Under the pieces are notes generated by a model. It did no database searches and was not told where the DNA came from. It saw only the letters and a list, made by a program, of their open reading frames with translations. This document shows, one piece after another, positions 1 through 64,000 of a stretch of 64,000 nucleotides of DNA. This DNA comes from an uncultured Pseudomonadota bacterium. Its GTDB lineage: Bacteria; Myxococcota_A; Bradymonadia; Bradymonadales; GCA-2716585. The stretch is from NCBI GenBank assembly GCA_937123825.1, contig CAKZKQ010000781.1:18434-82433 (forward strand), given 5' to 3'. The translations under genes were made by a program, and so were the position numbers. Each line of letters opens with the position of its first letter. The first letter of the stretch is position 1.

Positions 1-2
1 AG

Positions 3-3000
3 CTTTCGCCACTGGATCGGGGTGGCGTTGGGGAGGTGTTGGTACAGAAGGTGCCCGATGCGGCGGATTTCGACGCCTTTGTCGAAGCGCTCTACGCCAA
101 AACCCAGGGGGAGCCGCTGACCTTGCGGCTTTATTGCGACGATTTACACGCGTCGGCCACCGCATCGCAGCTTGCTGACTCACCTCCGGGGCTTCACGGC
201 TACTTCCAGACATGGTGGGAGATGCAAAGATCGCTGTGGAAGCAGAGCAGCAACGACGTCGCGCGCCTTGAAGAGGCCTGCAAGGAAGTGATGGGGGTGT
301 TGTCGGTGGCGTTGGGGCCGCTCTCACCCAAAGACATCCAGTCCATACTGCCACAAAGCAATGTCCAGGAGGCTTTGAATGGGGTGGACCGCTTTGTTGT
401 CCGCACTTCTGATGACGAGCGATGCATGTTGGCCCACCCCAAGCTGGCCATTTACATCCAGGAGATGGGTTGGAGACGACTCGACGCGCTGATGCAGTGG
501 GCCAATGGGCAACTGGAGGCGCTGACGAATGGCCGTTTGGCACCAAACGCCCTTTCAGAGTACGTCTTGAGGCATCTTGGGGAGCATTTGGAGGAACAAG
601 GCGACGTCAAAGGCCTGCGCGCGCTCCTGACACAGCCCTGGAAAGAGGCCTGGGAGCATCGAGACGGCAGCCTGGAAGGCTTTTTGGCGGACGCCGAGCG
701 CGCCTGGCGTATGTTTGAAGGGCTGGAGGCGCCAGATGGCGAACAAATGGTTCGACTGGGCGCCAGATCCGCGCTGATCCGCGCCTCTTGCGCCAGCAGG
801 ACGCGACAACTGCCCCCTGAGCTGCCCGCACTCCTTGTAGAAGACGATCTGTGGAGTGACGAGGTGGCGCTCTTCAACACACGGCACCCCTCCAGGGGCT
901 ACCAGGCCGAGACGTTGTCCCAGATGACGCCCCACCTCAGGGGTGACACCATCGCGGAACTCTTTGAGGACCTCACAGGGCTCAAAGTCTGGGGGGAAAC
1001 CCCGGGGCAGGCGTTGGCTCAGATCATCCACAGGGCCCATGCGCTGGAGTTGGTCGATCTACAAGGCTGTATGGACACTCTGGCCAGCATTGAGCCTGCA
1101 AAGATACGCGCTCAGGCCGCGGCCACCCTCTGCACCAAGGCCAGCTTCAAGGCCGCTGGCGCCCAGCTCTCAGAACGTCTCCTGGCGGACCACAAAGGGG
1201 TGGATCGAGGGATCCACGCGGCGGCCATGCTCATCAAAGCGCTCAGGGTCGCCCCAGCCGCGCTCAGGCCCCGGCTTATGAGGACCATCGATCATCGCAT
1301 ATGGGATGACGACGAGGGCCACGACAAACGCACGCTGGGGTGGATGGCCAAGGGCGGTGAGGTGGATGCGGCGCTGGATTTGGCGCTCAAGCAGTACTCG
1401 GCCTTTCCAAAGATCAACGCGCTGGCCGCAGTCATCCCCCACCTCCCCTCTGGCGCTGCAAAAGACGACGCCTATGGCGTGTGGTGGAGCACGCTTGAAA
1501 AGGAGGCCACCCACCACCGCTTTGACCAGTTTGGCGTCCCCCTCCCGTTGGAAGCGCCGTGGCAAGACCGCTACCTATCCCTGATGCAGACCGTCGCCAG
1601 CCCGGCCGTCAAGGCCATCTGCCTTGCTCGCCTCGCCCGGCACCACCCACAACGGGTCGAGGAGGCCTGTCTGGCCGTCGAAGGCGTTCAAGGCGGGTTG
1701 TTCAGGGCGTTTGCGGCAGACTACATGCTCCCAGTCATAGAAGCGGAGCGCCGCGAGACGTGGTTGACCCAGGGCGTGACCACGCTCTTTGACGATTTGG
1801 AAGGAAGTCGTGGTGACAAAGTCCGCAAAGCATGGCAGGCGTGGCCCGATGTGCGGACAGAACCATTGGAGAGTTGGTGGTTCAAACCCTACGTCTCCAT
1901 AGAAACGCACATTTGCAGGCTCCTGCGGGGTCAATCCTCAGCAATGCGGCGCCAACACCTGCTTGTTCTGCTGGGCCGCGCCCATAAAATCGACGACGGG
2001 CACAATCAAGCAGGCATGGTGGGCCGCTTGATGGAGGACATCGCCCCAAAAGAGCGGCCCAAACTGCTCAAAGAGGCCCTCGAACGCACCAAAGGACACC
2101 CCAAAGGGGCCTTCACCATGCAATGGCTCCTGCCATACACCCCCAACGGGGCCCAAGAGCGCCTGTCCATGGCATGCATCGACGCGCTTCCGGACAAAAT
2201 CGAGGGGAAAGACACCGCGCTGGCCTTCATGGTGCCCTTTGTCCCGGGCAAAGCGCGGCAAAACATTCAAAAACGGGCGCTCGACGCCTGGTACGCGCGC
2301 ACCGTCAACACGATTCCACCGCCGGTGGCGACCCTATTGCGCCGCCACGCAACGCCATCCGAGCTTGAAGCCATGCTTGAGAGCCTCAAAGGCCCTCTAA
2401 AGGCGCGCAACAAGCGCCAGAACCCGCGGCATCAGGGGGATATGGTGCTGATGGCGCTGGAATTGGCCCGCGAGGGCACAAAGGAACACATCAAACCGTG
2501 GCTGAAGCCGGGTATGAAGTGCGCCACGGAGCGCAAGCTGCTCTTTACCCCCATCATCTCCTCGCCCATCGTCTCCCAAATGGCCCCCGAACTCGAAGAT
2601 GGGCAGTTGGAGGCGCTCGTCGAGCACTACTTCCCCCAACATTCACCCCAGATGGAGCGTTTCCTAGGCAGCAAGGGGCTGCCCTTGAGGGCGCAAGCGG
2701 CCATTCTCAAGGCCATCGCAAACCGCGGCGCCCCAGAACGTGCTTATGCTTTGGCTCGTACGGTCCCACGAGACCACAACAAGACCGCTTTGATGGCTCC
2801 AATCGCCGGTTTCTTGCAGGGAGCCCCCCTTGAAGAGGCCACGCGGTACGCATTGGGGACATTGGGGCGTCACGCCGTGGGTCCAGGGGGCAATGTGTCG
2901 CTCTTGAACACGGTCATCCAAGGATTTCTCCCCTCACAACCCGCGCTCTGGGACACATTCCACGAGTTGGCCCACCGAGAACGCCCCCAGGGGGCCTCTT

Positions 3001-3350
3001 TGGAGACGCTCGTGCTGCTCTACGACCACGGCGCGGCGGCCCAGCGCCTTCAAATCAAAGATGCCATGGTCAAAGCCTACGCGCAGTACCAGTTGAGCGG
3101 CTTTGGAGACACAAAACGGTTTGACGCGGTGGCGCAGCTGCTGACCCAGGCCCAGATCGAAGCCCTCTTGCTCCAGGAACTGGCTCAGGGCGCCAAAACA
3201 CACCGCAGCCGGCTCTTGATGGATCCACATGCCTGGAGCGGCGCCCACAAGACCACCTCCAAGGGCACGCTGGCATACTGTGCCCAGCGCCTGGGGCTAA
3301 GCCGTGCGCTGGCCGAGGAAATCCTGGACGTCTGCCGCTGGCTCCCCTGA
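3..3350 (+). CDS. C-terminal part of a STAND-type NTPase (winged-helix end plus long helical-repeat HEAT/ARM-like sensor); 5' end is off-window
   Basis: The frame is open from nt 3, with no stop before the GTG at 36. The first ~190 aa resemble the GxP/winged-helix end of STAND NTPases (TQGEPLTLRLY, VMGVLSVALGPLSPKDIQSIL). The remaining ~900 aa are Leu/Ala-rich helical repeats. No NTPase motifs lie inside the window. Confidence 0.5.
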   Translation, partial: LSPLDRGGVGEVLVQKVPDAADFDAFVEALYAKTQGEPLTLRLYCDDLHASATASQLADSPPGLHGYFQTWWEMQRSLWKQSSNDVARLEEACKEVMGVLSVALGPLSPKDIQSILPQSNVQEALNGVDRFVVRTSDDERCMLAHPKLAIYIQEMGWRRLDALMQWANGQLEALTNGRLAPNALSEYVLRHLGEHLEEQGDVKGLRALLTQPWKEAWEHRDGSLEGFLADAERAWRMFEGLEAPDGEQMVRLGARSALIRASCASRTRQLPPELPALLVEDDLWSDEVALFNTRHPSRGYQAETLSQMTPHLRGDTIAELFEDLTGLKVWGETPGQALAQIIHRAHALELVDLQGCMDTLASIEPAKIRAQAAATLCTKASFKAAGAQLSERLLADHKGVDRGIHAAAMLIKALRVAPAALRPRLMRTIDHRIWDDDEGHDKRTLGWMAKGGEVDAALDLALKQYSAFPKINALAAVIPHLPSGAAKDDAYGVWWSTLEKEATHHRFDQFGVPLPLEAPWQDRYLSLMQTVASPAVKAICLARLARHHPQRVEEACLAVEGVQGGLFRAFAADYMLPVIEAERRETWLTQGVTTLFDDLEGSRGDKVRKAWQAWPDVRTEPLESWWFKPYVSIETHICRLLRGQSSAMRRQHLLVLLGRAHKIDDGHNQAGMVGRLMEDIAPKERPKLLKEALERTKGHPKGAFTMQWLLPYTPNGAQERLSMACIDALPDKIEGKDTALAFMVPFVPGKARQNIQKRALDAWYARTVNTIPPPVATLLRRHATPSELEAMLESLKGPLKARNKRQNPRHQGDMVLMALELAREGTKEHIKPWLKPGMKCATERKLLFTPIISSPIVSQMAPELEDGQLEALVEHYFPQHSPQMERFLGSKGLPLRAQAAILKAIANRGAPERAYALARTVPRDHNKTALMAPIAGFLQGAPLEEATRYALGTLGRHAVGPGGNVSLLNTVIQGFLPSQPALWDTFHELAHRERPQGASLETLVLLYDHGAAAQRLQIKDAMVKAYAQYQLSGFGDTKRFDAVAQLLTQAQIEALLLQELAQGAKTHRSRLLMDPHAWSGAHKTTSKGTLAYCAQRLGLSRALAEEILDVCRWLP

Positions 3351-3420
3351 ACGCTCAAGGGGTCACGCTGACGATGGGCGTCTTGGCTCAGAAAGCACGA
3401 GGGTCTTGAATGCGCTCATA

Positions 3421-3456
3421 CCAAAGTGCAAACTAGGTCGGACGTCTGCACTTTGG
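3421..3456. terminator. Hairpin between convergent genes (possible bidirectional terminator)
   Basis: Perfect 10-bp inverted repeat ccaaagtgca (3421-3430) / tgcactttgg (3447-3456) with a 16-nt loop. It sits between the stop at 3350 and the minus-strand stop at 3459. There is no clean U-tract. Confidence 0.35.
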
Positions 3457-3458
3457 CA

Positions 3459-4214
3459 TCAGTCGCGCCAGAGGGCGATGCCGCCCAGGATGCCGGCGGA
3501 GTTGTCGATGACGCTGATGTCGTCGGGAAGCTCCAACGTGAGCTTCTTGGCGTTGCCGCCGCCAATGTAGAGGTGATCAAAGAGGGTCAAGGTGCGCAGG
3601 TTGGCGATGGCCTTCTCAACGCGCTTGTTCCACTTCTTGTTGCCCACCGCCTTGCGGGCCGCGTTGCCCAGGTGCTGATCGTAGGTCTCGCCTTTGCGAA
3701 ACGGAATGTGGGCGATCTCCAGGTGAGGTCCAAGCCGACCGTTCTCGTAGAGCGCCGTCCCAAAGCCCGTGCCCAACGTGATGACCATCTCCACGCCATT
3801 GCCGTTGACGGCCGCCAGCCCCTGCATGTCTGCGTCGTTGAGCATCCGCACGGGCGCGCCCAACGCGTCGGAGAGCGCCTTGGCCAACTCAAACCCAGAC
3901 CACGCCTCGGTGCTGAGGTTGGGGGCCGTCAGCACCTTCCCCCCGCGCACCACACCAGGGAAGCCCACCGAGATCCGCGAAAAGTCGGGCAACGGCGATG
4001 TGTCCTCCAGTCCTGGAGCAGTCCCTTTGGCCAGACCAATGAGCAAAGGCACGACCGCCTCTGGGACGGCTGGCTGCGGCGTGGGGACGCGACGGCGAGG
4101 AACCACCATATTGCCTGCCTCATCAAGGACCGAGGCCTTCAGGCCAGAGCCTCCGATATCGATCGCCAGCGTATTTTTGTTCCCAGGGGCCTGATCAGCT
4201 TGTGGACTGCCCAT
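3459..4214 (-). CDS. ppgK: ROK-family sugar kinase, polyphosphate/ATP glucokinase-like
   Basis: 251 aa with ROK/ASKHA motifs LAIDIGGSGLK, VGFPGVVRGG, MLNDADMQG, ITLGTGFGTAL and YIGGGNAKK. AGGAGG lies about 5 nt upstream of the ATG at 4214. Confidence 0.75.
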   Translation of the reverse strand: MGSPQADQAPGNKNTLAIDIGGSGLKASVLDEAGNMVVPRRRVPTPQPAVPEAVVPLLIGLAKGTAPGLEDTSPLPDFSRISVGFPGVVRGGKVLTAPNLSTEAWSGFELAKALSDALGAPVRMLNDADMQGLAAVNGNGVEMVITLGTGFGTALYENGRLGPHLEIAHIPFRKGETYDQHLGNAARKAVGNKKWNKRVEKAIANLRTLTLFDHLYIGGGNAKKLTLELPDDISVIDNSAGILGGIALWRD

Positions 4215-4512
4215 GATTCCTCCTCTTTGAGTGCGATGTGAATGCTCGAATGAAGCATCCTATCCCACAGGGACCTTTTAAGCGACCTCTAGACCAAGTC
4301 CCGCTCAAAACGAGCCAGCCAGGACGGCTCTCGCAGCCCATTTCTTCGTCGTCGATGCTCGATGAACCCCCGGTTCATCTGTGCTCTCCTCCTCGAACTG
4401 GACTGCGATTTCTCGCCCTTGCAAGGCTCGTTTTAAACGGCACTCGGTCTGGGGATCGACGCGGGGATCGACATATCATAAATTGCCAAAACCAGTGGTC
4501 CGGAGACACGCG

Positions 4513-6228
4513 ATGGGATGGTGGGACCGCCTTCTGGGGCGTTCAACGCAAAAACCAAGGCAGACAAAGGCACCGAGAGGCCGCCATGGGGTGGTGTACA
4601 ACCCCCCAACCCCCATCCACATCCAGGGCAGCGACAATCTGGTGCTCTCCAAGCTCCGCGATGCCCTCCACAGCCCCCCGGGGGGACACTCCTGGGCCCT
4701 GATCTGCACCTGGCTCGAAGAGGCCCACACGCTCGAATGCCTCGACATGGCCCTCGACTACGTTCGGGAGCCGCTGACCCGATGGGATGCTCGCCTTTGC
4801 ACCCTCCCACCACGGTGGTTTGGACGCCTGCGCGCAGGAAAAATGCCCCCAGAACTGCTCAAGGTGGTGCGCTGCGTGGACTTGAGCCACACAGACGTCG
4901 GCGCTGGCGGCATCTCCCACCTCCTCAAGCACCCCATGATGGCTGGGGTCGAGCACTTGAACCTGCGCAACAACAACATTCATTCCACCATCGCCCACCA
5001 CATCGCCGAAGGGCCGCCCTGGCAACACCTCAAGACCCTCGATATGGCCTGCAACCGCGTCGATGCACCCATGGCCATGGAGCTTTTTGACATTCTGGAG
5101 CTGCGCGGCGTCTTTAAAACCCTGGAAAAACTCGATCTAAGCTCCAACAACATCGCCCCACCCCACACCGATCGCCTCCAAAAGCACCTGGGCATGGTCG
5201 CGCCATCGCTGGAAGTCCTCCTTGATGGCAATGGAGACCCCAGACAACGGCCCGACGGAGCCCTCCACCGCATCCCCAGCCGCGCGCTGGGCCAGGAATT
5301 TGTGCGGATCACCGCAGAACACCATCAAAATGGCCGCCACAGCATGTCCACAGGCATGGCGATACGCTATCTGACACACGCAGCGCTGCCCGAAGAACGG
5401 CTTTATGAAGTCCAGACCATGCTCGAGGTGCTGCACGAAGGCCTGGAACCCCAAAATGACTCCAAAGTGCTCGCCGTGGCCCGCATGGCAGCACGCGTCT
5501 TTGACGACATGAGCCGCGAAACCACGCCTCAGCCCCCCAAAGAGCGCCAACCCTCGCCACAAACCCTCCTGGATGAGCTTCAGTGGATCGCCGATCACCT
5601 GGGTCATAGGCGTCGGCCCAGGTGGACGGCCTATCTGGCCTTGATGGATCACCTCATGGCGCCCGATGAGGCGTTTCAGAGAGAGAGTTTTGGGGTCTTT
5701 ACCATCGCGGCGCTGGCCGCGCTGCCGCCCCAACGGCGAAACGACTACCTGAGCGTGCTCCTTGAACACCACCAGAGCCCCTTCATACGCGCGCAAGCCG
5801 CGCGTGCGCTCGCATTGGACCGACCAGAGGCGGTTGAAACGCTCCGTGGACTGCTCAATGAACCTGACGCGGGGGTTCACGATGCCCTCTTCTTTGCCAT
5901 ACCGCGACAACCTGCGCTGAAATACCCCGACACCCCCACCTTATTGGCGCTTCTGCGTGAAGACGCCCTGCCCTGGCACCGCACCCAGTTGCTCGAAGAC
6001 GCCATGTGGCGCGCTCAGAGCCCCGAAGAGATCTGGTCCTGGCTTGCACAACACGCCCAGGAGCTTGCCCCGTCGCTTCTGCGCCACTGGATCGTTCAGT
6101 GGCTCAAGAACCACACCCCCCAAACCCTGCAAAATTATGAAGCGCGCCTGGATGAGCTGCCCGCACACCTGCGCCAGGCACTCAAGACCGCGTTGGACGA
6201 TGAGTGGCGTCGCATGCCTCCCCCCTGA
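4513..6228 (+). CDS. Ribonuclease-inhibitor-type LRR protein with C-terminal HEAT-like repeats
   Basis: LRR units include VDLSHTDVGAGGISHLL, LNLRNNNIHSTIAHHI, LKTLDMACNRVDAPMAMEL and LEKLDLSSNNIAPP. The C-terminal half is helical-repeat (SPFIRAQAARALAL..., EPDAGVHDALFFAI). Start is moved to the ATG at 4513 (MGWWDRLLG); the upstream part of the track ORF is Arg/Ser-rich junk. Confidence 0.6.
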   Translation: MGWWDRLLGRSTQKPRQTKAPRGRHGVVYNPPTPIHIQGSDNLVLSKLRDALHSPPGGHSWALICTWLEEAHTLECLDMALDYVREPLTRWDARLCTLPPRWFGRLRAGKMPPELLKVVRCVDLSHTDVGAGGISHLLKHPMMAGVEHLNLRNNNIHSTIAHHIAEGPPWQHLKTLDMACNRVDAPMAMELFDILELRGVFKTLEKLDLSSNNIAPPHTDRLQKHLGMVAPSLEVLLDGNGDPRQRPDGALHRIPSRALGQEFVRITAEHHQNGRHSMSTGMAIRYLTHAALPEERLYEVQTMLEVLHEGLEPQNDSKVLAVARMAARVFDDMSRETTPQPPKERQPSPQTLLDELQWIADHLGHRRRPRWTAYLALMDHLMAPDEAFQRESFGVFTIAALAALPPQRRNDYLSVLLEHHQSPFIRAQAARALALDRPEAVETLRGLLNEPDAGVHDALFFAIPRQPALKYPDTPTLLALLREDALPWHRTQLLEDAMWRAQSPEEIWSWLAQHAQELAPSLLRHWIVQWLKNHTPQTLQNYEARLDELPAHLRQALKTALDDEWRRMPPP

Positions 6229-6441
6229 GCACATCCCACCCCAAAGAAGCTGCAAAACATCCAAGCTGCATCCGCTCCAACGGGCCTGAAAAATGCCTGG
6301 GGCGAGCGCGCCACATCGAGGCATCGGCACAACAACTCAGGTGTGACAAAAGCTCACACTTGGGCCCTTTGGGGGCCGTGGGCGCCGTTGGTCCACCTTT
6401 TGCGGTGGTGGGGTGCCAAGGTTTGGCAAAAGGAGCAGGCC

Positions 6442-7902
6442 ATGCAAAAGACGATGATTGCGCTGGCTTTGGTGAGTGGGGCGCTGGCTGGTTGCCAAGC
6501 GGCCCCCACAGACGCACAAGACACCGAGAGGCAATCGGGGGCCGTCATCAACGGCACCCGTGAGCCCACCAACGTTCCCCTGACCCCAGGACAGCAGCTT
6601 GGCGTGGTGTACATCACCTCGCCGGGCAACCCGGGCTCTTCATGGTGCTCGGGGACGCTGATCGCCCCTCGTCTGGTGTCCACGGCCAAGCACTGCGTGG
6701 GCAGAAACCGGATGGCGGTTGGCTTTGGGCGAGATCCTTCTCGCTCGGATCCGGTGATCGCTGCCTCGCAGGTGCACAACCACCCACAGCGAGATGTGAC
6801 CATCCTGGTCCTGGAGCAAGACGCCACCGTGGTGGTGCCGGAGGTGGAGATCATCCCCATGAACCGCCGCATCTTGTCTCAGACCGACATGGGCGCACCG
6901 GTCGAGGTGGGGGGCTATGGGCAGACCAGAGACAACAGCCGCCGGGGGCGGTGGTTTGGTGGTTTGAGCATCGCCAACATGACCCAGGGCAACTTGACCG
7001 TCTACGCCAACCGAGAGCGCAACTTTTGCTTTGGGGACTCAGGCGGACCGGTATTTATGAACGATCCGCGCGGGGGCGCGGTCACGGCGGCGGTCATCTC
7101 GGCCATTCAAGACGATGGGACCTGCCTGGGTTATGGCTACGTTGAGCGTCTGGACTACCTGATGGACTGGGTGGACGGCATCGCCGCGCAGGCCACGCCC
7201 GATGGGGGCTGCGCCGGGATTCCGTATGAGGGGCGCTGCCAGGGCGACGTGGCCCAGTGGTGCGAAGGCACGACGGTCATCGAGCAGGACTGTGGCGCCA
7301 GCGGCGTGCAATGCAGCTTCATCAATGAACAAGAGGGTTACGGCTGCGGCTGCGAAGGGCTGGACCCCGCAGGCCAATGCACCAACGAGGTGGCCCAGCG
7401 ATGCCAGGACGGCCGCCTCTTTGAAGAAGACTGCCAGGTGCAGGGGCTCTTTTGCGACGCCGGACAGTGCACCGATGCCCCACCGTGCGAAGAGGGGTCT
7501 TCGTGGTGTGAAGAGTCCAGCGCGGTCACTTGTGTGGGCGGGGAGCTGGTGCGGGAAGACTGTGCCCCCATGGGGGCCATCTGCCGAGGCGGAGCGTGCG
7601 TCTCGTTGGAATCTGACGACCCGGCGGACCCACCCGGACAAGGCGCCCCTGCACCCCCGGGCGAACAAGACGATGAAGGCTCGGGCTGGGTGGATGAGAG
7701 CGATGGCGGTGACGCGCTGGGCTGGGCCGATGAAGGGCAGCCCGAGGGTGAGGTGGGTTGGGCACCCGATGAACCTCAGGAGCAGTCGGAGCCGCTCCAG
7801 GACAACCTGACGTGTCAGACGACGTCCAGAAGCACGACCCCAGGGATGTGGTGGACGATGTTGGCGCTGATCAGCCTGGGGCTGGTGCGGCGCAGGAGGT
7901 AA
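6442..7902 (+). CDS. Secreted trypsin-like (S1) serine protease with Cys-rich C-terminal repeats and a C-terminal Cys/helix/RRRR sorting tag
   Basis: AGGAG at 6431-6435 precedes the ATG at 6442. Signal peptide with lipobox (ALVSGALAGC). S1 motifs TAKHC (His) and GDSGGP (Ser). Three to four repeats of C-x-G...C...DC...G..C. The tail is LTCQTTSRSTTPGMWWTMLALISLGLVRRRR. Confidence 0.85.
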   Translation: MQKTMIALALVSGALAGCQAAPTDAQDTERQSGAVINGTREPTNVPLTPGQQLGVVYITSPGNPGSSWCSGTLIAPRLVSTAKHCVGRNRMAVGFGRDPSRSDPVIAASQVHNHPQRDVTILVLEQDATVVVPEVEIIPMNRRILSQTDMGAPVEVGGYGQTRDNSRRGRWFGGLSIANMTQGNLTVYANRERNFCFGDSGGPVFMNDPRGGAVTAAVISAIQDDGTCLGYGYVERLDYLMDWVDGIAAQATPDGGCAGIPYEGRCQGDVAQWCEGTTVIEQDCGASGVQCSFINEQEGYGCGCEGLDPAGQCTNEVAQRCQDGRLFEEDCQVQGLFCDAGQCTDAPPCEEGSSWCEESSAVTCVGGELVREDCAPMGAICRGGACVSLESDDPADPPGQGAPAPPGEQDDEGSGWVDESDGGDALGWADEGQPEGEVGWAPDEPQEQSEPLQDNLTCQTTSRSTTPGMWWTMLALISLGLVRRRR

Positions 7903-8155
7903 AGCCCGCCCGTCCGCCAGCGGAAGTCGTGTTCGAGTCCGTGGGCACCCTTTCTTGTCCCCTTTTGAGCGGTTTGGCTCCAAACGTACCGGATCAAGTG
8001 CCCCTCCAAACGCACAAAGCTGGCGTTTGTCCCCCTTTTGACGCCAGGATGTCCCTGGACGACATCGGGGTGCCAAACCCCGCCGTCGATGTGAACTCTA
8101 TGGAAGGCCAATGCGGGGTCCCAGCGGCCTGCGCAGCGCTTTGGAGGCGTTGAAG

Positions 8156-8803
8156 ATGTGGAAGAAGGTGGGTTTGGTGGCGTTTTTGGCGGCCGCGCTG
8201 GTGGGATGCAGCGGTTCGGGTCCGATCGGGCATCGTTTTACCAATCCAGAGAAGCTCTCCAAGCGCTGGGACAACCCTTCAAGGGACGAATGGCAAAAAC
8301 CCAACGAGGTGATCACCGCCATGGACATCCAGGAGGGCATGACGGTGGTCGATCTGGGGGCTGGAACGGGATATTTTGTACCGCATCTGGCGCGCGCGGT
8401 GGGCGCGACCGGAAAAGTGCTGGCTTTGGACGTTGAAGAACCCATGGTCGCGCACCTTTCGGCGCGTTTTGAGGGCGCTGCGCTGACAAACGCGTCGGCA
8501 AAGCTGGTCCCATACGAGGATCCGCAGCTTCAACCCGGCAGCGTGGACAGGATCCTGGTGGTCAACACGTGGCACCACATCCGAAACCGCGGCCAATACG
8601 CGGCAAAACTGGCCGCAGGGCTGAAAAAGGGCGGGGCGGTGGTGATTGTGGACTACGCCAAGGACTACGACGGCCCAGGTCCCCCCATGCACATCCGCTT
8701 GAGCCTGGAGAAAGTGTCCGAAGAGCTGGCCGCAGGCGGCCTGAAAGCCGAAGTTTTGACCGAAACCCTGCCCAAACAGTACATCATCGTCGGTCGCAAG
8801 TGA
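8156..8803 (+). CDS. Class I SAM-dependent methyltransferase with an N-terminal lipoprotein signal
   Basis: The ATG at 8156 gives MWKKVGLVAFLAAALVGCSGSG (lipobox). SAM-binding motif I is VVDLGAGTGYF, followed by acidic LALDVEE. Confidence 0.7.
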   Translation: MWKKVGLVAFLAAALVGCSGSGPIGHRFTNPEKLSKRWDNPSRDEWQKPNEVITAMDIQEGMTVVDLGAGTGYFVPHLARAVGATGKVLALDVEEPMVAHLSARFEGAALTNASAKLVPYEDPQLQPGSVDRILVVNTWHHIRNRGQYAAKLAAGLKKGGAVVIVDYAKDYDGPGPPMHIRLSLEKVSEELAAGGLKAEVLTETLPKQYIIVGRK

Positions 8804-8890
8804 GCCGCGCGCTGCTGGAACCCCCAAAGCGCCCCATGGTGGGTCGAAACGCGCTCTATTGGGTCTTACGCTTGCGCTGACACAGGCCCT

Positions 8891-9628
8891 TCAATCTTCG
8901 GAGAGCAAGAAGCCCGCGACGGCGCCGCCCTCAATCAAGCGCTGAAGCTCATCCAGCACCGGTTTGCGATCAAATTCACCATAAAGCCCCTCCAAAAACG
9001 CCCACCCCGAGGCCAATGGGCTGCCGTCGTGCAGGTGCGCCACCATCTGAGCCAGCATTGGTGTGACCTGGAGGTGCTTGAAGCGCTCATTTGAAGGGTT
9101 TCTCCACGCCACGATGAAGGCCGGGACCGCCAAAGGGGCTGGCCAACCGTCGCTGCGGCGGTCAAGGGTGTGCACCGGGTGCTGGTAGATGGCCAATCGG
9201 GCGCTTGGATCGAGGATCATCGCCGCGCGATCATCAATGTCGCGCCCCAAGACCGGCGATGCAGGCAGGTCTGGGGCGTTGATGACGTCTATTTCGAGCA
9301 CTTCCCAGTGGATCAACTCGGCAAAGGCCGGGTGAGGGACCGAAAGATCGGGGGCTGAGCCCAACCAAGCGGCAAATTCGCCCGCGATCTGCCAGTAAAG
9401 CCTCGACTGGGGCGGAGATTGCTCCAACCACACCCCCAAAATCCGATTGAGGTGCTCGGCAGACGTCAAATGGGTCGCCACAGGGATGGCGCGCCGCACT
9501 GCGCCCAGGATGCTCTTGCGCACCTGGCGCCTGTAGAGGCGCTGCGCACGCTCGTCCATCCCCTCAAAGAGGCGGACATCCTGGTCGAGCAGCATCTTGC
9601 GGACAGATTCCTCAAGGGCGGCGTTCAT
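8891..9628 (-). CDS. DUF2063-family partner protein of an MNIO enzyme (HvfC/BufC-like)
   Basis: 245 aa. The N-terminal pattern (RLYRRQVRKSILGAVRRAIPV...LGVWLEQSPPQSRLYWQIAGEFAAWL) matches the DUF2063 layout. The start overlaps the stop of the upstream DUF692 gene by 4 nt (9625-9628). Confidence 0.7.
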   Translation of the reverse strand: MNAALEESVRKMLLDQDVRLFEGMDERAQRLYRRQVRKSILGAVRRAIPVATHLTSAEHLNRILGVWLEQSPPQSRLYWQIAGEFAAWLGSAPDLSVPHPAFAELIHWEVLEIDVINAPDLPASPVLGRDIDDRAAMILDPSARLAIYQHPVHTLDRRSDGWPAPLAVPAFIVAWRNPSNERFKHLQVTPMLAQMVAHLHDGSPLASGWAFLEGLYGEFDRKPVLDELQRLIEGGAVAGFLLSED

Positions 9629-10494
9629 GAGGCGGCCTCCATGATGCTGCGCAGCCTGATCAACTCATCCTCAAGCTCACTCAAGGGCGGAAAGTTGCCG
9701 TCGCGCTCCAAAAGCACCGGCACATCACGGGGCAAGCGCTCCATGGTGTAGGCGAAGAGGTCGTAGACAGGATCGGCGATGGGCATCGCGTGCGTGTCCA
9801 ACAGAATGTCGGGGGCTTCCTGGAAGTGACCGGCCACGTGGATCTGAATCACGCGCTCCAGCGGCAACGCGTCGATGTAGTCCCTGGGCTCGAAGCCAAA
9901 GTTGAAGGCGTTGACGTAGACATTGTTGACGTCAAGCAAGAGCCCACAGTCCGCCTCTTCCAAGACGGCGGTGACAAACTCGGGCTCGGTCATCTCGCCG
10001 CCGGGCATGTCACCGTAAGCCGAGACATTCTCCACCGCCATGGGCAACTCCAGGAAGTCCTGAACCTGACGCACGCGCTGCGCAGTGCGCCGCACGGCCT
10101 CGCCGTTGAAAGGCAGCGGGAGCAACTCGTGGATCTCTGCGCCCGCGATGTGGGTCATGCACAGATGGTCGCTGTACCAACGCGCGCCGACCTCTTTGAG
10201 CATCGCTTTGACCTGGGTCAAAAGCTCCATCTGCATCGGGGCAAGACCCGCCAGGTCACCACAGAGACCGTGACACACCACCGGCCAGCGCTCTCTGGCG
10301 GCGTGCAGGAGCCGAGCGCGCCGACCCCCCACACCCACATAGTTTTCAGGGCAAACTTCAATAAAGCGGGCCTGGGACTGCGGCGCGCTGAGCATGGCGT
10401 CGGCCAAACCCAGGCGAAAGCCAAGCCCAACGCCTTCAATGGCGTCGATGGGTTGTGTCATGGTCCTCATCCAAAAGGGACTGGCGCCAACCAT
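9625..10494 (-). CDS. DUF692 / multinuclear non-heme iron oxidase (MNIO), HvfB/MbnB-like
   Basis: Family-typical blocks are VGLGFRLGL, FIEVCPENY, WPVVCHGL, WYSDHLC, LLPLPF, MAVENVSAY, GLLLDVNNVYVNAFNFGF and IHVAGH. The start is ambiguous (ATGs at 10494, 10470, 10461). Confidence 0.85.
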   Translation of the reverse strand: MVGASPFWMRTMTQPIDAIEGVGLGFRLGLADAMLSAPQSQARFIEVCPENYVGVGGRRARLLHAARERWPVVCHGLCGDLAGLAPMQMELLTQVKAMLKEVGARWYSDHLCMTHIAGAEIHELLPLPFNGEAVRRTAQRVRQVQDFLELPMAVENVSAYGDMPGGEMTEPEFVTAVLEEADCGLLLDVNNVYVNAFNFGFEPRDYIDALPLERVIQIHVAGHFQEAPDILLDTHAMPIADPVYDLFAYTMERLPRDVPVLLERDGNFPPLSELEDELIRLRSIMEAAS

Positions 10495-10590
10495 CCAAAG
10501 CGCTCAGGAGGGTCTGCGCCACACAGAAACGGCCGCCGCTCGGGTTGTGAGGGGCGACCGTTGATCAATCGGTGTTGTGGGGATGTGGTG

Positions 10591-10614
10591 GAGGCTCACC
10601 TCAAAGCGAGCCTC
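10591..10614 (-). promoter_or_regulatory. Hairpin in the 170-nt gap between the precursor gene and the MNIO gene (possible attenuator or partial terminator)
   Basis: gaggctc (10591-10597) and gagcctc (10608-10614) are perfect complements with a 10-nt loop. No strong U-tract. Confidence 0.25.
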
Positions 10615-10663
10615 TAAGGCGCGTGGAAGCTCACAAGCCCCCAACGGCGAGCCTCAAAGCGGC

Positions 10664-11008
10664 TCACCCGCCGCACTTGCCCTCACCGCATTTGCCTTCA
10701 CCGTCTTTCTCGGCACCGTCGGCGCCCTCTTCGGCTTTGTCACCACCGCACTTGCCTTCACCACACTTGCCCTCACCGCACTTGCCTTCGCCGTCTTTCT
10801 CGGCGCCATCGGCTGGCGCAGCGTCAGCGGGGGCGGAGGCGGGGGCTTTATCAGCAGGGGCGCTGGCCGGGGCGCTGGAGGGCGCGTCGGCGGGTTTGGC
10901 ATCAGCGGGCTTGGGGTCAGGCGTGGACGCGCATCCGGTGACGACCAGGGGAGTGGCCAGCAGAGCGATCGAAGAACCAAGGCTGATGAGGAATTTGTTG
11001 TGTTTCAT
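10664..11008 (-). CDS. RiPP precursor lipoprotein with five (E)GKCG repeats (HvfA-like)
   Basis: 114 aa. Signal plus lipobox (LATPLVVTGC). Pro/Ala-rich linker (PDPKPADAKPADAPSSAPASAPADKAPASAPADAAPA). Two repeat blocks, GEGKCGEGKCGEGKCGG and the C-terminal GEGKCGEGKCGG. It lies directly upstream of the DUF692 + DUF2063 genes. Confidence 0.8.
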   Translation of the reverse strand: MKHNKFLISLGSSIALLATPLVVTGCASTPDPKPADAKPADAPSSAPASAPADKAPASAPADAAPADGAEKDGEGKCGEGKCGEGKCGGDKAEEGADGAEKDGEGKCGEGKCGG

Positions 11009-11285
11009 GTTTGTCGGTCCCTATGAGATTTGAGGTACATGGCCCCAATTCAAACACCTGAAGCAAGCTCGGCCTGGCATAGTCGGAGTTGGTTCGGGTG
11101 ATGTGGGGCACTGCCAAGGAGCACATTACCACAAAAATGTTGTAATGCGATCCAAACGCGGTCGTCCGCTCAACAAAAACGGACGCTGTGCTGCGATCTG
11201 AGCCCCTCCACCACGGGATCATCTCTTCCCGTGGTGGGGGTTCTCACCACATGGTACGCACCAAACCAAAGAGCGTTTCATAAAA

Positions 11286-11358
11286 AGTCGCCGGAGGGAC
11301 TCGAACCCCCTTCCTCCTGCTTGAAAGGCAGGCGCTCGACCTGTTGAGCTTCAGCGAC
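11286..11358 (-). tRNA. tRNA-Glu(UUC), atypical body (A8; generic D-arm)
   Basis: The reverse complement folds as GUCGCUG-AA-GCUC-AACAGGUC-GAGC-G-CCUGC-CUUUCAA-GCAGG-AGGAA-GGGGG-UUCGAGU-CCCUC-CGGCGAC-U. It has U2:A71. No CCA is encoded. Confidence 0.7.
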
Positions 11359-11432
11359 CTGTTGCGCGCAGACATGCTATGCAAGACCGCATCGCACACT
11401 GTGCACACAAACCATCATACACCAGAACCCAC

Positions 11433-11505
11433 AGCCGCCGGAGGGGCTCGAACCCCCATAAACAGATTAGCCATCCGCTGCTCTGACCTGTTGAGCTACA
11501 GCGGC
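11433..11505 (-). tRNA. tRNA-like gene, isotype undetermined (class-I body, anticodon position reads GCU, G at position 33)
   Basis: Folds as GCCGCUG-UA-GCUC-AACAGGUCA-GAGC-A-GCGGA-UGGCUAA-UCUGU-UUAU-GGGGG-UUCGAGC-CCCUC-CGGCGGC-U. The anticodon stem has two G-U pairs. The variable region is 4 nt, so it is not a bacterial tRNA-Ser body. Confidence 0.5.
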
Positions 11506-11547
11506 GCAATGTGGAAGGGCTTTGGCGACGCTGCGCCAAAACATCCA

Positions 11548-11621
11548 AGCCGCCGGAAGGAATCGAACCCCCAACCTATGGTTCCGAAGACCATCGCTCT
11601 GTCCTGTTGAGCTACAGCGGC
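11548..11621 (-). tRNA. tRNA-Arg(UCG)
   Basis: Folds as GCCGCUG-UA-GCUC-AACAGGACA-GAGC-G-AUGGU-CUUCGGA-ACCAU-AGGUU-GGGGG-UUCGAUU-CCUUC-CGGCGGC-U. A20 and C35 are present. Confidence 0.8.
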
Positions 11622-11684
11622 GCAGTATGTGTTGTATGCGCGCGAATCAGACGGCGCAGCGTTTGTCCCCACACACAGTGACAA

Positions 11685-11757
11685 AGCCGCCGGAGGGATT
11701 CGAACCCCCATAAGACGGTTTTGCAGACCGCCTGCCTTTCCTATCAGCCACAGCGGC
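11685..11757 (-). tRNA. tRNA-Cys(GCA)
   Basis: Acceptor GCCGCUG/CGGCGGC with discriminator U73. Anticodon arm GCGGU-CUGCAAA-ACCGU. T-arm GGGGG-UUCGAAU-CCCUC. The D-stem is irregular (about 3 bp). Confidence 0.75.
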
Positions 11758-11861
11758 GGGGCCCCTAAGCCATAAGCATTGGACAACGGCATTATATGGT
11801 CACGCTCTGGCCCTTCCACAAGACCTTCGCAGTGGCTTTGCCCCCCACCGGGAGCATTTCA

Positions 11862-12623
11862 TCAGAGGACAAAGGGGAAGATGGCGCGTCGCTGCGCCGG
11901 ATAGTCCTCAAAAGTCTCCCGATACCACCGGTGGTGGCTCAGAGCGCGGGGGACAAGGTTGGCGGCGGTGTAGATTGCGAAGGCCAATCCCCCAAGAGAC
12001 CACGACGCAAGGGCCCAACCGCACCATTCGAGCACTTCTCCAAGGTAGTTGGGGGCCGTCACCCACCGGTAAACGCCCCCTCGGGGGATCCTGTAGCCCG
12101 TTTCACCTGGCGCGCGGAGGTTGAAGAGGACATTGTCGGCGTGAACGTTGACGCCAAAGCCCACAAAGAAGACCAACGCCCCCAGAATAAAGCGTGGATC
12201 GTAGAGCCAATCGCTTTGATAGACTCCAAAGTGGCTTATCCAGCGCGCATTGACGTAGGCGTTGAGGACGTTGAAGCACACAGCCAGCGCTGCGACCAGG
12301 ACGGGCATGGTTTTGCCCTCCGATCGCATGCGAAAAGGGAATATGAAGGTCCTGTGAATGTAGTGCCACTGCCACATGCACAGCAAAACAAGCGGCGCGA
12401 GCCCCGCGCTGTGGTCTCCCATGGCAAAAATGGCAGCAAAGACCACCACTGCGGGGCTTTCCATGAGGATCCAGCCCAGACGAGCAGGAATGACAGGGCC
12501 CCAGCGACCCGGTTTGTGGTGTCTGCCATAGGGCGCCGTGATGAAAATCAGCGCGATGAAGGTCAGCGCGGCCAGAATGACCTCCAGCGCCACCATCGAT
12601 GTGTAGAAATGGCTCTCTGTCAC
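11862..12623 (-). CDS. 3-oxo-5-alpha-steroid 4-dehydrogenase (steroid 5-alpha-reductase) family membrane protein
   Basis: 253 aa, polytopic. The C-terminal family signature is RIPRGGVYRWVTAPNYLGEVLEWCGWALA ... HHRWY. Confidence 0.75.
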   Translation of the reverse strand: MTESHFYTSMVALEVILAALTFIALIFITAPYGRHHKPGRWGPVIPARLGWILMESPAVVVFAAIFAMGDHSAGLAPLVLLCMWQWHYIHRTFIFPFRMRSEGKTMPVLVAALAVCFNVLNAYVNARWISHFGVYQSDWLYDPRFILGALVFFVGFGVNVHADNVLFNLRAPGETGYRIPRGGVYRWVTAPNYLGEVLEWCGWALASWSLGGLAFAIYTAANLVPRALSHHRWYRETFEDYPAQRRAIFPFVL

Positions 12624-12627
12624 GCTT

Positions 12628-13158
12628 TCATTTCACCAGACACATGCCTTGGACGTTCATTTGCCGGGTTCCAACGACCGTGGGCTCGTTCAAAGTCCCT
12701 GTGACCTGCACAGTGAGCCCTCTTTTGGGCAAGGGACAACACACCAACGAGTCATCACCGCCGCAGGCCAACTGCGTGCCATCGACTGCGCCGTTCAAAT
12801 CGAGGTCTCCGAGTTCAGCAAAGCCTGGAGAGTCCGCGTTGTTGCTCATAAAGAAGCTGCCGCCGCATCCATTGCAGCAACTTTCGATGGGCGAACAGGC
12901 CAATTGGGTGCAAATGCCCGCAGTGGCCAGCAGTGGGCCTTGCACGGTGACGATCTGGTCGGCGACATCGCCCAGTTCAGCCAGTTCATCAAGGTTGATG
13001 ACCCCATCGGTGCCTGAAGCGCACGGTTGAAGCTCGATTTTGCTGGTGTTGCTGCACCCCCCGTTGTCTGCCAGGCACGGCTCGCCCAAACAACCCGACA
13101 CAAAAAGGGACAGGCCCCCCACCAGCAAACACACCGCCGTCCATATTCTGCTTTGCAC
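12628..13158 (-). CDS. Cys-rich lipoprotein, function unknown
   Basis: Signal plus lipobox (LSLFVSGC) and about 14 Cys. It ends 4 nt before the reductase-family gene start, so they likely form an operon. Confidence 0.55.
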   Translation of the reverse strand: MQSRIWTAVCLLVGGLSLFVSGCLGEPCLADNGGCSNTSKIELQPCASGTDGVINLDELAELGDVADQIVTVQGPLLATAGICTQLACSPIESCCNGCGGSFFMSNNADSPGFAELGDLDLNGAVDGTQLACGGDDSLVCCPLPKRGLTVQVTGTLNEPTVVGTRQMNVQGMCLVK

Positions 13159-13315
13159 TGTCTCTCCCCCTCACTTTATCGCAAGGCAAGCCGCCAAAGA
13201 TGGCTGCCGCCCACACTGGCTTTTGTGCTCAAAGAGAGAGTGTGACGAGCCAGCACAAAAAAATCCAACGCGGGCGTGCAAACCGCTGTTCAGGTTGGGA
13301 AAGGGGAAGGCGGTG

Positions 13316-13390
13316 CGCCGCTGGGGGGATTCGAACCCCCACCCTCGGAAATTATGAGTCTCCGCGCTCTGCCTTTGGAGCTACAGCGAC
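13316..13390 (-). tRNA. tRNA-Met(CAU) (elongator Met or Ile2; not initiator-like)
   Basis: Folds as GUCGCUG-UA-GCUC-CAAAGGCA-GAGC-..-GGAGA-CUCAUAA-UUUCC-..-GGGGG-UUCGAAU-CCCCC-CAGCGGC-G. It shares the scaffold of the 11.3-11.8 kb array. Confidence 0.75.
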
Positions 13391-13474
13391 GCGCCGCCAT
13401 CATCACGCGCACATCTGTTGGAGTCCAGCGCGGGTTTCCAGCACGGGGCTTCAGCGAGGGGCTTGGCGCAGAGT

Positions 13475-16400
13475 TCAACGCGGGCGGATGTAGCGGGCAA
13501 AGGGTTGATTGTGGAGGTAGACCTCGTCTCCAAAGCGGCGCATGGCCTGCTGTGCTTGTGCGTCCATGGTTGGGCGCCGCAGGACCTGGAGGTTGTGTTG
13601 GAGCTGCGCCAACGTCTCGGGCGCAGAGAGGCAGGCAGAGACCCCCGGCTGACTGAGCACATACCGGTAGGCGTCGGCGGCCGAGGGAGGCGCGGGGGCC
13701 TGGGGGTGCGGGCGCTGGAGCATGCGGCCGTAGCAAAGGTTGGAGAAGGACACCAATCCCGCCCCGTGGCGGAGCACGGCGGGCAAGACCTGACGCTCCA
13801 CGCCACGGTGGGCGGCGTTGTGCCGGATCATGATCAGGCGCCAACCTTGCTCCAGCGCCTCCAATGCCAAAGAGCGCTGGTGGGTGGAGATGCCGTAGGT
13901 GCCAATGAGCCCTTCGGCCTTGAGGTCCTCCAGGTCCTGCATCAACGGCGCGCGCAAACGGCCACTTGAGCGCACCCAGAAGATCAAGAAGACCGGCAAG
14001 ACATCGAGCCTCAACCGCTCAAGCACATGCTCAATGTCCCGGCGCAGCTCATCGGCCGTGGTCCCCATCGAGCCCGACATCACCACCAGATCACTGCGGC
14101 GCTGCGGCTCAATATGCCTGAAGAAGCGGGTCATGCCGTTGTAGGGCGGCTCCCAGAAGAAGAAGTTGCACCCGGCCTCCGCGGCCTGCGCAAAACCCTC
14201 GGCGGACAACCCGTAGTGCCCCGTCACCCCCATGGGCGTGACCCAGGGCCCCTGGGGACACAGTTGACGCATGCCCGCAGGCGCTTCAGAAGGCCAAAGC
14301 ACCGCTCGATCACGCGAAACAAGCGACGACACCGAGATCGCCTTGGATGACGGCACCAAATCGCCCAGCGGCCGCCGAACCCACCGGGCCACCGCACGCA
14401 ACACTCGCCAGGAGGTCTCCAAATCCGGCTGCGCCCAGACCTCACGGGCCCGATCCAGGGTCAGTGCGGCCTCTCGCACCCTGTGGTCGTGATCTTCCTG
14501 CAACAAAAACAGCTCGGGGCATGAGTGGGCGTTGGCGTTGAACCAGTCGGCGGCCAATTTGCGCACCTTCCAAGCCCCATCTCGGGCCATGTCCTGCCAA
14601 AATGCCATCGTTTGGACCCCATGGGGCGCCGACGCCAAGGATCTGCACAACGCCAAACGCAGTTCGACATGCCCACAGGCCTTTTTTGACACCCATGAGA
14701 GGTCAACAAGGAGCGCATTGAGAGAAAGAGACCCGAGACAGCGCGCCAATCCCTGCGCCGAGAGCCCTTTGCGCGCCTTTTGCCACTCGGCGACCTCCTC
14801 ATCCCCCTCTAAATCGTGGAGAACAAGCCCCATCGCCCTCGATCTAATGTCCTCCACGGGGTGTTCGAGGAGCGCCCGCGCCAACAAGCGCGTCTCGTCA
14901 TCGACTTCAACGCCCAAAAGGTGGTCCAAGGCCCACAACAATGCCCCTTTGGAGGGCCGGACAGCGAGGACCTCGCGCGCCAGCGCAGCGCGGCGCGACG
15001 CCGTCAGCATGGACAAGAGCTTCAGCACCCTCCCAGGGCGCCTCCTGGTGTCACCAAACACCTCCAAAACCGCCGCCAGCATCGACGTCGAACCCCATTT
15101 CACCAAATGGTTCGTCGCCGCCCTTGCCACGCGGTCATCCGAGTGGTCCAGGAGCCCCACACAAAGCCCCACATCGCGCCTCGCGTCGTCCTTACACAAG
15201 GCGCCAAGGTTCAAATGCAGCACCGCCGGGTCATCGTCCCACCACGGCGCACCATAAGCGGGCAGTGATGGGGACTGCGGCGCTGGAAACCGGGTCAAAA
15301 AGCCTTCGCGCTGGGCCGCTGGGGTCAAATGAAAGCGGACATAGCGCGCTGTGGCTCTATAAAGGGGCGTGCTCTGCTGCGATTCGTCGAGTCTGGCCAC
15401 CACATCGGCGACATTGTCAGGCTCAGACCTCACCCACTCGATCACAAACGTCGCCGCCGCATGGCGAACTCGCCAGAGCGGATCATCAAAGGCCTCAAAA
15501 AGGAGCCATCGCCACGATTCAGGTCCCCTGAACCAGGCCTCGACGATGGTTCTGCGCACCAACCAGGCCGATTCGAGACAAAAAAGGCGCCGAAGGAGAT
15601 CTCCCAGGCCCTCGTGAGGCACACGGACAAGCGATCGAATGGACTCCTGACGCACAGAGAGGGCCGGATGGTGGCCCGCAGCGTCGATCAACGCGTTGCT
15701 CGCCACCTTGGCCTCACTGCCTGCCAACAAAGACGCCGCCTCCAAAGCCCCGCTCAACGATCGCTCGGGCTCAAGGAGGTCACACAAGCCCTCCACAACC
15801 CCCTGCGGCAAGGTTTCCAGGGCTTTGAGCCGCTCGATCGTCGCCAAGACCGTCTCTTTGCGGACCAAACCATGGGCGAGCACCCGCGCTTGGGCGCCGT
15901 TTGGGTTGAGGGGAACACTTTCCACCGGCGCACTGGCGGTTCCCTGACTGTCCAACACCGCACCGGGGCCCAACAAGCGCTCCGAGGCCGCCAGGACATC
16001 AGGGTGTTCTTCGAGCTTGAGCGCCAAACGGATGGATGCTTTGGGGACGAGCGCCCCCAGACGCCCCAAGGACCACAGCGCGCTGCGGCGAACCTCCCAG
16101 TGCGGATCCTGCGCCACCGAGCGCAAGAGCGCCTCAGGGGACGACTTCAAACGGCCCAGCGTCACCACCGCCGACTGGCGCACCTTCCACTGCCCGTCCC
16201 CAGCCGCCAACGCCACCAACGCCCCCACGCTCTCGATGGCCTGTGGACCACACTGGCCCAAACCACGGGCCGCCGCCGCGCGGGCATCTGGATGCGCGGC
16301 CTCCCGGGCATTTTCCAGACGCACCACCGAGCGCAGTTGACCCAGCGCCCAGGCGGCGGCCTTGCGCTGGCTCCAACGCTGGCTGTGACGCAACCACCAC

Positions 16401-16651
16401 CCAAGCGACGGACCCAAGACACCGTCCCCCAAAGACTGCACGCGACGCAGCGCCCCCTCGCGCCCCGGCCCCACCACCGCCTGGGTCAACCACTGCGGGG
16501 TCTGCGCCGGGATGTGACGCGCCATCAAAGCCTGGGCGCGGCGCTGCAACTGAGGTTCTGCACCAAAAAGGATTTCAAAGAGGAGTCGCCCCAGGGTCTC
16601 TTGCGGCAACGCCTCGGCGCGCTCCCACTGGTCCAGGTCGGCAGGTGTCAT
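13475..16651 (-). CDS. HEAT-repeat protein fused to a C-terminal aldo/keto-reductase-like domain
   Basis: There are many HEAT/PBS-lyase-type units (DGQWKVRQSAVVTLGRL, DPHWEVRRSALWSLGRLG, DPLWRVRHAAATFV, DDRVARAATNHL, DGAWKVRKLAADW, DHDHRVREAALTL). The last ~300 aa are AKR-like (GCNFFFWEPPYNG ... LKAEGLIGTYGISTH ... IMIRHNAAH ... GAGLVSFSNLCYGRML). I chose the ATG at 16651, 4 nt after the upstream stop. A TTG at 16705 is an alternative. Confidence 0.6.
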   Translation of the reverse strand: MTPADLDQWERAEALPQETLGRLLFEILFGAEPQLQRRAQALMARHIPAQTPQWLTQAVVGPGREGALRRVQSLGDGVLGPSLGWWLRHSQRWSQRKAAAWALGQLRSVVRLENAREAAHPDARAAAARGLGQCGPQAIESVGALVALAAGDGQWKVRQSAVVTLGRLKSSPEALLRSVAQDPHWEVRRSALWSLGRLGALVPKASIRLALKLEEHPDVLAASERLLGPGAVLDSQGTASAPVESVPLNPNGAQARVLAHGLVRKETVLATIERLKALETLPQGVVEGLCDLLEPERSLSGALEAASLLAGSEAKVASNALIDAAGHHPALSVRQESIRSLVRVPHEGLGDLLRRLFCLESAWLVRRTIVEAWFRGPESWRWLLFEAFDDPLWRVRHAAATFVIEWVRSEPDNVADVVARLDESQQSTPLYRATARYVRFHLTPAAQREGFLTRFPAPQSPSLPAYGAPWWDDDPAVLHLNLGALCKDDARRDVGLCVGLLDHSDDRVARAATNHLVKWGSTSMLAAVLEVFGDTRRRPGRVLKLLSMLTASRRAALAREVLAVRPSKGALLWALDHLLGVEVDDETRLLARALLEHPVEDIRSRAMGLVLHDLEGDEEVAEWQKARKGLSAQGLARCLGSLSLNALLVDLSWVSKKACGHVELRLALCRSLASAPHGVQTMAFWQDMARDGAWKVRKLAADWFNANAHSCPELFLLQEDHDHRVREAALTLDRAREVWAQPDLETSWRVLRAVARWVRRPLGDLVPSSKAISVSSLVSRDRAVLWPSEAPAGMRQLCPQGPWVTPMGVTGHYGLSAEGFAQAAEAGCNFFFWEPPYNGMTRFFRHIEPQRRSDLVVMSGSMGTTADELRRDIEHVLERLRLDVLPVFLIFWVRSSGRLRAPLMQDLEDLKAEGLIGTYGISTHQRSLALEALEQGWRLIMIRHNAAHRGVERQVLPAVLRHGAGLVSFSNLCYGRMLQRPHPQAPAPPSAADAYRYVLSQPGVSACLSAPETLAQLQHNLQVLRRPTMDAQAQQAMRRFGDEVYLHNQPFARYIRPR

Positions 16652-16655
16652 GGCA

Positions 16656-17825
16656 TCAAGCTCCAAAAGTCGGCAGCGCGTCCTGGTGACCCCTTTGGCG
16701 CTCAAGTTCGCCCAGGACCTCCCAAACCGCGCGGAGCAGCTCGGCCGGGGCCTGCGGCGCCGAGGACTGGAGCCGGGGTGGATGCGGCGAAGGGAGTTGT
16801 GGGGTCTTCAGTTCGCATTGAAAGCGGATTCGGGTGGTTTTGGCCAGGAGGGTGACCTGGAGGGTGCAGTTGTGCTTGTCGATGGGCCACCACCCCAGTT
16901 GAACCACGCTGACCAGACGCAAATCGATGCTTTGGGGCGGTTGGTCGTCCAGAGTGAGGCTCAACACGGTGTTTTGGAGCGTCGCAGCGCCGTCGGCCCG
17001 GCTTAAGGTGCGCTTCAGGCCCCTTTTGTCGTGGTGGTGCAGCGACCAACGGCGCTCTTTGGGGTGGTTGGTCTCAAACGGCAGTGGGGGATCGCTGGGG
17101 TGCAGCCGGTGGTTTCCGTCGGCGGCCAGCAGCGATTGGCCGTGGGTGTTGAGTTGTTTGGCGTCGGGGTTCCAGCGGCGCTCCAGATCAAAAGGGCTCA
17201 GCGTGTGCCCTGTGATGGCGGTGACCATGGCGGGGATGTAGTCCACATGAAGGTCTGTCAGCGCGCGCCGAATCTTTCGGTTGGAGCGCAGACCAGCAAG
17301 GATCGCCAGCAAGGCGGCGCCGTGAACCAAACCGATGCATTCAAAGCCAGGGAAGAGGATTCCAGCCTCCATCCACACAAACCCAGCCAGCCCCGCCGCG
17401 ATCAGGAGCGGTATGAGACCGAGGGTGAGCCCTATTGAGCGGCGGCGGCACCTCTTGAGCTCAAGCATCACATCGGGACGCAAAAGCGCCACAAGTTCAT
17501 CGGTCAGCGGCTCGGGGTTGGGGGGAGGTGTCTTTTGAGCGATGTCCATGGCCACTTCGGACACGTGCACCAGCGCCTTTGTCATAACCGCGTCGGGCAC
17601 AGCGCGGGTCAGCTTGTAGTGGCGATCGAGCTTTTGCCTTCGGATGAGATCCAACGACACCCGCTTGAACGCGTCGTGGTGGAGATCGAAGCGAAAAAAT
17701 GTGTTCACCGCCCATGGCATCACCAGGACGATCGGCAGCGGGATGAGCGCCAGATAAGCGAACCAGATGATGTCCAATCCGGGTAACAAGACATTCCTCC
17801 TAAAGGTTGACAGCCTTTGGGACAT
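16656..17825 (-). CDS. Membrane protein (about 4 TM segments) with a soluble C-terminal domain, function unknown
   Basis: TM segments include LLPGLDIIWFAYLALIPLPIVLVMPW, IGLTLGLIPLLIAAGLAGFVW and LVHGAALLAILAGL. It is tightly coupled to the downstream HEAT-AKR gene. The start is uncertain (ATG 17825 or TTG 17852). Confidence 0.5.
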   Translation of the reverse strand: MSQRLSTFRRNVLLPGLDIIWFAYLALIPLPIVLVMPWAVNTFFRFDLHHDAFKRVSLDLIRRQKLDRHYKLTRAVPDAVMTKALVHVSEVAMDIAQKTPPPNPEPLTDELVALLRPDVMLELKRCRRRSIGLTLGLIPLLIAAGLAGFVWMEAGILFPGFECIGLVHGAALLAILAGLRSNRKIRRALTDLHVDYIPAMVTAITGHTLSPFDLERRWNPDAKQLNTHGQSLLAADGNHRLHPSDPPLPFETNHPKERRWSLHHHDKRGLKRTLSRADGAATLQNTVLSLTLDDQPPQSIDLRLVSVVQLGWWPIDKHNCTLQVTLLAKTTRIRFQCELKTPQLPSPHPPRLQSSAPQAPAELLRAVWEVLGELERQRGHQDALPTFGA

Positions 17826-17938
17826 GATTAAATCGCCGGCCACCCAAATCAAGACACACAGGACCTACCCACAAGGGGTCAGGCTATGGGGTGCTCTGCG
17901 CCTGCTGATGGGCAGAGGTGCATCTGGAGGGTCGAACG

Positions 17939-19051
17939 ATGGTCGCAAAAGCCGCAAAGATCAAAATCAAAAATGGTGAAGCGTTTGACGTGGTCTTCTA
18001 CGCCAACCCTCGCAAAGAGAGCGCGTACCGGTTTCGGGCCACGCACATCGGCGAGCATCGGGCGCCGAAGGTGATCCTCTGTGACGATGGGCGGATTCAG
18101 CCTGGGAAGCTGACCAAGGTGCGGGTGGTGTCGGTGAAGAAGCCCGCCAGCCGCGATCGGGGCTTCATTGAGGTGGAGTACTTGAGCCAGGTGCGTTTTG
18201 CGCTCGACGACGGGATCTATGTGGACCGGATGTTGGCGCTCAAGCTCCAGGCGTTGCTGGAGAGCGGGTTGAACATCCTGCTCGATGGCCCACAGGGCTG
18301 CGGCAAGACGGTCTTGTCGCGCAAGATCGCCAAGGCTCTGGGGTTGGAGTACGTCTTCTTCAACTGCAGCGCGGTTTACGAGCCCACGGACTTTCTGGCC
18401 AGCCTCCAGGTCAAAGCCAACGACGCGGGGCAGGCCGAGACGGTGTGGATCCCGACAGACATCTTGCGTGCCTTGGAGGCAGCGCACGCCGAGCCCAACC
18501 GCCGGTTCCTGATCTTCCTCGACGAGTTCAACCGCTGCCGTGAGATGGCCCGCAACGGCATCATGCCGGCGCTGGATTCGACCCGCAAGATGTTCAACCC
18601 GCTGACGGGAAGCTCGATGATGATCCCGGACAACGTGTTGTGGATCGCGGCGATCAACAACGGGGCGCAGTTTACGGGCACCACGAGCGTGGACCCGGCC
18701 CAGTTGGATCGTTTTGCGCCGTTGAAGATCGGCTACATGCCCGATCAAGAGGAAACCCGGCTTCTGGTCCGCCGCAACCCCAGCGTGCCCCGGGCTCAGA
18801 TCGTCAAAGTCGTCCAAGCGGCCAACGCCGTACGGAGCGATGACGAGTTGGGCGTCGATTTGAGCATGCGGGCGACCGAAGAGGTCTGCACGTTGCTGGG
18901 TCACCCCAACTTTATGAGCAAAGAAGGTCAGGATCCGGTCCCCGAGCTGCTCAAGTCGAGCTTTTGCGGCCGCTTTCAGGGCACCTGGGACGATCCGACC
19001 TCGGATGCGGGCCTGGTCTGGCAGACCATTGTCCGCGCATTGGGGCTCTAG
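17939..19051 (+). CDS. AAA_5 / MoxR-like AAA+ ATPase with an extra ~115-aa N-terminal domain
   Basis: GGAGG at 17926-17930 precedes the ATG at 17939. Walker A is LLDGPQGCGKT (GKT at 18302-18310). Walker B is FLIFLDEFNR. Further blocks are WIAAINNG and QLDRF. Confidence 0.85.
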   Translation: MVAKAAKIKIKNGEAFDVVFYANPRKESAYRFRATHIGEHRAPKVILCDDGRIQPGKLTKVRVVSVKKPASRDRGFIEVEYLSQVRFALDDGIYVDRMLALKLQALLESGLNILLDGPQGCGKTVLSRKIAKALGLEYVFFNCSAVYEPTDFLASLQVKANDAGQAETVWIPTDILRALEAAHAEPNRRFLIFLDEFNRCREMARNGIMPALDSTRKMFNPLTGSSMMIPDNVLWIAAINNGAQFTGTTSVDPAQLDRFAPLKIGYMPDQEETRLLVRRNPSVPRAQIVKVVQAANAVRSDDELGVDLSMRATEEVCTLLGHPNFMSKEGQDPVPELLKSSFCGRFQGTWDDPTSDAGLVWQTIVRALGL

Positions 19052-19135
19052 GCCCTGTCTGACCGCTGTCAGACACGGCTTTAAGAGCACGTTTGCGCCT
19101 TGCGCGCAGACCAAAAGGCCTGGAGGGCCTGTGTC

Positions 19136-22100
19136 ATGGCTGGTTTTGAGCACATTGTTGATCTGAACGCACTCCAAACGCTGGCGTTGGCGCACAGCGC
19201 GGACCCAGAGACGCTCATTTTGGTGCTTGAGCGCGTCTCCAAGGTGGGCACGCTCGCCGCACAGCCCATCTTGCAGCACTGGTTTGAGCACACTCAGGAC
19301 CCACGGGTCTTTAGAGCGGCGCTGAATGGGCTGGCGAGCGTGTGCGATGACCGCGCCGAGGCGCTGGTGGATGGTGCGGTGGGGGAAAAACGCTTTCTGA
19401 GGGAGGTGTTGGACCACGTGTGCGCCGATCTAGCCCGTGGTGGCAAGGGCATCTCGCGTCTGGTGGTCAAATTCACAGAGGACAACCCGCAGTTGCGCCG
19501 CTTGTGCGTCGATGCAGTCCTCAAAGAGGGTGTCAAAACGGGTTGGGAGCGGTTGGAGCCAGCGATTGAAGATATCGGCTGGGAGCATGACGCGCTGCTG
19601 CTGGCCGACATTGGCGCGTGGGTCAGAGATTTGCCCGAAGGCGAAGCCAAATCACGACAGTTGGAGGCCCTCTGGGAGGTCTTGGGCAAACGCTTTACAG
19701 AGTTGGACGACGACGACGGCATCGGAACGCTGGAGACGCTGTGGGAATGCGACTGGCCGCTGCGCATGATCGCGGTGGAGGACATGCTGAAGTCCGAAGA
19801 GTACGACGCGAGGGTGTGCGCGGTGCAACTTTTGGCCACCACTGGTGATGAGAAGCACCTCAAAGCGCTGCTGGAGGCGGCCAAGCTCGATTCTGATGAC
19901 GATGTGCGGTGCGCCGCCCTGCATGCGCTCTTTAAAGTGAACCACGAGATCGCGCTGAAGACGGCGCGGCGCGCGCTCAGGCGCGACAAGAACGCCAAGG
20001 TCCGCGCCGAGGCGTGCAAAATGCTCAAAGATCACGGCGACGCGGCGCAAGATCGGGAGCGTTTGCTCAAACTGTTGCGACACGATCAAGAAGAAGCGCC
20101 TGCGTTGGCTGCGTTTGAAACGCTGAAGCACCTGGTGCCCAACGAAATGTTGGAGGTGGCGCTCGATTTGCTCGGCGATCAGCGCAGTTTTGTGGCCAAG
20201 GAGGCGCTGGCGCACTGCGATCAAGCCGACAGCGTGGACGAGACGTGCGAGGCGTTGACCAAAGCCCTTAAAACGGCCACACCTGAGTTGGTGGATGCAG
20301 CCATAGCGTGGTCAAACCAACGTGCCCCCAAGAAAACCAAGGCGCTGGTGAGCTCTGCCATGGAAAATCCGGACGCCAAGGCGCAGTTGAAACTGAGTCA
20401 GGCGCTGGAGTCCATTGGAGACAGGCGCTTTATGGGTCTGCTCAAGCAACAGGCTCAGTCGGGCAACGGCCAGATCCGCGTTGCTGCGCTGCAGGCCATG
20501 CGCAAGGTGGCACCGGAACACAACCGGTCACTGACGGAGCCCTTTTTGGGGGACTGTAACGCCGCTGTGCGCGCCAAAGCGGTGGCTGGGCTGGTGGATG
20601 ACGAGAGCCGCTGGGCGTTGGAGGCTGCCCTCAAGGCAGCGCGAGACGAGAGTATGGACGTCCGCATCGAGGCGCTGCGTGCGATGCGCAAGTTTGATGA
20701 TCCGCGCGTCTTTGCCGAGTTGGTCTCTTCGCTCAACGATGTGACATCCAATGTCCGCGACATCGCAACGGGCATCCTCACGGGCGCACAGGGGCCAGTG
20801 CCGTCGCTGGATCGGGTTCAGATGCAGTGGGGCCGTGGTTCGCAGCCCGTTTGGGAGGTGGTGCGCCGAAGGGTGGAAGCCATCAACCGTTGGGCGGTCT
20901 TTATGGGGCAGGAGCTGCTTGGCAAACCTGTGGTTGTGCACCAGTACCGCCAGGGTTTGGGCCGAACCCACGCCGCCAACCCCTCCACTGGAACGGTGGA
21001 GATCGAGGTGTCGGACACGCCGGTCACCAGCGGCCATCCGCACGGCGAGGAGGTCATGAAGGGGCTGGTGCTGCACGAGTTGGGGCACCACCTGTGTGAC
21101 ATCGGGGTGCGTGGGCACCACACGATGCGCAGCATCGCCCGCTCAGCGAAGATCAAGGATATCTACGACATCCTGATCGACGAGCGCCTTGAGCGGACGC
21201 TTCGCTCTCGGCGCCCGGCCTGGGGGCTCTACTTCGACCGGCTGGCGTCGTACGCCTTTGCTCAGGATGAGCATCGGATGGGTTTGGAGCAGTTGGCACA
21301 GCTCATTGGCCGCGACGATGTGCGCCAGGTGCGCGACGAGATCATCCAAGGGGTACTGCCTGGGCGGCTGGTGTCACCTGAAGACGGGTCGTTGGGCGAA
21401 GATGCACAGGTGGCGCTGCGCGACAGCGATCTTCTGGGGCTGCCAGGGGTGGTGCCGCTGACGATGGGCTTTTTGTGGTGTCTGCGCTGTGGGTTTGACC
21501 CCAGGCTGCACCATGATCCCAGGGTGGCCGAGGCGGTGTCGCTGGTGCCCACCGGTCTGCGCCACATCAACCACGCCGGGGTGCTGAAGGTGGCCCGGGA
21601 GGTGGCGCGGGTCTTGGAGCACGAGGACGGTGAGGCGCAGGAGCAAATGCAGCGCATGACCCGCCTTGGTCAGTGCGGATCGCTGGGGAGTGTGCTTGGT
21701 CGTCTTTCGGATGCCAACATGCTGCCAGAGAGCCACATCCAGGACGGCGCTAACATCCGCCAGACGCCAGAACCCAAGGTGAAGATCGTCACCGAGACCA
21801 AACCGCCGGACAAACGGCGAGGTCGCGGGGGTCAGACGCTTAACCTGGGCGATGACATCGACTTTCCGCGTCTGAAGGAGCGCCGCCAGCCCAAAGGCGA
21901 TGCAGGGGCGGAGTCGCATCTGGTCGCAGGGGTGCGCAAGCATGTGCGGCGCTTGAGGGGTTATATGGAGCGGCTGGGCCGCGGCGAGGTGGAAGAGTAC
22001 GCTTCGCGTCGCGGTCGTCGTTTGGATATGGCCCAGGCGCGCAAGGTGGCTTGGAGCGGTCGGCCCAACCTCCTGGTGCACAACCGCCAGGAGATCGACG

Positions 22101-22609
22101 CCGATGCGTACATCGGGCTCTTGATCGACGCGTCGGGCTCGATGAGTGGTCGGCGCTTGCAGTTGGCGCAGTCGTTTGGGGCGTTGGTGACGGAGAGCGC
22201 GCGCGGTTTGCGTGGCCTTGAGGGCCGCGTGGATGGCTTTGACGACCAATTCTACTACGAGTTGGGTGATTTTCAGCGCCACAACATCAGCGCGTTGGAG
22301 TCAGGAGGCGGCAACAATGACTCGGGGGCGCTCCTGGTGGCGGCACAGCACGCGCTGGCCAGCCGCAAGCGCAACCGCTTGCTGGTGATGATCAGCGATG
22401 GTTCTCCGAGCGCTTGCACGGTGGAGTCGCTGCGTCGGTTGGTGGGGCGCTTGACGCGTCAGCATGGGATCATCTGCGCTCAGGCAGCGGTGGCGTCCAT
22501 CGATCATCAGGCCTTTGCCCACAGCATCGACCTGACGGACGTGGGGACGGACGTGGCGGTGGCCCGCTTTGGGGCCATGCTGATGCGCTTGACGCGCCGC
22601 TGGCGGTAG
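19136..22609 (+). CDS. Giant HEAT-repeat + HExxH metallopeptidase-like + vWA (MIDAS) protein, presumed partner of the AAA_5 ATPase
   Basis: GGAGGG at 19122-19127 precedes the ATG at 19136. About 560 aa of HEAT units (DPRVFRAALNGL, DDDVRCAALHAL, NAKVRAEACKML, NGQIRVAALQAM, NAAVRAKAVAGL, SMDVRIEALRAM, TSNVRDIATGIL). HELGH at 21074-21088. The vWA domain has DASGS at 22127-22141 and LLVMISDGSP. Confidence 0.8.
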   Translation: MAGFEHIVDLNALQTLALAHSADPETLILVLERVSKVGTLAAQPILQHWFEHTQDPRVFRAALNGLASVCDDRAEALVDGAVGEKRFLREVLDHVCADLARGGKGISRLVVKFTEDNPQLRRLCVDAVLKEGVKTGWERLEPAIEDIGWEHDALLLADIGAWVRDLPEGEAKSRQLEALWEVLGKRFTELDDDDGIGTLETLWECDWPLRMIAVEDMLKSEEYDARVCAVQLLATTGDEKHLKALLEAAKLDSDDDVRCAALHALFKVNHEIALKTARRALRRDKNAKVRAEACKMLKDHGDAAQDRERLLKLLRHDQEEAPALAAFETLKHLVPNEMLEVALDLLGDQRSFVAKEALAHCDQADSVDETCEALTKALKTATPELVDAAIAWSNQRAPKKTKALVSSAMENPDAKAQLKLSQALESIGDRRFMGLLKQQAQSGNGQIRVAALQAMRKVAPEHNRSLTEPFLGDCNAAVRAKAVAGLVDDESRWALEAALKAARDESMDVRIEALRAMRKFDDPRVFAELVSSLNDVTSNVRDIATGILTGAQGPVPSLDRVQMQWGRGSQPVWEVVRRRVEAINRWAVFMGQELLGKPVVVHQYRQGLGRTHAANPSTGTVEIEVSDTPVTSGHPHGEEVMKGLVLHELGHHLCDIGVRGHHTMRSIARSAKIKDIYDILIDERLERTLRSRRPAWGLYFDRLASYAFAQDEHRMGLEQLAQLIGRDDVRQVRDEIIQGVLPGRLVSPEDGSLGEDAQVALRDSDLLGLPGVVPLTMGFLWCLRCGFDPRLHHDPRVAEAVSLVPTGLRHINHAGVLKVAREVARVLEHEDGEAQEQMQRMTRLGQCGSLGSVLGRLSDANMLPESHIQDGANIRQTPEPKVKIVTETKPPDKRRGRGGQTLNLGDDIDFPRLKERRQPKGDAGAESHLVAGVRKHVRRLRGYMERLGRGEVEEYASRRGRRLDMAQARKVAWSGRPNLLVHNRQEIDADAYIGLLIDASGSMSGRRLQLAQSFGALVTESARGLRGLEGRVDGFDDQFYYELGDFQRHNISALESGGGNNDSGALLVAAQHALASRKRNRLLVMISDGSPSACTVESLRRLVGRLTRQHGIICAQAAVASIDHQAFAHSIDLTDVGTDVAVARFGAMLMRLTRRWR

Positions 22610-22801
22610 GTGGCAGGGCGGCGCCAGCTCGCCCGGTCACCCAAACGCCAGCGGTGCACCAAGGTCACCATGGAGCAGGCTCCGGTCAGACCGGGCGAGC
22701 TGACGCCGGTCTGGCCTTTTCTTTAGGACGAGGGGTCGGCGGGGGCGGAGGCCGGTGGGGCCGGGCGAGCTGGCGCCGCCCTGGCCTGTGGGGTCGGTGT
22801 G

Positions 22802-24019
22802 TCACTCCCCTTCACCGTCCATGCAGCGGAAGGCGGTGTAGTCGTTGCCTTCGAGGTCAACCTCGGGGTAGTCGATGCAAACCTGACCGCTGGGGCAGTC
22901 GCCGAAGCCGTCCACACCGCACTCGCCGTCGCCTTCGGTGTCTTCGCAGCGCCAGATCGTCTCGCCGTCCTCGCCCAGCGGGTAGGCAAAGCAAGCCTGA
23001 CCCAGGGGACACGCGCCGAACTCGTCACCGCACAACTCCTCACCGTCCCCTTCGCCGACCATGCAACGGAAGGCCGTGTACTCCTCGCCGTTGTTGTCGA
23101 TGTCGATGTACTCGACACACACATCGCCGTTGGGGCAGGTGCCAAAGCCGTCCACACCACACTCGCCGTCGCCCTCGCCGTCCATGCAGCGGAAGGCGGT
23201 GTACTCCACGCCGTCGGCGCCTTCTTCGGGGTAGTCGATGCAGACCTGACCATCGGGGCAAGCACCAAAGCCGTCGATGCCGCACTCGCCGTCGCCTTCG
23301 GTGTCCTCACAGCGCCAAACCGTCTCTTCACCGTCGCCCAGCGGGTAGGCGAAGCAGGCTTGACCGTCGGGGCAGGAGCCAAAATCGGCGCCGCAGGTCG
23401 CCTCGGCCGAGATGCAGCGGTTGATGAAGATCTCGTTGCCTTCCTCGTCGATGTCGTTGAAGTACGCCTCGCAGATTTGACCGGGGGAGCAGTCGTCGTT
23501 GATCTGGCATTCTCCGGCGTTGTCACCAGGACAGGGGCCTTCGCTGACGATGTTGATGCCTGCGCGGGCAGCCTCGCAGGCATTGTTGTAGCTGGTCCCG
23601 TCGCACCCGCAGAAGGTGTGGGCGTGCTCCAGGCAGTTGTCGGGCAGCGGGCGGCAGGTTCCGGCCGTGTCCGAGATGCCACAGGCCAGCACCGGGTTGG
23701 TGTGATCGTAGTGGCAGTACTCGCCTTCACCGCAGAACTCCAATCCAAACTGGGAGCAGGTCCTGTACTCGACGTTCTCGCAGTCGGGGTCGGGTTTGGG
23801 GCAAGCGTTGTCGCACTCACCGTCGCCGTACCAGCCGTTTTCTTCGCAGTGATCCACGACGTTGGCGTCATCGCCCTTGCCCACGCGGTTGTCGAACACT
23901 TCGTCCTTTGAAGGGCCCGACGGGAGGCTGGAGGCTCCCTCATCGGTGGCGGTGTTCTGAACACAAGCGGCCAGTTGAGCGGCGATGAAGACGATGGTCA
24001 GGGCGGCAATCTTGTTCAT
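22802..24019 (-). CDS. Lipoprotein with a Kazal-like module and five tandem Cys-rich acidic repeats
   Basis: Signal plus lipobox (FIAAQLAAC). Kazal-like core CGCDGTSYNNACEAARAGINIVSEGPC. The repeats are ...FG.CP.GQ.C..YP......Y/W.(AF)RC.DGEGDGECG.DG... arranged in an A-B-B-A-B pattern. Confidence 0.7.
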   Translation of the reverse strand: MNKIAALTIVFIAAQLAACVQNTATDEGASSLPSGPSKDEVFDNRVGKGDDANVVDHCEENGWYGDGECDNACPKPDPDCENVEYRTCSQFGLEFCGEGEYCHYDHTNPVLACGISDTAGTCRPLPDNCLEHAHTFCGCDGTSYNNACEAARAGINIVSEGPCPGDNAGECQINDDCSPGQICEAYFNDIDEEGNEIFINRCISAEATCGADFGSCPDGQACFAYPLGDGEETVWRCEDTEGDGECGIDGFGACPDGQVCIDYPEEGADGVEYTAFRCMDGEGDGECGVDGFGTCPNGDVCVEYIDIDNNGEEYTAFRCMVGEGDGEELCGDEFGACPLGQACFAYPLGEDGETIWRCEDTEGDGECGVDGFGDCPSGQVCIDYPEVDLEGNDYTAFRCMDGEGE

Positions 24020-25207
24020 GGTGTTGTCACTCTTGGTGTGTGGATCAGCCAGGGTCTCGAATCCTCACAAGCGGTGCCTCGACTTGCGATGCTGGCCTGA
24101 AGAGCAAATTGCGAACCACATTCGCGAACAAAGTTCACTTTCTATAAAAACATCGAATTGGCGGCCCTTCACGTTCTTAAAGTGCCGGGATGAGAGACAA
24201 GGGAAACGCCGCATCCGGATCCTGGAGTAGCCACCTGAAGTGGTCAGTGGCCTTGGTGGGTGGTGACAAGTGTCCTCAGGAGCGCTCTGGCGGACTTTTT
24301 GAGGGCACGGGGGTTGCGCAAGGCGCGGTGATGACCAAATACACGTCTCCCAAAGTCGCCTGGGGGTGTGATTGAGCAACGCACCCAGGGGAGACGGCGG
24401 GTTGGCTTCGGGCGCTGCGCAATGTCGCAGCGCGCCCCTCCGGCCAGAGGCCTTGTGCTGGCGCTCCTGGCGTTGGTAAAGGGTCGATGAAGGCTCGGGT
24501 TCAAGGGGACAGATCGGTATCCTGCTGGAGGTTGCCGGCGTCGGGCGAACAGATCCCTACAGAATAGCCACACCAGGCGTTCGCAAGATCAAATCTGTTC
24601 ATGGACGTAAAACTGCTCAGGTGACGCGCTGGTAAGAAGGCGCGTGACGGTCAGGCGCGGGGCCTGGATAAGCCAACACCGCGCTTGAAAATCCGCCAGC
24701 GCTCCTGGCGGATGGGCTCTGGAACGATCGGGGTGTTCGAGGGAGACCTCTGGCGACCCACCAGAGCAGCCCACGGGGAGTTTTCCCTGTATCGGGCCGC
24801 CCTGACCTCTTATGAAGTCGGGGTTGATGGTGCATCCAATGCGGGTGCGCCCCGGATCGTCGTCCTCAACCTGCGCGGGTCTCTTTTGGGGCCGAGCGTG
24901 GGTTCAAGGTGCAACACGCGGAGAGTGTTTGCAGGCTTTGTGGGTTGGCGCCCGCAAGGCGGAAGGGGGTTGGCGCAAGCCGCGCCCCTTCCCGATCCCC
25001 GCGTTGAGGCAAGACCGCAAGGCTCAGACACACGGACACCTGAAGGTTGTAAAAGGGGAACTGTGCCGTGTCAGCCAGGCGAAGAGGCCCACAATATTGT
25101 GGGCTGGTCCAACGCGCGCCGCTGTGGATCACAGCCGTGTTTGATGTCCGCTGCCGTTAAGGCGCCGCGGGTGTTGTTGCACCGACCAGGCAAAAGCAAA
25201 GAAGCAA
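24020..25207 (+). other. Long ORF-poor, highly structured region (candidate large ncRNA or long regulatory leader)
   Basis: No credible CDS in six frames. Perfect hairpins at 24412-24433, 24624-24645, 24691-24713 and 24748-24766. An 18-nt palindrome at 25087-25104. Five GCAAG (GNRA-type) motifs near 24318, 24583, 24954, 24975 and 25017. The region ends at an intrinsic terminator. Confidence 0.4.
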
Positions 25208-25240
25208 GACCCGGATCACGGCCATGATCCGGGTTTTGTG
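25208..25240 (+). terminator. Rho-independent terminator
   Basis: acccggatca (25209-25218) pairs with tgatccgggt (25225-25234), followed by tttgtg. It lies about 155 nt upstream of the creD-like start, and no annotated plus-strand gene ends here. Confidence 0.65.
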
Positions 25241-25393
25241 CTCTGTGGGGTTTGCATTGGCGTGTCTCCAAATGCGGCTTGCACAACTCTGGCACACACT
25301 CTGCGCGCCATCTTCAAAACATCGCCGTCAGCGGCGCACAGCCAGCCACCACAATGGGATCGTCAAAGAAGGTTTCTTATCAAGGAGGCACTG

Positions 25394-26722
25394 ATGCACC
25401 CCATTTTGCGCATTGTTGGTATCGGATGTGTGTTTGTGATGATGACGGTGGCGTGGTTTGTCCTGGGCGGGATCATGGTCGAGCGGACCAACTCGCAGCA
25501 AAACAAGCTGCGCGGCCAGGTCTCGGACCTGTGGGGGAGCCCGCAGGTGCAGCAGGCCCCCGAGTTTACCTTTCACTGGCAGACGGAGCGAACCGACGTC
25601 AGCACCGAGAAGGTCGATGGGGTGGAGAAGGTGGTGCACCGGATGGTGACCGTGCCGCACAAGGCCTCCAAAGACCCCAACTCCACCAAGGTCAAGGTGG
25701 GGATGGTGCTGGATCAGCGCCTCAAGGGGTTGATGTGGTACTCGCTCTACGACGTGGACTTTGCAGGTCAGTGGACGTACACGCACGAGGGCAAACACAG
25801 CGGCGAGCTGGATTTGAGCTTCGCGTTCCCCAACGCGCAGGGGCTTTATGACAACTTTCAGTTTGTGGTCAACGGCCAGGAGCGCGCGGACAGCCTCAAG
25901 CCGGAGAACGGAAAGGTGTCGCTGCGGATGCCAGTGGCCCCGGGCGATGAAGTGACCCTGGAGGTGCGCTACAGCAGCCGCGGCATGGACGAGTGGCGTT
26001 ACTCACCGTCGCGCGGCGTGGCCAACCTGGAAGATTTTGAACTGGCGATGACGACCGACTTTGATCGGATCGACTTTCCGGCCTACACGATGTCGCCCTC
26101 CGAGCGCACACAGCGCCCCGAGGGAGGCTGGTCGCTGGCGTGGCGTTTTGAGCAGGTGGTCACCGGCCACGGCGTGGGCATGGTGACGCCGCAGCAGCTC
26201 CAGCCCGGAGAGATGGCGTCTTCGCTCTCGTTCTCGGCGCCGATCTCATTGGCGTTCTTCTTTGTGGTGCTCTTTATCCTGGGCACCATCAAGGGCATCG
26301 ACCTGCACCCGATCAACTACTTCCTGCTTGGCGGGGCGTTCTTTGCCTTCCACCTGCTCTTTAGCTACTCGGTGGATCACCTCCAGGTGGTGCCGGCCTT
26401 TGCGCTCTCAAGTCTGGTGAGCGTGGTCCTGGTGATCTCTTACCTGAGGTTGGTGGTGTCGGCGCGCTTTGCCTTTGTGGAGGCGGGTCTGGCCCAGTTG
26501 ATCTACCTCATTGGCTTTAGTCTGGCGCATTTCTGGGACGGCTTTACGGGTTTGACGGTGACGGTGCTGTCGATCATCACGCTCTTTGTGGTGATGCAGT
26601 TGACCGGGCGCATCAAGTGGTCCGAGGCGATGAAGCGCAAGGGGCCGAACAAGCCCGAGCCACCTGCCCCGGTGACGGCTGTGCGGGCCGGTCAGTTTGA
26701 GATTCCGTCGTCTGGAGAATAA
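25394..26722 (+). CDS. CreD-like inner-membrane (cell envelope integrity) protein
   Basis: AAGGAGG at 25382-25388 precedes the ATG at 25394. One N-terminal TM segment, a ~290-aa periplasmic domain, then about 5 C-terminal TM segments. The length and layout fit the CreD family. Confidence 0.65.
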   Translation: MHPILRIVGIGCVFVMMTVAWFVLGGIMVERTNSQQNKLRGQVSDLWGSPQVQQAPEFTFHWQTERTDVSTEKVDGVEKVVHRMVTVPHKASKDPNSTKVKVGMVLDQRLKGLMWYSLYDVDFAGQWTYTHEGKHSGELDLSFAFPNAQGLYDNFQFVVNGQERADSLKPENGKVSLRMPVAPGDEVTLEVRYSSRGMDEWRYSPSRGVANLEDFELAMTTDFDRIDFPAYTMSPSERTQRPEGGWSLAWRFEQVVTGHGVGMVTPQQLQPGEMASSLSFSAPISLAFFFVVLFILGTIKGIDLHPINYFLLGGAFFAFHLLFSYSVDHLQVVPAFALSSLVSVVLVISYLRLVVSARFAFVEAGLAQLIYLIGFSLAHFWDGFTGLTVTVLSIITLFVVMQLTGRIKWSEAMKRKGPNKPEPPAPVTAVRAGQFEIPSSGE

Positions 26723-26781
26723 ATGCCCTGCGTGATAGAGGTTCCAAACCTGGAGCCTTTGATCACACAGGAGCCTTGACC

Positions 26782-28857
26782 ATGCCCACCGCCCTGCCCC
26801 ATCCCGTGCGCCGCGCCGCTTTGTTGGCCCTCTTGCTGGCTTTGACGTCTCTGGCCTGGGCGTGCAGCTCATCGCCTGCGCGCCGCCCCACTGCCAAACC
26901 CACCGCCGCCGAGCAAGCCCCGGCCACCCCCGACGGTCGCCTGGATCTGACCGCCGAAGGGGGCTTGAAGCTGACGGGCGAAGGGCTCAAAACAGGCGGC
27001 CTCTACCACGTGCGCGACGCAGGCCCCTGGCCCGACCCCGATGCGTCTGGCAAGCGCCACGCGCCGATCTCGGCAGTGGTCACCGTGGACGCCCAAGGCG
27101 CGGCGTGGCTGGTCCATGACCGCGCTGGCTCCACGCTGCAGAGCGCCGAGGTCTTTGCGGCCGTCCCCAAAGGCAGCGCCTACCCGCGCCGCGCGGCGGT
27201 GGGCGGCGAAGCGTTTGTGATGGACCTGACCACCCAAACGCCGATGGCGCTCAAGGCTGGCGATCGGGCGGTTCTGGTGGACGCGACGGCCTCTGGGCCG
27301 ATCAGCTCACGCGTGGTGGGGATGGCGTACGCCAAAGGCGACAAGTGGCGCGTGCAAAAGAAGGTGGCGGGCAAAAAACCGCTGCTGGTGGTGCGCGTCG
27401 ACAGCGTGGACGACACCAAACGGGCCACAAAGCTGGCCGTGAACCTTGAGGCTGGCGACTGCAACCAGGCCCAACACGATCCCTGGCGCTCGGGGCTGTC
27501 CCAAACGACGGGGATCGACGAGTTGGATCGCCTGAACCTCGACGCACAGAGCGACGTGCGCGTCTCGGCCGTCATGATCGACTGCAAAGGGGCCAATCCG
27601 CGCCTTGAGCTCCAAGCCCCCGCTGGTGGCCGGCTCTTGAACACGCCCTTCTGGTCGCCCGAAAAGATAAAAGTCTCCAACCCCGACGTCGCCCGCGCGG
27701 TTTTGGCCGCCTACCGAGGCGATCGGGCGCTGGCGATGGCGCTCTTGGCCGACGCACCTGAAGGCGATCCGTTTGTGCAGGCGGCGTTGGCGCTGGAGCT
27801 GGGCTGGTCCACGGACGTCCCGGCGCTGCTGTCGGCGTCCAACAACACGCTGGAGGCCAAGCTCATTCGCGCGGGCGCCGCCTACGAACTGGGCGCCCTG
27901 GAGGCCGCCGACAAAGAGCTTCAGAGCGTGGGTGAAGACACCGGCTCGGTCGATGGCAGGACCGAAGCGCTGCGCGCGCGTGTCTTTATGGCCAAAGCCG
28001 CCGTGGCGCTCTCAAGAAAAGAGCCCGGCAAAGCCGTCGAAGTGTTGCGCGCCGGGCTGGAGGCCACCAAAGAGACACTCCACGAGTGGACTCTGGAGCT
28101 GTCCATGGCCGAGGTCTCCATTGCGCGCGGCGACTTTGAGATGTTCAAGAAGTCGGTGGCCCGAGTCGTGGCCCAAAAGGATCTGACCGTGATGCAGCGC
28201 GGCACGGCGCTGCGCTACCAGGCAATGATCAGCCGCCTTGAAGGCGACGTGGCCTCTTCGATGAACACCTACCAGCAAGCCGCCGAGGTCTTTGAAGAGG
28301 CCGGCAACCACCGTCAGGCTGCCCTGATGTGGCGCTTTGTGGTTGAGGTGGCCATGGAGAACGATCCGTCACGGGTCGAGCAGGCCATGACCCGCGCCGA
28401 GGGTGCAGCCGCCAAGAGTTTTGATCGCAGCACCACCAGCACCATCGCCAGCGAGCGCTTTGTTCTCTTTTGCATCCAGCACGTTCAGGACGAAAACCCG
28501 CCTGTGGAGTTGGCCCGGACCCTGGAGGAAGCCGCTGCTGACGCCGCGCTGCGTGCAGGGCGCTACGGAGAGCTGGCCAAAGTCCGCCGCTACGGCCTGC
28601 TGGTCATGGCCCCCAACGCCGACATCGACGCCAAAGCCCGTCAGGTCGAGAGCGCCCTGGACGCCGCGCTGGCCACCAACGGCATGGAAGAGATCGTGAT
28701 GCTGATGAGCTTGATGGCACAACTCGAAGGGGCGCGCTTTCGCTTCAAGCAGGCCGAAGCGCTGCTGAACCAGGCGCTGGCCTTTGCGCAGACCAGCGGC
28801 GACGCCGAGCTTGAGGCCATGATCAAGGCCGAGCTTGAGGCCATGTCCGAGCGCTGA
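26782..28857 (+). CDS. Secreted (possibly lipo-) protein with a C-terminal TPR-like helical domain
   Basis: CAGGAG at 26768-26773 precedes the ATG at 26782. The signal is RRAALLALLLALTSLAWAC. The C-terminal half is Ala/Leu/Glu-rich helical repeats. Confidence 0.55.
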   Translation: MPTALPHPVRRAALLALLLALTSLAWACSSSPARRPTAKPTAAEQAPATPDGRLDLTAEGGLKLTGEGLKTGGLYHVRDAGPWPDPDASGKRHAPISAVVTVDAQGAAWLVHDRAGSTLQSAEVFAAVPKGSAYPRRAAVGGEAFVMDLTTQTPMALKAGDRAVLVDATASGPISSRVVGMAYAKGDKWRVQKKVAGKKPLLVVRVDSVDDTKRATKLAVNLEAGDCNQAQHDPWRSGLSQTTGIDELDRLNLDAQSDVRVSAVMIDCKGANPRLELQAPAGGRLLNTPFWSPEKIKVSNPDVARAVLAAYRGDRALAMALLADAPEGDPFVQAALALELGWSTDVPALLSASNNTLEAKLIRAGAAYELGALEAADKELQSVGEDTGSVDGRTEALRARVFMAKAAVALSRKEPGKAVEVLRAGLEATKETLHEWTLELSMAEVSIARGDFEMFKKSVARVVAQKDLTVMQRGTALRYQAMISRLEGDVASSMNTYQQAAEVFEEAGNHRQAALMWRFVVEVAMENDPSRVEQAMTRAEGAAAKSFDRSTTSTIASERFVLFCIQHVQDENPPVELARTLEEAAADAALRAGRYGELAKVRRYGLLVMAPNADIDAKARQVESALDAALATNGMEEIVMLMSLMAQLEGARFRFKQAEALLNQALAFAQTSGDAELEAMIKAELEAMSER

Positions 28858-28872
28858 GCGCCCCTGCGGCCT

Positions 28873-30402
28873 TTACCGACGCCGGACGATGGTCTGGAGG
28901 AAAGGCATCGACTGACACACGATCCCATACTCCTCATCGCTGGTGTACTTCGGCGACTCCCCACAGATCATAAACGCCGCCCCCTGGAGGCTCTCCGAGA
29001 GGGACGGGTGTGCCTGAATGGAGTCGAGCAGCAAGGTGTAGGGCAGGCCGTGCTGGATCATGATGGAGACCTCGCCGATGACCGAGTCCACCCCATCGCC
29101 GACGCCTCGGGCGCCCAGCACGCGATCGTCACCTTCGGGCCCGACGATGAGCTTGACGAAGCCCTGGAGGCTCTGCTGGGTGTGGGCGCGGTGGTTGCGC
29201 ACGTGGGCAAATTTGCCCACCCGGATTTTGTCCCCGTAGAGCTCGCGGGCCTGGGTTTCGTTGAGCCCTGCCCCCGCCACCATCGGCAGCGTAAAGACGA
29301 TGAAGGGCACGTGGACGGTCGAGAGGGCCTCGCTCTCCCCGTACATGTGTTGGATGGCGGTGCGCCCCTCGGCCTCGGCGATGTGGACCAGGCTCAGGTC
29401 ATGCTCAGTGTCGCGCAGGCCAACATCGCCCACCGAGTAGATGTGCGGCACGTTGGTTTGCATGGCGTCGGTCGTGGGGATGTAGTTCCACTTGTTGAGT
29501 TCAACCCCGGCGATGTCCAGCCCCATCCCAGAGGTGTTGGGCACGCGGCCGATGGCCAGCAGCGCCATGTCGGACTCAATCACGCGGCCGCCGCGTAAGC
29601 TGGTGTGGACCTTGCCGTCGACCAACTCCATGGACTCGGCGCGGGCGGAGCGCAAAATGTCGATGTCGAGCATGTGCATGGAGCGCTCAAGCATCTCGCT
29701 GATGTCGGGGTCGTCGTGGCTGAAGATCCGCGCCTGGGTGTCGATGAGGGTGACGCGGGTTCCCAGGGAAGCAAAAATCGAGGCAAACTCGCAGCCGATG
29801 ACCCCGGCGCCCAGGATCAACATCGATTCGATCGGGCGATCGATGTTGACGACCTCGTCGCTGGTCAGGATATGCTTGCCGTCGGGCTCCATGCCGCGCA
29901 GGTGCCTGGGCGAGGTGCCGGTGGCGATGACAAAGTTGGTGGCGGTGAGGGTGAGTTCGCCGCCAGCGGTCAGATCCACGTGGAGGGTGTGGGGATCGAT
30001 GAACTTGCCCCAGCCGTAGTGGATCTCAACGCCGACCTCCTGGAGTTGTTGGGCGCGGACGCTGCGAAGGCGCGAGGCACCCCCTTCACTCTTTTGGTAG
30101 ATGGCCCCAAAGTCCACGCGGGCTCCGGTGACCACCCCTTCCCAGCGGGTGCGCAGGATGTAGAACTCGCGGGCGATCTCGTACATGGTCTTGGACTTGA
30201 AGGCGCCTTCAAGTCCGTAGCCCATCAGTTCTTTGGCGTTGACGAGCGCCACCTTCTTGCCGCGCAGCGCAGCCGAAGTGGCCGCCGCCACACCGCCGGG
30301 GCCGCCGCCGATGACGATCAGATCATATGTGGGGGTGTTCAATGGTTGTGTTCCTTTATATGGCCGGAAAATACCGCGTCCGTTGGGGCTTTTGATAAGC
30401 AT
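28873..30402 (-). CDS. FAD/NAD(P)-dependent pyridine nucleotide-disulfide oxidoreductase family protein (dihydrolipoyl dehydrogenase-like, lacks the CxxxxC redox centre)
   Basis: Rossmann motifs YDLIVIGGGPGG and LILGAGVIGCEF, plus YSVGDV and a C-terminal dimerisation-type region (AHPSLSE). Start is moved to the ATG at 30402, because the longer track ORF overlaps deoB on the other strand. Confidence 0.7.
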   Translation of the reverse strand: MLIKSPNGRGIFRPYKGTQPLNTPTYDLIVIGGGPGGVAAATSAALRGKKVALVNAKELMGYGLEGAFKSKTMYEIAREFYILRTRWEGVVTGARVDFGAIYQKSEGGASRLRSVRAQQLQEVGVEIHYGWGKFIDPHTLHVDLTAGGELTLTATNFVIATGTSPRHLRGMEPDGKHILTSDEVVNIDRPIESMLILGAGVIGCEFASIFASLGTRVTLIDTQARIFSHDDPDISEMLERSMHMLDIDILRSARAESMELVDGKVHTSLRGGRVIESDMALLAIGRVPNTSGMGLDIAGVELNKWNYIPTTDAMQTNVPHIYSVGDVGLRDTEHDLSLVHIAEAEGRTAIQHMYGESEALSTVHVPFIVFTLPMVAGAGLNETQARELYGDKIRVGKFAHVRNHRAHTQQSLQGFVKLIVGPEGDDRVLGARGVGDGVDSVIGEVSIMIQHGLPYTLLLDSIQAHPSLSESLQGAAFMICGESPKYTSDEEYGIVCQSMPFLQTIVRRR

Positions 30403-30580
30403 TGACGCTGCCCTGGCGAGGGCAGGATACACTCTGAGACATGCAACAAACAAAATGATGCCTTGACGCATCATCTCAGTGCGGACAGGCTCTACTTTTG
30501 GCGAATGGCGGGCTCGTGGTTCACGACGTGCCTGAAAACCGCCACATTCAAGGAAGAATTTGGACAAGGGGGCAGAAGAT

Positions 30581-31774
30581 ATGGCGCAGAGCGGCGAGGC
30601 TCGGAGCAAGCGGGCGGTTTTTGTGGTCTTGGACAGCGTGGGCATTGGTGAGATGCCTGACGCGGCGGCTTTTGGAGACGAAGGGGCCGACACTCTGGGG
30701 CACATCGCCCAGACTGTGGGCCTGTCCATGCCCAACACTCGTCAAATGGGACTGGCCAACATCCGCGCGCTGCCGGGCATGGGCCCGGTGGACCAACCCA
30801 CCGCCGCGTTTGGGCGCATGGCCGAGGCCAGCCAGGGCAAAGACACCGCCACGGGGCACTGGGAGTTCTGCGGGGTGATCACCGCCGAAGGGTTTGCGAC
30901 CTTCCCCGACGGCTTCCCCGACGATCTCATTGAGGCGTTTTGCCAGAAGATCGGCGTTGAGGGCGTGCTGGGCAACAAAGCGGCCAGCGGCACGGCGATC
31001 ATCAAAGAACTGGGCCAGGAACATGAGCGCACGGGGTGGCCGATCGTCTACACCTCGGCCGATCCGGTCTTTCAGATCGCCGCGCATGAGTCTGTGGTCC
31101 CCCTGGAGACGCTCTACCAATGGTGCGAGGCCGCCTACGAGTTGGTGGTCCCACGTGGCTTGAGCCGGGTGATCGCCCGGCCTTTTGTGGATCAGTGGCC
31201 CAGCTACACCCGCACGTACAACCGCAAGGACTACGCCGTGCCGCCGCCCCAGGCGACGCTCCTTGAGAAACTCGTCGAAGGCGGCGTGGAGGTGACCGGG
31301 GTCGGCAAGATCCCCAGCATCTTCTCTCACCGAGGGATCACCCATGAGGTGCACACCCACGGCAACGATCACGGCATCGAGATGACCATCGAGGCCATCA
31401 AGTCGGGCCGCCAGGGGCTGATCTTCACCAACCTCGTTGATTTTGACGCCCTCTACGGCCACCGGCGCAACCCCCAGGGCTACGCCCAATGCCTGGAGGA
31501 CTTCGACAAACAGCTCCCCGCGCTGGTCGATGCGTTGGATCCGGGCGATCTGCTGATCCTCACCGCCGATCACGGCAACGATCCCACCTACAAAGGCACC
31601 GATCACACCCGCGAGTACGTTCCGCTGCTGGTCCACGGCTCCGATGTGTGCGGCGGCGTGGATCTGGGCACTCGCCAGACCTTTGCGGACATCGGCCAGA
31701 CGCTGGCGTCGTTCTTTGGCATTGCGCCGCTGGACGCCGGGACGTCCTTCCTTGATCAACTGGCGGGAGGCTGA
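30581..31774 (+). CDS. deoB: Phosphopentomutase
   Basis: Contains VVLDSVGIGEMPDAAAFGDEGADTLGHI, DPVFQIAAHE, FTNLVDFD..YGHRRN and ILTADHGNDPT. I chose the ATG at 30581. Confidence 0.9.
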   Translation: MAQSGEARSKRAVFVVLDSVGIGEMPDAAAFGDEGADTLGHIAQTVGLSMPNTRQMGLANIRALPGMGPVDQPTAAFGRMAEASQGKDTATGHWEFCGVITAEGFATFPDGFPDDLIEAFCQKIGVEGVLGNKAASGTAIIKELGQEHERTGWPIVYTSADPVFQIAAHESVVPLETLYQWCEAAYELVVPRGLSRVIARPFVDQWPSYTRTYNRKDYAVPPPQATLLEKLVEGGVEVTGVGKIPSIFSHRGITHEVHTHGNDHGIEMTIEAIKSGRQGLIFTNLVDFDALYGHRRNPQGYAQCLEDFDKQLPALVDALDPGDLLILTADHGNDPTYKGTDHTREYVPLLVHGSDVCGGVDLGTRQTFADIGQTLASFFGIAPLDAGTSFLDQLAGG

Positions 31775-31778
31775 GCCC

Positions 31779-33077
31779 ATGCGCGTGGTGGACATGATCC
31801 TGCGCAAGCGCGAGGGTCAAGCGCTGGACACAGCGCACATCGCCGAGTTGATCGCCGCCTACAGCAAAGACCAGGTGCCCGACTACCAGATGGCGGCGCT
31901 GGCCATGGCGATCTACTTCCAGGGGCTCAACCGCCAGGAGCTGCGGGCCTGGACTGAGGCAATGCTGGACTCGGGTCAGCGGCTGAGCTTTGAGGTCGAC
32001 GCCCCCCTGGTGGACAAACACTCGACCGGCGGCGTGGGCGACAAGGTCAGCCTGATCCTGGCGCCGCTGTGCGCGGCGGCGGGTCTCTGCGTGCCGATGA
32101 TCTCTGGGCGCGGCCTGGGGCACACCGGTGGCACGCTGGATAAGCTGGAGTCGATCCCGGGTTTTGACGTCGCCCTGAGCCCTGAGGCGATGCGCCAACA
32201 GATCGATCGGTTGGGCGTGGCGATCGTTGGGCAGACGGCGCAGATCGTCCCTGCCGATCGACGCCTCTATGCATTGCGGGACGTGACCGGGACCGTGGCC
32301 AGCGTGCCGCTGATCACCGCCTCGATCATGTCCAAGAAGCTGGCCGAGGGTCTGGACGGGCTGGTGCTGGACGTCAAAGTCGGCTCGGGGGCGTTCATGC
32401 GCAACGTCGAGCACGCCCGAGAGCTGGGCCAGACCATGGTGGCGCTGGGTCAGGACATGGGCGTCGACACGCGGGTGCTGCTGACCGACATGGATCAGCC
32501 GCTGGGCAACACGGTGGGCAACGCGCTGGAGCTCAAAGAAGCCGTGGAGACGCTGCGCGGCCACGGCCCAGACGATCTGGTCTCACTGGTGTGTGAGTTG
32601 GCCGCCGAGATGATGCACGCAGGCAAGCTGGAGGATGATCGCCAGCGGGCCCAGGAGCGCGCCAGATCGCTCCTAGGCGACGGCAGCGCCCTGAACGTCT
32701 TCAAGGACATGATCGCCGCCCAGGGGGGCGACGTGGCCTACGTGGACGATCTGGCTCGCCTGCCAAGCGCGGCCAGGCGCACGGTGGTGAACGCCAAGGT
32801 GTCGGGGTTTGTGGATCGCTTTGCGTGCCTTGAAGTGGGCGCGGTGGCGATGGAGTTGGGCGCGGGCCGGGCCAAGTCCAGCGATCAGATCGATCACGCG
32901 GTAGGGCTGGAGTTGCACGCCAAGCGGGGCGATCGGGTTGAAACCGGCCAGCCGCTGGCCACCTTGCACCACCACAGCCACCAGGATCCTGCGGCGCTGG
33001 TTGAGCGGCTGCGCGCGGCGATGGTGATCAGCCCACAAGCCCCAGCCGATCACCCGTTGGTTTTGGAACGGCTGTAG
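31779..33077 (+). CDS. deoA: Thymidine / pyrimidine-nucleoside phosphorylase
   Basis: GGGAGG at 31765-31770 precedes the ATG at 31779, 5 nt after the deoB stop. Contains DKHSTGGVGDKVSLILAPL, SGRGLGHTGGTLDKLESIPG and IMSKKLAEG. Confidence 0.9.
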   Translation: MRVVDMILRKREGQALDTAHIAELIAAYSKDQVPDYQMAALAMAIYFQGLNRQELRAWTEAMLDSGQRLSFEVDAPLVDKHSTGGVGDKVSLILAPLCAAAGLCVPMISGRGLGHTGGTLDKLESIPGFDVALSPEAMRQQIDRLGVAIVGQTAQIVPADRRLYALRDVTGTVASVPLITASIMSKKLAEGLDGLVLDVKVGSGAFMRNVEHARELGQTMVALGQDMGVDTRVLLTDMDQPLGNTVGNALELKEAVETLRGHGPDDLVSLVCELAAEMMHAGKLEDDRQRAQERARSLLGDGSALNVFKDMIAAQGGDVAYVDDLARLPSAARRTVVNAKVSGFVDRFACLEVGAVAMELGAGRAKSSDQIDHAVGLELHAKRGDRVETGQPLATLHHHSHQDPAALVERLRAAMVISPQAPADHPLVLERL

Positions 33078-33120
33078 GGGCAAAGCACAAATGAGGGGGC
33101 GGCCCTGAACGTCCAAGAAA

Positions 33121-33163
33121 TGCAAAAGCCGGATAGAACAATCTATACCGGCTTTTGCATTGT
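33121..33163. terminator. Bidirectional rho-independent terminator between deoA and rplL
   Basis: tgcaaaagccgg (33121-33132) pairs with ccggcttttgca (33148-33159). The stem carries A/T runs on both sides. Confidence 0.7.
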
Positions 33164-33228
33164 CTGGAGCAGTGCGCGGCCACCCTCCGAAGAGGGCGAC
33201 GGTGTTCACTGCGCAGCGCGGGCAGAGA

Positions 33229-33612
33229 TCATTTGATCTCGGCGGAGGCGCCGGCTTCCTCGAGCTGCTTCTTGAGCTCTTCGGCGGCGTCTTTGGCGAT
33301 GCCTTCCTTGACGGGGCAGGGAACGCCTTCGACGAGCGCCTTGGCTTCTTTGAGGCCCAGACCGGTGATGGTGCGGATCGCCTTGATGACCTGGATCTTC
33401 TTGGCGCCGAAGCTGGTCATGATGACGTCAAATTCGGTCTTCTCTTCTTCGGCAGCAGCACCTTCACCAGGGGCAGCCATGACGACAGCGCCACCACCGA
33501 CGGCGGCCTCGACACCCCAGGTGTCTTCGAGGTCTTTGACGAAGTCGGCGAGCTGCTTGATGGTCATGTTGCTGAGGAAGTCTTTGACCTGATCGAGAGT
33601 CACATCAGCCAT
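33229..33612 (-). CDS. rplL: 50S ribosomal protein L7/L12
   Basis: 127 aa with the Ala-rich hinge and the C-terminal block [25 protein letters not shown]. Confidence 0.97.
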
Positions 33613-33718
33613 GGTATTACTCCTTTTCTTTCAATGGCCCGCGCGTTGAACATTGGCGCGGGAGGTTGTTGTCATCCAAAAAAGCGTTTTGCGGAAGCGG
33701 TGTGTTGTGCGCAGGCGA

Positions 33719-34255
33719 TCAGGCCTCGCCACCTTCTTCCTTGAGTTTGTCTTCGTAGGCCTTGAGCACGGCGAGGAACTGACGCTGCGGGGTGATGAGC
33801 AGCGCAAGGAACTTGCCAGGGACCTGCTTGATGAGCCCGAGGAGCTGGGCACGAAGCTGGTCTTTGCTGGGCATGTCGGCCAGGGTCTTGACGGCGTCTT
33901 CACCGGGGATGGCATCGCCATCGATGTAACCGCCTTTGACCGTGAAGTTTTTGTTGTCTTTGAGGAAGTCCTTGACGATCTTGGCCGGCAGGGAGGGTTC
34001 CTCGGGGTGCCACGCCAGCGCGGTGGGCCCGGCGAGCATCTCGCCCATGGCCTCGGCGGGGGTGCCTTTGACGGCCAGCTTGACGAGGGTGTTCTTGGCG
34101 ACCTGGTACTTCACACCGGCCTTGCGGAACTCGGCGCGCAGACCGTTCATGGTCTCCACGTCCATGCCGGACAGGTCGGTGAGCAGGATCGAGGCGGCGC
34201 CGCCCAGCTCGGTGGTGAGATCGGCGACGATCTGTTCTTTTTCGGCGCGCAGCAT
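33719..34255 (-). CDS. rplJ: 50S ribosomal protein L10
   Basis: AGGAGG lies 7 nt upstream of the ATG at 34255 (MLRAEKEQIV...). It sits directly upstream of rplL. Confidence 0.93.
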   Translation of the reverse strand: MLRAEKEQIVADLTTELGGAASILLTDLSGMDVETMNGLRAEFRKAGVKYQVAKNTLVKLAVKGTPAEAMGEMLAGPTALAWHPEEPSLPAKIVKDFLKDNKNFTVKGGYIDGDAIPGEDAVKTLADMPSKDQLRAQLLGLIKQVPGKFLALLITPQRQFLAVLKAYEDKLKEEGGEA

Positions 34256-34764
34256 GGCCGAACCTCCTGGTTTCGTCATTGCCCCTCAAGGCCGCTTTGC
34301 GATCTTGCTGGGGGATGACCGTATTGAATCACAGGCGCTGTGCTGGGCAGGTCTGACGTTTGGACAATAAAAAACCCTCTGGGCGGCGTGTGGTGTTCCG
34401 CGGCAGAGGGTCGTGGGTCGGGTGGCGTTGCCAGCTTTTGTGCACACGATGCGTGTGTGGGGCAAGGTCCAGGGACGACTCTGACTCTCCGCAGGGGCCA
34501 AGGCGTATGCCAGGGCAATTAGAAACCCACTTCTCTGAGCTTGAGGTGTCTTTTATTATGTTCGCGTCAAGTCAGCCTTGTCAGCGTCATCCTTATCTGT
34601 GTCATTGGCCGGTTTGGCCAAGGCCGTGGGCCACTTTATCAGCGGCGTTGTGCGTCACATGGAATGTGGGGCACAGCGGGACGCTAATTTGCAGCTTCTG
34701 GCCGGGAAGTCAAGGCCAATCCTGCTTTGAGGCAGCGATCGGGCCTTTTTCTTCACGCTTTGCT
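34256..34764 (-). promoter_or_regulatory. rplJ leader / rplJL promoter region (expected L10 autoregulatory leader)
   Basis: A 509-nt non-coding gap between rplA and rplJ, in the position of the L10 leader in other bacteria. I did not verify the structure. Confidence 0.4.
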
Positions 34765-35469
34765 TCAGGCCTGCACGCCCTGAGCGTCGGCGGTGTCGAT
34801 TTTGACGCCGATGCCAATGGTGCCGGACATCGTGATGGACTCGATGTAGCGGCCTTTGGCGGCGGCGGGGCGCAGGCGCGTCAGGGTGTCCATCAGAGCC
34901 TGGAAGTTGGCGGCGAGCTTGTCGTCGTCAAAGCTCTTGCGACCCAGGGGGCAGTGGACGATCCCGGCTTTGTCAACGCGGAACTCGACGCGACCGGCCT
35001 TGAGGTCACCGACAACGCGGGTGACGTCCATGGTCACGGTGCCAACTTTGGGGTTGGGCATCAGACCACGCGGCCCGAGGATACGACCGATGGGGCCGAC
35101 GTAGCGCATCTGGTCGGGGGTGGCGACGACTTTGTCGAAGTCGAGCCAGCCATCCTTGATCTTGGCGACCAGGTCTTTGGAGCCGACAAAGTCGGCGCCA
35201 GCGGCCTCGGCCTCTTTGGCCTTGTCGCCTTCGGCGAAGACCAGAACGCGAACGCTTTTGCCGGTGCCGTGGGGCAGGACCACAGCGCCACGGACCATCT
35301 GGTCGGCGTGGCGAGGATCGACACCAAGGTTGACGGCCACATCGATGGAGCAGTCGTAGTTGGCGTAGGTGGTCTGCTTGGCCAGCGAGATGGCCTCAGC
35401 AACGGGGTAGCGGGCTTCACGGTCGACCAGCTTGGCGGCCGCCTCGTACTTTTTACCTTTCTTGGTCAT
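34765..35469 (-). CDS. rplA: 50S ribosomal protein L1
   Basis: 234 aa ([16 protein letters not shown]..., [23 protein letters not shown]). Confidence 0.97.
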
Positions 35470-35535
35470 CAGGGAACCTCACCACATCTTTAAGAAGTCA
35501 ATCAAACCATTTGGAGCATCAGCGCGACGCCAACA

Positions 35536-35964
35536 TCAGGCGTCGATCACCGTCACGCCCATCGAACGGCAGGTACCGGCAACGGTGCGCATGGCCGCTT
35601 CAACATCGTCGGTGTTCAGGTCAGGCAGTTTGATCTCGGCGATCTTGCGCACCTGCTCCTGGGTGATTTTGCCAACTTTCTTACGGTTGGGCTCACCGGA
35701 GCCGCCCGACAGGCCCAGTTCCTTCAGGATGAGGACGGGGGCCGGAGGGGTTTTGGTGATGAAGCTGAACGACCGGTCGGCGAAGACGGTGATGATCACA
35801 GGAATGATCATGCCCATCTGATCGCGGGTGCGGTCGTTGAACTCCTTGCAGAACTGCATGATGTTGACGCCATGCTGACCGAGCGCAGGACCGACCGGCG
35901 GCGAAGGGTTGGCCTTGCCGGCGGGAACCTGAAGTTTGATCTGTCCAGTAACTTTCTTGGCCAT
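35536..35964 (-). CDS. rplK: 50S ribosomal protein L11
   Basis: 142 aa ([43 protein letters not shown]). Confidence 0.97.
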
Positions 35965-36095
35965 GACAGCGCGTCTCCCAAATTTACATGTAACATCGTG
36001 GGGTCATCATCGCGCGCCGCACACAAGGGCACCCATCCAGACCCGCATTCCATTCAGCGGCGGACTTTCTACACCGCCGTAACCTATAAGGCAAA

Positions 36096-36629
36096 TCAAA
36101 TCTTCTCGACCTGGGAAAACTCCAGCTCGACGGGCGTGTCGCGCCCAAAAATCTGGACCAGCACCTTGAGGCGCTTCTTCTCCTCATCGACCTGCTCAAC
36201 GCGGCCGCTGAAGTTGGAGAATGGTCCGTCGATGACCTTGATGCCGTCGCCCTCGGCGAAGGAGTGGATCATCGTCGGCTCTTTCTGACCCTCTTCCATG
36301 CGGTTGGTGATCCGCCGCACTTCATCTTCGCGCAGGGGCACGGGCGCAACAGCGTTGCCAACAAAGCCGGTGATCTTGGGCGTGTTCTTGACCAGGTGCC
36401 ACGTCTCGTTGTCCAACTCCATGTGGATGAGCATGTAACCGGGGAAGAACTTGCGGGTGGACTGACGGCGCTGACCCTTGCGGACCTCAACGACCTCTTC
36501 GGTGGGGATGAGAATCTCGCCGATCCTGGCCGCAAGGCCACTGGTCCGGGCACGCTCTTCCAAGCTCAGCTTGGCGCGGTTCTCATACCCGGAGTACGTG
36601 TTGACCGCGTACCACTTCATCTCACCCAT
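36096..36629 (-). CDS. nusG: Transcription termination/antitermination factor NusG
   Basis: 177 aa with an NGN domain (KWYAVNTYSGYENRAK) and a KOW domain (GDGIKVIDGPFSNFSGRVEQVD). GGAGG lies upstream. Confidence 0.95.
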   Translation of the reverse strand: MGEMKWYAVNTYSGYENRAKLSLEERARTSGLAARIGEILIPTEEVVEVRKGQRRQSTRKFFPGYMLIHMELDNETWHLVKNTPKITGFVGNAVAPVPLREDEVRRITNRMEEGQKEPTMIHSFAEGDGIKVIDGPFSNFSGRVEQVDEEKKRLKVLVQIFGRDTPVELEFSQVEKI

Positions 36630-36713
36630 CCGTCACCCCTCCAACAGACTCACGCCTTTGTTGTGCTTGCTTTGCGCCGTTTGACGATCCATCCACAGCC
36701 GATCGCACTGCCC

Positions 36714-37091
36714 TCAGAGCAGGATCAGGTCCGTGAGCCACTTCCAGAAGAAGTCGAAGATCGCCAGAATGCCCGACAGGACCAGCGAGAAAACAATCAC
36801 CACGATCGTGTGCTGCTTGGTCTCAGGCCATTTGGGCCAGGTCACCTTGGACAGCTCCACGGCGATCTCTGAGGCCCAGGTCTGGACGTCCGCCCGGCTC
36901 CAGGCGTAGAAAACGCCGCCAGCGGCCAGAACCAGCCCCACAACCCCTGACAGACGGATCGCCTCACCGGCGATCAGCATGTCGGTCGTTCCCGCGGTGT
37001 CCAACGCCAGCGCGGTGGCCTTCTGGAAGATGACCCAGAAGATCAGCCCCGCCACGACGAAGCTCAAGTTGATATAGCGTGCGTACTGCAT
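36714..37091 (-). CDS. secE: Preprotein translocase subunit SecE (3-TM form)
   Basis: The C-terminal signature is ELSKVTWPKWPETKQHTIVVIVF, in the conserved position upstream of nusG. Confidence 0.85.
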   Translation of the reverse strand: MQYARYINLSFVVAGLIFWVIFQKATALALDTAGTTDMLIAGEAIRLSGVVGLVLAAGGVFYAWSRADVQTWASEIAVELSKVTWPKWPETKQHTIVVIVFSLVLSGILAIFDFFWKWLTDLILL

Positions 37092-37153
37092 ACTTGTTGC
37101 ATTGCCTCCAAACTAAAGGACCTCCCGAGCACGCGCCCAGAAGGTCCTTCAAA

Positions 37154-37226
37154 CAGGCCAGGCAGGACTCGAACCTGCAACCTCCGGATTTGGAGTCCGG
37201 TGCACTGCCAATTGTGCTACTGGCCT
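37154..37226 (-). tRNA. tRNA-Trp(CCA)
   Basis: Folds as AGGCCAG-UA-GCAC-AAUUGGCA-GUGC-A-CCGGA-CUCCAAA-UCCGG-AGGUU-GCAGG-UUCGAGU-CCUGC-CUGGCCU-G. Confidence 0.93.
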
Positions 37227-37361
37227 ATGCAGCCCAGATGTTTTTGATGGGTCGCCTTGGCGATCGCATCCACACCCGGGCCATACCTGTCTGGTCTCTT
37301 CAACCCGCAACCCCTCGGACTTATGCCCGTTTGTTGTTGCGGGTTAGAGAGGCCGCCGACC

Positions 37362-38555
<1,194 letters not shown>

Positions 38556-38754
38556 CGGAATCCTCCCTCGACAACACTACGACGGATCGCTCGGTTGCTT
38601 GGATCATCATCAAGTATACCCCGACCACGTTTTGATACACCTGTCCCCTTGAAAACTAAACAAGGGGATCAAACCATTCAGGCCATCAAACCGCACCGAG
38701 GCGTTTCAGAATTTTCTTCCGATCGCCCTGACACAAACGCCAGGCGCGACGAAA

Positions 38755-38827
38755 AGCCCATGACCGGACTTGAACCGGTGACCTCATCCTTACCAAGGAT
38801 GTGCTCTACCTGCTGAGCTACATGGGC
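38755..38827 (-). tRNA. tRNA-Thr(GGU)
   Basis: GCCCAUG-UA-GCUC-AGCAGGUA-GAGC..CAUCC-UUGGUAA-GGAUG..CCGGU-UCAAGUC-CGG..CAUGGGC-U. Confidence 0.92.
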
Positions 38828-38848
38828 ATGGTTACAAACGAACCAAGG

Positions 38849-38921
<73 letters not shown>

Positions 38922-38964
38922 ACCAGAACCAGCTTCCAAAAGAAAACCAATTCAAATCGAACCA

Positions 38965-39047
38965 TGGTGGGAGTTGGATTCGAACCAACGTAGGCGTAAG
39001 CCAGCGGGTTTACAGCCCGCCCCCTTTAGCCACTCGGGCATCCCACC
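38965..39047 (-). tRNA. tRNA-Tyr(GUA), long variable arm
   Basis: GGUGGGA-UG-CCCGAGUGGCUAAAGGGG..GCGGGCUGUAAACCCGC.. followed by a long variable arm, then ..GUUGG-UUCGAAU-CCAAC-UCCCACC-A. Confidence 0.92.
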
Positions 39048-39171
39048 GAGTAGAAACATCTGCCCTGACCCATTCATTAAATCCAGACAACATCAAACAG
39101 CCTGGTCAGGACGCATGCCTCTTTATGCGCATTGGGGTGATATGTCAAGAACCGACGCCGCCGATTTTTGA

Positions 39172-39244
39172 AGCTGGCGGTGGGACTCGAACCCGCGACC
39201 TGCTGATTACAAATCAGCTGCTCTACCAACTGAGCTACGCCAGC
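39172..39244 (-). tRNA. tRNA-Thr(UGU)
   Basis: GCUGGCG-UA-GCUC-AGUUGGUA-GAGC..GCUGA-UUUGUAA-UCAGC..GCGGG-UUCGAGU-CCCAC-CGCCAGC-U. Confidence 0.92.
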
Positions 39245-39363
39245 GCGTTCTTACATCACCCAGACCCCACTTGCACCGTCGAAACAGTGAAGTACCCCGT
39301 GGGGCCGCGGCGGACGATGGATATAAGCGAAGCATGTGGGCATGTCAAGCCCGATCTGGCGCA

Positions 39364-40125
39364 TTATTGCACTTTCCGCCCTGTCCACCCCTGCTGACGC
39401 CTCACTTCATAGATCAACATCGCCGCCGCTGCAGACACATTGAGGCTCTCCACACCCTCCATCAGCGGCAAGGTCAGGTGGTGATCGCACCCCTTGGCCA
39501 CCAAACGCCGGATCCCGCTGTGTTCCGAGCCCATCACCAACGCCACCGGGCCTTTCAGATCCACCTGCCACGGCGATCGCCCCGAGCGCGTCGCCGCCCC
39601 CGCCACCCAAAACCCTTCGGCCTTCAGGCGCTCGATCGTCCGGCTGAGGTTTCCCACGCGGATCACTGGCACCTTGCGCGCCATCCCCGCGCTCGATCGC
39701 ACCGCCGTCGGGGTCACCGGGCTCGCCCGGCGCTCCGGGATGATCACCGCCTCGACACCAAACGCCGCCGCCGATCGGATGATCGCCCCCAGGTTCATCG
39801 GATCCTGCACCTGATCAAGGATCAGCACCAACGGATCCACACCCTCGGCCCGATCTCTGCTCGCCGACGCCAACCAATGATCAAAGCCCACGTACTGAAA
39901 CGGCCGCACCTCCAACGCCAACCCCTGATGGTTGCCGCCCCGGCTGCGCTCATCCAGCTCTTCGGGAGAGATCGGCGAGATCTTGATCTTCGCCTTGCGG
40001 GCCGCTGCGGTGATCTTGTCGAGGCCTTTCTTGCGGCGGCTCGACACCCACAACCTCAGCGCCCCTTCGGGATCCCCCTCGAGCGTCTCCATCACCGGAC
40101 GCATCCCGTAAACCCAATCCGTCAT
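39364..40125 (-). CDS. rlmB: SpoU/TrmH-family RNA 2'-O-methyltransferase, RlmB-like
   Basis: 253 aa with an N-terminal substrate-binding domain and SpoU motifs (LILDQVQDPMNLGAIIRSA, LVMGSEHSGI, LPLMEGVESLNVSAAAAMLIYE). Confidence 0.75.
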   Translation of the reverse strand: MTDWVYGMRPVMETLEGDPEGALRLWVSSRRKKGLDKITAAARKAKIKISPISPEELDERSRGGNHQGLALEVRPFQYVGFDHWLASASRDRAEGVDPLVLILDQVQDPMNLGAIIRSAAAFGVEAVIIPERRASPVTPTAVRSSAGMARKVPVIRVGNLSRTIERLKAEGFWVAGAATRSGRSPWQVDLKGPVALVMGSEHSGIRRLVAKGCDHHLTLPLMEGVESLNVSAAAAMLIYEVRRQQGWTGRKVQ

Positions 40126-40126
40126 C

Positions 40127-40489
40127 TCACTGACCCCCTCTGGGCGCAGGCACCAGGCGGCGCACCAGGTACACCAGTGCCCCGATCACCGCCACGCCCG
40201 CAAACACAGAGATCAACACAAAGTCCACTTCGTACGTGCCCGCAAGCCAGTGGCCCCCGTCGCCGCCTCCAGACGCCCCAGAAGGCCCCGAGCCTCCCAC
40301 GACCCCCTCAGCCCCCTGCAAGCGCAAGCCTTTCGTTAAAGCGCCCTCCAGGAGCAACCAAAGCACACGACCCATAGCACGACCTCCATCGACTGTTGTG
40401 CGCGTCACATTCAAGGCCCCTACACTCCCACGGAAAAAAGAGCGGGTCCAGAGGCCACAAAAACCACAAAAGGCCAGCGCGCCGCCCAT
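40127..40489 (-). CDS. Small hypothetical membrane protein (start uncertain)
   Basis: The ORF stop (40127-40129) lies 1 nt from the rlmB ATG (40123-40125). A C-terminal TM segment is FVLISVFAGVAVIGALVYLV. Candidate starts are 40489 and 40375. No homology recognised. Confidence 0.3.
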   Translation of the reverse strand: MGGALAFCGFCGLWTRSFFRGSVGALNVTRTTVDGGRAMGRVLWLLLEGALTKGLRLQGAEGVVGGSGPSGASGGGDGGHWLAGTYEVDFVLISVFAGVAVIGALVYLVRRLVPAPRGGQ

Positions 40490-40587
40490 CAATAAGAGCA
40501 ACACACCGGCCCCTCGCCTCTCCAAACCATCTCCCAGTCGTGACAGACCACCCCGTGGGGGTGGCCTACGCACGCGGTGGGAATGGC

Positions 40588-42219
<1,632 letters not shown>

Positions 42220-42281
42220 CTATATCTCCATTCACATCAGGTTCTGGGTTGAGAAACATTGGGTGAGGGCCAGCGGCCTTC

Positions 42282-42572
42282 TCAGTCCTCGATGATCGCC
42301 AGGACATCGTCCTCTTTGAGGATCAGCAGGTCTTCGCCACCGATCTTGATCTCGGTGCCGGCGTACTTGCCAAAGAGGATGCGGTTGCCCTCGGCCACGG
42401 CCAGGGGCAGCAGGTTGCCGGACTTGCCAGCTTTGCCCGGGCCAGCGGCGCGGACGACGCCCTCAAGGGGCTTCTCTTTGGCGGTGTCGGGGATGATGAT
42501 CCCACCGCGGGTGGTCTCTTCCTGCTCCAGGCGCTTGACGATGAGGCGATCGCCCATGGGCTTGATCTTCAT
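42282..42572 (-). CDS. groES: Co-chaperonin GroES, copy 1
   Basis: 96 aa ([35 protein letters not shown]). Confidence 0.97.
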
Positions 42573-42712
42573 GGTGCACTCTCCATGTATCTTGATGAAT
42601 CTATTTTGTTCTTGCTTCTAAATGTGTTCGGGTCCCGCGGCCCAGGCACCCGAGGGTGCCCTTGCGGCCGCAAGCTTGAAGGTGTGGTCAGACCACAGGG
42701 GACAGGTCAGGC

Positions 42713-44419
<1,707 letters not shown>

Positions 44420-44554
44420 TCAACAGCCGCCAAACTCTGCTTGAGGTCCTTTGCTGACCCGACACGGTCGGCGACTTGTGTGCTGTATGGAGGTGCAAAA
44501 GCGTTTTGGGGGTGCTGGGGCGCAGCGCCTGCGCGCCCGCTGCACCGGCCGTCA

Positions 44555-44848
44555 TCACTCGTCTTCGAGCACGGCCAGGATGTCGTCCTCTTTGAGGATC
44601 AACAGGTCTTCACCGCCGAACTTGATCTCGGTGCCGGCGTACTTGCCAAAGAGAATGCGGTCGTTGGCGTTGATGTTCAGAGCGCGGAAGGAGCCGTCCT
44701 CTTTGCGGGCACCAGCGCCGACCGACACCACGCGCCCTTCGAGGGGCTTCTCCTTGGCGGTGTCGGGGATGATGATCCCACCACGGGTGGTCTCTTCCTG
44801 CTCCAGGCGCCGAACCAGAACGCGGTTGTAAAGCGGCTTGATCTTCAT
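44555..44848 (-). CDS. groES: Co-chaperonin GroES, copy 2
   Basis: The ATG at 44848 gives [35 protein letters not shown]. Confidence 0.96.
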
Positions 44849-44904
44849 CTTCTCTCTCCACTCATCCAAATCAATTCAATGAAAGCCCCACCCATTGGGG
44901 GCCA

Positions 44905-44931
44905 TTAGCACTCTCACTGACAGAGTGCTAG
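44905..44931. promoter_or_regulatory. CIRCE operator (HrcA binding site) upstream of groES copy 2
   Basis: ttagcactc-tcactgaca-gagtgctag matches the consensus TTAGCACTC-N9-GAGTGCTAA in 17 of 18 arm positions. It lies 57 nt upstream of the groES-2 ATG. Confidence 0.85.
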
Positions 44932-45358
44932 CTGTCGTTCGAACGGGGGTTGTATTAGACACCTGCTCTTGGGCGTCAAGCTCACCGTTGATTTTTTTCT
45001 GGCAGCGTCTCCCACCTCCCAAAGCCAGCCCGTCAGCTACGACATCGACCACCATTAGTGCGATCAATGCGCGCGAGGGCCCTTCCAGTGGGCCACGCTT
45101 TGCCCTTTTGCTCTCTTCTGCTACGTTTGAGGCTCGTGTTGTGTGCGCCAAAGGGTGCAAACCCCCGCAAACCCCCAAAGCCGGGGTGCGACAGGCCACC
45201 GACACACCCACAAAAAACGGAAACCCAGACGCGCGACGACCCACACGTTGCCATCACCCCTCAGGGCTCATATGTGTGCCCGCACACAAGGGGTTGAATG
45301 CACCGGGTTGTCATAGACCGCTTTGCAAGCCCCAGGCCCCGGACGCCTGGAGAGGACC

Positions 45359-48300
45359 ATGAAGAGACACAGCCTGTTGATGCTCGCGACGCTGCTCGCC
45401 GTCGCAGCATGGCCAACCACAGAGGCCGAAGCCTTCTCCAACCGGGTGGCGCAGTTCCCCAACGGCGACTGCGACCACTGTCACGTCTTCCCTGGCGGCC
45501 CGCGCACGGCCTTTGGTCTGGACGTGGCCCGCACTCTCCAGAACGGTGCTGTGAACTGGAGCGCCCTCTTCAGCCTTGATTCTGACGGGGACGGTTTTAC
45601 CAACGGCGAGGAGCTTGGCGATCCCTTTGGTCAGTGGCAGCGCGGCAACCCCGACCCGGATTACTACGGCGGCGACCCGGCCTACGACAACATCTTCCCG
45701 ACCCCCTTTGGCAATGCCCCGGTGCTGCAGGACGTGACCGTCACAGTGGAAGAAGACGGGACGTACACCGGCACAGTCACCGCAGAGGACGCCGACGGCG
45801 ATGACCTCTACCTGCGCGTGGTTGCGGAGCCTGAGTACGGCACGCTGGACTTCGACGCCGAGACCGGCGAGTTCACCTACACGCCCGACGCCAACTACGA
45901 CGGCGATGACAGCTTCGCGTTCCAGGCCTGGGACGGTCGCAACATCTCTGGCGAGGTGGTCGATGCGCTCTTTGTGGCCGATCCGGGGGTGATCACGATC
46001 GACATCACGCCGGTCAACGACCTGCCTGAGATCACCACCGAAGGCGATCAGACCGTCAACGAAAACGGCCAACTCTTCTTCTCCGTCAGCGGCGAAGACC
46101 TCGAAGACGGCGACGTGACTCTGGGCGCGGTGGATTTGCCAGAGGGCGCCACCTTTGATCCCGACACGGGCTTCTTCAACTGGCAGCCCAACTACTTCCA
46201 GTCCGGGGTCTACACGATCTCCTTCACCGCCACGGACAACGACCAGGGCGTGGCCACCGAAGAAGTCGAGATCGAAGTCATCAACGTCAACCGCCCCCCG
46301 GAGATCGAGGAGATCGGCGGCACGCTCGAAGGTCAGGAGGGCGACGCGCTGACGCTCAGCGCAGTGGCAGTCGATCTCGACAACGAAGAGCTGACCTACA
46401 CCTGGAACTTTGGCGACAACTCCGAGCCGGTCAGCGGCGTGGGGCTCTCCGAGGTCACCCACACCTTCGTCCAGGACGGCGACTTCACGGTCCTGCTGAC
46501 GGTCTCAGACGGCACCGACAGCGACTTTGACACCATCGAGGTGGTCCTGACCAACGTCCTGCCGGTGGTCGAGGCGGGCCAGCCGCAGACCGCCCCTGAA
46601 GGCACCCCTGTGGCGCTGGTGGGCAGCTTTGTGGATCCGGGCATCAACGACAACCACGACTATCTGTGGGAGTACGGCGACGGCGGCACCAACGACAACC
46701 TTGAGGTCAACCACGCCTACGGCGACGACGGCACCTACACGGCCTCTTTGACGGTTTTTGACGACGACGGCCAGGGCGAAGACTCGGTCCAGATCACGAT
46801 CACCAACGTGGCCCCCGTGGCCAACGCTGGCGGCGACCGCACCATCGATGAGGGCACGCCCTACACCTTTGACGGTCAGTTTGAAGACCCCGGCTTTGAC
46901 GACGAGCACACCTACCTGTGGAACCTGGGCGACGGTCAGACCAACACCAACCGTCAGGCCACCCACACCTACGCCGACCAGGGCACCTTCACGGTCTCCT
47001 TCCAGGTCAGCGACGATGACGGCGGCACCGACACCGACACCATCTCGGTGCAGGTCAACAACGTGGCCCCCTCGGTCGTCAGCGAGCCGCCGCTCTACGC
47101 CATCCTTGAAGAACTCTACGAGTACCAGATTGAAGCCTTCGATCCGGGCGATGACACCATCAGCTACACCTTCATCACCGGCCCCGATGGCATGGAGATG
47201 GACGAAGGCGGGCGGATCACCTACACGCCCCCCGAAGAGGAGCAGGACAACGTCTACACCGTCACCGTCAACGTCAGCGACGAAGACGGCGGTGTCTACG
47301 AGCACTCCTGGGAGTTGCTGGTCGGCCTGCCTGACCGCGACGGCGACGGCGCCAGCGATGAGTGCGAGGAGCAGTACAACCGACTCGACCCCGACGATCC
47401 CACCGACGGCCCGCTGGACTTTGACAACGACGGGCTGACCAACGCCTACGAGTGCCAGAACGGCACCAACCCGATCGTCAGCAACGCCCCCAACGCGCCC
47501 AGCATCAACCGTCCCTTCGACGGTCAGTTGGTCAACACCCCCGACGTGAGCTTGAGCGTCAACAACTCGATCGACCCCGACGGGGATCGGGTGACCTACT
47601 TCTTTGCCCTCTACAGCGACGCCGCATTGACCCAGACGGTCCAGGAGTGGGAGCAGGTCAGCGAAGGCGACAACATCACCACCGTGGACGTGATCGCCAA
47701 CCTGACCGAGGACGGCGCCTACTACTGGCGCGTGCGCGCCTACGACGGCAACGGCTACAGCCCCTACAGCGACGTGGCCCAGTTCCGTTACTCGCTCTTC
47801 AACGACGCCCCCTCAATCCCGCAGCCGCTCAGCCCCATCGGCATCGTCCAGATCAACCCGGTCATCTTCAGCGTCTCGGAGGCGATCGACCCTGAGGACG
47901 AGCTGCCGGTGACGTACGACTTCCAGGTCTTCAACGAAGAGCAGGTCTTGCACGACTCGGCGCTGAGCATCCCGGGCCGCGGCCCGCAGGTGCAGTGGGT
48001 CAGCACCGTCGAGTACGAAGAGAACGCCACCTACACCTGGCGCGTGCGCGCCAACGACGTGCGCGGCATCAGCTCCGTCTGGAGCGACTACCAGACCATT
48101 CAGATCAACCAGGTCAACTCGCCGCCGCCCACCCCCTCCCCTCTGGCCCCCGATCAGGGCGCCACGGTCAACAACCCGGTGGGCCTGCGCTTTGTCGCCG
48201 ATGGCGTGGAAGACGAAGACGGCGACGTGCTCTCCTACACCTTCCGCCTGGCCACCGAGAACACCTTCGCGCCAAACAGCATCGTGGCCCAGTCCGAGCC

Positions 48301-49228
48301 CATGCCGGCGGGCCCTGGCGATCAAGCCGCCTGGGCGCTGCCCCAGGAAGTGACCCTGGAAGAGAACCGCACCTACTACTGGGACGTGCGGGCTTATGAC
48401 GGCGAGGCTTACAGCCCCCAGGCCATCCGCAGCTTCCTCTTTAGTGTGGAGAACGAGGCGCCGCTGAAGGTCACCGTTCAGAGCCCCGCCGACGGGGTCA
48501 ACCTGACGGTCACCGACCCGACCTTCTCCTGGATCAACGTCTCGGACCCCGAAGGCAGCCCGGTCACCTACATCCTTGAGGTCTACGGCGACGAGCGCCT
48601 GGGCCGCCGCCTGCGCCGCCTTGAGGGCATTGAGCCCACCGGCGTCGAGGGTGACCTGACCGAGGCCAACGTGCAGCCTCTGGAAGATGAGGGCGGCGCC
48701 TTCTGGTGGCGCGTGCGCGCGGTGGACGCCGACGACCAGCGCGGTGAGTGGAGCGACGTGGCCGGGTTCACCATCAGCGTCACCGGCGAGCCGCCCACGG
48801 CCCCGGTGGTCCTCGACCCCAAAGACGATCAGGAGTTCACCTTTGGTGACGAGGTGGTCTTGACCTGGGAGAACGCCACCGACGATCAGGGCGCGGCGTT
48901 GGTCTACACCGTGGAGGTCCTCAACGGCGCTGGCGCCCTCTTCACCAGCCAGACCGTCGATGAAGACGCCAGCGGCACCACGTCGGCCACCGTCAGCCTG
49001 GCGCTGGCCCCCGGGGACTACTCCTGGCGCGTGCAGGCCAACGACGGCGAGCTGGACAGCCCCTGGAGTGACTCGGGCACCTTCAAGGTGGCCGAGGTGG
49101 TCGCGCCGCCGCAGCCGACCCAGACCAGCGGCTGCGCCCAGGCCCCCGCCGAGCGACCCGCTGGCCCCGGCGGCCTGGCGATGATGCTGGCGCTGCTGGC
49201 TTTGGGCTTTGTGATCCGCCGCCGCTGA
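45359..49228 (+). CDS. Giant secreted adhesin-like protein: CxxCH-containing N-domain, cadherin/Ig-like, multiple PKD, TSP3-type Ca-binding, about 8 Ig/FN3-like repeats, C-terminal sorting tag
   Basis: GGAGAGG precedes the ATG at 45359. Signal LATLLAVAAWPTTEAEA. PKD units are of the type LTYTWNFGD...VTHTF..DG.FTV.LTVSD. TSP3 motif DRDGDGASDECE..DPDDPTDGPLDFDNDGL. Repeats end in YYWRVRAYDG.G.S.WS. The tail is SGCAQAPAERPAGPGGLAMMLALLALGFVIRRR. Confidence 0.85.
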   Translation: MKRHSLLMLATLLAVAAWPTTEAEAFSNRVAQFPNGDCDHCHVFPGGPRTAFGLDVARTLQNGAVNWSALFSLDSDGDGFTNGEELGDPFGQWQRGNPDPDYYGGDPAYDNIFPTPFGNAPVLQDVTVTVEEDGTYTGTVTAEDADGDDLYLRVVAEPEYGTLDFDAETGEFTYTPDANYDGDDSFAFQAWDGRNISGEVVDALFVADPGVITIDITPVNDLPEITTEGDQTVNENGQLFFSVSGEDLEDGDVTLGAVDLPEGATFDPDTGFFNWQPNYFQSGVYTISFTATDNDQGVATEEVEIEVINVNRPPEIEEIGGTLEGQEGDALTLSAVAVDLDNEELTYTWNFGDNSEPVSGVGLSEVTHTFVQDGDFTVLLTVSDGTDSDFDTIEVVLTNVLPVVEAGQPQTAPEGTPVALVGSFVDPGINDNHDYLWEYGDGGTNDNLEVNHAYGDDGTYTASLTVFDDDGQGEDSVQITITNVAPVANAGGDRTIDEGTPYTFDGQFEDPGFDDEHTYLWNLGDGQTNTNRQATHTYADQGTFTVSFQVSDDDGGTDTDTISVQVNNVAPSVVSEPPLYAILEELYEYQIEAFDPGDDTISYTFITGPDGMEMDEGGRITYTPPEEEQDNVYTVTVNVSDEDGGVYEHSWELLVGLPDRDGDGASDECEEQYNRLDPDDPTDGPLDFDNDGLTNAYECQNGTNPIVSNAPNAPSINRPFDGQLVNTPDVSLSVNNSIDPDGDRVTYFFALYSDAALTQTVQEWEQVSEGDNITTVDVIANLTEDGAYYWRVRAYDGNGYSPYSDVAQFRYSLFNDAPSIPQPLSPIGIVQINPVIFSVSEAIDPEDELPVTYDFQVFNEEQVLHDSALSIPGRGPQVQWVSTVEYEENATYTWRVRANDVRGISSVWSDYQTIQINQVNSPPPTPSPLAPDQGATVNNPVGLRFVADGVEDEDGDVLSYTFRLATENTFAPNSIVAQSEPMPAGPGDQAAWALPQEVTLEENRTYYWDVRAYDGEAYSPQAIRSFLFSVENEAPLKVTVQSPADGVNLTVTDPTFSWINVSDPEGSPVTYILEVYGDERLGRRLRRLEGIEPTGVEGDLTEANVQPLEDEGGAFWWRVRAVDADDQRGEWSDVAGFTISVTGEPPTAPVVLDPKDDQEFTFGDEVVLTWENATDDQGAALVYTVEVLNGAGALFTSQTVDEDASGTTSATVSLALAPGDYSWRVQANDGELDSPWSDSGTFKVAEVVAPPQPTQTSGCAQAPAERPAGPGGLAMMLALLALGFVIRRR

Positions 49229-49633
49229 CCGCCCCTCTTGTGAAGCCTGAATCCTCAGGCCCCGCGACCCCATCAGGCCGCCCCACTACACGCGGCCCGA
49301 TGGACACCACCCCCAACTCAAATCATTGCCCAGGTTCCTGCTCCTATGGCCCTCTGTGCGTCAAACCACACCCGGCCATGTGGGGCGGCATTGCCGTTGG
49401 TAAACGACGGCACATCTGCCAGTAGGCCAAACCGGGCCCAGCCCGACCTGCCGATGAGGCATATTTACCACCACGCCACCATTACATGATGTTGGGCGAC
49501 TTGACGTTTCACGTGAAAGTTTCGATATTCTGTTCAGGCCGCTATCCATGAAGGTCTGACACTCAAACACCGAGCCAGGAGACGGGGCAGAGAGCCTGTG
49601 TCCCGCGCTTTTCCCAGGATTTCCGCAGTGAGC

Positions 49634-51418
49634 ATGGCCAAGCCTCTCATCACGACCAATCGTCTCCAACCAGGGACGATCATTGAGGCGCGCTATGAGG
49701 TCACCGGTTATCTGGGCTCGGGAGGGTTTGCGCAGGTCTACAGCGGGCACATGCTCTCAAACGGCGCGCCGGTGGCCATCAAGCTGATGCACCCGCGCGA
49801 AGGCGCCCCCACCGACCCCACCTTTACCGAGCGTTTCATCCAGGAAGCCCAACTCGCCGCGCAAATTCAACACCCCTGTGTTGTGGCCGTTTACGAGTAC
49901 GGCTTTAGCGGAGAGCGACCGTACATCATCATGGAACACCTGCGGGGGCACGACCTCGGCAAGGAGTTCAAAAAAGAGCAGCCCATGGGCCCGGCGCGCA
50001 TCATCAAGCTCGTCTCGGGTGTGCTCGAAGCCCTGGGAGAAGGGCACCGCAAGGGCATCGTTCACAAAGATCTCAAGCCCGCCAACCTCTACCTCCACAT
50101 GCCAGGCACCCACGAAGAGCGCCTGACCGTGCTGGACTTTGGCATCGCGCGCATGGACCAGGGCGAGTCGCATCTGACGACCACTGGTCAGTTGATGGGG
50201 ACCCCCAAGTATTACGCCCCGGAGTACATCAAGACGCAGACGGTCACCCCCTCGCTCGATGTCTACCAGATGGGGCTCATCATCGTGGAGATGTTCACGC
50301 GCAAGCCGGTGGTCGATATGGATGACCCCTACTTGTGCCTGATGAAGCACTCCATGGGGCAACTCGACCTGCCGCAGAGTTTGATCAGCAGCCCGCTGGG
50401 GCCGGTGCTGCGCAAAGCGTTGGCCCTTGAGCACACCGATCGGTACAGCGACGCCAACGAGTTTCTCCACGCCCTGCGTCAGCTCAACCCCGCGACCATC
50501 TCACCGGTCCAGGCCGGTGACCCGGTCTGCCAACTCAACGAGATCTCGGGCAACCACCAGTCTTTTGCCGCGCCGCCTGGCAGCAGCTCCCAGACCGGAC
50601 CACACAGCGCCCCTGGCAACACCGGGCCGCTGGGCGTGGCGCACCTGTCGGGCAAAAACAGCTCCATTTCCAGCGGCCGCGCGCGCATCAGCATCGGCGC
50701 CAGAAAACGCAGCACTGGCTCACACAAGGCGCTGGCGCGAAGGGCCCCCAAGGGCGCGCAGCCGCGCAGCCGCACCCGACTGATGGTCACCGTCGGGGTG
50801 ACCGTCGCCATCAGCGTGCTGATCGGCCTGGGGCTGACTGCGGCCTTCTACATCAAAAACAATGAGGCCGTTGAACCACCGCACACCGACACCAAAAACA
50901 ACGACCCGAACCAAAACAAAACGCTGACCAAAGACACCAAGGGACCCATCGAAGATGACGTGGACTTCATCATGGTGCCCGCCGACGCCATCACCGTCAC
51001 CATCGACTCCAATGTCCCTGGTGCGGACGTCTTTAAAGGCTCGGACAAGATCGGGCAGACCCCCATGGAGTACACCTTTGACTCCGACACCGCCGATGCC
51101 ATCGTCTTGACCATCTCGGCGGCCGACCACCAGGCCCAGATCGTCGAGGTCTCCCCTTCAAACCGGCCCAAACTCTCTGTCACGCTCGACGCCCGCAACA
51201 AACCCAAGGGCGACAAACGCAGCAACGGCAGCAATGGCAGCAACGACAAACGGCGCAACACCAGCCCCTCCAACCAGCCTCCCCCTGGCAAAGAGACGCG
51301 CACCAACAACAAAAAGAACAACGCCGGCTCCAAGAAGGACAACGGCGGCAAGAAGAACAACAACGGCGGCCAAAAGAATGGCAACGGCGGCGGCTTTGTC
51401 ATGCCCTCGCTGGAGTGA
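49634..51418 (+). CDS. Ser/Thr protein kinase with a TM segment, extracytoplasmic PEGA-like domain and Asn/Lys/Gly-rich tail
   Basis: Kinase motifs GSGGFAQVY, AIK, HKDLKPANL, DFGIA and PKYYAPE. TM segment LMVTVGVTVAISVLIGLGLTAAFYI. PEGA-like segment ITVTIDSNVPGADVFKGSDKIGQTPMEY. Confidence 0.88.
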   Translation: MAKPLITTNRLQPGTIIEARYEVTGYLGSGGFAQVYSGHMLSNGAPVAIKLMHPREGAPTDPTFTERFIQEAQLAAQIQHPCVVAVYEYGFSGERPYIIMEHLRGHDLGKEFKKEQPMGPARIIKLVSGVLEALGEGHRKGIVHKDLKPANLYLHMPGTHEERLTVLDFGIARMDQGESHLTTTGQLMGTPKYYAPEYIKTQTVTPSLDVYQMGLIIVEMFTRKPVVDMDDPYLCLMKHSMGQLDLPQSLISSPLGPVLRKALALEHTDRYSDANEFLHALRQLNPATISPVQAGDPVCQLNEISGNHQSFAAPPGSSSQTGPHSAPGNTGPLGVAHLSGKNSSISSGRARISIGARKRSTGSHKALARRAPKGAQPRSRTRLMVTVGVTVAISVLIGLGLTAAFYIKNNEAVEPPHTDTKNNDPNQNKTLTKDTKGPIEDDVDFIMVPADAITVTIDSNVPGADVFKGSDKIGQTPMEYTFDSDTADAIVLTISAADHQAQIVEVSPSNRPKLSVTLDARNKPKGDKRSNGSNGSNDKRRNTSPSNQPPPGKETRTNNKKNNAGSKKDNGGKKNNNGGQKNGNGGGFVMPSLE

Positions 51419-51427
51419 CGCATCATC

Positions 51428-52426
51428 ATGGCACACCCCACACACCTCAAAGGCCCCGCGTCCCTCTTGATCGCCGCTGCCGCGCTGCTCCTTATGGCCC
51501 AACCAGCCGCCGCGCAGGACGAGGTCTTTCTGGAGCCGACCGAAGAACAAATCGCACTGAGCAGGCAGGCCCTCGAAGCCTTCAAAGACAAAGACTGGGA
51601 CCGAGCCATCGAGATCTACCAACAGGTCATCGATCTGGCGCCGCTCAACTCCGCCTACGCGAGCCTCGGCTACGCCTATTTCAAGGCCGGACAATGCGAG
51701 TTGGCCATCGAAGCCTTTGATCAAGCCGAGTTGGCCCCCAAGGTCTCCAACCCACCGCCAGAAAAGGTCGCTGAGTTGCTCGCGGGCTACCGCACTCGCC
51801 TCTACGAGACCTGCCCCGGCACCGTCATCGTCCAATGTGAGCAAGAAGGCGTGCAGATCTCGGTGGATGGCCTGCCGCCCAACCCCTGCACTGGCAACGC
51901 CCTCTTTTTGCTGCCCGGCGACCACACCATCACCGGCACGCTGGGCCAGCAGCGCACCACACAAGACGTGACTGTGCTCTCCATGAGCACCATCACCATC
52001 ACCGTTGATTTAGAGACCGAAGACGTGGTGACCCCGCAGCCGCCCGTCGTCACCACGCCGCCCCCAGAGACGCCCGCTGGGCCGCTGACCACCGCAGGTT
52101 GGTTGACGACGGCCGCTGGCGGCGCGCTGATGGCCACCGCCCTGGTGGTGGATTTGACCGTGCTGACCCCCACCTTTGAAGACTTTCGACAGGCCTCGGC
52201 GCAAAATGATCTTGAGCGCTATGACAGCCTCAAGCCCTCGGTCGAATCTCAACAAACGCTGGTTCAGGGGTTGCTCATCTCGGGCGCTGCGGTCACGGCC
52301 ACCGGGCTGACGCTGGTCATTCTGGATGCGCTGGGGGGACCCGACGAGGCCCCCCAACAAGGCGCTGACGTCTCGACCTGGGTTGGCGCACAGAGCGCTG
52401 GGGTTCAGTTCACCACCAGTTGGTGA
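51428..52426 (+). CDS. Secreted TPR + PEGA-like protein with a C-terminal membrane-associated region
   Basis: Signal LLIAAAALLLMAQPAAAQ. TPR-like segment AFKDKDWDRAIEIYQQVIDLAPLNSAYASLGYAYFKAGQCELAIEAF. It starts 10 nt after the kinase stop. Confidence 0.55.
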   Translation: MAHPTHLKGPASLLIAAAALLLMAQPAAAQDEVFLEPTEEQIALSRQALEAFKDKDWDRAIEIYQQVIDLAPLNSAYASLGYAYFKAGQCELAIEAFDQAELAPKVSNPPPEKVAELLAGYRTRLYETCPGTVIVQCEQEGVQISVDGLPPNPCTGNALFLLPGDHTITGTLGQQRTTQDVTVLSMSTITITVDLETEDVVTPQPPVVTTPPPETPAGPLTTAGWLTTAAGGALMATALVVDLTVLTPTFEDFRQASAQNDLERYDSLKPSVESQQTLVQGLLISGAAVTATGLTLVILDALGGPDEAPQQGADVSTWVGAQSAGVQFTTSW

Positions 52427-52438
52427 CGGAACACTCCC

Positions 52439-53443
52439 TCAGGGGCACGCAAGACACCCATCCACATCGGCCTGGGCATCATCGGGCACACACAAGAGCG
52501 CCTCTGGGCAGGTCTGCGCCCCTGGGCACAGGCTGTGGACCGGCTCTCCAATGCACGCGCCCTGACCATCACAGGCGTCCAACTCGGTGCAGCCCAGACC
52601 ATCGTCGCAAGGGGTGTCTGCGGGCGCTTGTGGGTTGTCCTCGTCCAGGCGGCAGGTGAACCCCGTGGACGCATCGCAGACAAACTGGCGGCACTGGCTC
52701 TGCGTGTTGCAGTCCTGGGGGCTTTGGCACTCGCAGTCGGCGGTGGGGATGTGGTTGACCTCGCGGGCCTCTTCGTCGCACACCGCCGTGGTGCACGCAA
52801 CGCCGTCGTCCTGCGCCAGCGGCGATGGCCCATCGACGCACCCTTGCGAGGGATCGCAGGTCTCGGCGCCGTTGCAGAAGATCCCGTCGTCGCAGAAGCT
52901 CTGATCGGGCGAGCCGACGCATTGGCCTTGATCGTCACAGGTCGCGGCTGCGGTGCACGCAATGCCGTCGTCGCACGGCGCGCCGGGGGCCAGCAATTCG
53001 ACCTGACAGACAAAGAACTCGGGGTCACAGGTCGCCGACCCCAGACAGGGCGACTCACAGCCGGCCTGACACCGGCCGCTGTGGACGCACTCGCAGCCCA
53101 CCGGGTCGTGGATGACGCGGCGCTGGGCTTCGTCGCACGAGTCGACCGTGCAATCGACCCCATCGTCGATCAGGTCCTCGACCGATGAAGGCACACAGCC
53201 AAACGTATCGGCGCTTTCGTCGTCGGGGGCGCAGCGCTCGGGACCATTGCAGAAAACCCCGTCATCACAGCTCTGATCGCTGGAGCACTGGGGGCGCGCC
53301 ACACCGTCCACGTCCGAAAAAGCCTCACAACCCGGCGCGGCCCACACGCACAACGCCGCCGACAGGACCAACGTCCAATCCCGGCCAGCAAAACTGCGTG
53401 CCTCACCCCACCATGTTGTCTTTTTTGTGCCGGTTGGGCTCAT
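52439..53443 (-). CDS. Secreted Cys-rich repeat protein (CDDG.FCNG..C-type repeats)
   Basis: Repeats include CDDGVFCNGPERC, CDDGIACTAAATCDDQGQC, CDDGIFCNGAETCDPSQGC and CDDGLGCTELDACDGQGAC. The ATG at 53443 is followed by a hydrophobic signal. Confidence 0.6.
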   Translation of the reverse strand: MSPTGTKKTTWWGEARSFAGRDWTLVLSAALCVWAAPGCEAFSDVDGVARPQCSSDQSCDDGVFCNGPERCAPDDESADTFGCVPSSVEDLIDDGVDCTVDSCDEAQRRVIHDPVGCECVHSGRCQAGCESPCLGSATCDPEFFVCQVELLAPGAPCDDGIACTAAATCDDQGQCVGSPDQSFCDDGIFCNGAETCDPSQGCVDGPSPLAQDDGVACTTAVCDEEAREVNHIPTADCECQSPQDCNTQSQCRQFVCDASTGFTCRLDEDNPQAPADTPCDDGLGCTELDACDGQGACIGEPVHSLCPGAQTCPEALLCVPDDAQADVDGCLACP

Positions 53444-53745
53444 CGATCGCCTCTGAAATGACCTTGACCCTCTCCACGCGCAGCCAAGCTGCGCGCAGAG
53501 CCAGTCGGGGACGCGCCTGTGGATCCTTGAGAGTGGGATTGTAGCGCGCGTGCTGTCTTTCGGACACCTTTGTTGTGGGTAAAGGTTTGCCACCACGCCG
53601 TCAAGGCGCCCCCACACATGCGCACAGGGCTCAACACGGTCGAGGCGCGCCCAAAAACCAGGGTTTCATCGTCGGCTCGGTTTAGGTCTGGGGGCGCATC
53701 TGCTACCCTGCATCGATGTTGGCACATCCCCTGATCGGTGGCCCC

Positions 53746-56700
53746 ATGAAGATTGCTTTTCCCGTTCTCCTCCATGCTCGCCGCAGCACGCTGCTCATTC
53801 TGGTGGCCATGCTTGGCGGCCACGCCTGGGCTTGCAACGCCCCGGCTGCGGACCCGCAACGTCCAGCGCTTGAAACGCATCGGGCGGCGCTGGCGCCGGT
53901 GGCGTCTGGTCTTGACGTCAGCACCCAGGAAGACACCCCGGTGGAAGACACGCTGCCGGGCAACGACGACGATGGTGACGCGCTGACCTTCGCCATCGTC
54001 TCGGGGCCGTCCAACGGACAAGTGGAGATCCTGGACGCCACCACAGGGCTCTTTCGCTACAGCCCCAACGCCGACTTCAACGGCGCCGACAGCTTCACCT
54101 TCAATGTCACCGCCAACGGCGAGACCTCGGACGCGGCCACGGTGAACATCGACGTTCAAGCGGTCAATGATCCGCCCCAAATCGGGGCCATCGAGGCCAG
54201 GCAGGCCACTGATGAGGGCCAACCGCTGGTTTTGGAAGTCGAGATCAACGATGTCGACAATGACAACGACGCCCTTGGCGTGCTTTGGGACTTTGGCAAC
54301 GGTCAACAGCGCAGCGATCAGGCCCTGACCCGCGTCATCCAAACCTACAACAGCCCTGGGACGTTCAACATCACCGCGACGGTCTCGGATGGTGACCAGA
54401 GCAGCTCTGTGACCCACACGGTGACCGTCGCGAACGTTGCGCCGACTTTGATCGCCTTCCAGGCCCCGGACGCGGCACAAGAAGGACAAACGCTCGCTTT
54501 TTCGGCCACCGCCATCGAACCGGGCAGCACCCCACAGTCGCTGACCTACAGTTGGGACATGGGCGACGGCAACACCTACAACGGCCAGGGGCTGACCAAC
54601 GTCAGCCACACCTACGCCAACGACCGCGCCGAGCCCTACACCGTCTCGCTCTCCATCTCCGAGCCCGAAGGAGCCTCCATCTCCAACCAGGCCCAGGTCA
54701 CCGTCAGCAACGTCGCCCCCAGCGTGCGCGTTGGCAATGTCGCCGGGCAAGAAGGCAGCGCGATCGCGTTGACCGCGCTGGTCGATGATCCAGGAACCGA
54801 AGACCCCCTGACCTACACCTGGAACTTTGGCGACGGCTCGGAGCCGCTCAGCGGCGAAAACCTGACCAACGTCACACACACCTACGCTGACGACGGCGAC
54901 TTTGACGTCACGCTCGCTGTGGCCGATGGCACCGACACCACCAGCGTCCAAGCCATCGCCGCCATCGCCAACGTCGTGCCGCTCTTGCAACCGCTGGTCG
55001 CCGTCACAGGTGTCGAAGGCACCCCCGTGACCCTCACAGCCGCCGCCAACGATCCCGGGGCCGACGCCCTGGAGTATTGCTGGAACTTTGGCGACGGCTC
55101 CCAGGAGGTCTGCGGCCAGAACTTGACCGAGTTGGCCCACACCTACGCCGATGATGGCGTCTACGCCGTGTCGCTCACCGTCAATGACAACGATGGGGGG
55201 ACCGCCGCTGCGGGCACCACAGCCACGATCAACAACGTCTCCCCGACAGTCGAAGCAGGGCCCAACATCACCAGCACCGAGGGCCAGAGCGTCACATTCA
55301 CCGGCAACGCCACCGACCCCGGCGCTGACCCCCTGGAGTATTGCTGGAACTTTGGCGACGGCTCGCCCCGGGTCTGCGACATCGACCTGCTCCAGGTCAG
55401 CCACACCTTCACCAACGACGGCCAGTTCAACGTCATCCTGCGCGTCTTTGACGGCGGCGACCAGCCTGGCGTGGACACACTCGTGGCCACGGTGAACAAC
55501 GTCGCCCCAGAAGTGACGCTGATCACCCCACCGCTGACGCTCCTTGAAGGCCAACGGCCCACCCTGGAAGCCACCGCCGAAGATCCCGGCGCCGACACCC
55601 TGGAGTTTTGCTGGGACATTGAAGGAGACGGCCAGGAAGAAGCCTGCGGCGTGGATCTGACCCGCTTTGAGTCGCCCGTGCCCTACACCCAGGACGGCAA
55701 CTACAGCGCCACGTTGACCGTCTTTGACGGCACCGACACCACCACCGAAACCCTGAGCGTCACCGTCGAAAACGTCAGGCCGCGCATCGTCACTGCCCCC
55801 ACGGTCTACTTTGACCCCGCACGGGACGGCGCCATCTACCTCTACCAGGCAGAGGCCCGCGACCCAGGGCCCGAAGACACGCTCGACTTTGTCCTCGATG
55901 CCCCAGACGGCGCCAGCGTCAACGACGAAGGGCTGGTGGCCTGGCTCAACCCCGTTCCTCAAGACGAGCCCTACACCTTCTCGCTGGCCGTCTCAGACCC
56001 CCAGGACGCCTTTGACGTGCAGGTCTGGAGCCTCCAGGTCGGCTACGATGACACCGACGAAGATGGGGCGCCAGACGCCTGTGAGGCGCAATACGCCCTG
56101 CTGGACCCCAACGATCCCTTTGATGGTGGCCTGGACTTTGACGGGGACGGGCAAACCAATGCCCAGGAGTGTTTTGGGGGCACCAACCCCCTCATCAGCG
56201 ACTCGCCGCCACCACCCACCGTGGCCAGCCCGCTGAACGGGCAGGTGATCGTTCAACGCCCGGTGCAACTGGCCGTCAACAACACCCTGGGCGGCCAACC
56301 CGGCACGGTCTACACCTTTGAACTCTTTGACGACCCCTCGCTCTCCAACCCGCTGGCCGTGTGGCGCGATGTCCCAGAGGCCGCCCAGTTGACCGCCGTC
56401 ACCGTCGAAGATGGCGATCTGGTCGAAAACCAGCACTATTACTGGCGCGCCAGCGCCTTTGACGGACAAGATCGCAGCGCCAACACGACCGTCTCCACGT
56501 GGATCTTCTCAGAGACCCCAGAGGCCCCCTCTCTCCCCGAGCTGCAAACCCCCCAGGGACGCATCACCTCGCCCCAAGAAGACGAGTTTGTCCTGAGCAA
56601 CCCCACCGACCCCGAAGCGCAGCCCCTCCACATTGAAGTGGAGATCTTCGCCGAGGGCGAAGAGGAGCCCATCCACTCGTTGACCCAGGACGTCACCCCC

Positions 56701-57984
56701 GGGGATCAGACCACTGTCCCCATTCCGGTCACCGTCTTGACCCAGGAAGATCAGGCCTACACCTGGCGCGCCCGCGCCGTGGAGACAAACGGCGACCTGA
56801 GCAGCCCCTGGTCCGATGCGCTCAGCTTTCGGATCGACCTGCAAAACGACGTCCCCGACGATCCGCGCCCTCTTTCGCCCGGTTTCCTGGCACAGGTCGA
56901 TGACGCAGGGCTGGTCTTGATCGCCCGCGCGCCGCTGGACCGAGACGAAGAAGAGCAAGGCCTGCAATACAGCTTCAAGTTGGCGCAGTCCCCCGACTTT
57001 GACGACCCACAAAACATCGTCGCGCAGATCGAGGGGCTGGAAGCCTCGCCGGGCGCAGAAGTCGTCTGGGATCTGCGTCAGGAAGCCCTGGAGTTGACCG
57101 AAGACACCGTCTACCACTGGGAAGTCCAGGTCCGTGACCGCGAAGGACTCGGCGGCCGCGCCACCAGCCGCTTTGTCTACAGCAACAACGACGGCCCCCC
57201 GACCCCCGTGCAGCCCCTGGCGCCCACCTCGGGTGCGGTGCTCACCACCCAGGTCCCCGAGCTGCGTTGGACCCAGGCCACGGATCGTGAAGGCCAGCCC
57301 ATCACCTACACCGTGGAAGTCGCCACCGACGCCAACTTCAACCAACGCGTCGCCACCGCCAACGGCATCCCCGACGATCAAGGCCCCGAGATCCGCTGGG
57401 CAGGCGCCCAACTGGAAGACGACGCCGAATACTTCTGGCGCGTGCGCCCTGTCTCCAACGCCCCTGGTTTCTGGAGCGCCCCTGCCAACTTCCGCATTGA
57501 TCGCGGCAACGATCCGCCCGCCGTCCCCACTCTGGGCGCCCCAGAAAACGGCACCGCGCTCGCCCCGCAGTCCCCCATCGTGCTGGCCTGGTCCACCGTG
57601 GTCGATCCCGAAGGCGCGCAGGTGATCTACTCCGTGCAGGTCTTTGATGCGCTGGGTACGGCGGTCTACGACGCCGAGATCACCAACGCCCCCGAAGACG
57701 CGGCCCAGTTGAGTCAGTCGTTCGATCCGTTGCCCTCGGGAGGTTATGTCTGGCGCGTGGCGGCCAGCGACGGCACCCTCCAAAGCGCCTGGAGCGCGCC
57801 AGGCACCTTCTCGGTCAGCACCGAAACCGCCGATGACAGGCCCGCACCCCCGATCCCCAGCACCTCCCAGCCCCAACCGTCGGGCTGCGCGCAGAGCGGT
57901 CAGAACTCGCCAGGGCGCACCCCGTGGTGGCCTCTGATGTTGGGGTGGTGTGTTTGGATGGGTTGGCGCAAACGTCAGCGCTGA
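53746..57984 (+). CDS. Giant secreted adhesin-like protein, paralogous architecture to 45359-49228 (cadherin/Ig-like, about 8 PKD, TSP3, about 8 Ig/FN3-like repeats, C-terminal sorting tag)
   Basis: Signal LLILVAMLGGHAWAC. PKD units of the type LEYCWNFGDGS....NLT...HTYADDG.Y.V.LTV.D. TSP3 motif DTDEDGAPDACE..DPNDPFDGGLDFDGDGQ. The tail is SGCAQSGQNSPGRTPWWPLMLGWCVWMGWRKRQR. The start may instead be 53716. Confidence 0.85.
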   Translation: MKIAFPVLLHARRSTLLILVAMLGGHAWACNAPAADPQRPALETHRAALAPVASGLDVSTQEDTPVEDTLPGNDDDGDALTFAIVSGPSNGQVEILDATTGLFRYSPNADFNGADSFTFNVTANGETSDAATVNIDVQAVNDPPQIGAIEARQATDEGQPLVLEVEINDVDNDNDALGVLWDFGNGQQRSDQALTRVIQTYNSPGTFNITATVSDGDQSSSVTHTVTVANVAPTLIAFQAPDAAQEGQTLAFSATAIEPGSTPQSLTYSWDMGDGNTYNGQGLTNVSHTYANDRAEPYTVSLSISEPEGASISNQAQVTVSNVAPSVRVGNVAGQEGSAIALTALVDDPGTEDPLTYTWNFGDGSEPLSGENLTNVTHTYADDGDFDVTLAVADGTDTTSVQAIAAIANVVPLLQPLVAVTGVEGTPVTLTAAANDPGADALEYCWNFGDGSQEVCGQNLTELAHTYADDGVYAVSLTVNDNDGGTAAAGTTATINNVSPTVEAGPNITSTEGQSVTFTGNATDPGADPLEYCWNFGDGSPRVCDIDLLQVSHTFTNDGQFNVILRVFDGGDQPGVDTLVATVNNVAPEVTLITPPLTLLEGQRPTLEATAEDPGADTLEFCWDIEGDGQEEACGVDLTRFESPVPYTQDGNYSATLTVFDGTDTTTETLSVTVENVRPRIVTAPTVYFDPARDGAIYLYQAEARDPGPEDTLDFVLDAPDGASVNDEGLVAWLNPVPQDEPYTFSLAVSDPQDAFDVQVWSLQVGYDDTDEDGAPDACEAQYALLDPNDPFDGGLDFDGDGQTNAQECFGGTNPLISDSPPPPTVASPLNGQVIVQRPVQLAVNNTLGGQPGTVYTFELFDDPSLSNPLAVWRDVPEAAQLTAVTVEDGDLVENQHYYWRASAFDGQDRSANTTVSTWIFSETPEAPSLPELQTPQGRITSPQEDEFVLSNPTDPEAQPLHIEVEIFAEGEEEPIHSLTQDVTPGDQTTVPIPVTVLTQEDQAYTWRARAVETNGDLSSPWSDALSFRIDLQNDVPDDPRPLSPGFLAQVDDAGLVLIARAPLDRDEEEQGLQYSFKLAQSPDFDDPQNIVAQIEGLEASPGAEVVWDLRQEALELTEDTVYHWEVQVRDREGLGGRATSRFVYSNNDGPPTPVQPLAPTSGAVLTTQVPELRWTQATDREGQPITYTVEVATDANFNQRVATANGIPDDQGPEIRWAGAQLEDDAEYFWRVRPVSNAPGFWSAPANFRIDRGNDPPAVPTLGAPENGTALAPQSPIVLAWSTVVDPEGAQVIYSVQVFDALGTAVYDAEITNAPEDAAQLSQSFDPLPSGGYVWRVAASDGTLQSAWSAPGTFSVSTETADDRPAPPIPSTSQPQPSGCAQSGQNSPGRTPWWPLMLGWCVWMGWRKRQR

Positions 57985-58167
57985 TGCAGCAGCCATTGAG
58001 GCGCGCTGGATGCACAGATGATGTTCGCCTTGTCCTATGGTGGACGGCGCTCACAACATCTTCAAAGGTTGTCTGGGAGACAAAAGGGGGGCATGAGGGG
58101 GCACAGCCCCCATAGCACACTGCCACCGTCGCCAGCGTTTGCGCGGCGCCCCGATGGCTTTTGGGCC

Positions 58168-58413
58168 TCAGCGGCGACGGCCGCGGCGCTTTTTGCTGCG
58201 CTGGACCTCAAGGACGTCCAGGACCTCATTGGTGAAGTAGACGTTGCCCTGGGCGATCTCGCGCAGCGCCAGGACGCACTCTTTGTTGTCGGCCTTCACC
58301 ATGGGCTCGTCATTGTCAATGCGGATTTCACGGGCACGCTGGCTGGCCAGGTGGACCAGCGCAAAGCGGTTTTCGACCTTGGTGAGGCAATCTTCAACGG
58401 TAACGCGGGCCAT
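58168..58413 (-). CDS. rpoZ: DNA-directed RNA polymerase subunit omega
   Basis: AGGAG lies upstream of the ATG at 58413. The protein reads [30 protein letters not shown]. Confidence 0.9.
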
Positions 58414-58509
58414 AACAGCTCCTGTATTCTTCAGCTCTGCGTGTCGAGTCCACCCCGATACCTTTGCCGGGGTGAAGACAAAGCACAATAGGCACCTGGA
58501 GGCCGTGCG

Positions 58510-59802
58510 TCAAGAAGCGACCACCCCTCGCAGCGCCCGGACGCGGGATCCCAACGCGCCATCGCCGTAAAGCAAGAGCGCCCACTGCTCTTCATCAAAG
58601 CTCAGACCCTCGGCCCCAGCCAACGCAATCAGCGTTCGATCGTGTGCGTTGATGAAATCCTCCAGGCGATCCACCCCGACCCCCAACGACAGGCGCACCT
58701 GGCGCTGCTCATCGGTGGACCAGCGCACGCAACCGGCCTGAACCAGCAGCCGCATCACGCGCTGGAGCGACGCGGCGCTCAGGGCCCCCGTCTGCGCCTC
58801 CAAACCAAGCTCATCGGCCAGCATGGCCTCAAAAAGGGCGTCGCCCTGGCGCCAGACCTCGTTTAAAAGCCGCTTGTGGATCGCGCCCAACACCCTCGGC
58901 TGAAGATCACTGCCCAGAAAGCGCACCTGTGAGGCGGCCAGCGCCTGATCCAGACGCTCACCAAGCCCCAGCGGCGTCGGCGCGTCCTCCTGGACCCCAG
59001 GGCGCTGAATCAACACGTTGCCAAAGCGCCGCCCAGCGATCTCAACCTCGCCCTGATGACGCGCTTGTTGCAGGTAATCCTGGAACTTTCTAAAGCCAAA
59101 GAGGCGCTGATCAAAGTCCGGGTCGAGTTGGAGCATCATGTCCTTCAACTCGGAGCTGCGGTGGGGCGGCGGGCGATCCTTGCCCAGGCGATCGAGCGCT
59201 TCGCTAAGGAGTCCAAAGTCGAGCAGGGGCTCGGAGCGGCGCGAGATCGGCAAAAGCTGCGATGACACCCCCAGCGGATCATCCTCAAAGTCCTGCCTGT
59301 CGGGCAAGACCAGCAGCTCATCACAAAACTGCTCCAGGAGGTGGCTGGCCACGGCCTCTGCGGTCACCACGATGACATACCGGCCAAGCTCCCGCAGCCG
59401 CTCGATCAACGGGATGAAGTCGCTGTCGCCCGAGACGATCACAAAGACGCCAAGTTCGGGGCGCGTGATGGCCAACTCGATGGCATCGACGCTGACTCGG
59501 ATGTCGGTGGAGTTGCGTTTGCGTTGGTGGTAGGCAGGGCACTCCACCAGTTGAATGGCGGCCTGAAGCAGGCGCACCTTGAAGTGGGCAAATTGATGCC
59601 AATCGGCATAAGCCCGGCGGATCAACACCCGGCCGCGGGTTTCGAGATACTCCACCAGCGCGCACGGATCGAAGCCCGCTTGAGCGCTGATGTTCTCAAA
59701 GTCGATCAGCAGCGCAATGTCCCGTCCTGGGTCACTCACAGCGTTGCCCTCATGGGCGTTCACCACAGGAACCTCAAGACCGCTCTCGCGCACCGCGCAC
59801 AC
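58510..59802 (-). CDS. NYN (LabA-like) domain protein with C-terminal OST-HTH/LOTUS-like region
   Basis: NYN blocks are IALLIDFENI, RRAYADW, NSTDIRVSVDAIELA and FVIVSGDSDFIPLIERLRELGRYVIVV. The C-terminal ~250 aa are helical, consistent with LOTUS repeats, but I did not verify this. Confidence 0.7.
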   Translation of the reverse strand: MCAVRESGLEVPVVNAHEGNAVSDPGRDIALLIDFENISAQAGFDPCALVEYLETRGRVLIRRAYADWHQFAHFKVRLLQAAIQLVECPAYHQRKRNSTDIRVSVDAIELAITRPELGVFVIVSGDSDFIPLIERLRELGRYVIVVTAEAVASHLLEQFCDELLVLPDRQDFEDDPLGVSSQLLPISRRSEPLLDFGLLSEALDRLGKDRPPPHRSSELKDMMLQLDPDFDQRLFGFRKFQDYLQQARHQGEVEIAGRRFGNVLIQRPGVQEDAPTPLGLGERLDQALAASQVRFLGSDLQPRVLGAIHKRLLNEVWRQGDALFEAMLADELGLEAQTGALSAASLQRVMRLLVQAGCVRWSTDEQRQVRLSLGVGVDRLEDFINAHDRTLIALAGAEGLSFDEEQWALLLYGDGALGSRVRALRGVVAS

Positions 59803-59838
59803 CCATCACAAAGGCGTGCGCGACCTGCTCAAAGAGCG

Positions 59839-60531
59839 CTATTGGATGCCCTGTGGCGAGAAAGACAGCGGCAACATGCCGCGCTTGACCATCGCGTCAC
59901 TCATGCGCTGCGCCTGGCGTCCGCTCAGGCGAGCCCAACGTTCGTAAAGCTCGCCCGCATCGATGGTCGACAGCGGACGGCTGAGTCCAATGTTTTCGCT
60001 CAACTCGCGCAACACCTCCACCCATCCGGCAAAGGAATCGGCCAGTTCACCGTAGAGATCGCGGAAGACCTCGCCGCCCTGCCCTCGGATGACAGAAGCC
60101 AACGTCTGATAAGCCCCGCGCCCCATGTCAATGTAGTATCCCACGCCAACAGCGCTGCGCGCCAGTGAGTCGGCAAAGATCCCGGCAATAAAAAGCGCCA
60201 GATCGCCCAGACGCCGATAATGCCGGATGCTCGACGAACCGGACTGTGACACCGCCCGTTGCAGGATCATCGCCAGCGCTTCATCATGCCTGCGCCCATC
60301 CTGGGTGCTGACGCGGTAAAAACGTTCGGCGTCTGCAAAGGTGTCCAAAACCCCAAGAACGTAGACCTCGGTGAACTCCGTGGCCTGGAAACTTTGATTG
60401 TGACGCACTTCTGAGAGCTTCTCGTGGAAATAGGTCCCCAGAGAAGTATACTCTAAGATGCTGACAGGAGGTTTTTTGTCGTGGGATGACGGTTCGGACA
60501 CAATGGCGGCGTTTGTGGGTTTCTTCTTCAT
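59839..60531 (-). CDS. Hypothetical protein
   Basis: Coding-like composition. An SD-like GAGGGA precedes the ATG at 60531. It is on the same strand as, and 37 nt upstream of, the NYN gene. No family recognised. Confidence 0.45.
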   Translation of the reverse strand: MKKKPTNAAIVSEPSSHDKKPPVSILEYTSLGTYFHEKLSEVRHNQSFQATEFTEVYVLGVLDTFADAERFYRVSTQDGRRHDEALAMILQRAVSQSGSSSIRHYRRLGDLALFIAGIFADSLARSAVGVGYYIDMGRGAYQTLASVIRGQGGEVFRDLYGELADSFAGWVEVLRELSENIGLSRPLSTIDAGELYERWARLSGRQAQRMSDAMVKRGMLPLSFSPQGIQ

Positions 60532-60766
60532 GGTCTCGTCCCTCGTAGGCTCGCCCCGGGGCATCACCCCAGGGCCTCAGAGGAGCAAATCGGAGCATGG
60601 ACCGACCACAATCGGGCGGCGGACATGCTCCGGGCCCTTCGTCTGAAGAAGACCCTTCGATTCCACCACCGCCGGTCACAGGCCCCGGACGGGGCTCCAC
60701 GAAAGAACATCGACATGCACGGTCCCGCAGATTGAATCACGGGTCCATCAGACGTCCACGAGGAAC

Positions 60767-62488
60767 ATGTTACAGCAAGCCAAGACGGCCACCAAATCGC
60801 TCGCTCGCCATGGATGGCTGGCGGGGCTGCTGATCCTGATGGCGGCGGCCTTGACGGCGCAACCAGCGCTGGCTCAAGGCAACCCCGACGACAGCGACCC
60901 GCCAGGAGCCCAGGACAGCCCCGCCGCCGCGCGCACCATCGTCTGGTTTCTAGATGACAGCGCCATTGTCGGCGATCAGCCACGCGCCACCGCGCGCAAA
61001 GCCCCGGCGATCCTGCAAAAGATCGTCGAACAATCCCCCGACAAACACATCGTCGCCCTCGACCCTGATCAACTCAGCGATCACATGGCCAGGCTCTCGC
61101 GCCCCACGCCCGATTGCCTCCAGGGGTTGGCCCCCTGCAAAGCCCCGCTGGGCGTGATCATCGAAGGCCTCGGCGCCGACCTGCTCCTGCGCGCCAAGCT
61201 GGGCAACGCTGGCGCGGGCTGGAGCATGGACGTCGAGATGATCGGGCCGACCGGCAGCGTCGTCCTCAAGCGCAGCTTCAAAGTCGGCGGCGTCGACGAC
61301 CAGGGTCAACCCCGTACCCTCGAAGCCGGGCTTGAACAACTGGCCTTTGATGCCGTGCGCGAACTCTTCCAGGCCACCGGCGCCCTGGAGATCGTCACGC
61401 GCCCCGCAGGCGCCCAGGTCGACATCAACGGCCGCCCCGCCGGCGAGTCCCCTCTGATCGTTGAGTTGCCCGTGGGCACCCACGAGCTGCAAATCTCGCT
61501 CGACAACCACCTGCCCTCCAAACACAGCGCCAAGGTCGCCGCAGGCAAGCGCACCAAGCTCGAACTCGACCTCAGCGCCCAGATGGCCACCCTCACCGTC
61601 GACTCCACCCCCGTGCTCGGCGAGGTCTTCATCGACAACCGATCGGTCGGCACCGCGGGCACACCGCTGAGCCTGCCCCCCGGCGAGTACGAACTGGAGA
61701 TCCGCGCCGAAGGCTTCAAGAGCCGCACCCAGCGGATCATCGTCTCGCCCGACGAAAACAAGATCGTCAGCCTCACCCTGGAGCAGCGCCGCCCGCAACT
61801 GCACGTGGCAAGCCTCGGCGAGGTCGATACCGAAGCCATTTTGGCCAGAAACTTCTTCTTGCGGGCCTCTTACCGCTTCACCAGCTTCTCCACCGGGCTG
61901 GCCGACGCCCAGGGGCAACTCGACAACCAGGTCTTCAGCACCGGGGACCTGGTCAGCGCCGACGAAGAGGGCCGCCGGGACTTTGCCTACCACGGCCTGC
62001 ACTTTGACGCCGGGTACCACTGGGAGCACTTTGGGCTGGTGGGTCTGGGGCTGTCGATCTTCTCCAGCGGGGACCGCGCCGAAGGCGCCCTGAAGACCAG
62101 CGACACCCAGCTTGAGGGCGTGCAGTTTGACGACTTTACGCGCCTGGAGCTCAAACCCGCCCAGCTCATCTTCCGCTACCCCTACAAAAACCTCTTCCCC
62201 GCCGTTCAAACCGGCCTGGGCTACTTCAACACATCCTTTGTGGCCGACGCGGGCGACAACGGCACCATCGACCTGGAGCGCGACGGCTTCTTCTGGCACT
62301 TCTCCATCGAGGTCAGCTACTTCTTTGACACCTGGTGGTACGGGTACGCCAACCTGGGCATCCAGCGCGATCTGAGCCACGACGACAGCAGCACCCAGAC
62401 CTTGCTGGGCTTTGGCGTCGGCGTCACCTTCGAAAACCCGCTGAAGTCCTTTGGCATCGGCGAAACCGAACCCCCCAAGGAGTACTGA
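60767..62488 (+). CDS. Secreted protein with two PEGA domains and a C-terminal beta-barrel-like region
   Basis: Signal LLILMAAALTAQPALAQG. PEGA units are LEIVTRPAGAQVDINGRPAGESPL..LPVGTHELQI and LTVDSTPVLGEVFIDNRSVGTAGTPLSLPPGEYELEIRAEGF. The C-terminal part has alternating aromatic/Gly-rich strands (the protein ends GETEPPKEY). Confidence 0.6.
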   Translation: MLQQAKTATKSLARHGWLAGLLILMAAALTAQPALAQGNPDDSDPPGAQDSPAAARTIVWFLDDSAIVGDQPRATARKAPAILQKIVEQSPDKHIVALDPDQLSDHMARLSRPTPDCLQGLAPCKAPLGVIIEGLGADLLLRAKLGNAGAGWSMDVEMIGPTGSVVLKRSFKVGGVDDQGQPRTLEAGLEQLAFDAVRELFQATGALEIVTRPAGAQVDINGRPAGESPLIVELPVGTHELQISLDNHLPSKHSAKVAAGKRTKLELDLSAQMATLTVDSTPVLGEVFIDNRSVGTAGTPLSLPPGEYELEIRAEGFKSRTQRIIVSPDENKIVSLTLEQRRPQLHVASLGEVDTEAILARNFFLRASYRFTSFSTGLADAQGQLDNQVFSTGDLVSADEEGRRDFAYHGLHFDAGYHWEHFGLVGLGLSIFSSGDRAEGALKTSDTQLEGVQFDDFTRLELKPAQLIFRYPYKNLFPAVQTGLGYFNTSFVADAGDNGTIDLERDGFFWHFSIEVSYFFDTWWYGYANLGIQRDLSHDDSSTQTLLGFGVGVTFENPLKSFGIGETEPPKEY

Positions 62489-62491
62489 GCC

Positions 62492-63559
62492 ATGAACGCG
62501 ATCCCACACACCGCGCTGCGTGCCCTGCTCCTGATCGTCCTGGCGCTGGCCATCCCAGCCCAGGCCGCCGCCCAGGATGACAAGGCCGCCGCCGAGGAAG
62601 CCAAAGAAGAAGCCCCCATGCACGTCAAGGAGTCCAACGCGGCCCTTGAACGCGCCCGAGAGGCCTACAACGACGAAAAGTACGAGCAGGCCGCCAGCCT
62701 CTTCCTGCTGGCCTCTCAGATCGATCCCGGCGCCGAACACCACAAAGGCACCCCCTACCGCAACGCCGCCCGCTGCCACTTCTGGCTTGGCCAGTACGAC
62801 AAGGCCGTCTACTGGTACGACGTCTACCTGCGGGGCTGGCCCGACGCCACCGACAAAGCCGACATCAAAGACGAGCGCGCCAGCGCCAACGACCGGCGCA
62901 ACTCTCCCAGTCAGGCCCCAGGCCCTGCCGACATCTACGATCGCTCCCTGCTGGAGCTGGTCGATACCCTCAAGCTGCGCCTGGAGAGCGGCGCCCCGGC
63001 CTACACCGCCGACGGCGGCGGCACCACGCGCCTCTACCGACGCGCCATTGAACTTGGCTACAGCGACCCCGTCCTGTCCCAGTGGTCCGCCACGCTGCGC
63101 AGCAAGCTCCTTGATGAGCTTCAAACCCGCTGGAAGCCTCGCCAGTCCTCCCCGCTGCCCGACATCAGCCCCAACGCTGAAGGGCTCGACGTCAGCCGCG
63201 GGCGGCTGGCCAACTTGCGCTCGTTGGCGCCCCGCTCCTCCCAGATGGACCTCGTGGTGGCCTACCAGCGCTTTTTGAACGCGTGGGGCGAGTATTTCAA
63301 TGAGAAGTACGAAGACGCCGCGGAGTCCTTTTTGGACGCGGCCCAGGTCATGCCCGGCATGACCTACCTGCCCTACGCCAGCGCGCTTGCGCATCTGCGC
63401 AGCGGCAACCCAGAGGCCGCCGTCGCCACGCTTCAGTCGGCGGTCCCCGGCGCGCCCGACGCCATGAAGCCCTACTACGACCTGCTGCGCGCCGAGGCGC
63501 TGATGCTCCTGGGCCGCCACAAAGACGCCGCACAGCTTTATCTGGAGCGTGGCCGCTGA
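62492..63559 (+). CDS. Secreted TPR-like protein
   Basis: AAGGAG precedes the ATG at 62492, 4 nt after the upstream stop. Signal LLLIVLALAIPAQAAAQ. TPR-like segments are AYNDEKYEQAASLFLLASQIDP and HFWLGQYDKAVYWYDVYL. Confidence 0.55.
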   Translation: MNAIPHTALRALLLIVLALAIPAQAAAQDDKAAAEEAKEEAPMHVKESNAALERAREAYNDEKYEQAASLFLLASQIDPGAEHHKGTPYRNAARCHFWLGQYDKAVYWYDVYLRGWPDATDKADIKDERASANDRRNSPSQAPGPADIYDRSLLELVDTLKLRLESGAPAYTADGGGTTRLYRRAIELGYSDPVLSQWSATLRSKLLDELQTRWKPRQSSPLPDISPNAEGLDVSRGRLANLRSLAPRSSQMDLVVAYQRFLNAWGEYFNEKYEDAAESFLDAAQVMPGMTYLPYASALAHLRSGNPEAAVATLQSAVPGAPDAMKPYYDLLRAEALMLLGRHKDAAQLYLERGR

Positions 63560-63590
63560 ATTTGTCCCTTCTTGTGTGTTTTTGAACGTC

Positions 63591-63640
63591 AAAAGGCCAT
63601 CGGAGTCACCCATCAGGGTCTCGACGATGGCCTTTTTCTT
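63591..63640 (+). terminator. Rho-independent terminator
   Basis: aaaaggccatcg (63591-63602) pairs with cgatggcctttt (63625-63636), followed by a T-run. Confidence 0.6.
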
Positions 63641-63766
63641 TGACGATGGGGGGCTGCCGCCCCCCTCATGCCCCCCGCTTTTTGCTACAACGGCGGTCGC
63701 GGGCGGCTTGGGATGGGGGCCAGCCCCCAAACCCCCGGCAGGACCCGCAGTCCTGCACCTGCGGTT

Positions 63767-64000
63767 TTAGCGCAGCACCATGCGTGTATACGCACCGATG
63801 AAGAACGTGATCAGGATGATGCCGATGATCATCTCGGTCGTGTATAAGACCTTGAATGTCCCTGGCGATACCTTTGACTTCCAGTCACGCGCGCGCCCCA
63901 GGAACGAGTGGAAGCTGACCATGAACATGGCGTAGAGCGGCAGGTCTCGGAACTTGATTGTCTCGTTGTCCCAGTCCACCAACATGTCCGCGCAGAAGAG
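63767..64000 (-). CDS. Membrane protein fragment (C-terminal part; the ORF may continue past the right window edge)
   Basis: The frame stays open upstream of the ATG at 63985 to nt 64000. A C-terminal TM segment is MIIGIILITFFIGAY. Confidence 0.35.
   Translation of the reverse strand, partial: LFCADMLVDWDNETIKFRDLPLYAMFMVSFHSFLGRARDWKSKVSPGTFKVLYTTEMIIGIILITFFIGAYTRMVLR

Follow-up and report, generated by a model that had tools for sequence, protein, structure and literature searches.

Five minus-strand tRNA genes with different anticodons share a single scaffold in the window, i.e. the whole stretch of 64,000 nt analysed here. Four of them form an array within 472 nt and the fifth, with a CAU anticodon, lies 1.6 kb away. 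The scaffold also occurs at a syntenic site in a related lineage, the array is transcribed, purifying selection acts on four of the genes and neighbouring copies have recombined. As a whole, the family is probably a set of chromosomal, expressed paralogues that originated from duplications with a switch of anticodon arm, are kept alike by recombination and would be served by class I synthetases.

The genes were called with ARAGORN and the Rfam model RF00005 (curated gathering score: 29 bits), a scoring that had been suggested in the initial annotation. ARAGORN concurs with RF00005 on all five, each being a full-length match (model positions 1-71) of 48.3-64.3 bits and thus above the gathering score, which confirms the four tandem tRNAs (Glu-UUC, a GCU species, Arg-UCG and Cys-GCA) and the CAU species read earlier from the letters. 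Their scores are lower than those of the five tRNAs of the window's tuf region (59-74 bits). G18-G19 and a T loop of the TTCRA type are present in 5/5 members, and CCA is encoded in none of them, vs. most array tRNAs among the loci compared. As for the core, the Glu member has A8 in place of U8, the GCU member G33 in place of U33, and the Cys and CAU members one added nucleotide beside position 26, which can lengthen the anticodon stem to 6 bp (in the Cys member through a G:C pair). These unusual core features and the lower Rfam scores count against the reading given above.

Table 1. Location of the scaffold tRNA genes and associated features in the window
Feature	Coordinates	Strand	Remarks
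tRNA-Glu(UUC)	11286..11358	-	Last array gene; RF00005 62.5 bits
GCU-anticodon tRNA	11433..11505	-	73 nt, 4-nt variable loop, G33, U73; RF00005 52.7 bits
tRNA-Arg(UCG)	11548..11621	-	A20, C35, G36, U73; RF00005 64.3 bits
tRNA-Cys(GCA)	11685..11757	-	First array gene; U73, C3:G70, G34-C35-A36; RF00005 49.0 bits
CAU-anticodon scaffold tRNA	13316..13390	-	G73, possible 6-bp anticodon stem; RF00005 48.3 bits
Glu-GCU spacer	11359..11432	-	Fast-evolving
Cys-Arg spacer	11622..11684	-	Fast-evolving; polymorphic also inside the window's own population
115-nt tract absent from sister strain	11448..11562	.	From Arg-gene T loop to GCU-gene T loop, in register
TATAAT hexamer	11791..11796	-	34 nt upstream of Cys gene; possible -10 box of an array promoter, weak

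The 5' acceptor strand of the family is GYCGCUG and the 3' strand CGGCGRC (CAGCGGC in the CAU species), whereas the T arm reads GGGGG-UUCGAnn-CCYUC, with CCCCC as 3' T stem in the CAU species. The near-identity of acceptor stem and T arm described initially was thus found throughout. The discriminator U, noted initially for the four array members, is present in 4/4 of them; the CAU species has G at this position. Three members share the D arm GCUC-AACAGG, as first described, namely Glu, GCU and Arg. All stems pair in every member; the anticodon stems are variable but compensated, with 3-5 kinds of pair at each position, unlike the acceptor and T stems, which are nearly invariant. When 32 scaffold positions were compared (5' acceptor strand, T arm, 3' acceptor strand and discriminator), family members were identical at 26-30 of them, vs. 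a mean of 15.0/32 (sd 4.4) for a background of 7712 same-locus tRNA pairs with different anticodons, only 39 of which reach 27/32, the top scorers being mostly isoacceptors. Also, a 25-nt 3' pattern with at most three mismatches occurs five times in the window, 0.01 occurrences being expected by chance. The acceptor stems of the tuf-region tRNAs are unrelated to the scaffold, as had been noted, and these tRNAs have no shared body. Not all tRNAs of the lineage therefore have the scaffold, contrary to one of the possibilities raised in the initial annotation.

Concerning isotype identity, the members were compared with the bacterial identity sets of PMC9976931 (Table 1), in which the Arg set includes U73 and C3:G70, and where U73 alone gives Cys identity to minihelices. 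The Cys member agrees with the tRNA-Cys set through U73, GCA and C3:G70, position 2:71 being C:G vs. G2:C71 in E. coli, where tertiary elements also belong to the set. The Arg member agrees with the tRNA-Arg set (A20, C35, G/U36 and a discriminator A/G or U) through the A20 of its D loop AACAGGACA, the anticodon UCG and U73, and A20 is confined to this member, its sister genes having U at the same place. The Glu member combines a UUC anticodon with G1:C72, U2:A71, an ordinary 4-bp D stem (GCUC/GAGC, i.e. C11:G24 and C13:G22) and a 5-nt variable loop. The isotype marks said to be retained (A20 and C35 in Arg, U2:A71 in Glu, U73 with GCA in Cys) were found, those of Table 1 matching, and the lack of an augmented D arm in the Glu species is borne out; in bacterial tRNA-Glu, the augmented D helix of the E. 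coli type consists of U11:A24 and U13:G22-A46, with no residue 47. For the CAU member, paired G1:C72 and the anticodon stem GGAGA/UUUCC, compared with the 1x72 mismatch of initiators and their three consecutive G:C pairs at the base of the anticodon stem, point to an elongator Met or Ile2 (lysidine) type and not to an initiator.

All five isotypes named on the scaffold (Glu, Arg, Cys, Met and, in the relative described below, Trp) belong to class I (chance probability of 0.016, calculated post hoc). U73 is atypical in bacterial Glu, Met and above all Trp tRNAs. T stems are normally tuned to the amino acid for EF-Tu binding, and a single T stem common to Glu, Trp and Cys tRNAs runs counter to this. 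Both points count against the main reading. In its favour, Cys-GCA and Arg-UCG genes are mostly single-copy in bacteria.

The GCU gene is missing from a closely related and very abundant sister strain. Position 11447 is joined there to 11563, as seen in X4 (at a contig depth of 696) and in X6, which corresponds to an in-register deletion with 11 nt common to both sides at the joint. The first 59 nt (5') of the Arg gene of this strain are unchanged and its last 15 nt (3') are of the GCU type, with three GCU-type bases in the T loop and 3' T stem, directly followed by the Glu-GCU spacer. The absence of the GCU gene reflects in-register recombination over 115 nt between neighbouring copies; the same polymorphism could also mean that the sister-strain state is ancestral and that the window carries a duplication. 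Taken together, the Glu, Arg, Cys and CAU genes differ from the sister strain by one pair-preserving change in 280 nt, vs. 37 changes in 517 nt of flanking DNA (Fisher p = 1.8e-6), and these four members are under strong purifying selection. No substitution was found in the Cys and Glu genes, and C5 of the CAU gene is replaced by U5, with pairing to G68 kept; the 40 nt immediately downstream of the CAU gene have 12 changes, and the 74 nt of the Glu-GCU spacer approximately 10 substitutions.

RNA contigs from three metatranscriptomes cover positions 10670-11661, spacers and Glu gene included, and the array is transcribed. These contigs do not contain the flanking hvfB, and the reductase gene is seen only as a short piece (11926-12112, X9). 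As for the CAU gene, no RNA contig was found over 13316-13390 in runs X5, X9 and X10. Pairing stems, compensating changes, purifying selection on four members and RNA contigs all support the earlier proposal of a functional family formed by duplication with differing anticodon arms. A promoter and terminator scan called no promoter; the TATAAT upstream of the Cys gene was seen by eye, and its position 11792 varies between strains.

Scaffold matches were found in one further lineage, the MAG SYOX01 (SYOX01000122.1), where tRNAs with Cys, GCU, Trp and CAU anticodons are located at the syntenic chromosomal site, downstream of the HEAT/aldo-keto-reductase orthologue and in an ordinary chromosomal context. 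The two genomes are distant, a flanking protein having 48% amino-acid identity over the alignment and approximately 57% in its best-conserved segment. In SYOX01, three alloacceptors are identical at 32/32 scaffold positions, whereas orthologues between the two genomes share merely 27-29/32. Likewise, positions 2:71 and 6:67 differ between the genomes and are largely uniform within each, the exceptions being the window's Glu member and the two CAU members. Since likeness within a genome exceeds that between orthologues, the pattern is one of concerted evolution. In the SYOX01 CAU member, C1 and C72 are mismatched and position 37 is G, further unusual features that count against the main reading. 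The anticodon arm of the Trp member is the same as that of canonical tRNA-Trp; the Trp gene beside secE is canonical in the window and its nearest relatives.

Scanning of the GTDB representatives with the scaffold pattern gave no locus with four matches. Among the matches listed in the metagenome pattern scan, only L101 and L138 belong to the family, both from the SYOX lineage, the others being unrelated tRNAs (Leu, Thr, Tyr, Arg and Lys) with a GC-rich 3' end in common. Synteny searches with the reductase and HEAT/aldo-keto-reductase genes gave no relative closer than SYOX01. Two MAGs that are nearest by NusG (73-76% identity) have tuf regions with canonical tRNAs, and a genome scan gave no strict scaffold pattern match in them, although they may be incomplete or diverged. 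The lack of a match in these two MAGs counts against the main reading.

Under the duplication reading, an ancestral tRNA gene that had U73 and C3:G70, and was probably of the Cys or Arg type, would have been duplicated in tandem, and its copies, if descent ran in this direction, would have taken on different anticodon arms, i.e. undergone alloacceptor shifts. For Glu, Arg, Cys, Met and Trp, this route is open since the class I synthetases concerned draw most of the identity from the anticodon, complemented by A20 for Arg and U73 for Cys, and the enzyme that charges each member would presumably be the corresponding one. Unequal crossing-over and gene conversion between neighbouring copies would keep the body outside the anticodon arm alike, so that acceptor stem, T arm and discriminator evolve jointly in each genome. 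The Glu, Arg, Cys and CAU members would then be ordinary translational tRNAs, and their genes most likely the principal or sole ones with these anticodons, canonical duplicates being presumably absent, and the GCU member may arise from the same recombination as a dispensable chimera.

Alternatively, the family could be an accessory set beside canonical Glu, Arg, Cys and Met tRNAs, serving as supply tRNAs, as anticodon-nuclease spares or as substrates of a tRNA-dependent non-ribosomal enzyme, as the initial annotation had it. The unusual core features and lower Rfam scores would fit such a set, and a uniform acceptor stem, T arm and discriminator would be in keeping with one shared partner. Moreover, the scaffold Trp of SYOX01 could be a second copy, given the canonical secE-adjacent Trp gene in the window and nearest relatives, and the GCU member must be extra, since the sister strain has no GCU gene even though AGC is the commonest Ser codon. 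We nevertheless regard an accessory set as unlikely: no tRNA-dependent enzyme, nuclease, defence or phage gene was found nearby, the site is syntenic across a deep divergence and under strong constraint, and no further scaffold copy at ≥80% likeness was found outside the locus in the abundant sister strain, which is weak evidence. In a search for a canonical tRNA-Ser(GCU) by contig depth, conserved tRNA words from many organisms collapsed in the metagenome contigs to depths of 10^3-10^5.

The adjacent precursor gene, which the initial annotation had tentatively linked with the accessory set, is of the HvfA type and is followed by genes for an HvfB-type MNIO maturase (PF05114, 302 bits; NF003818) and an HvfC-type partner (NF050145); judging from these sequences, it belongs to a known HvfABC RiPP locus. 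The Hvf pathway is not known to need aminoacyl-tRNA, and neither a LanB-type glutamyl-tRNA-dependent dehydratase nor a PEARL peptide-aminoacyl-tRNA ligase is encoded in the cluster. No hvf genes lie beside the scaffold tRNAs of SYOX01, so the adjacency is not conserved. With a locus of the Hvf type, an adjacency absent from the relative and no mobile context, a tie between the tRNA array and the RiPP precursor was rejected.

The GCU member differs from the tRNA-Ser set of PMC9976931 (long variable arm, G73, C11:G24) by its short variable loop and its U73; among the Ser-anticodon tRNAs of the other loci compared, 50/50 have a long variable arm. The gene resembles the Arg unit at 91% in its 5' half and the Cys unit at 91% in its 3' half. 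Its anticodon stem includes two G·U pairs; the member has no Ser elements and presents U73, C3:G70, G34 and C35 together with U36. Its sequence, G33 included, is unchanged in contigs of X2 and X3 and in RNA run X5, and is fixed in the window's population; the X10 RNA contig differs from the window by one base, and by one gap at 11617, a position inside the Arg gene. The SYOX01 copy has a short variable loop and a regular cloverleaf with U33 and A37, and it adjoins the Cys gene as in the window. Reassignment of AGY codons was ruled out, as AGY falls at Ser/Thr-like positions in conserved proteins. The best reading is that the GCU member would be a dispensable Arg/Cys chimera in which a serine anticodon sits on a body lacking serine identity, a likely by-product of recombination.

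It is rather improbable that this member is instead a working hybrid-identity tRNA, charged with Cys or another non-Ser amino acid and giving low, tuned insertion at AGY codons. Equally doubtful is the more specific version, in which a maintained GCU tRNA would be cysteine-charged via U73, C3:G70, G34 and C35 and would place cysteine at a low level at AGY codons; loss of U33 would damp decoding, by analogy with tRNAProX. The occurrence of a short-armed GCU tRNA beside the Cys gene in both lineages, with a regular SYOX01 copy, would suit such a role, as would the uniformly long arms of the Ser-anticodon tRNAs elsewhere, the fixation of the G33 copy and its presence in RNA contigs, the effect of U73 alone on minihelices (PMC9976931) and the Pro-mistranslating tRNAProX of actinomycetes, which likewise lacks U33 (A33; PMC11415595). 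However, the gene is deleted in the sister strain, G33 and the two G·U pairs look like decay, A36, part of the Cys identity set, is lost, and AGY codons keep to Ser/Thr-like positions. Furthermore, the GCU anticodon arms of the window and SYOX01 are each nearer to their own genome's Cys gene than to each other, so the two genes may be recurrent short-lived duplicates and not one conserved gene. If true, the GCU tRNA would represent a new natural Ser-to-Cys mistranslation system, and the scaffold family would show the birth of hybrid tRNAs via recombination of neighbouring alloacceptor genes.

It is highly improbable that the cluster is what remains of a phage or island tRNA array gained by horizontal transfer: dense tRNA arrays with occasional alloacceptor look-alikes do exist in related metagenomic material (L006, L032), but phage, plasmid and viral collections gave no array-level match, just generic single-tRNA similarity, GC content is uniform, the neighbours are ordinary chromosomal genes without integrase or phage genes among them, a distant relative has its scaffold tRNAs at the syntenic site, and CCA is unencoded, unlike in most array tRNAs compared. 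Just as implausible is a single enzyme charging all members with one amino acid at several codons via the shared acceptor stem and U73, a strong Cys and Gly determinant (PMC9976931): the acceptor stem and discriminator are indeed common to different anticodons, but A20 is restricted to the Arg member, the SYOX01 Trp member has a canonical Trp anticodon arm, the abundant codons GAR, CGR and AUG would be mistranslated, and no dedicated synthetase gene lies nearby.

Among known systems, alloacceptor remolding in metazoan mitochondria and eukaryotic nuclear tRNAs (PMC4783518, PMC3923123) is alike in that a duplicate changes both anticodon and identity, that a tRNA comes to be nearer to a tRNA for another amino acid of its own genome than to its functional counterparts elsewhere, and that isotypes recognised through the anticodon by their synthetases are preferred in such shifts. 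The window array differs in being located on a bacterial chromosome, in uniting four to five isotypes within a single small cluster, in the divergence of whole anticodon arms instead of single bases, and in ongoing recombination that keeps the rest uniform. No bacterial case of such an alloacceptor family was found in the literature searched. In tandem families under concerted evolution, such as rRNA operons and eukaryotic tRNAs (PMC4981973), copies within a genome are also more alike than orthologues, and unequal crossing-over gains and loses units; here, in contrast, homogenisation crosses functions and ends before the anticodon arm, where selection has to maintain the differences.

Bacterial tRNA operons (e.g. 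thrU-tyrU-glyT-thrT-tufB) are likewise transcribed jointly, sometimes with a downstream protein gene, but ordinary ones, including the window's tuf-region cluster, have unrelated tRNA bodies, whereas the scaffold array has a single one. Large tRNA arrays, according to PMC4758250, have ≥20 genes at ≥2 per kb, are mostly Gram-positive and held to be horizontally acquired, and change, as here, by duplication, deletion and rearrangement. With four genes in 472 nt plus one, a chromosomal and syntenic site and a single scaffold, the window cluster lies outside this array definition. Concerning hybrid-identity tRNAs (tRNAProX with ProRSx, selC-type tRNA-Cys and allo-tRNAs; PMC11415595, PMC10404621), the GCU member shares with them a mismatch between body and anticodon, and with tRNAProX (A33; PMC11415595) the lack of U33. 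It differs by having no adjoining synthetase gene, by being dispensable in the sister strain, and by an ordinary 7/5 acceptor/T cloverleaf instead of 8/4 or 9/3 forms; the definition of such tRNAs also includes proven charging with the amino acid of the body. A Cys or Arg body with a Ser anticodon, as in this member, is so far unreported.

Bacterial tRNA identity is commonly seen as frozen, with one ancient body per isotype. At this locus, four to six anticodon classes are found on one body in a bacterial chromosome, and a recombination event between alloacceptor genes segregates in natural populations. The shared body and the segregating event thus provide a concrete route for tRNA identity change or gene replacement in bacteria, which also yields body/anticodon chimeras. 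As a natural test set, the family bears on three questions: to what extent class I synthetases and EF-Tu need the acceptor stem, discriminator and T stem, whether Glu, Arg, Met and Trp tRNAs tolerate U73, and what becomes of a Ser-anticodon tRNA without Ser identity.

As a whole, the tRNAs built on one common body in this window form a real family whose function is most likely ordinary for the greater part. Over the whole window, ARAGORN and the Rfam tRNA model (threshold of 29 bits) agreed on ten tRNAs. Five of them, near 11-13 kb on the minus strand, share the scaffold: the Glu, GCU, Arg and Cys genes, which make up the array, and a CAU gene. With Rfam scores of 48-64 bits, vs. 59-74 bits for the five tRNAs of the tuf region, all five exceed the threshold, and ARAGORN concurs. 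The acceptor stem (GYCGCUG/CGGCGRC) and T arm (GGGGG-UUCGAnn-CCYUC) that the initial annotation had described as common are present in the family sequences, and the D arm GCUC-AACAGG is common to three members. The four array members carry U as discriminator, the CAU member G.

Features of the tRNA array and the adjacent hvf locus (positions in the window)
Feature	Position	Strand	Method
HvfC / HvfB (MNIO) / HvfA-type RiPP metallophore locus	8891-11008	minus	profile models
Leader, 277 nt, tRNA-Glu to hvfA	11009-11285	minus	folding vs. shuffles
tRNA Glu-UUC	11286-11358	minus	ARAGORN + Rfam
GCU tRNA species	11433-11505	minus	ARAGORN + Rfam
tRNA Arg-UCG	11548-11621	minus	ARAGORN + Rfam
tRNA Cys-GCA	11685-11757	minus	ARAGORN + Rfam
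CAU tRNA species	13316-13390	minus	ARAGORN + Rfam

A 25-nt 3' motif (≤3 mismatches) occurs five times in the window vs. 0.01 expected by chance. Family members match at 26-30 of 32 scaffold positions, taken from both acceptor strands, the T arm and the discriminator, vs. a mean of 15.0 (sd 4.4) for 7712 same-locus tRNA pairs with different anticodons from 188 fetched loci. Only 39 of these 7712 pairs reach 27/32, most of the top-scoring ones being isoacceptors, and the tuf-region tRNAs agree with the family at 15-24 positions. The Glu member carries A8, and in Cys and CAU a single additional nucleotide beside position 26 can lengthen the anticodon stem to 6 bp.

The 3' motif was also searched exactly in 185,579 species-representative genomes, which returned seven stretches, with family members in one genome only, MAG SYOX01000122.1 (SYOX). 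Its scaffold tRNAs have Cys-GCA, GCU, Trp-CCA and CAU anticodons, all four with U73; the Cys, GCU and Trp members share all 32 positions, and the GCU species is 72 nt long with U33 and A37. The Cys-GCU pair lies downstream of an orthologue of the window's 1076-aa HEAT/aldo-keto-reductase gene (48% identity over the aligned part, ~57% in the best-conserved segment), and the tRNA site has therefore kept its synteny over a deep divergence; the Trp-CAU pair is found 20.5 kb off on the same contig. Stem pairing is complete in all nine family members, except for a C1xC72 mismatch in the SYOX CAU tRNA (positions 646-717 of locus L005). This tRNA also has G37 beside its anticodon, and neither feature is usual in a tRNA that reads AUG or AUA; the scaffold Trp gene, which has the same anticodon stem, is 8 nt away. 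Among the metagenome matches listed, only two loci, L101 and L138, both of the SYOX lineage, belong to the family, the others being unrelated tRNAs, and the viral contigs, phage genomes and plasmids searched gave generic single-tRNA similarity only. In the window and in SYOX, the surroundings are ordinary chromosomal genes, including those for Ser/Thr kinases, PKD and TSP3 surface proteins, GroEL and the tuf-secE-nusG region; the GC content is uniform, and the best protein matches point to an uncultured marine Myxococcota-like bacterium.

A sister strain, colinear with the window on a 7.5-kb contig (depth 696 in run X4, also present in run X6), lacks 115 nt of the array (11448-11562), 11 nt being common to both sides of the joint. 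Starting at the 5' end, its contig follows Arg as far as the T loop, continues with three bases diagnostic of the T loop and 3' T stem of the GCU gene, and passes directly into the Glu-GCU spacer. This layout indicates that the sister strain possesses Cys, Arg with the 3' end of the GCU gene, and Glu, without a GCU gene. Two alloacceptor genes that lie side by side have here crossed over in register. The window GCU gene is itself a mosaic, with 91% identity to the Arg unit over its 5' leader, acceptor strand and D arm, and 91% identity to the Cys unit over its variable loop, T arm and 3' end; its anticodon stem (GCGGA/UCUGU) is also like that of Cys (GCGGU/ACCGU). Within the family, anticodon stems vary from gene to gene (3-5 pair types per position) vs. 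almost fixed acceptor and T stems. Positions 2:71 and 6:67 differ between genomes, being U:A and C:G, respectively, in SYOX, with mostly C:G at 2:71 and U·G at 6:67 in the window array. Within each genome they are largely uniform, the exceptions being the window Glu gene (U:A at 2:71) and the two CAU members, and orthologous pairs between the window and SYOX agree at 27-29/32 positions, below most neighbour pairs. The crossover, the mosaic gene and the within-genome uniformity fit concerted evolution via unequal crossing-over and gene conversion. The anticodon-arm swapping initially proposed was in effect right, its mechanism being visible.

Mitochondria and the nuclear genomes of eukaryotes offer well-documented cases of alloacceptor remolding and anticodon shifts (PMC4783518, PMC3923123), bacterial tandem tRNA arrays change via duplication and deletion (PMC4758250), and hybrid-identity tRNAs occur in a few bacterial groups (PMC11415595). 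Our literature search found no bacterial example of several alloacceptor tRNAs that have a common body and lie at a conserved site in the chromosome; natural crossovers between such genes and GCU tRNAs with a short arm were likewise absent from its results.

Between the window and the sister strain, 280 nt of tRNA (all of Glu, Cys and CAU, and the 5' 59 nt of Arg) differ at a single base, a C5-to-U5 change in CAU that leaves pairing with G68 intact, vs. ~37 differences in 517 nt of flanking non-coding sequence (Fisher's exact p = 1.8e-6). Constraint on the Glu, Arg, Cys and CAU genes is therefore strong. RNA contigs from three metatranscriptomes span 10670-11661, a single one of 397 nt holding Glu, the GCU member, Arg and their spacers. 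The reductase gene has only a short RNA contig (11926-12112, run X9), and none covers the hvfB or CAU genes in the runs tested; DNA runs, unlike the RNA contigs, show even coverage throughout.

The scaffold anticodons are those of Glu, Arg, Cys and Met/Ile2, with Trp in addition in SYOX, and all five isotypes are read by class I synthetases that draw much identity from the anticodon (chance 0.016, for a pattern noticed post hoc). The bacterial identity sets comprise U73, C3:G70 and GCA for Cys, A20 and C35-G/U36 with either A/G73 or U73 plus C3:G70 for Arg, and CAU with C3:G70 as a minor element for Met (PMC9976931, Table 1). C3:G70 and U73 are found throughout the scaffold, the window CAU member having G73 instead; A at position 20 is restricted to the Arg member, its sister genes having U. 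The Glu member combines G1:C72 and U2:A71 with a D helix that is not of the augmented E. coli type. Judging from these elements, the Glu, Arg, Cys and CAU members would most likely be ordinary translational tRNAs charged by their cognate enzymes. Since Cys-GCA and Arg-UCG genes are usually single-copy in bacteria, the scaffold copies are probably the main genes for those tRNAs; that the family represents an accessory tRNA set, as initially suggested, seems unlikely.

By the genetic code, the GCU member would be a serine tRNA, yet its variable loop has 4 nt and its discriminator is U73. Bacterial SerRS requires a long variable arm and G73 (PMC9976931), and long arms were present in all 50 Ser-anticodon tRNAs of the other fetched loci. 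The sister strain has no scaffold GCU gene and must still read AGY; a canonical tRNA-Ser(GCU) must therefore be encoded elsewhere, which makes the scaffold GCU gene supernumerary. Of the five main Cys determinants, this gene retains four (U73, C3:G70, G34 and C35) and, as U73 alone turns minihelices into Cys acceptors (PMC9976931), weak charging with Cys is conceivable. Although the anticodon stem of the window copy holds two G·U pairs and its position 33 is G instead of the nearly universal U, this copy is fixed in its own population and is found in RNA contigs; the Pro-mistranslating tRNAProX family (PMC11415595) likewise has no U33. We hold a maintained mistranslating function to be improbable, and the GCU member is more likely a dispensable by-product of recombination. 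As for a reassignment of AGY codons, it is ruled out: AGC is the commonest Ser codon in the window (20.4 per thousand codons), and AGY codons of the ribosomal-protein, nusG and tuf genes align in 80 homologous loci with Ser (44%), Thr (23%) and essentially never Cys, so that the code is standard.

In the neighbouring hvf locus, the precursor, with its GEGKCG repeats, is a lipoprotein of 114 aa. It passes the cut-off of the NF050137 model for the HvfA-family repeat domain and stays below that of the full-length HvfA equivalog NF050188 (17.8 bits, cut-off 95). It is followed by an HvfB-type MNIO maturase (PF05114, 302 bits; NF003818) and an HvfC-type partner (NF050145). By these profile matches, the locus is predicted to be the known oxazolone/thioamide RiPP metallophore system, for which no use of aminoacyl-tRNA is known. 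It holds no tRNA-dependent enzyme gene, and no hvf genes lie near the SYOX scaffold tRNAs. An X9 RNA contig (10829-11373) runs from the spacer upstream of tRNA-Glu through this tRNA and the leader into hvfA, which suggests co-transcription of the tRNA operon and the precursor gene by read-through; such read-through may therefore add to hvfA transcription, much as in tRNA-tufB operons. Beyond this possible read-through, there was no sign of a functional tie between array and precursor. RNA contigs are deeper over the hvfA precursor than anywhere else nearby. The leader folds at -106.8 kcal/mol (z = -4.2 vs. shuffles) into three long hairpins and has no Rfam match; 136 nt of it (11150-11285) differ from the sister strain by 3 substitutions, vs. 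~10 in the 74-nt Glu-GCU spacer. This stretch may act as a regulatory leader, or else in processing or termination.

Other tRNA clusters were also encountered. In a Myxococcota MAG (JASJCN010000248.1, locus L006, 79-1534), 14 tRNA genes with encoded CCA occupy 1.5 kb, with oddities such as a Cys of 84 nt, a Trp of 70 nt and the presence of two Cys genes; the array is unrelated to the scaffold family, save for a similar Arg-UCG gene with U73. A 104-kb viral contig (IMGVR_UViG_3300047476_000577, L032) carries 39 tRNA genes in 11 kb, and its scaffold-motif match (10198-10222) falls in a stretch without an ARAGORN tRNA call. Within the window, two HEAT-repeat proteins of >1000 aa (13475-16705, minus; 19100-22609, plus) flank a dynein-related/MoxR-like AAA_5 ATPase (17918-19051, plus); one of them is fused to an aldo/keto-reductase domain, with an orthologue, among GTDB representatives, in SYOX01 only. 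A 430-aa protein (58510-59802, minus) has an N-terminal NYN (predicted RNase) domain and no further recognised domain, and two adjacent GroEL (Cpn60) paralogues (40588-42216 and 42713-44389, minus) enclose a small plus-strand ORF. Finally, the sister-strain contig over 11150-11900 reaches a depth of ~700 in X4, a marine metagenome, and this sample could yield a complete genome of the lineage.

Follow-up and report, generated by a model that had tools for sequence, protein, structure and literature searches.

A conserved AAA_5 ATPase and CobT-like vWA adaptor pair distantly related to the CobS/CobT and NorQ/NorD machines

Which of the four genes that diverge from one short spacer in this myxococcotal genome belong together, and what might their products do? 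We examined the window (the whole stretch of 64,000 nucleotides), in which a first-pass annotation had described an ATPase and a giant HEAT-HExxH-vWA protein facing a membrane protein and a HEAT-aldo/keto-reductase fusion. The four open reading frames were confirmed at the positions given there, its domains and motifs were all present, and its motif coordinates were exact. The metagenome gene caller, run on the identical ENA contig, made the same calls (1058, 377, 370 and 1157 aa); the giant adaptor was as described except that it has 1157 residues and not 1158. The membrane-protein stop (16656-16658) lies 4 nt from the HEAT-AKR start (16651), and 84 nt separate the ATPase and adaptor genes, both as reported. 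The start of the membrane-protein gene is ambiguous (ATG at 17825 in the first-pass annotation, TTG at 17852, or 17789 according to the gene caller), so that the divergent spacer measures 86-149 nt; no sigma-70-like site was found in it.

13475-16651, minus strand: HEAT solenoid fused to an AKR-like domain; neighbour outside the conserved module
16656-17825, minus strand: membrane protein with about three N-terminal TM helices; neighbour outside the conserved module
17826-17938, no strand: divergent spacer, its length set by the choice of start for the minus-strand gene
17939-19051, plus strand: AAA_5 ATPase, MoxR-class, CobS/NorQ-like, 370 aa (Pfam, PDB and PHROG matches)
19136-22609, plus strand: adaptor, 1157 aa, HEAT solenoid and CobT-like module (gene calls, Pfam)

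The arrangement had been read as one functional cluster of four genes, in which the HEAT-AKR and membrane proteins could be client, effector or anchor. The two arms do diverge from a single short spacer, the genes within each arm are tightly coupled, and both large proteins carry HEAT repeats. The synteny comparison contradicts this reading: the ATPase gene accompanied the vWA gene in 75 of 85 related loci, mostly directly adjacent, whereas the minus-arm genes were found in none of the 85. The first-pass annotation had itself made conserved synteny in relatives the measure of its cluster, and by that measure the four-gene cluster falls because the minus-arm genes are absent from these loci. 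In the loci where the ATPase gene was missing, the contig often ended near the vWA gene. No third gene kept beside the pair was found in the related loci. The HEAT-AKR protein matched HEAT_2 (E 1e-22) and Aldo_ket_red (E 8e-10) in Pfam, but its HEAT region and that of the adaptor are no paralogues, the catalytic Lys and His are missing from its AKR-like domain, and genome and metagenome scans returned no relatives. The membrane protein had been called polytopic; a hydropathy scan revealed three hydrophobic stretches, all in the N-terminal half, so that it is a membrane protein of about three TM helices with a soluble C-terminal part of about 200 residues, and it had no match in Pfam, NCBIfam or PADLOC. 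A functional unit of all four genes is therefore highly improbable. The plus-strand ATPase and adaptor are a conserved two-gene unit, and the membrane and HEAT-AKR genes are incidental, unrelated neighbours of the pair.

17939-18223, plus strand: ATPase N-terminal domain, residues 1 to about 95 (motifs FRFRATH, RAPKV, KKP and RG.IEVE)
18287-18310, plus strand: Walker A GPQGCGKT, with GKT at 18302-18310; GPQG.GKT invariant
18515-18526, plus strand: Walker B FLDE (D195, E196), invariant, within FLIFLDEFNR

The ATPase matched AAA_5 in Pfam (E 2e-14), midasin (1e-13) and NorQ (1.5e-7) among PDB sequences, and phrog_249, the phage CobS family labelled 'porphyrin biosynthesis', as its top PHROG (E 3.9e-20). 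It matched more than 1165 database clusters at E<=1e-10, and its top NCBIfam match, GvpN, lay far under the cut-off; among cellular families, CobS is no specific nearest relative. Like the Walker A and B motifs, N240, R258 and R311 are invariant, and their motif context suggests that they are sensor 1, the Arg finger and sensor 2. The ATPases of clade A are 65-76% identical and those of clade B 49-55%. The N-terminal domain of about 95 aa is kept in both clades; nothing in Pfam matched it, even with the limit set at E<=10, and a search for a counterpart identified none. The small domain bears a conserved C-terminal extension.

19136-20821, plus strand: N-terminal HEAT/alpha-solenoid arm, about 560 aa (HEAT_2, E 4e-26)
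20822-21730, plus strand: zincin-like (CobT_N-like) domain (AF2 pLDDT 90.4, pTM 0.87)
21074-21088, plus strand: HELGH (HExxH); the His after it is invariant or nearly so (alignment of 45 sequences)
21179-21196, plus strand: DERLER, with E121 or E124 as candidate third metal ligand, on the next long helix
21731-21871, plus strand: disordered linker (pLDDT<50 at module residues 308-337)
21980-22102, plus strand: predicted shaft, module residues 387-427, RRGRRLD motif (AF2 secondary structure)
22103-22606, plus strand: C-terminal vWA domain (Foldseek, Pfam, BLASTP, invariant MIDAS)
22127-22141, plus strand: MIDAS D436, S438 and S440 (DASGS)
22316-22318, plus strand: MIDAS N499
22397-22399, plus strand: MIDAS D526

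The CobT-like module makes up the last 595 residues of the adaptor. Besides HEAT_2, the Pfam scan of the adaptor gave weak matches to CobT_C and VWA; its best PHROG was CobT (E 2.7e-4), and its HEAT part matched alphaRep HEAT proteins in the PDB (E 2e-17). Relatives have N-terminal extensions of 0 to about 1200 aa that vary greatly in both length and sequence; within the family, the HEAT arm is thus the part that is variable and accessory. The AF2 model of the module (pLDDT 87.6) predicts the order helix, 3-strand sheet, helices, disordered linker, beta0, alpha0, hairpin and vWA, and this predicted layout agrees with that published for CobT.

In the zincin-like domain the predicted order is a helix, a 3-stranded sheet, the HExxH helix, the Glu helix and further helices. 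Foldseek against BFVD aligned it with phage CobT/VWFA proteins over their N-terminal halves (E 1e-4 to 1e-2, about 270-320 columns, TM 0.4-0.47), among them HHTV-2 gp2, which has been described as the N-terminal part of a cobT that is split. An hhalign comparison with the CobT_N alignment gave E 3.4e-5 with the HExxH and E-helix motifs in register, a weak match with a probability of 72% over only 63 columns. Among the best 25 of 43 matched Pfam families, none covered this domain in the 45 family members. No match in the PDB was significant, the copy searched evidently being without CobT_N coordinates; the best local matches, all to zincin peptidases, were SPRTN (6mdw), selecase (4qhi), CapP (7t5t), BepA and lethal factor.

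Conservation among orthologues was checked on 45 sequences with 30-53% identity to the window protein, and the HExxH and MIDAS residues proved invariant, as part of the motifs HExGH, DE.LER, D.S.S, ND and SD. H85, E86, G88 and H89 never vary and H90 is present in at least 90%; D120, E121, L123, E124 and R125 are likewise invariant, and DERLER lines up with LEDIWLER of phage CobT. A Glu 32-35 residues past HExxH is thus invariant together with it, whereas in the canonical cellular CobT examined (Pandoraea) HExxH is lost or degenerate. The DUF2201_N (putative metallopeptidase) and DUF2201 (VWA-like) pair has the same order of an HExxH domain and a vWA-like domain and adjoins a MoxR-type ATPase. 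The suggestion that the adaptor matches this pair was not borne out: none of the 45 members did so at E<=1 among the best 25 of 43 matched families.

The shaft is predicted to be a beta-hairpin with a short tip helix (strands at 387-395 and 418-425, helix at 403-412), and it ends 9 residues before the MIDAS Asp. Its RLD motif lines up with that of phage CobT. Against the PDB, Foldseek placed the vWA domain closest to that of NorD in the NorQD complex (E 2e-8) and to the midasin MIDAS domain (E 1e-6), and a Pfam scan found CobT_C in 38 of the 45 members. By BLASTP the C-terminal region matched the C-domain of CobT from phage CRP-810 (E 2e-11), in an alignment that includes every MIDAS element as well as the helix and the RLD motif of the shaft.

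The first-pass assignment of the plus arm to AAA_5/MoxR-type ATPases with vWA/MIDAS adaptors of the CbbQO, NorQD and CobST kind thus stands, as does its statement that no characterised pair with the same domain combination is known. The HExxH centre and the vWA domain are both there, but they are not a new fusion; they are the CobT architecture with its HExxH intact, a form widespread among phages and plasmids. CobS and CobT are the motor and adaptor of the aerobic cobaltochelatase CobNST, solved by cryo-EM (bioRxiv 10.64898/2026.07.21.739949). There too the AAA_5 gene adjoins the adaptor gene, the small domain of the ATPase is extended at its C-terminus, and the adaptor runs from a zincin/M48C-like N-domain through a disordered linker (about 90 residues, in the same place), beta0, a helix and a shaft of about 40 residues to a vWA domain whose MIDAS reads D-S-S-N-D, the shaft (Q373-R413) ending 9 residues before MIDAS D422 (bioRxiv 10.64898/2026.07.21.739949). 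The pair studied here differs in its larger zincin-like domain (about 300 against about 205 aa), the fused solenoid, and the extra ATPase N-terminal domain. The 'CobS/CobT-like' pairs of putative function in Roseobacter phage CRP-810, halovirus HHTV-2 and Marinobacter plasmid pMAQU02 are also two-gene AAA_5 and vWA modules found without cobalamin genes; their N-domain has an intact HExxH(H) followed by (E/D)(D/E)..(L/I)E, and the structural match to phage CobT spans the whole N-domain. Identity to them is only about 25%; they lie on mobile elements and have no solenoid fusion, and the phage ATPases bear other N-terminal extensions, whereas the present pairs are chromosomal, in Myxococcota, Planctomycetota and relatives. 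In NorQ/NorD a MoxR-class ring and vWA adaptor drive FeB insertion into cNOR (PDB 9qh6, 9qhd; PMC13036017, PMC9976466). NorD, however, has neither the zincin-like domain nor the HEAT arm, the N-terminal domain is missing from NorQ (about 270 aa), and norQD adjoin norCB; no such client gene occurs here.

Could the pair simply be the cobaltochelatase motor of these lineages, with CobN encoded elsewhere? Its top named matches (CobT_C in Pfam, CobS and CobT among PHROGs) and its CobT domain layout point that way. We nevertheless consider this very doubtful: there were no matches to Pfam CobT (PF06213), CobS_N or the NCBIfam CobS/CobT equivalogs, HExxH is intact, no CobT is known with a fused solenoid of 560-1200 aa, and neither CobN, cob genes nor a cobalamin riboswitch was found in the window or in seven related loci. 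The earlier remark that RuBisCO, NOR and cobalamin substrate genes are missing nearby was correct. The intact HExxH and Glu site would fit a true peptidase equally well, and an ATP-gated metalloprotease was weighed, in which a substrate caught by the HEAT arm and the MIDAS site would be positioned or unfolded by the AAA+ ring, by way of the vWA shaft, for ATP-dependent cleavage. The invariance of HExxH and the downstream Glu, the zincin-like order of their helices and the non-significant but uniformly zincin PDB matches argue for it; moreover, HExxH is kept here and lost in canonical cellular CobT, a non-protease, which implies selection on the site. Still, we think an active peptidase unlikely: the domain bears no significant likeness to peptidase families in Pfam or the PDB, no CobT-like protein is known to cleave a substrate, phage cobT was in one account 'mistakenly annotated as a peptidase', and no substrate or precursor gene is adjacent.

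A conflict or defence system, in which the variable solenoid would act as sensor of an invader, with an effector gated by the MoxR-vWA pair in an NTP-dependent manner, was the other function that had been raised. Members of the family are common, and indeed concentrated, in Myxococcota and Planctomycetota, which are reportedly enriched for the vWA-MoxR ternary conflict systems (with VMAP, iSTAND, FtsH or beta-propeller components; Kaur et al. 2020, PMC7159879). Those systems likewise combine a MoxR-class ATPase with a vWA protein and include HEAT and other repeat arrays (PMC7159879). The variability of the solenoid and of the gene neighbourhoods, and the frequency of HExxH-intact CobST-like pairs in phages and plasmids, are also consistent with such a role. 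The ternary systems, however, need a third conserved component and have an N-terminal vWA domain followed by variable C-terminal effectors (PMC7159879), whereas here there are two genes only, with no VMAP, iSTAND, FtsH or beta-propeller protein as a third, the vWA domain is C-terminal and no effector domain is present. PADLOC gave no significant match, its sole match (HEAT-ARM_XIII) falling on the HEAT repeats; the ATPase is unusually conserved, and the genes that flank the pair in sublineages of Myxococcota have ordinary metabolic roles (acyl-CoA dehydrogenase, metallophosphoesterase). The conflict reading thus did not hold up well, and we regard it as improbable.

We favour the view that the pair is probably a motor and adaptor of the CobST/NorQD type acting on some client; no client gene was identified, and nothing conserved adjoins the pair. 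On the model of the CobST and NorQD complexes, both solved, the ATPase would form a hexameric ring on which the vWA domain sits, with the beta-hairpin shaft inserted into the central pore. The zincin-like domain may dock onto the ATPase small domain with its conserved extension, leaving the client between this domain and the MIDAS face, while the HEAT arm would provide reach or specificity in client recruitment. ATP hydrolysis would then twist the adaptor and remodel the client, and the invariant HExxH...E site may bind a metal ion, as donor or catalyst. The ATPase and adaptor are distant, uncharacterised relatives of the metal-loading CobS/CobT and NorQ/NorD machines, and their most likely purpose would be the opening or maturing of a metal or cofactor site.

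Two gene pairs diverge from a spacer at 17826-17938. The plus-strand pair joins an AAA_5 ATPase gene to a giant adaptor gene, and the minus arm comprises a membrane-protein gene and a HEAT-AKR gene:

13475-16651, minus strand: HEAT-AKR gene, an open reading frame (ORF) with Pfam matches to HEAT_2 and Aldo_ket_red
16656-17825 or 16656-17852, minus strand: membrane-protein gene, an ORF with its start at 17825 or 17852
17939-19051, plus strand: AAA_5 ATPase gene, an ORF with a Pfam match to AAA_5
19136-22609, plus strand: giant adaptor gene, an ORF with Pfam matches to HEAT_2 and, weakly, to CobT_C and VWA

The four ORFs are real. An independent gene caller, working on an identical contig from an ENA metagenome (ERZ928060 k127_62335), gave the same four genes (1058, 377, 370 and 1157 aa). 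The motif coordinates of the first-pass annotation were exact for GKT (18302-18310), FLIFLDEFNR, HELGH (21074-21088) and DASGS (22127-22141). The ATPase matched AAA_5 with an E value of 2e-14, and the giant matched HEAT_2 at 4e-26; the HEAT protein of the minus arm matched HEAT_2 at 1e-22 and Aldo_ket_red partially, at 8e-10. The observation made in that annotation is confirmed, and its interpretation is partly supported by the results below. A promoter scan of the divergent spacer found no sigma-70-like site, and terminator-like matches were at chance level.

With the last 595 residues of the giant (its HExxH and vWA parts) as the query we obtained 53 homologues, every one from metagenomes or metagenome-assembled genomes. 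Scanning one genome per species gave at least 111 loci, 80 of which were taken into the locus comparison. They lie chiefly in Myxococcota (Kofleriaceae, Polyangiaceae, Nannocystaceae, Sandaracinaceae and Haliangiales) and Planctomycetota (Pirellulaceae, Gemmatales and Phycisphaeraceae), with a few in Kiritimatiellae and Eisenbacteria. When the four window proteins were compared by tblastn with 85 other loci, the ATPase gene was found in 75, mostly adjoining the vWA gene, whereas neither the HEAT-AKR protein nor the membrane protein was found in any. At loci without the ATPase gene, a contig end was often close to the vWA gene. All-against-all ORF clustering of 86 loci revealed no third gene common to them beyond sublineages; besides the pair, it returned just opposite-strand shadow ORFs and sublineage-specific neighbours, the latter being ordinary genes (acyl-CoA dehydrogenase, metallophosphoesterase). 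Because the minus-arm genes did not recur and no third gene was shared, we conclude that the unit is a two-gene module. The first-pass annotation had proposed a divergent four-gene cluster and had itself named synteny in relatives as the measure of it; by that measure only the pair holds together.

In clade A, to which the window belongs, the ATPase gene lies upstream of the adaptor gene, the ATPases are 65-76% identical to that of the window, and the adaptors are 580-1400 aa long with 0-800 aa of HEAT repeats. In clade B the ATPase gene lies downstream, and the adaptors (1650-1800 aa) carry an N-terminal region of ~1100 aa that is at best weakly HEAT-like. We considered whether these ~1100 residues were a fused CobN and rejected it, as they gave no CobN match and only the weak HEAT signal. 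A third architecture of ~800-930 aa has the HExxH domain at the very start (adaptor homologues P0045, P0240, P0243, P0244 and P0247-P0249); in P0045, a ~250-residue insertion follows the Glu helix of that domain. When 1.84 billion representative proteins were scanned in full by HMMER with only the HExxH domain, just 364 proteins were returned, corresponding to 364 clusters at 50% identity. Full-length matches placed the domain ~280-300 residues before the C-terminus, with an N-terminal extension of 0 to ~1200 aa, indicating that the HExxH domain appears in this architecture only.

Individual loci showed further variation. At one (L004, 8689-10040) the ATPase gene, which lies upstream of the adaptor gene, is broken into ORFs of 161 and 286 aa, owing either to an assembly-error frameshift or to its being a pseudogene. 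At one clade A locus (L005/L006, 4542-8757) the pair is divergent from a NADAR-domain gene and a gene for a 1205-aa WD40 giant, and downstream of the pair are genes for a VIT-VWA protein, an ECF sigma factor and a trypsin-like protease. A WD40-type giant was found near the pair at five loci (ORF cluster 26).

The AKR-like domain of the minus arm is the C-terminal ~265 aa of the HEAT-AKR protein (13475-14470, minus strand) and follows ~790 aa of HEAT repeats. Compared with 2,5-diketo-D-gluconate reductase (5dan), it has SG for SK and LIFW for LIHW, so that the catalytic Lys and His are absent, and by eye the Asp of the Asp-Tyr-Lys-His tetrad is apparently replaced too. Judged from these residues, the TIM barrel is probably non-catalytic. 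No relatives of the HEAT-AKR protein were found in genome and metagenome collections, and paralogy between its HEAT region and that of the adaptor was rejected, none being detected. A hydropathy scan placed ~3 transmembrane helices in the N-terminal half of the membrane protein, for which no family was found. Both minus-strand genes look lineage-specific and incidental. A lone tRNA gene (13316-13390, minus strand) lies 85 nt from the end of the HEAT-AKR gene and, bordering these lineage-specific genes, could mark an insertion site; the base composition of the window shows no break. There are ten tRNA genes in the window, all on the minus strand, the other nine being four at 11286-11757 and five at 37154-39244.

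In the ATPase, GPQG.GKT (Walker A), FLDE (Walker B), N240, R258 and R311 are invariant in the family, the last three presumably being sensor 1, the Arg finger and sensor 2, respectively. Both clades keep an N-terminal domain of ~95 aa, which matched nothing in Pfam at E<=10, and a C-terminal extension (LKSSFCGRF..WDD..DAG). The best PHROG match was the phage CobS family (3.9e-20). The ATPase family comprises more than 1165 clusters, and its source labels are only 'MoxR family ATPase' or 'NorQ'.

Residue conservation in the adaptor was scored over 45 members with 30-53% identity to the window protein, numbered from the start of the 595-aa module. H85, E86, G88 and H89 were invariant and H90 was kept in at least 90%; D120, E121, L123, E124, R125 and R128 were invariant, as were the MIDAS elements D436, S438, S440, N499-D500 and S525-D526. 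The loss of HExxH or MIDAS residues in orthologues, which the first-pass annotation had held would speak against its reading, was therefore not seen in these members. The vWA domain is C-terminal in every member, and the variable part is N-terminal and consists of repeats only. CobT_C is the closest Pfam family to the vWA domain and was matched by 38 of the 45; the match of the window adaptor is partial (profile positions 4-40, 23.8 bits). No Pfam model covers the HExxH domain. The first-pass annotation had proposed testing whether the HExxH and vWA parts match DUF2201_N (PF13203) and DUF2201 (PF09967). At E<=1 the 45 members matched 43 families, and neither of the two was among the best 25 of these; the link was rejected.

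AlphaFold2 confidently predicted the 595-aa module, with a pLDDT of 87.6, and the HExxH domain alone with a pLDDT of 90.4 and a pTM of 0.87. The predicted order is helix 10-33, three strands and helices, disorder at 308-337, strand 353-355, helix 361-384, a hairpin with a tip helix at 387-427, which ends 9 residues before the MIDAS Asp, and the vWA domain. The linker between the zincin-like and vWA domains had a pLDDT below 50. In a Foldseek search of the PDB, the best match of the whole module was the NorD vWA of NorQ-NorD complexes (E 2e-8), followed by the midasin MIDAS domain. The HExxH domain had no significant match there; its weak local matches were all zincins (SPRTN, selecase, CapP, BepA and lethal factor), and its HMM profile gave chance matches only against PDB sequences.

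Against predicted viral structures (BFVD, Foldseek), the HExxH domain matched phage proteins that carry a CobT or VWFA annotation, in their N-terminal halves (E 1e-4 to 1e-2, 270-320 aligned columns, TM 0.4-0.47). One of these, HHTV-2 gp2, is according to the literature the N-terminal piece of a split cobT. Alignment of the HExxH domain with CobT_N by hhalign gave an E value of 3.4e-5 and a probability of 72%, pairing LHELGHH with DHEAGHV and DERLER with EDIWLER; single phage sequences gave weak probabilities of 28% and 4%, which became 72% once the CobT_N alignment was used. Roseobacter phage CRP-810 encodes a CobT with matches to both CobT and CobT_C in Pfam, and BLASTP aligned the C-terminal 249 residues of the adaptor with it (E 2e-11), including the RLD motif of the predicted shaft and every MIDAS element. 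CobT was also the best PHROG match of the adaptor (2.7e-4). A pattern scan of genomes found no cellular relatives of phage CobT, and a word-indexed protein search found only 16 relatives, all close. In the CobSTN structure (bioRxiv 10.64898/2026.07.21.739949), the peptidase M48C-like N-domain of CobT starts with a helix and a sheet of three strands, to which eight helices are added; a disordered linker of ~90 residues leads to a C-domain made of beta0, alpha0', alpha0, a 41-residue shaft into the CobS ring, and a vWA whose MIDAS is formed by D, S, S, N and D. The predicted adaptor module has the same element order, and its hairpin 387-427 would equal the CobT shaft in length and position, likewise ending 9 residues ahead of the MIDAS Asp. 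The module is a widespread CobS/CobT-like AAA+ and vWA pair, in which the predicted zincin site is intact and the solenoid varies.

This likeness raises the reading that the pair is a true cobaltochelatase motor, which we consider very improbable. The curated CobT (PF06213), CobS_N and NCBIfam CobS/CobT equivalog models were not matched; no CobN or cob genes were found in the 64-kb window or within 10 kb on either side at related loci, and no cobalamin riboswitch in the window or at seven related loci. Moreover, a canonical cellular CobT encoded beside cobS on the Pandoraea plasmid pPO70-1 has RGAGDAAALQHAWHD at the site where phage CobT has RGYVDHEAGHVRHSD, and by its sequence it has lost the HExxH, whereas the motif is kept in the window family, in phage CobT and in a Marinobacter plasmid homologue (HESAH). 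CobT-like vWA genes occur in 1026 plasmid records, including 346 from Klebsiella, 228 from Escherichia and 147 from Acinetobacter; many of the plasmids are ~110-kb non-mobilizable replicons that look like phage-plasmids, and such genes also occur in phages without cobalamin genes. Because its HExxH is intact and a cobalamin context is missing, we grouped the window family with these HExxH-intact CobST-like pairs, to which it adds a chromosomal setting and the fusion to a giant solenoid.

Two plasmid loci illustrate other settings. On Marinobacter pMAQU02 (L170, 2284-6734) an HExxH-intact protein is encoded with an AAA ATPase and a DUF3150 protein, adjoining RecT, lambda-exonuclease and toprim genes. 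On Pandoraea oxalativorans pPO70-1 (L169, 592-8050) a canonical-looking cobS-cobT pair, with the degenerate HExxH, directly follows ureG inside a cluster of urease genes (ureD, ureABC, ureG), and no cobN was seen there; from this arrangement, the pair could have been recruited to nickel-enzyme maturation.

Few AAA+ machines are as poorly understood as the pairs of a MoxR-class ATPase and a vWA protein. The solved cases are few and mature metal centres: cobalt in B12, FeB in nitric oxide reductase and magnesium in chlorophyll. We lean towards the window pair being a motor-adaptor machine of the CobST/NorQD type. In such a machine the ATPase ring would grip the shaft of the adaptor, and the small-domain extension of the ATPase would be the docking site of the zincin-like domain. 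A client recruited by the HEAT arm would be clasped by the zincin-like domain on one side and the MIDAS face on the other, in the manner of CobN in the holoenzyme, and be remodelled by ATP-driven twisting. Because the characterised relatives mature metal centres, we favour by analogy a role in metal or cofactor maturation, in which the HExxH...E site would bind metal.

An ATP-gated zincin protease would fit the invariant HExxH motif and downstream Glu and the zincin-compatible order of predicted secondary structure; matches to solved peptidases are not significant, and we regard this reading as unlikely. A conflict system is more doubtful still. In the published vWA-MoxR ternary systems (Kaur et al. 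2020, PMC7159879), VMAP, iSTAND, FtsH or a beta-propeller fused to the vWA makes up the third conserved component, and variable effector domains follow the vWA at the C-terminus. The 86 loci of the window family, which shares the MoxR-type ATPase and the vWA, have no third gene conserved beyond sublineages, and here the vWA itself is C-terminal, so the effector logic is missing as well. Conservation of the ATPase is also high. The comparison with PADLOC-DB 2.0 proposed in the first-pass annotation produced nothing meaningful: none of the four proteins had a significant defence-model match, the ATPase giving P-loop-level matches only (E>=1e-4) and the giant only HEAT-ARM_XIII, on its repeats. 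That all four genes act as one functional cluster would agree with their close divergent arrangement in the window; given how the minus arm is distributed, we hold it to be highly improbable.

Several other genes in the window were recorded. At 8891-10494 (minus strand), an HvfC-like gene (PF09836/PF22106) overlaps by 4 nt a gene of the MbnB/TglH/ChrH family (DUF692), both assigned from precomputed Pfam marks on the identical contig, and a small ORF lies beyond them; the group looks like a metal-binding-peptide (Hvf/methanobactin-like) cassette. A gene for an LRR and HEAT repeat protein (4381-6228, plus strand) precedes one for a trypsin-like serine protease (6343-7902, plus strand); a trypsin-like gene is near the pair at L005 too, which may be coincidence. 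Giant surface-type proteins of 1301 and 1422 aa with PKD, cadherin-like, Big_9 and TSP3 repeats are encoded at 45323-49228 and 53716-57984 (both plus strand), a Ser/Thr kinase at 49598-51418 and GroEL at 42713-44389. GroEL is at most 74% identical to that of any species genome, so the organism has no close sequenced relative; as matches of at most this identity came from many phyla, GroEL was uninformative for taxonomic placement.

The family is large: its HExxH domain falls into 364 clusters at 50% identity and its ATPase into more than 1165 clusters, and its loci occur in at least 111 species genomes. In this family the CobT scaffold keeps the predicted zincin site intact and is fused to huge solenoids, and this form ties the family to the cobST genes found in phages and plasmids, a puzzle for which the usual explanation is that they are B12 auxiliary genes. 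It is conceivable, though we would not expect it, that the family is an unrecognised AAA+-controlled zincin machine, in which a MoxR-type ring grips a vWA shaft and drives the intact HExxH, with clients picked by the giant, fast-evolving solenoid. The HExxH centre would then either process proteins as an ATP-gated protease or donate metal in a new kind of metallochaperone. In that case this non-cobalamin function would be common to the HExxH-intact CobST-like pairs of phages, phage-plasmids and conjugative plasmids (over 1000 plasmid records). Annotation of the genes could change from 'HEAT repeat protein' and 'MoxR/NorQ ATPase' to 'CobS/CobT-like pair, not cobaltochelatase', and the client, once identified, would define either a maturation pathway or a way of controlling proteolysis by ATP, new in each case.
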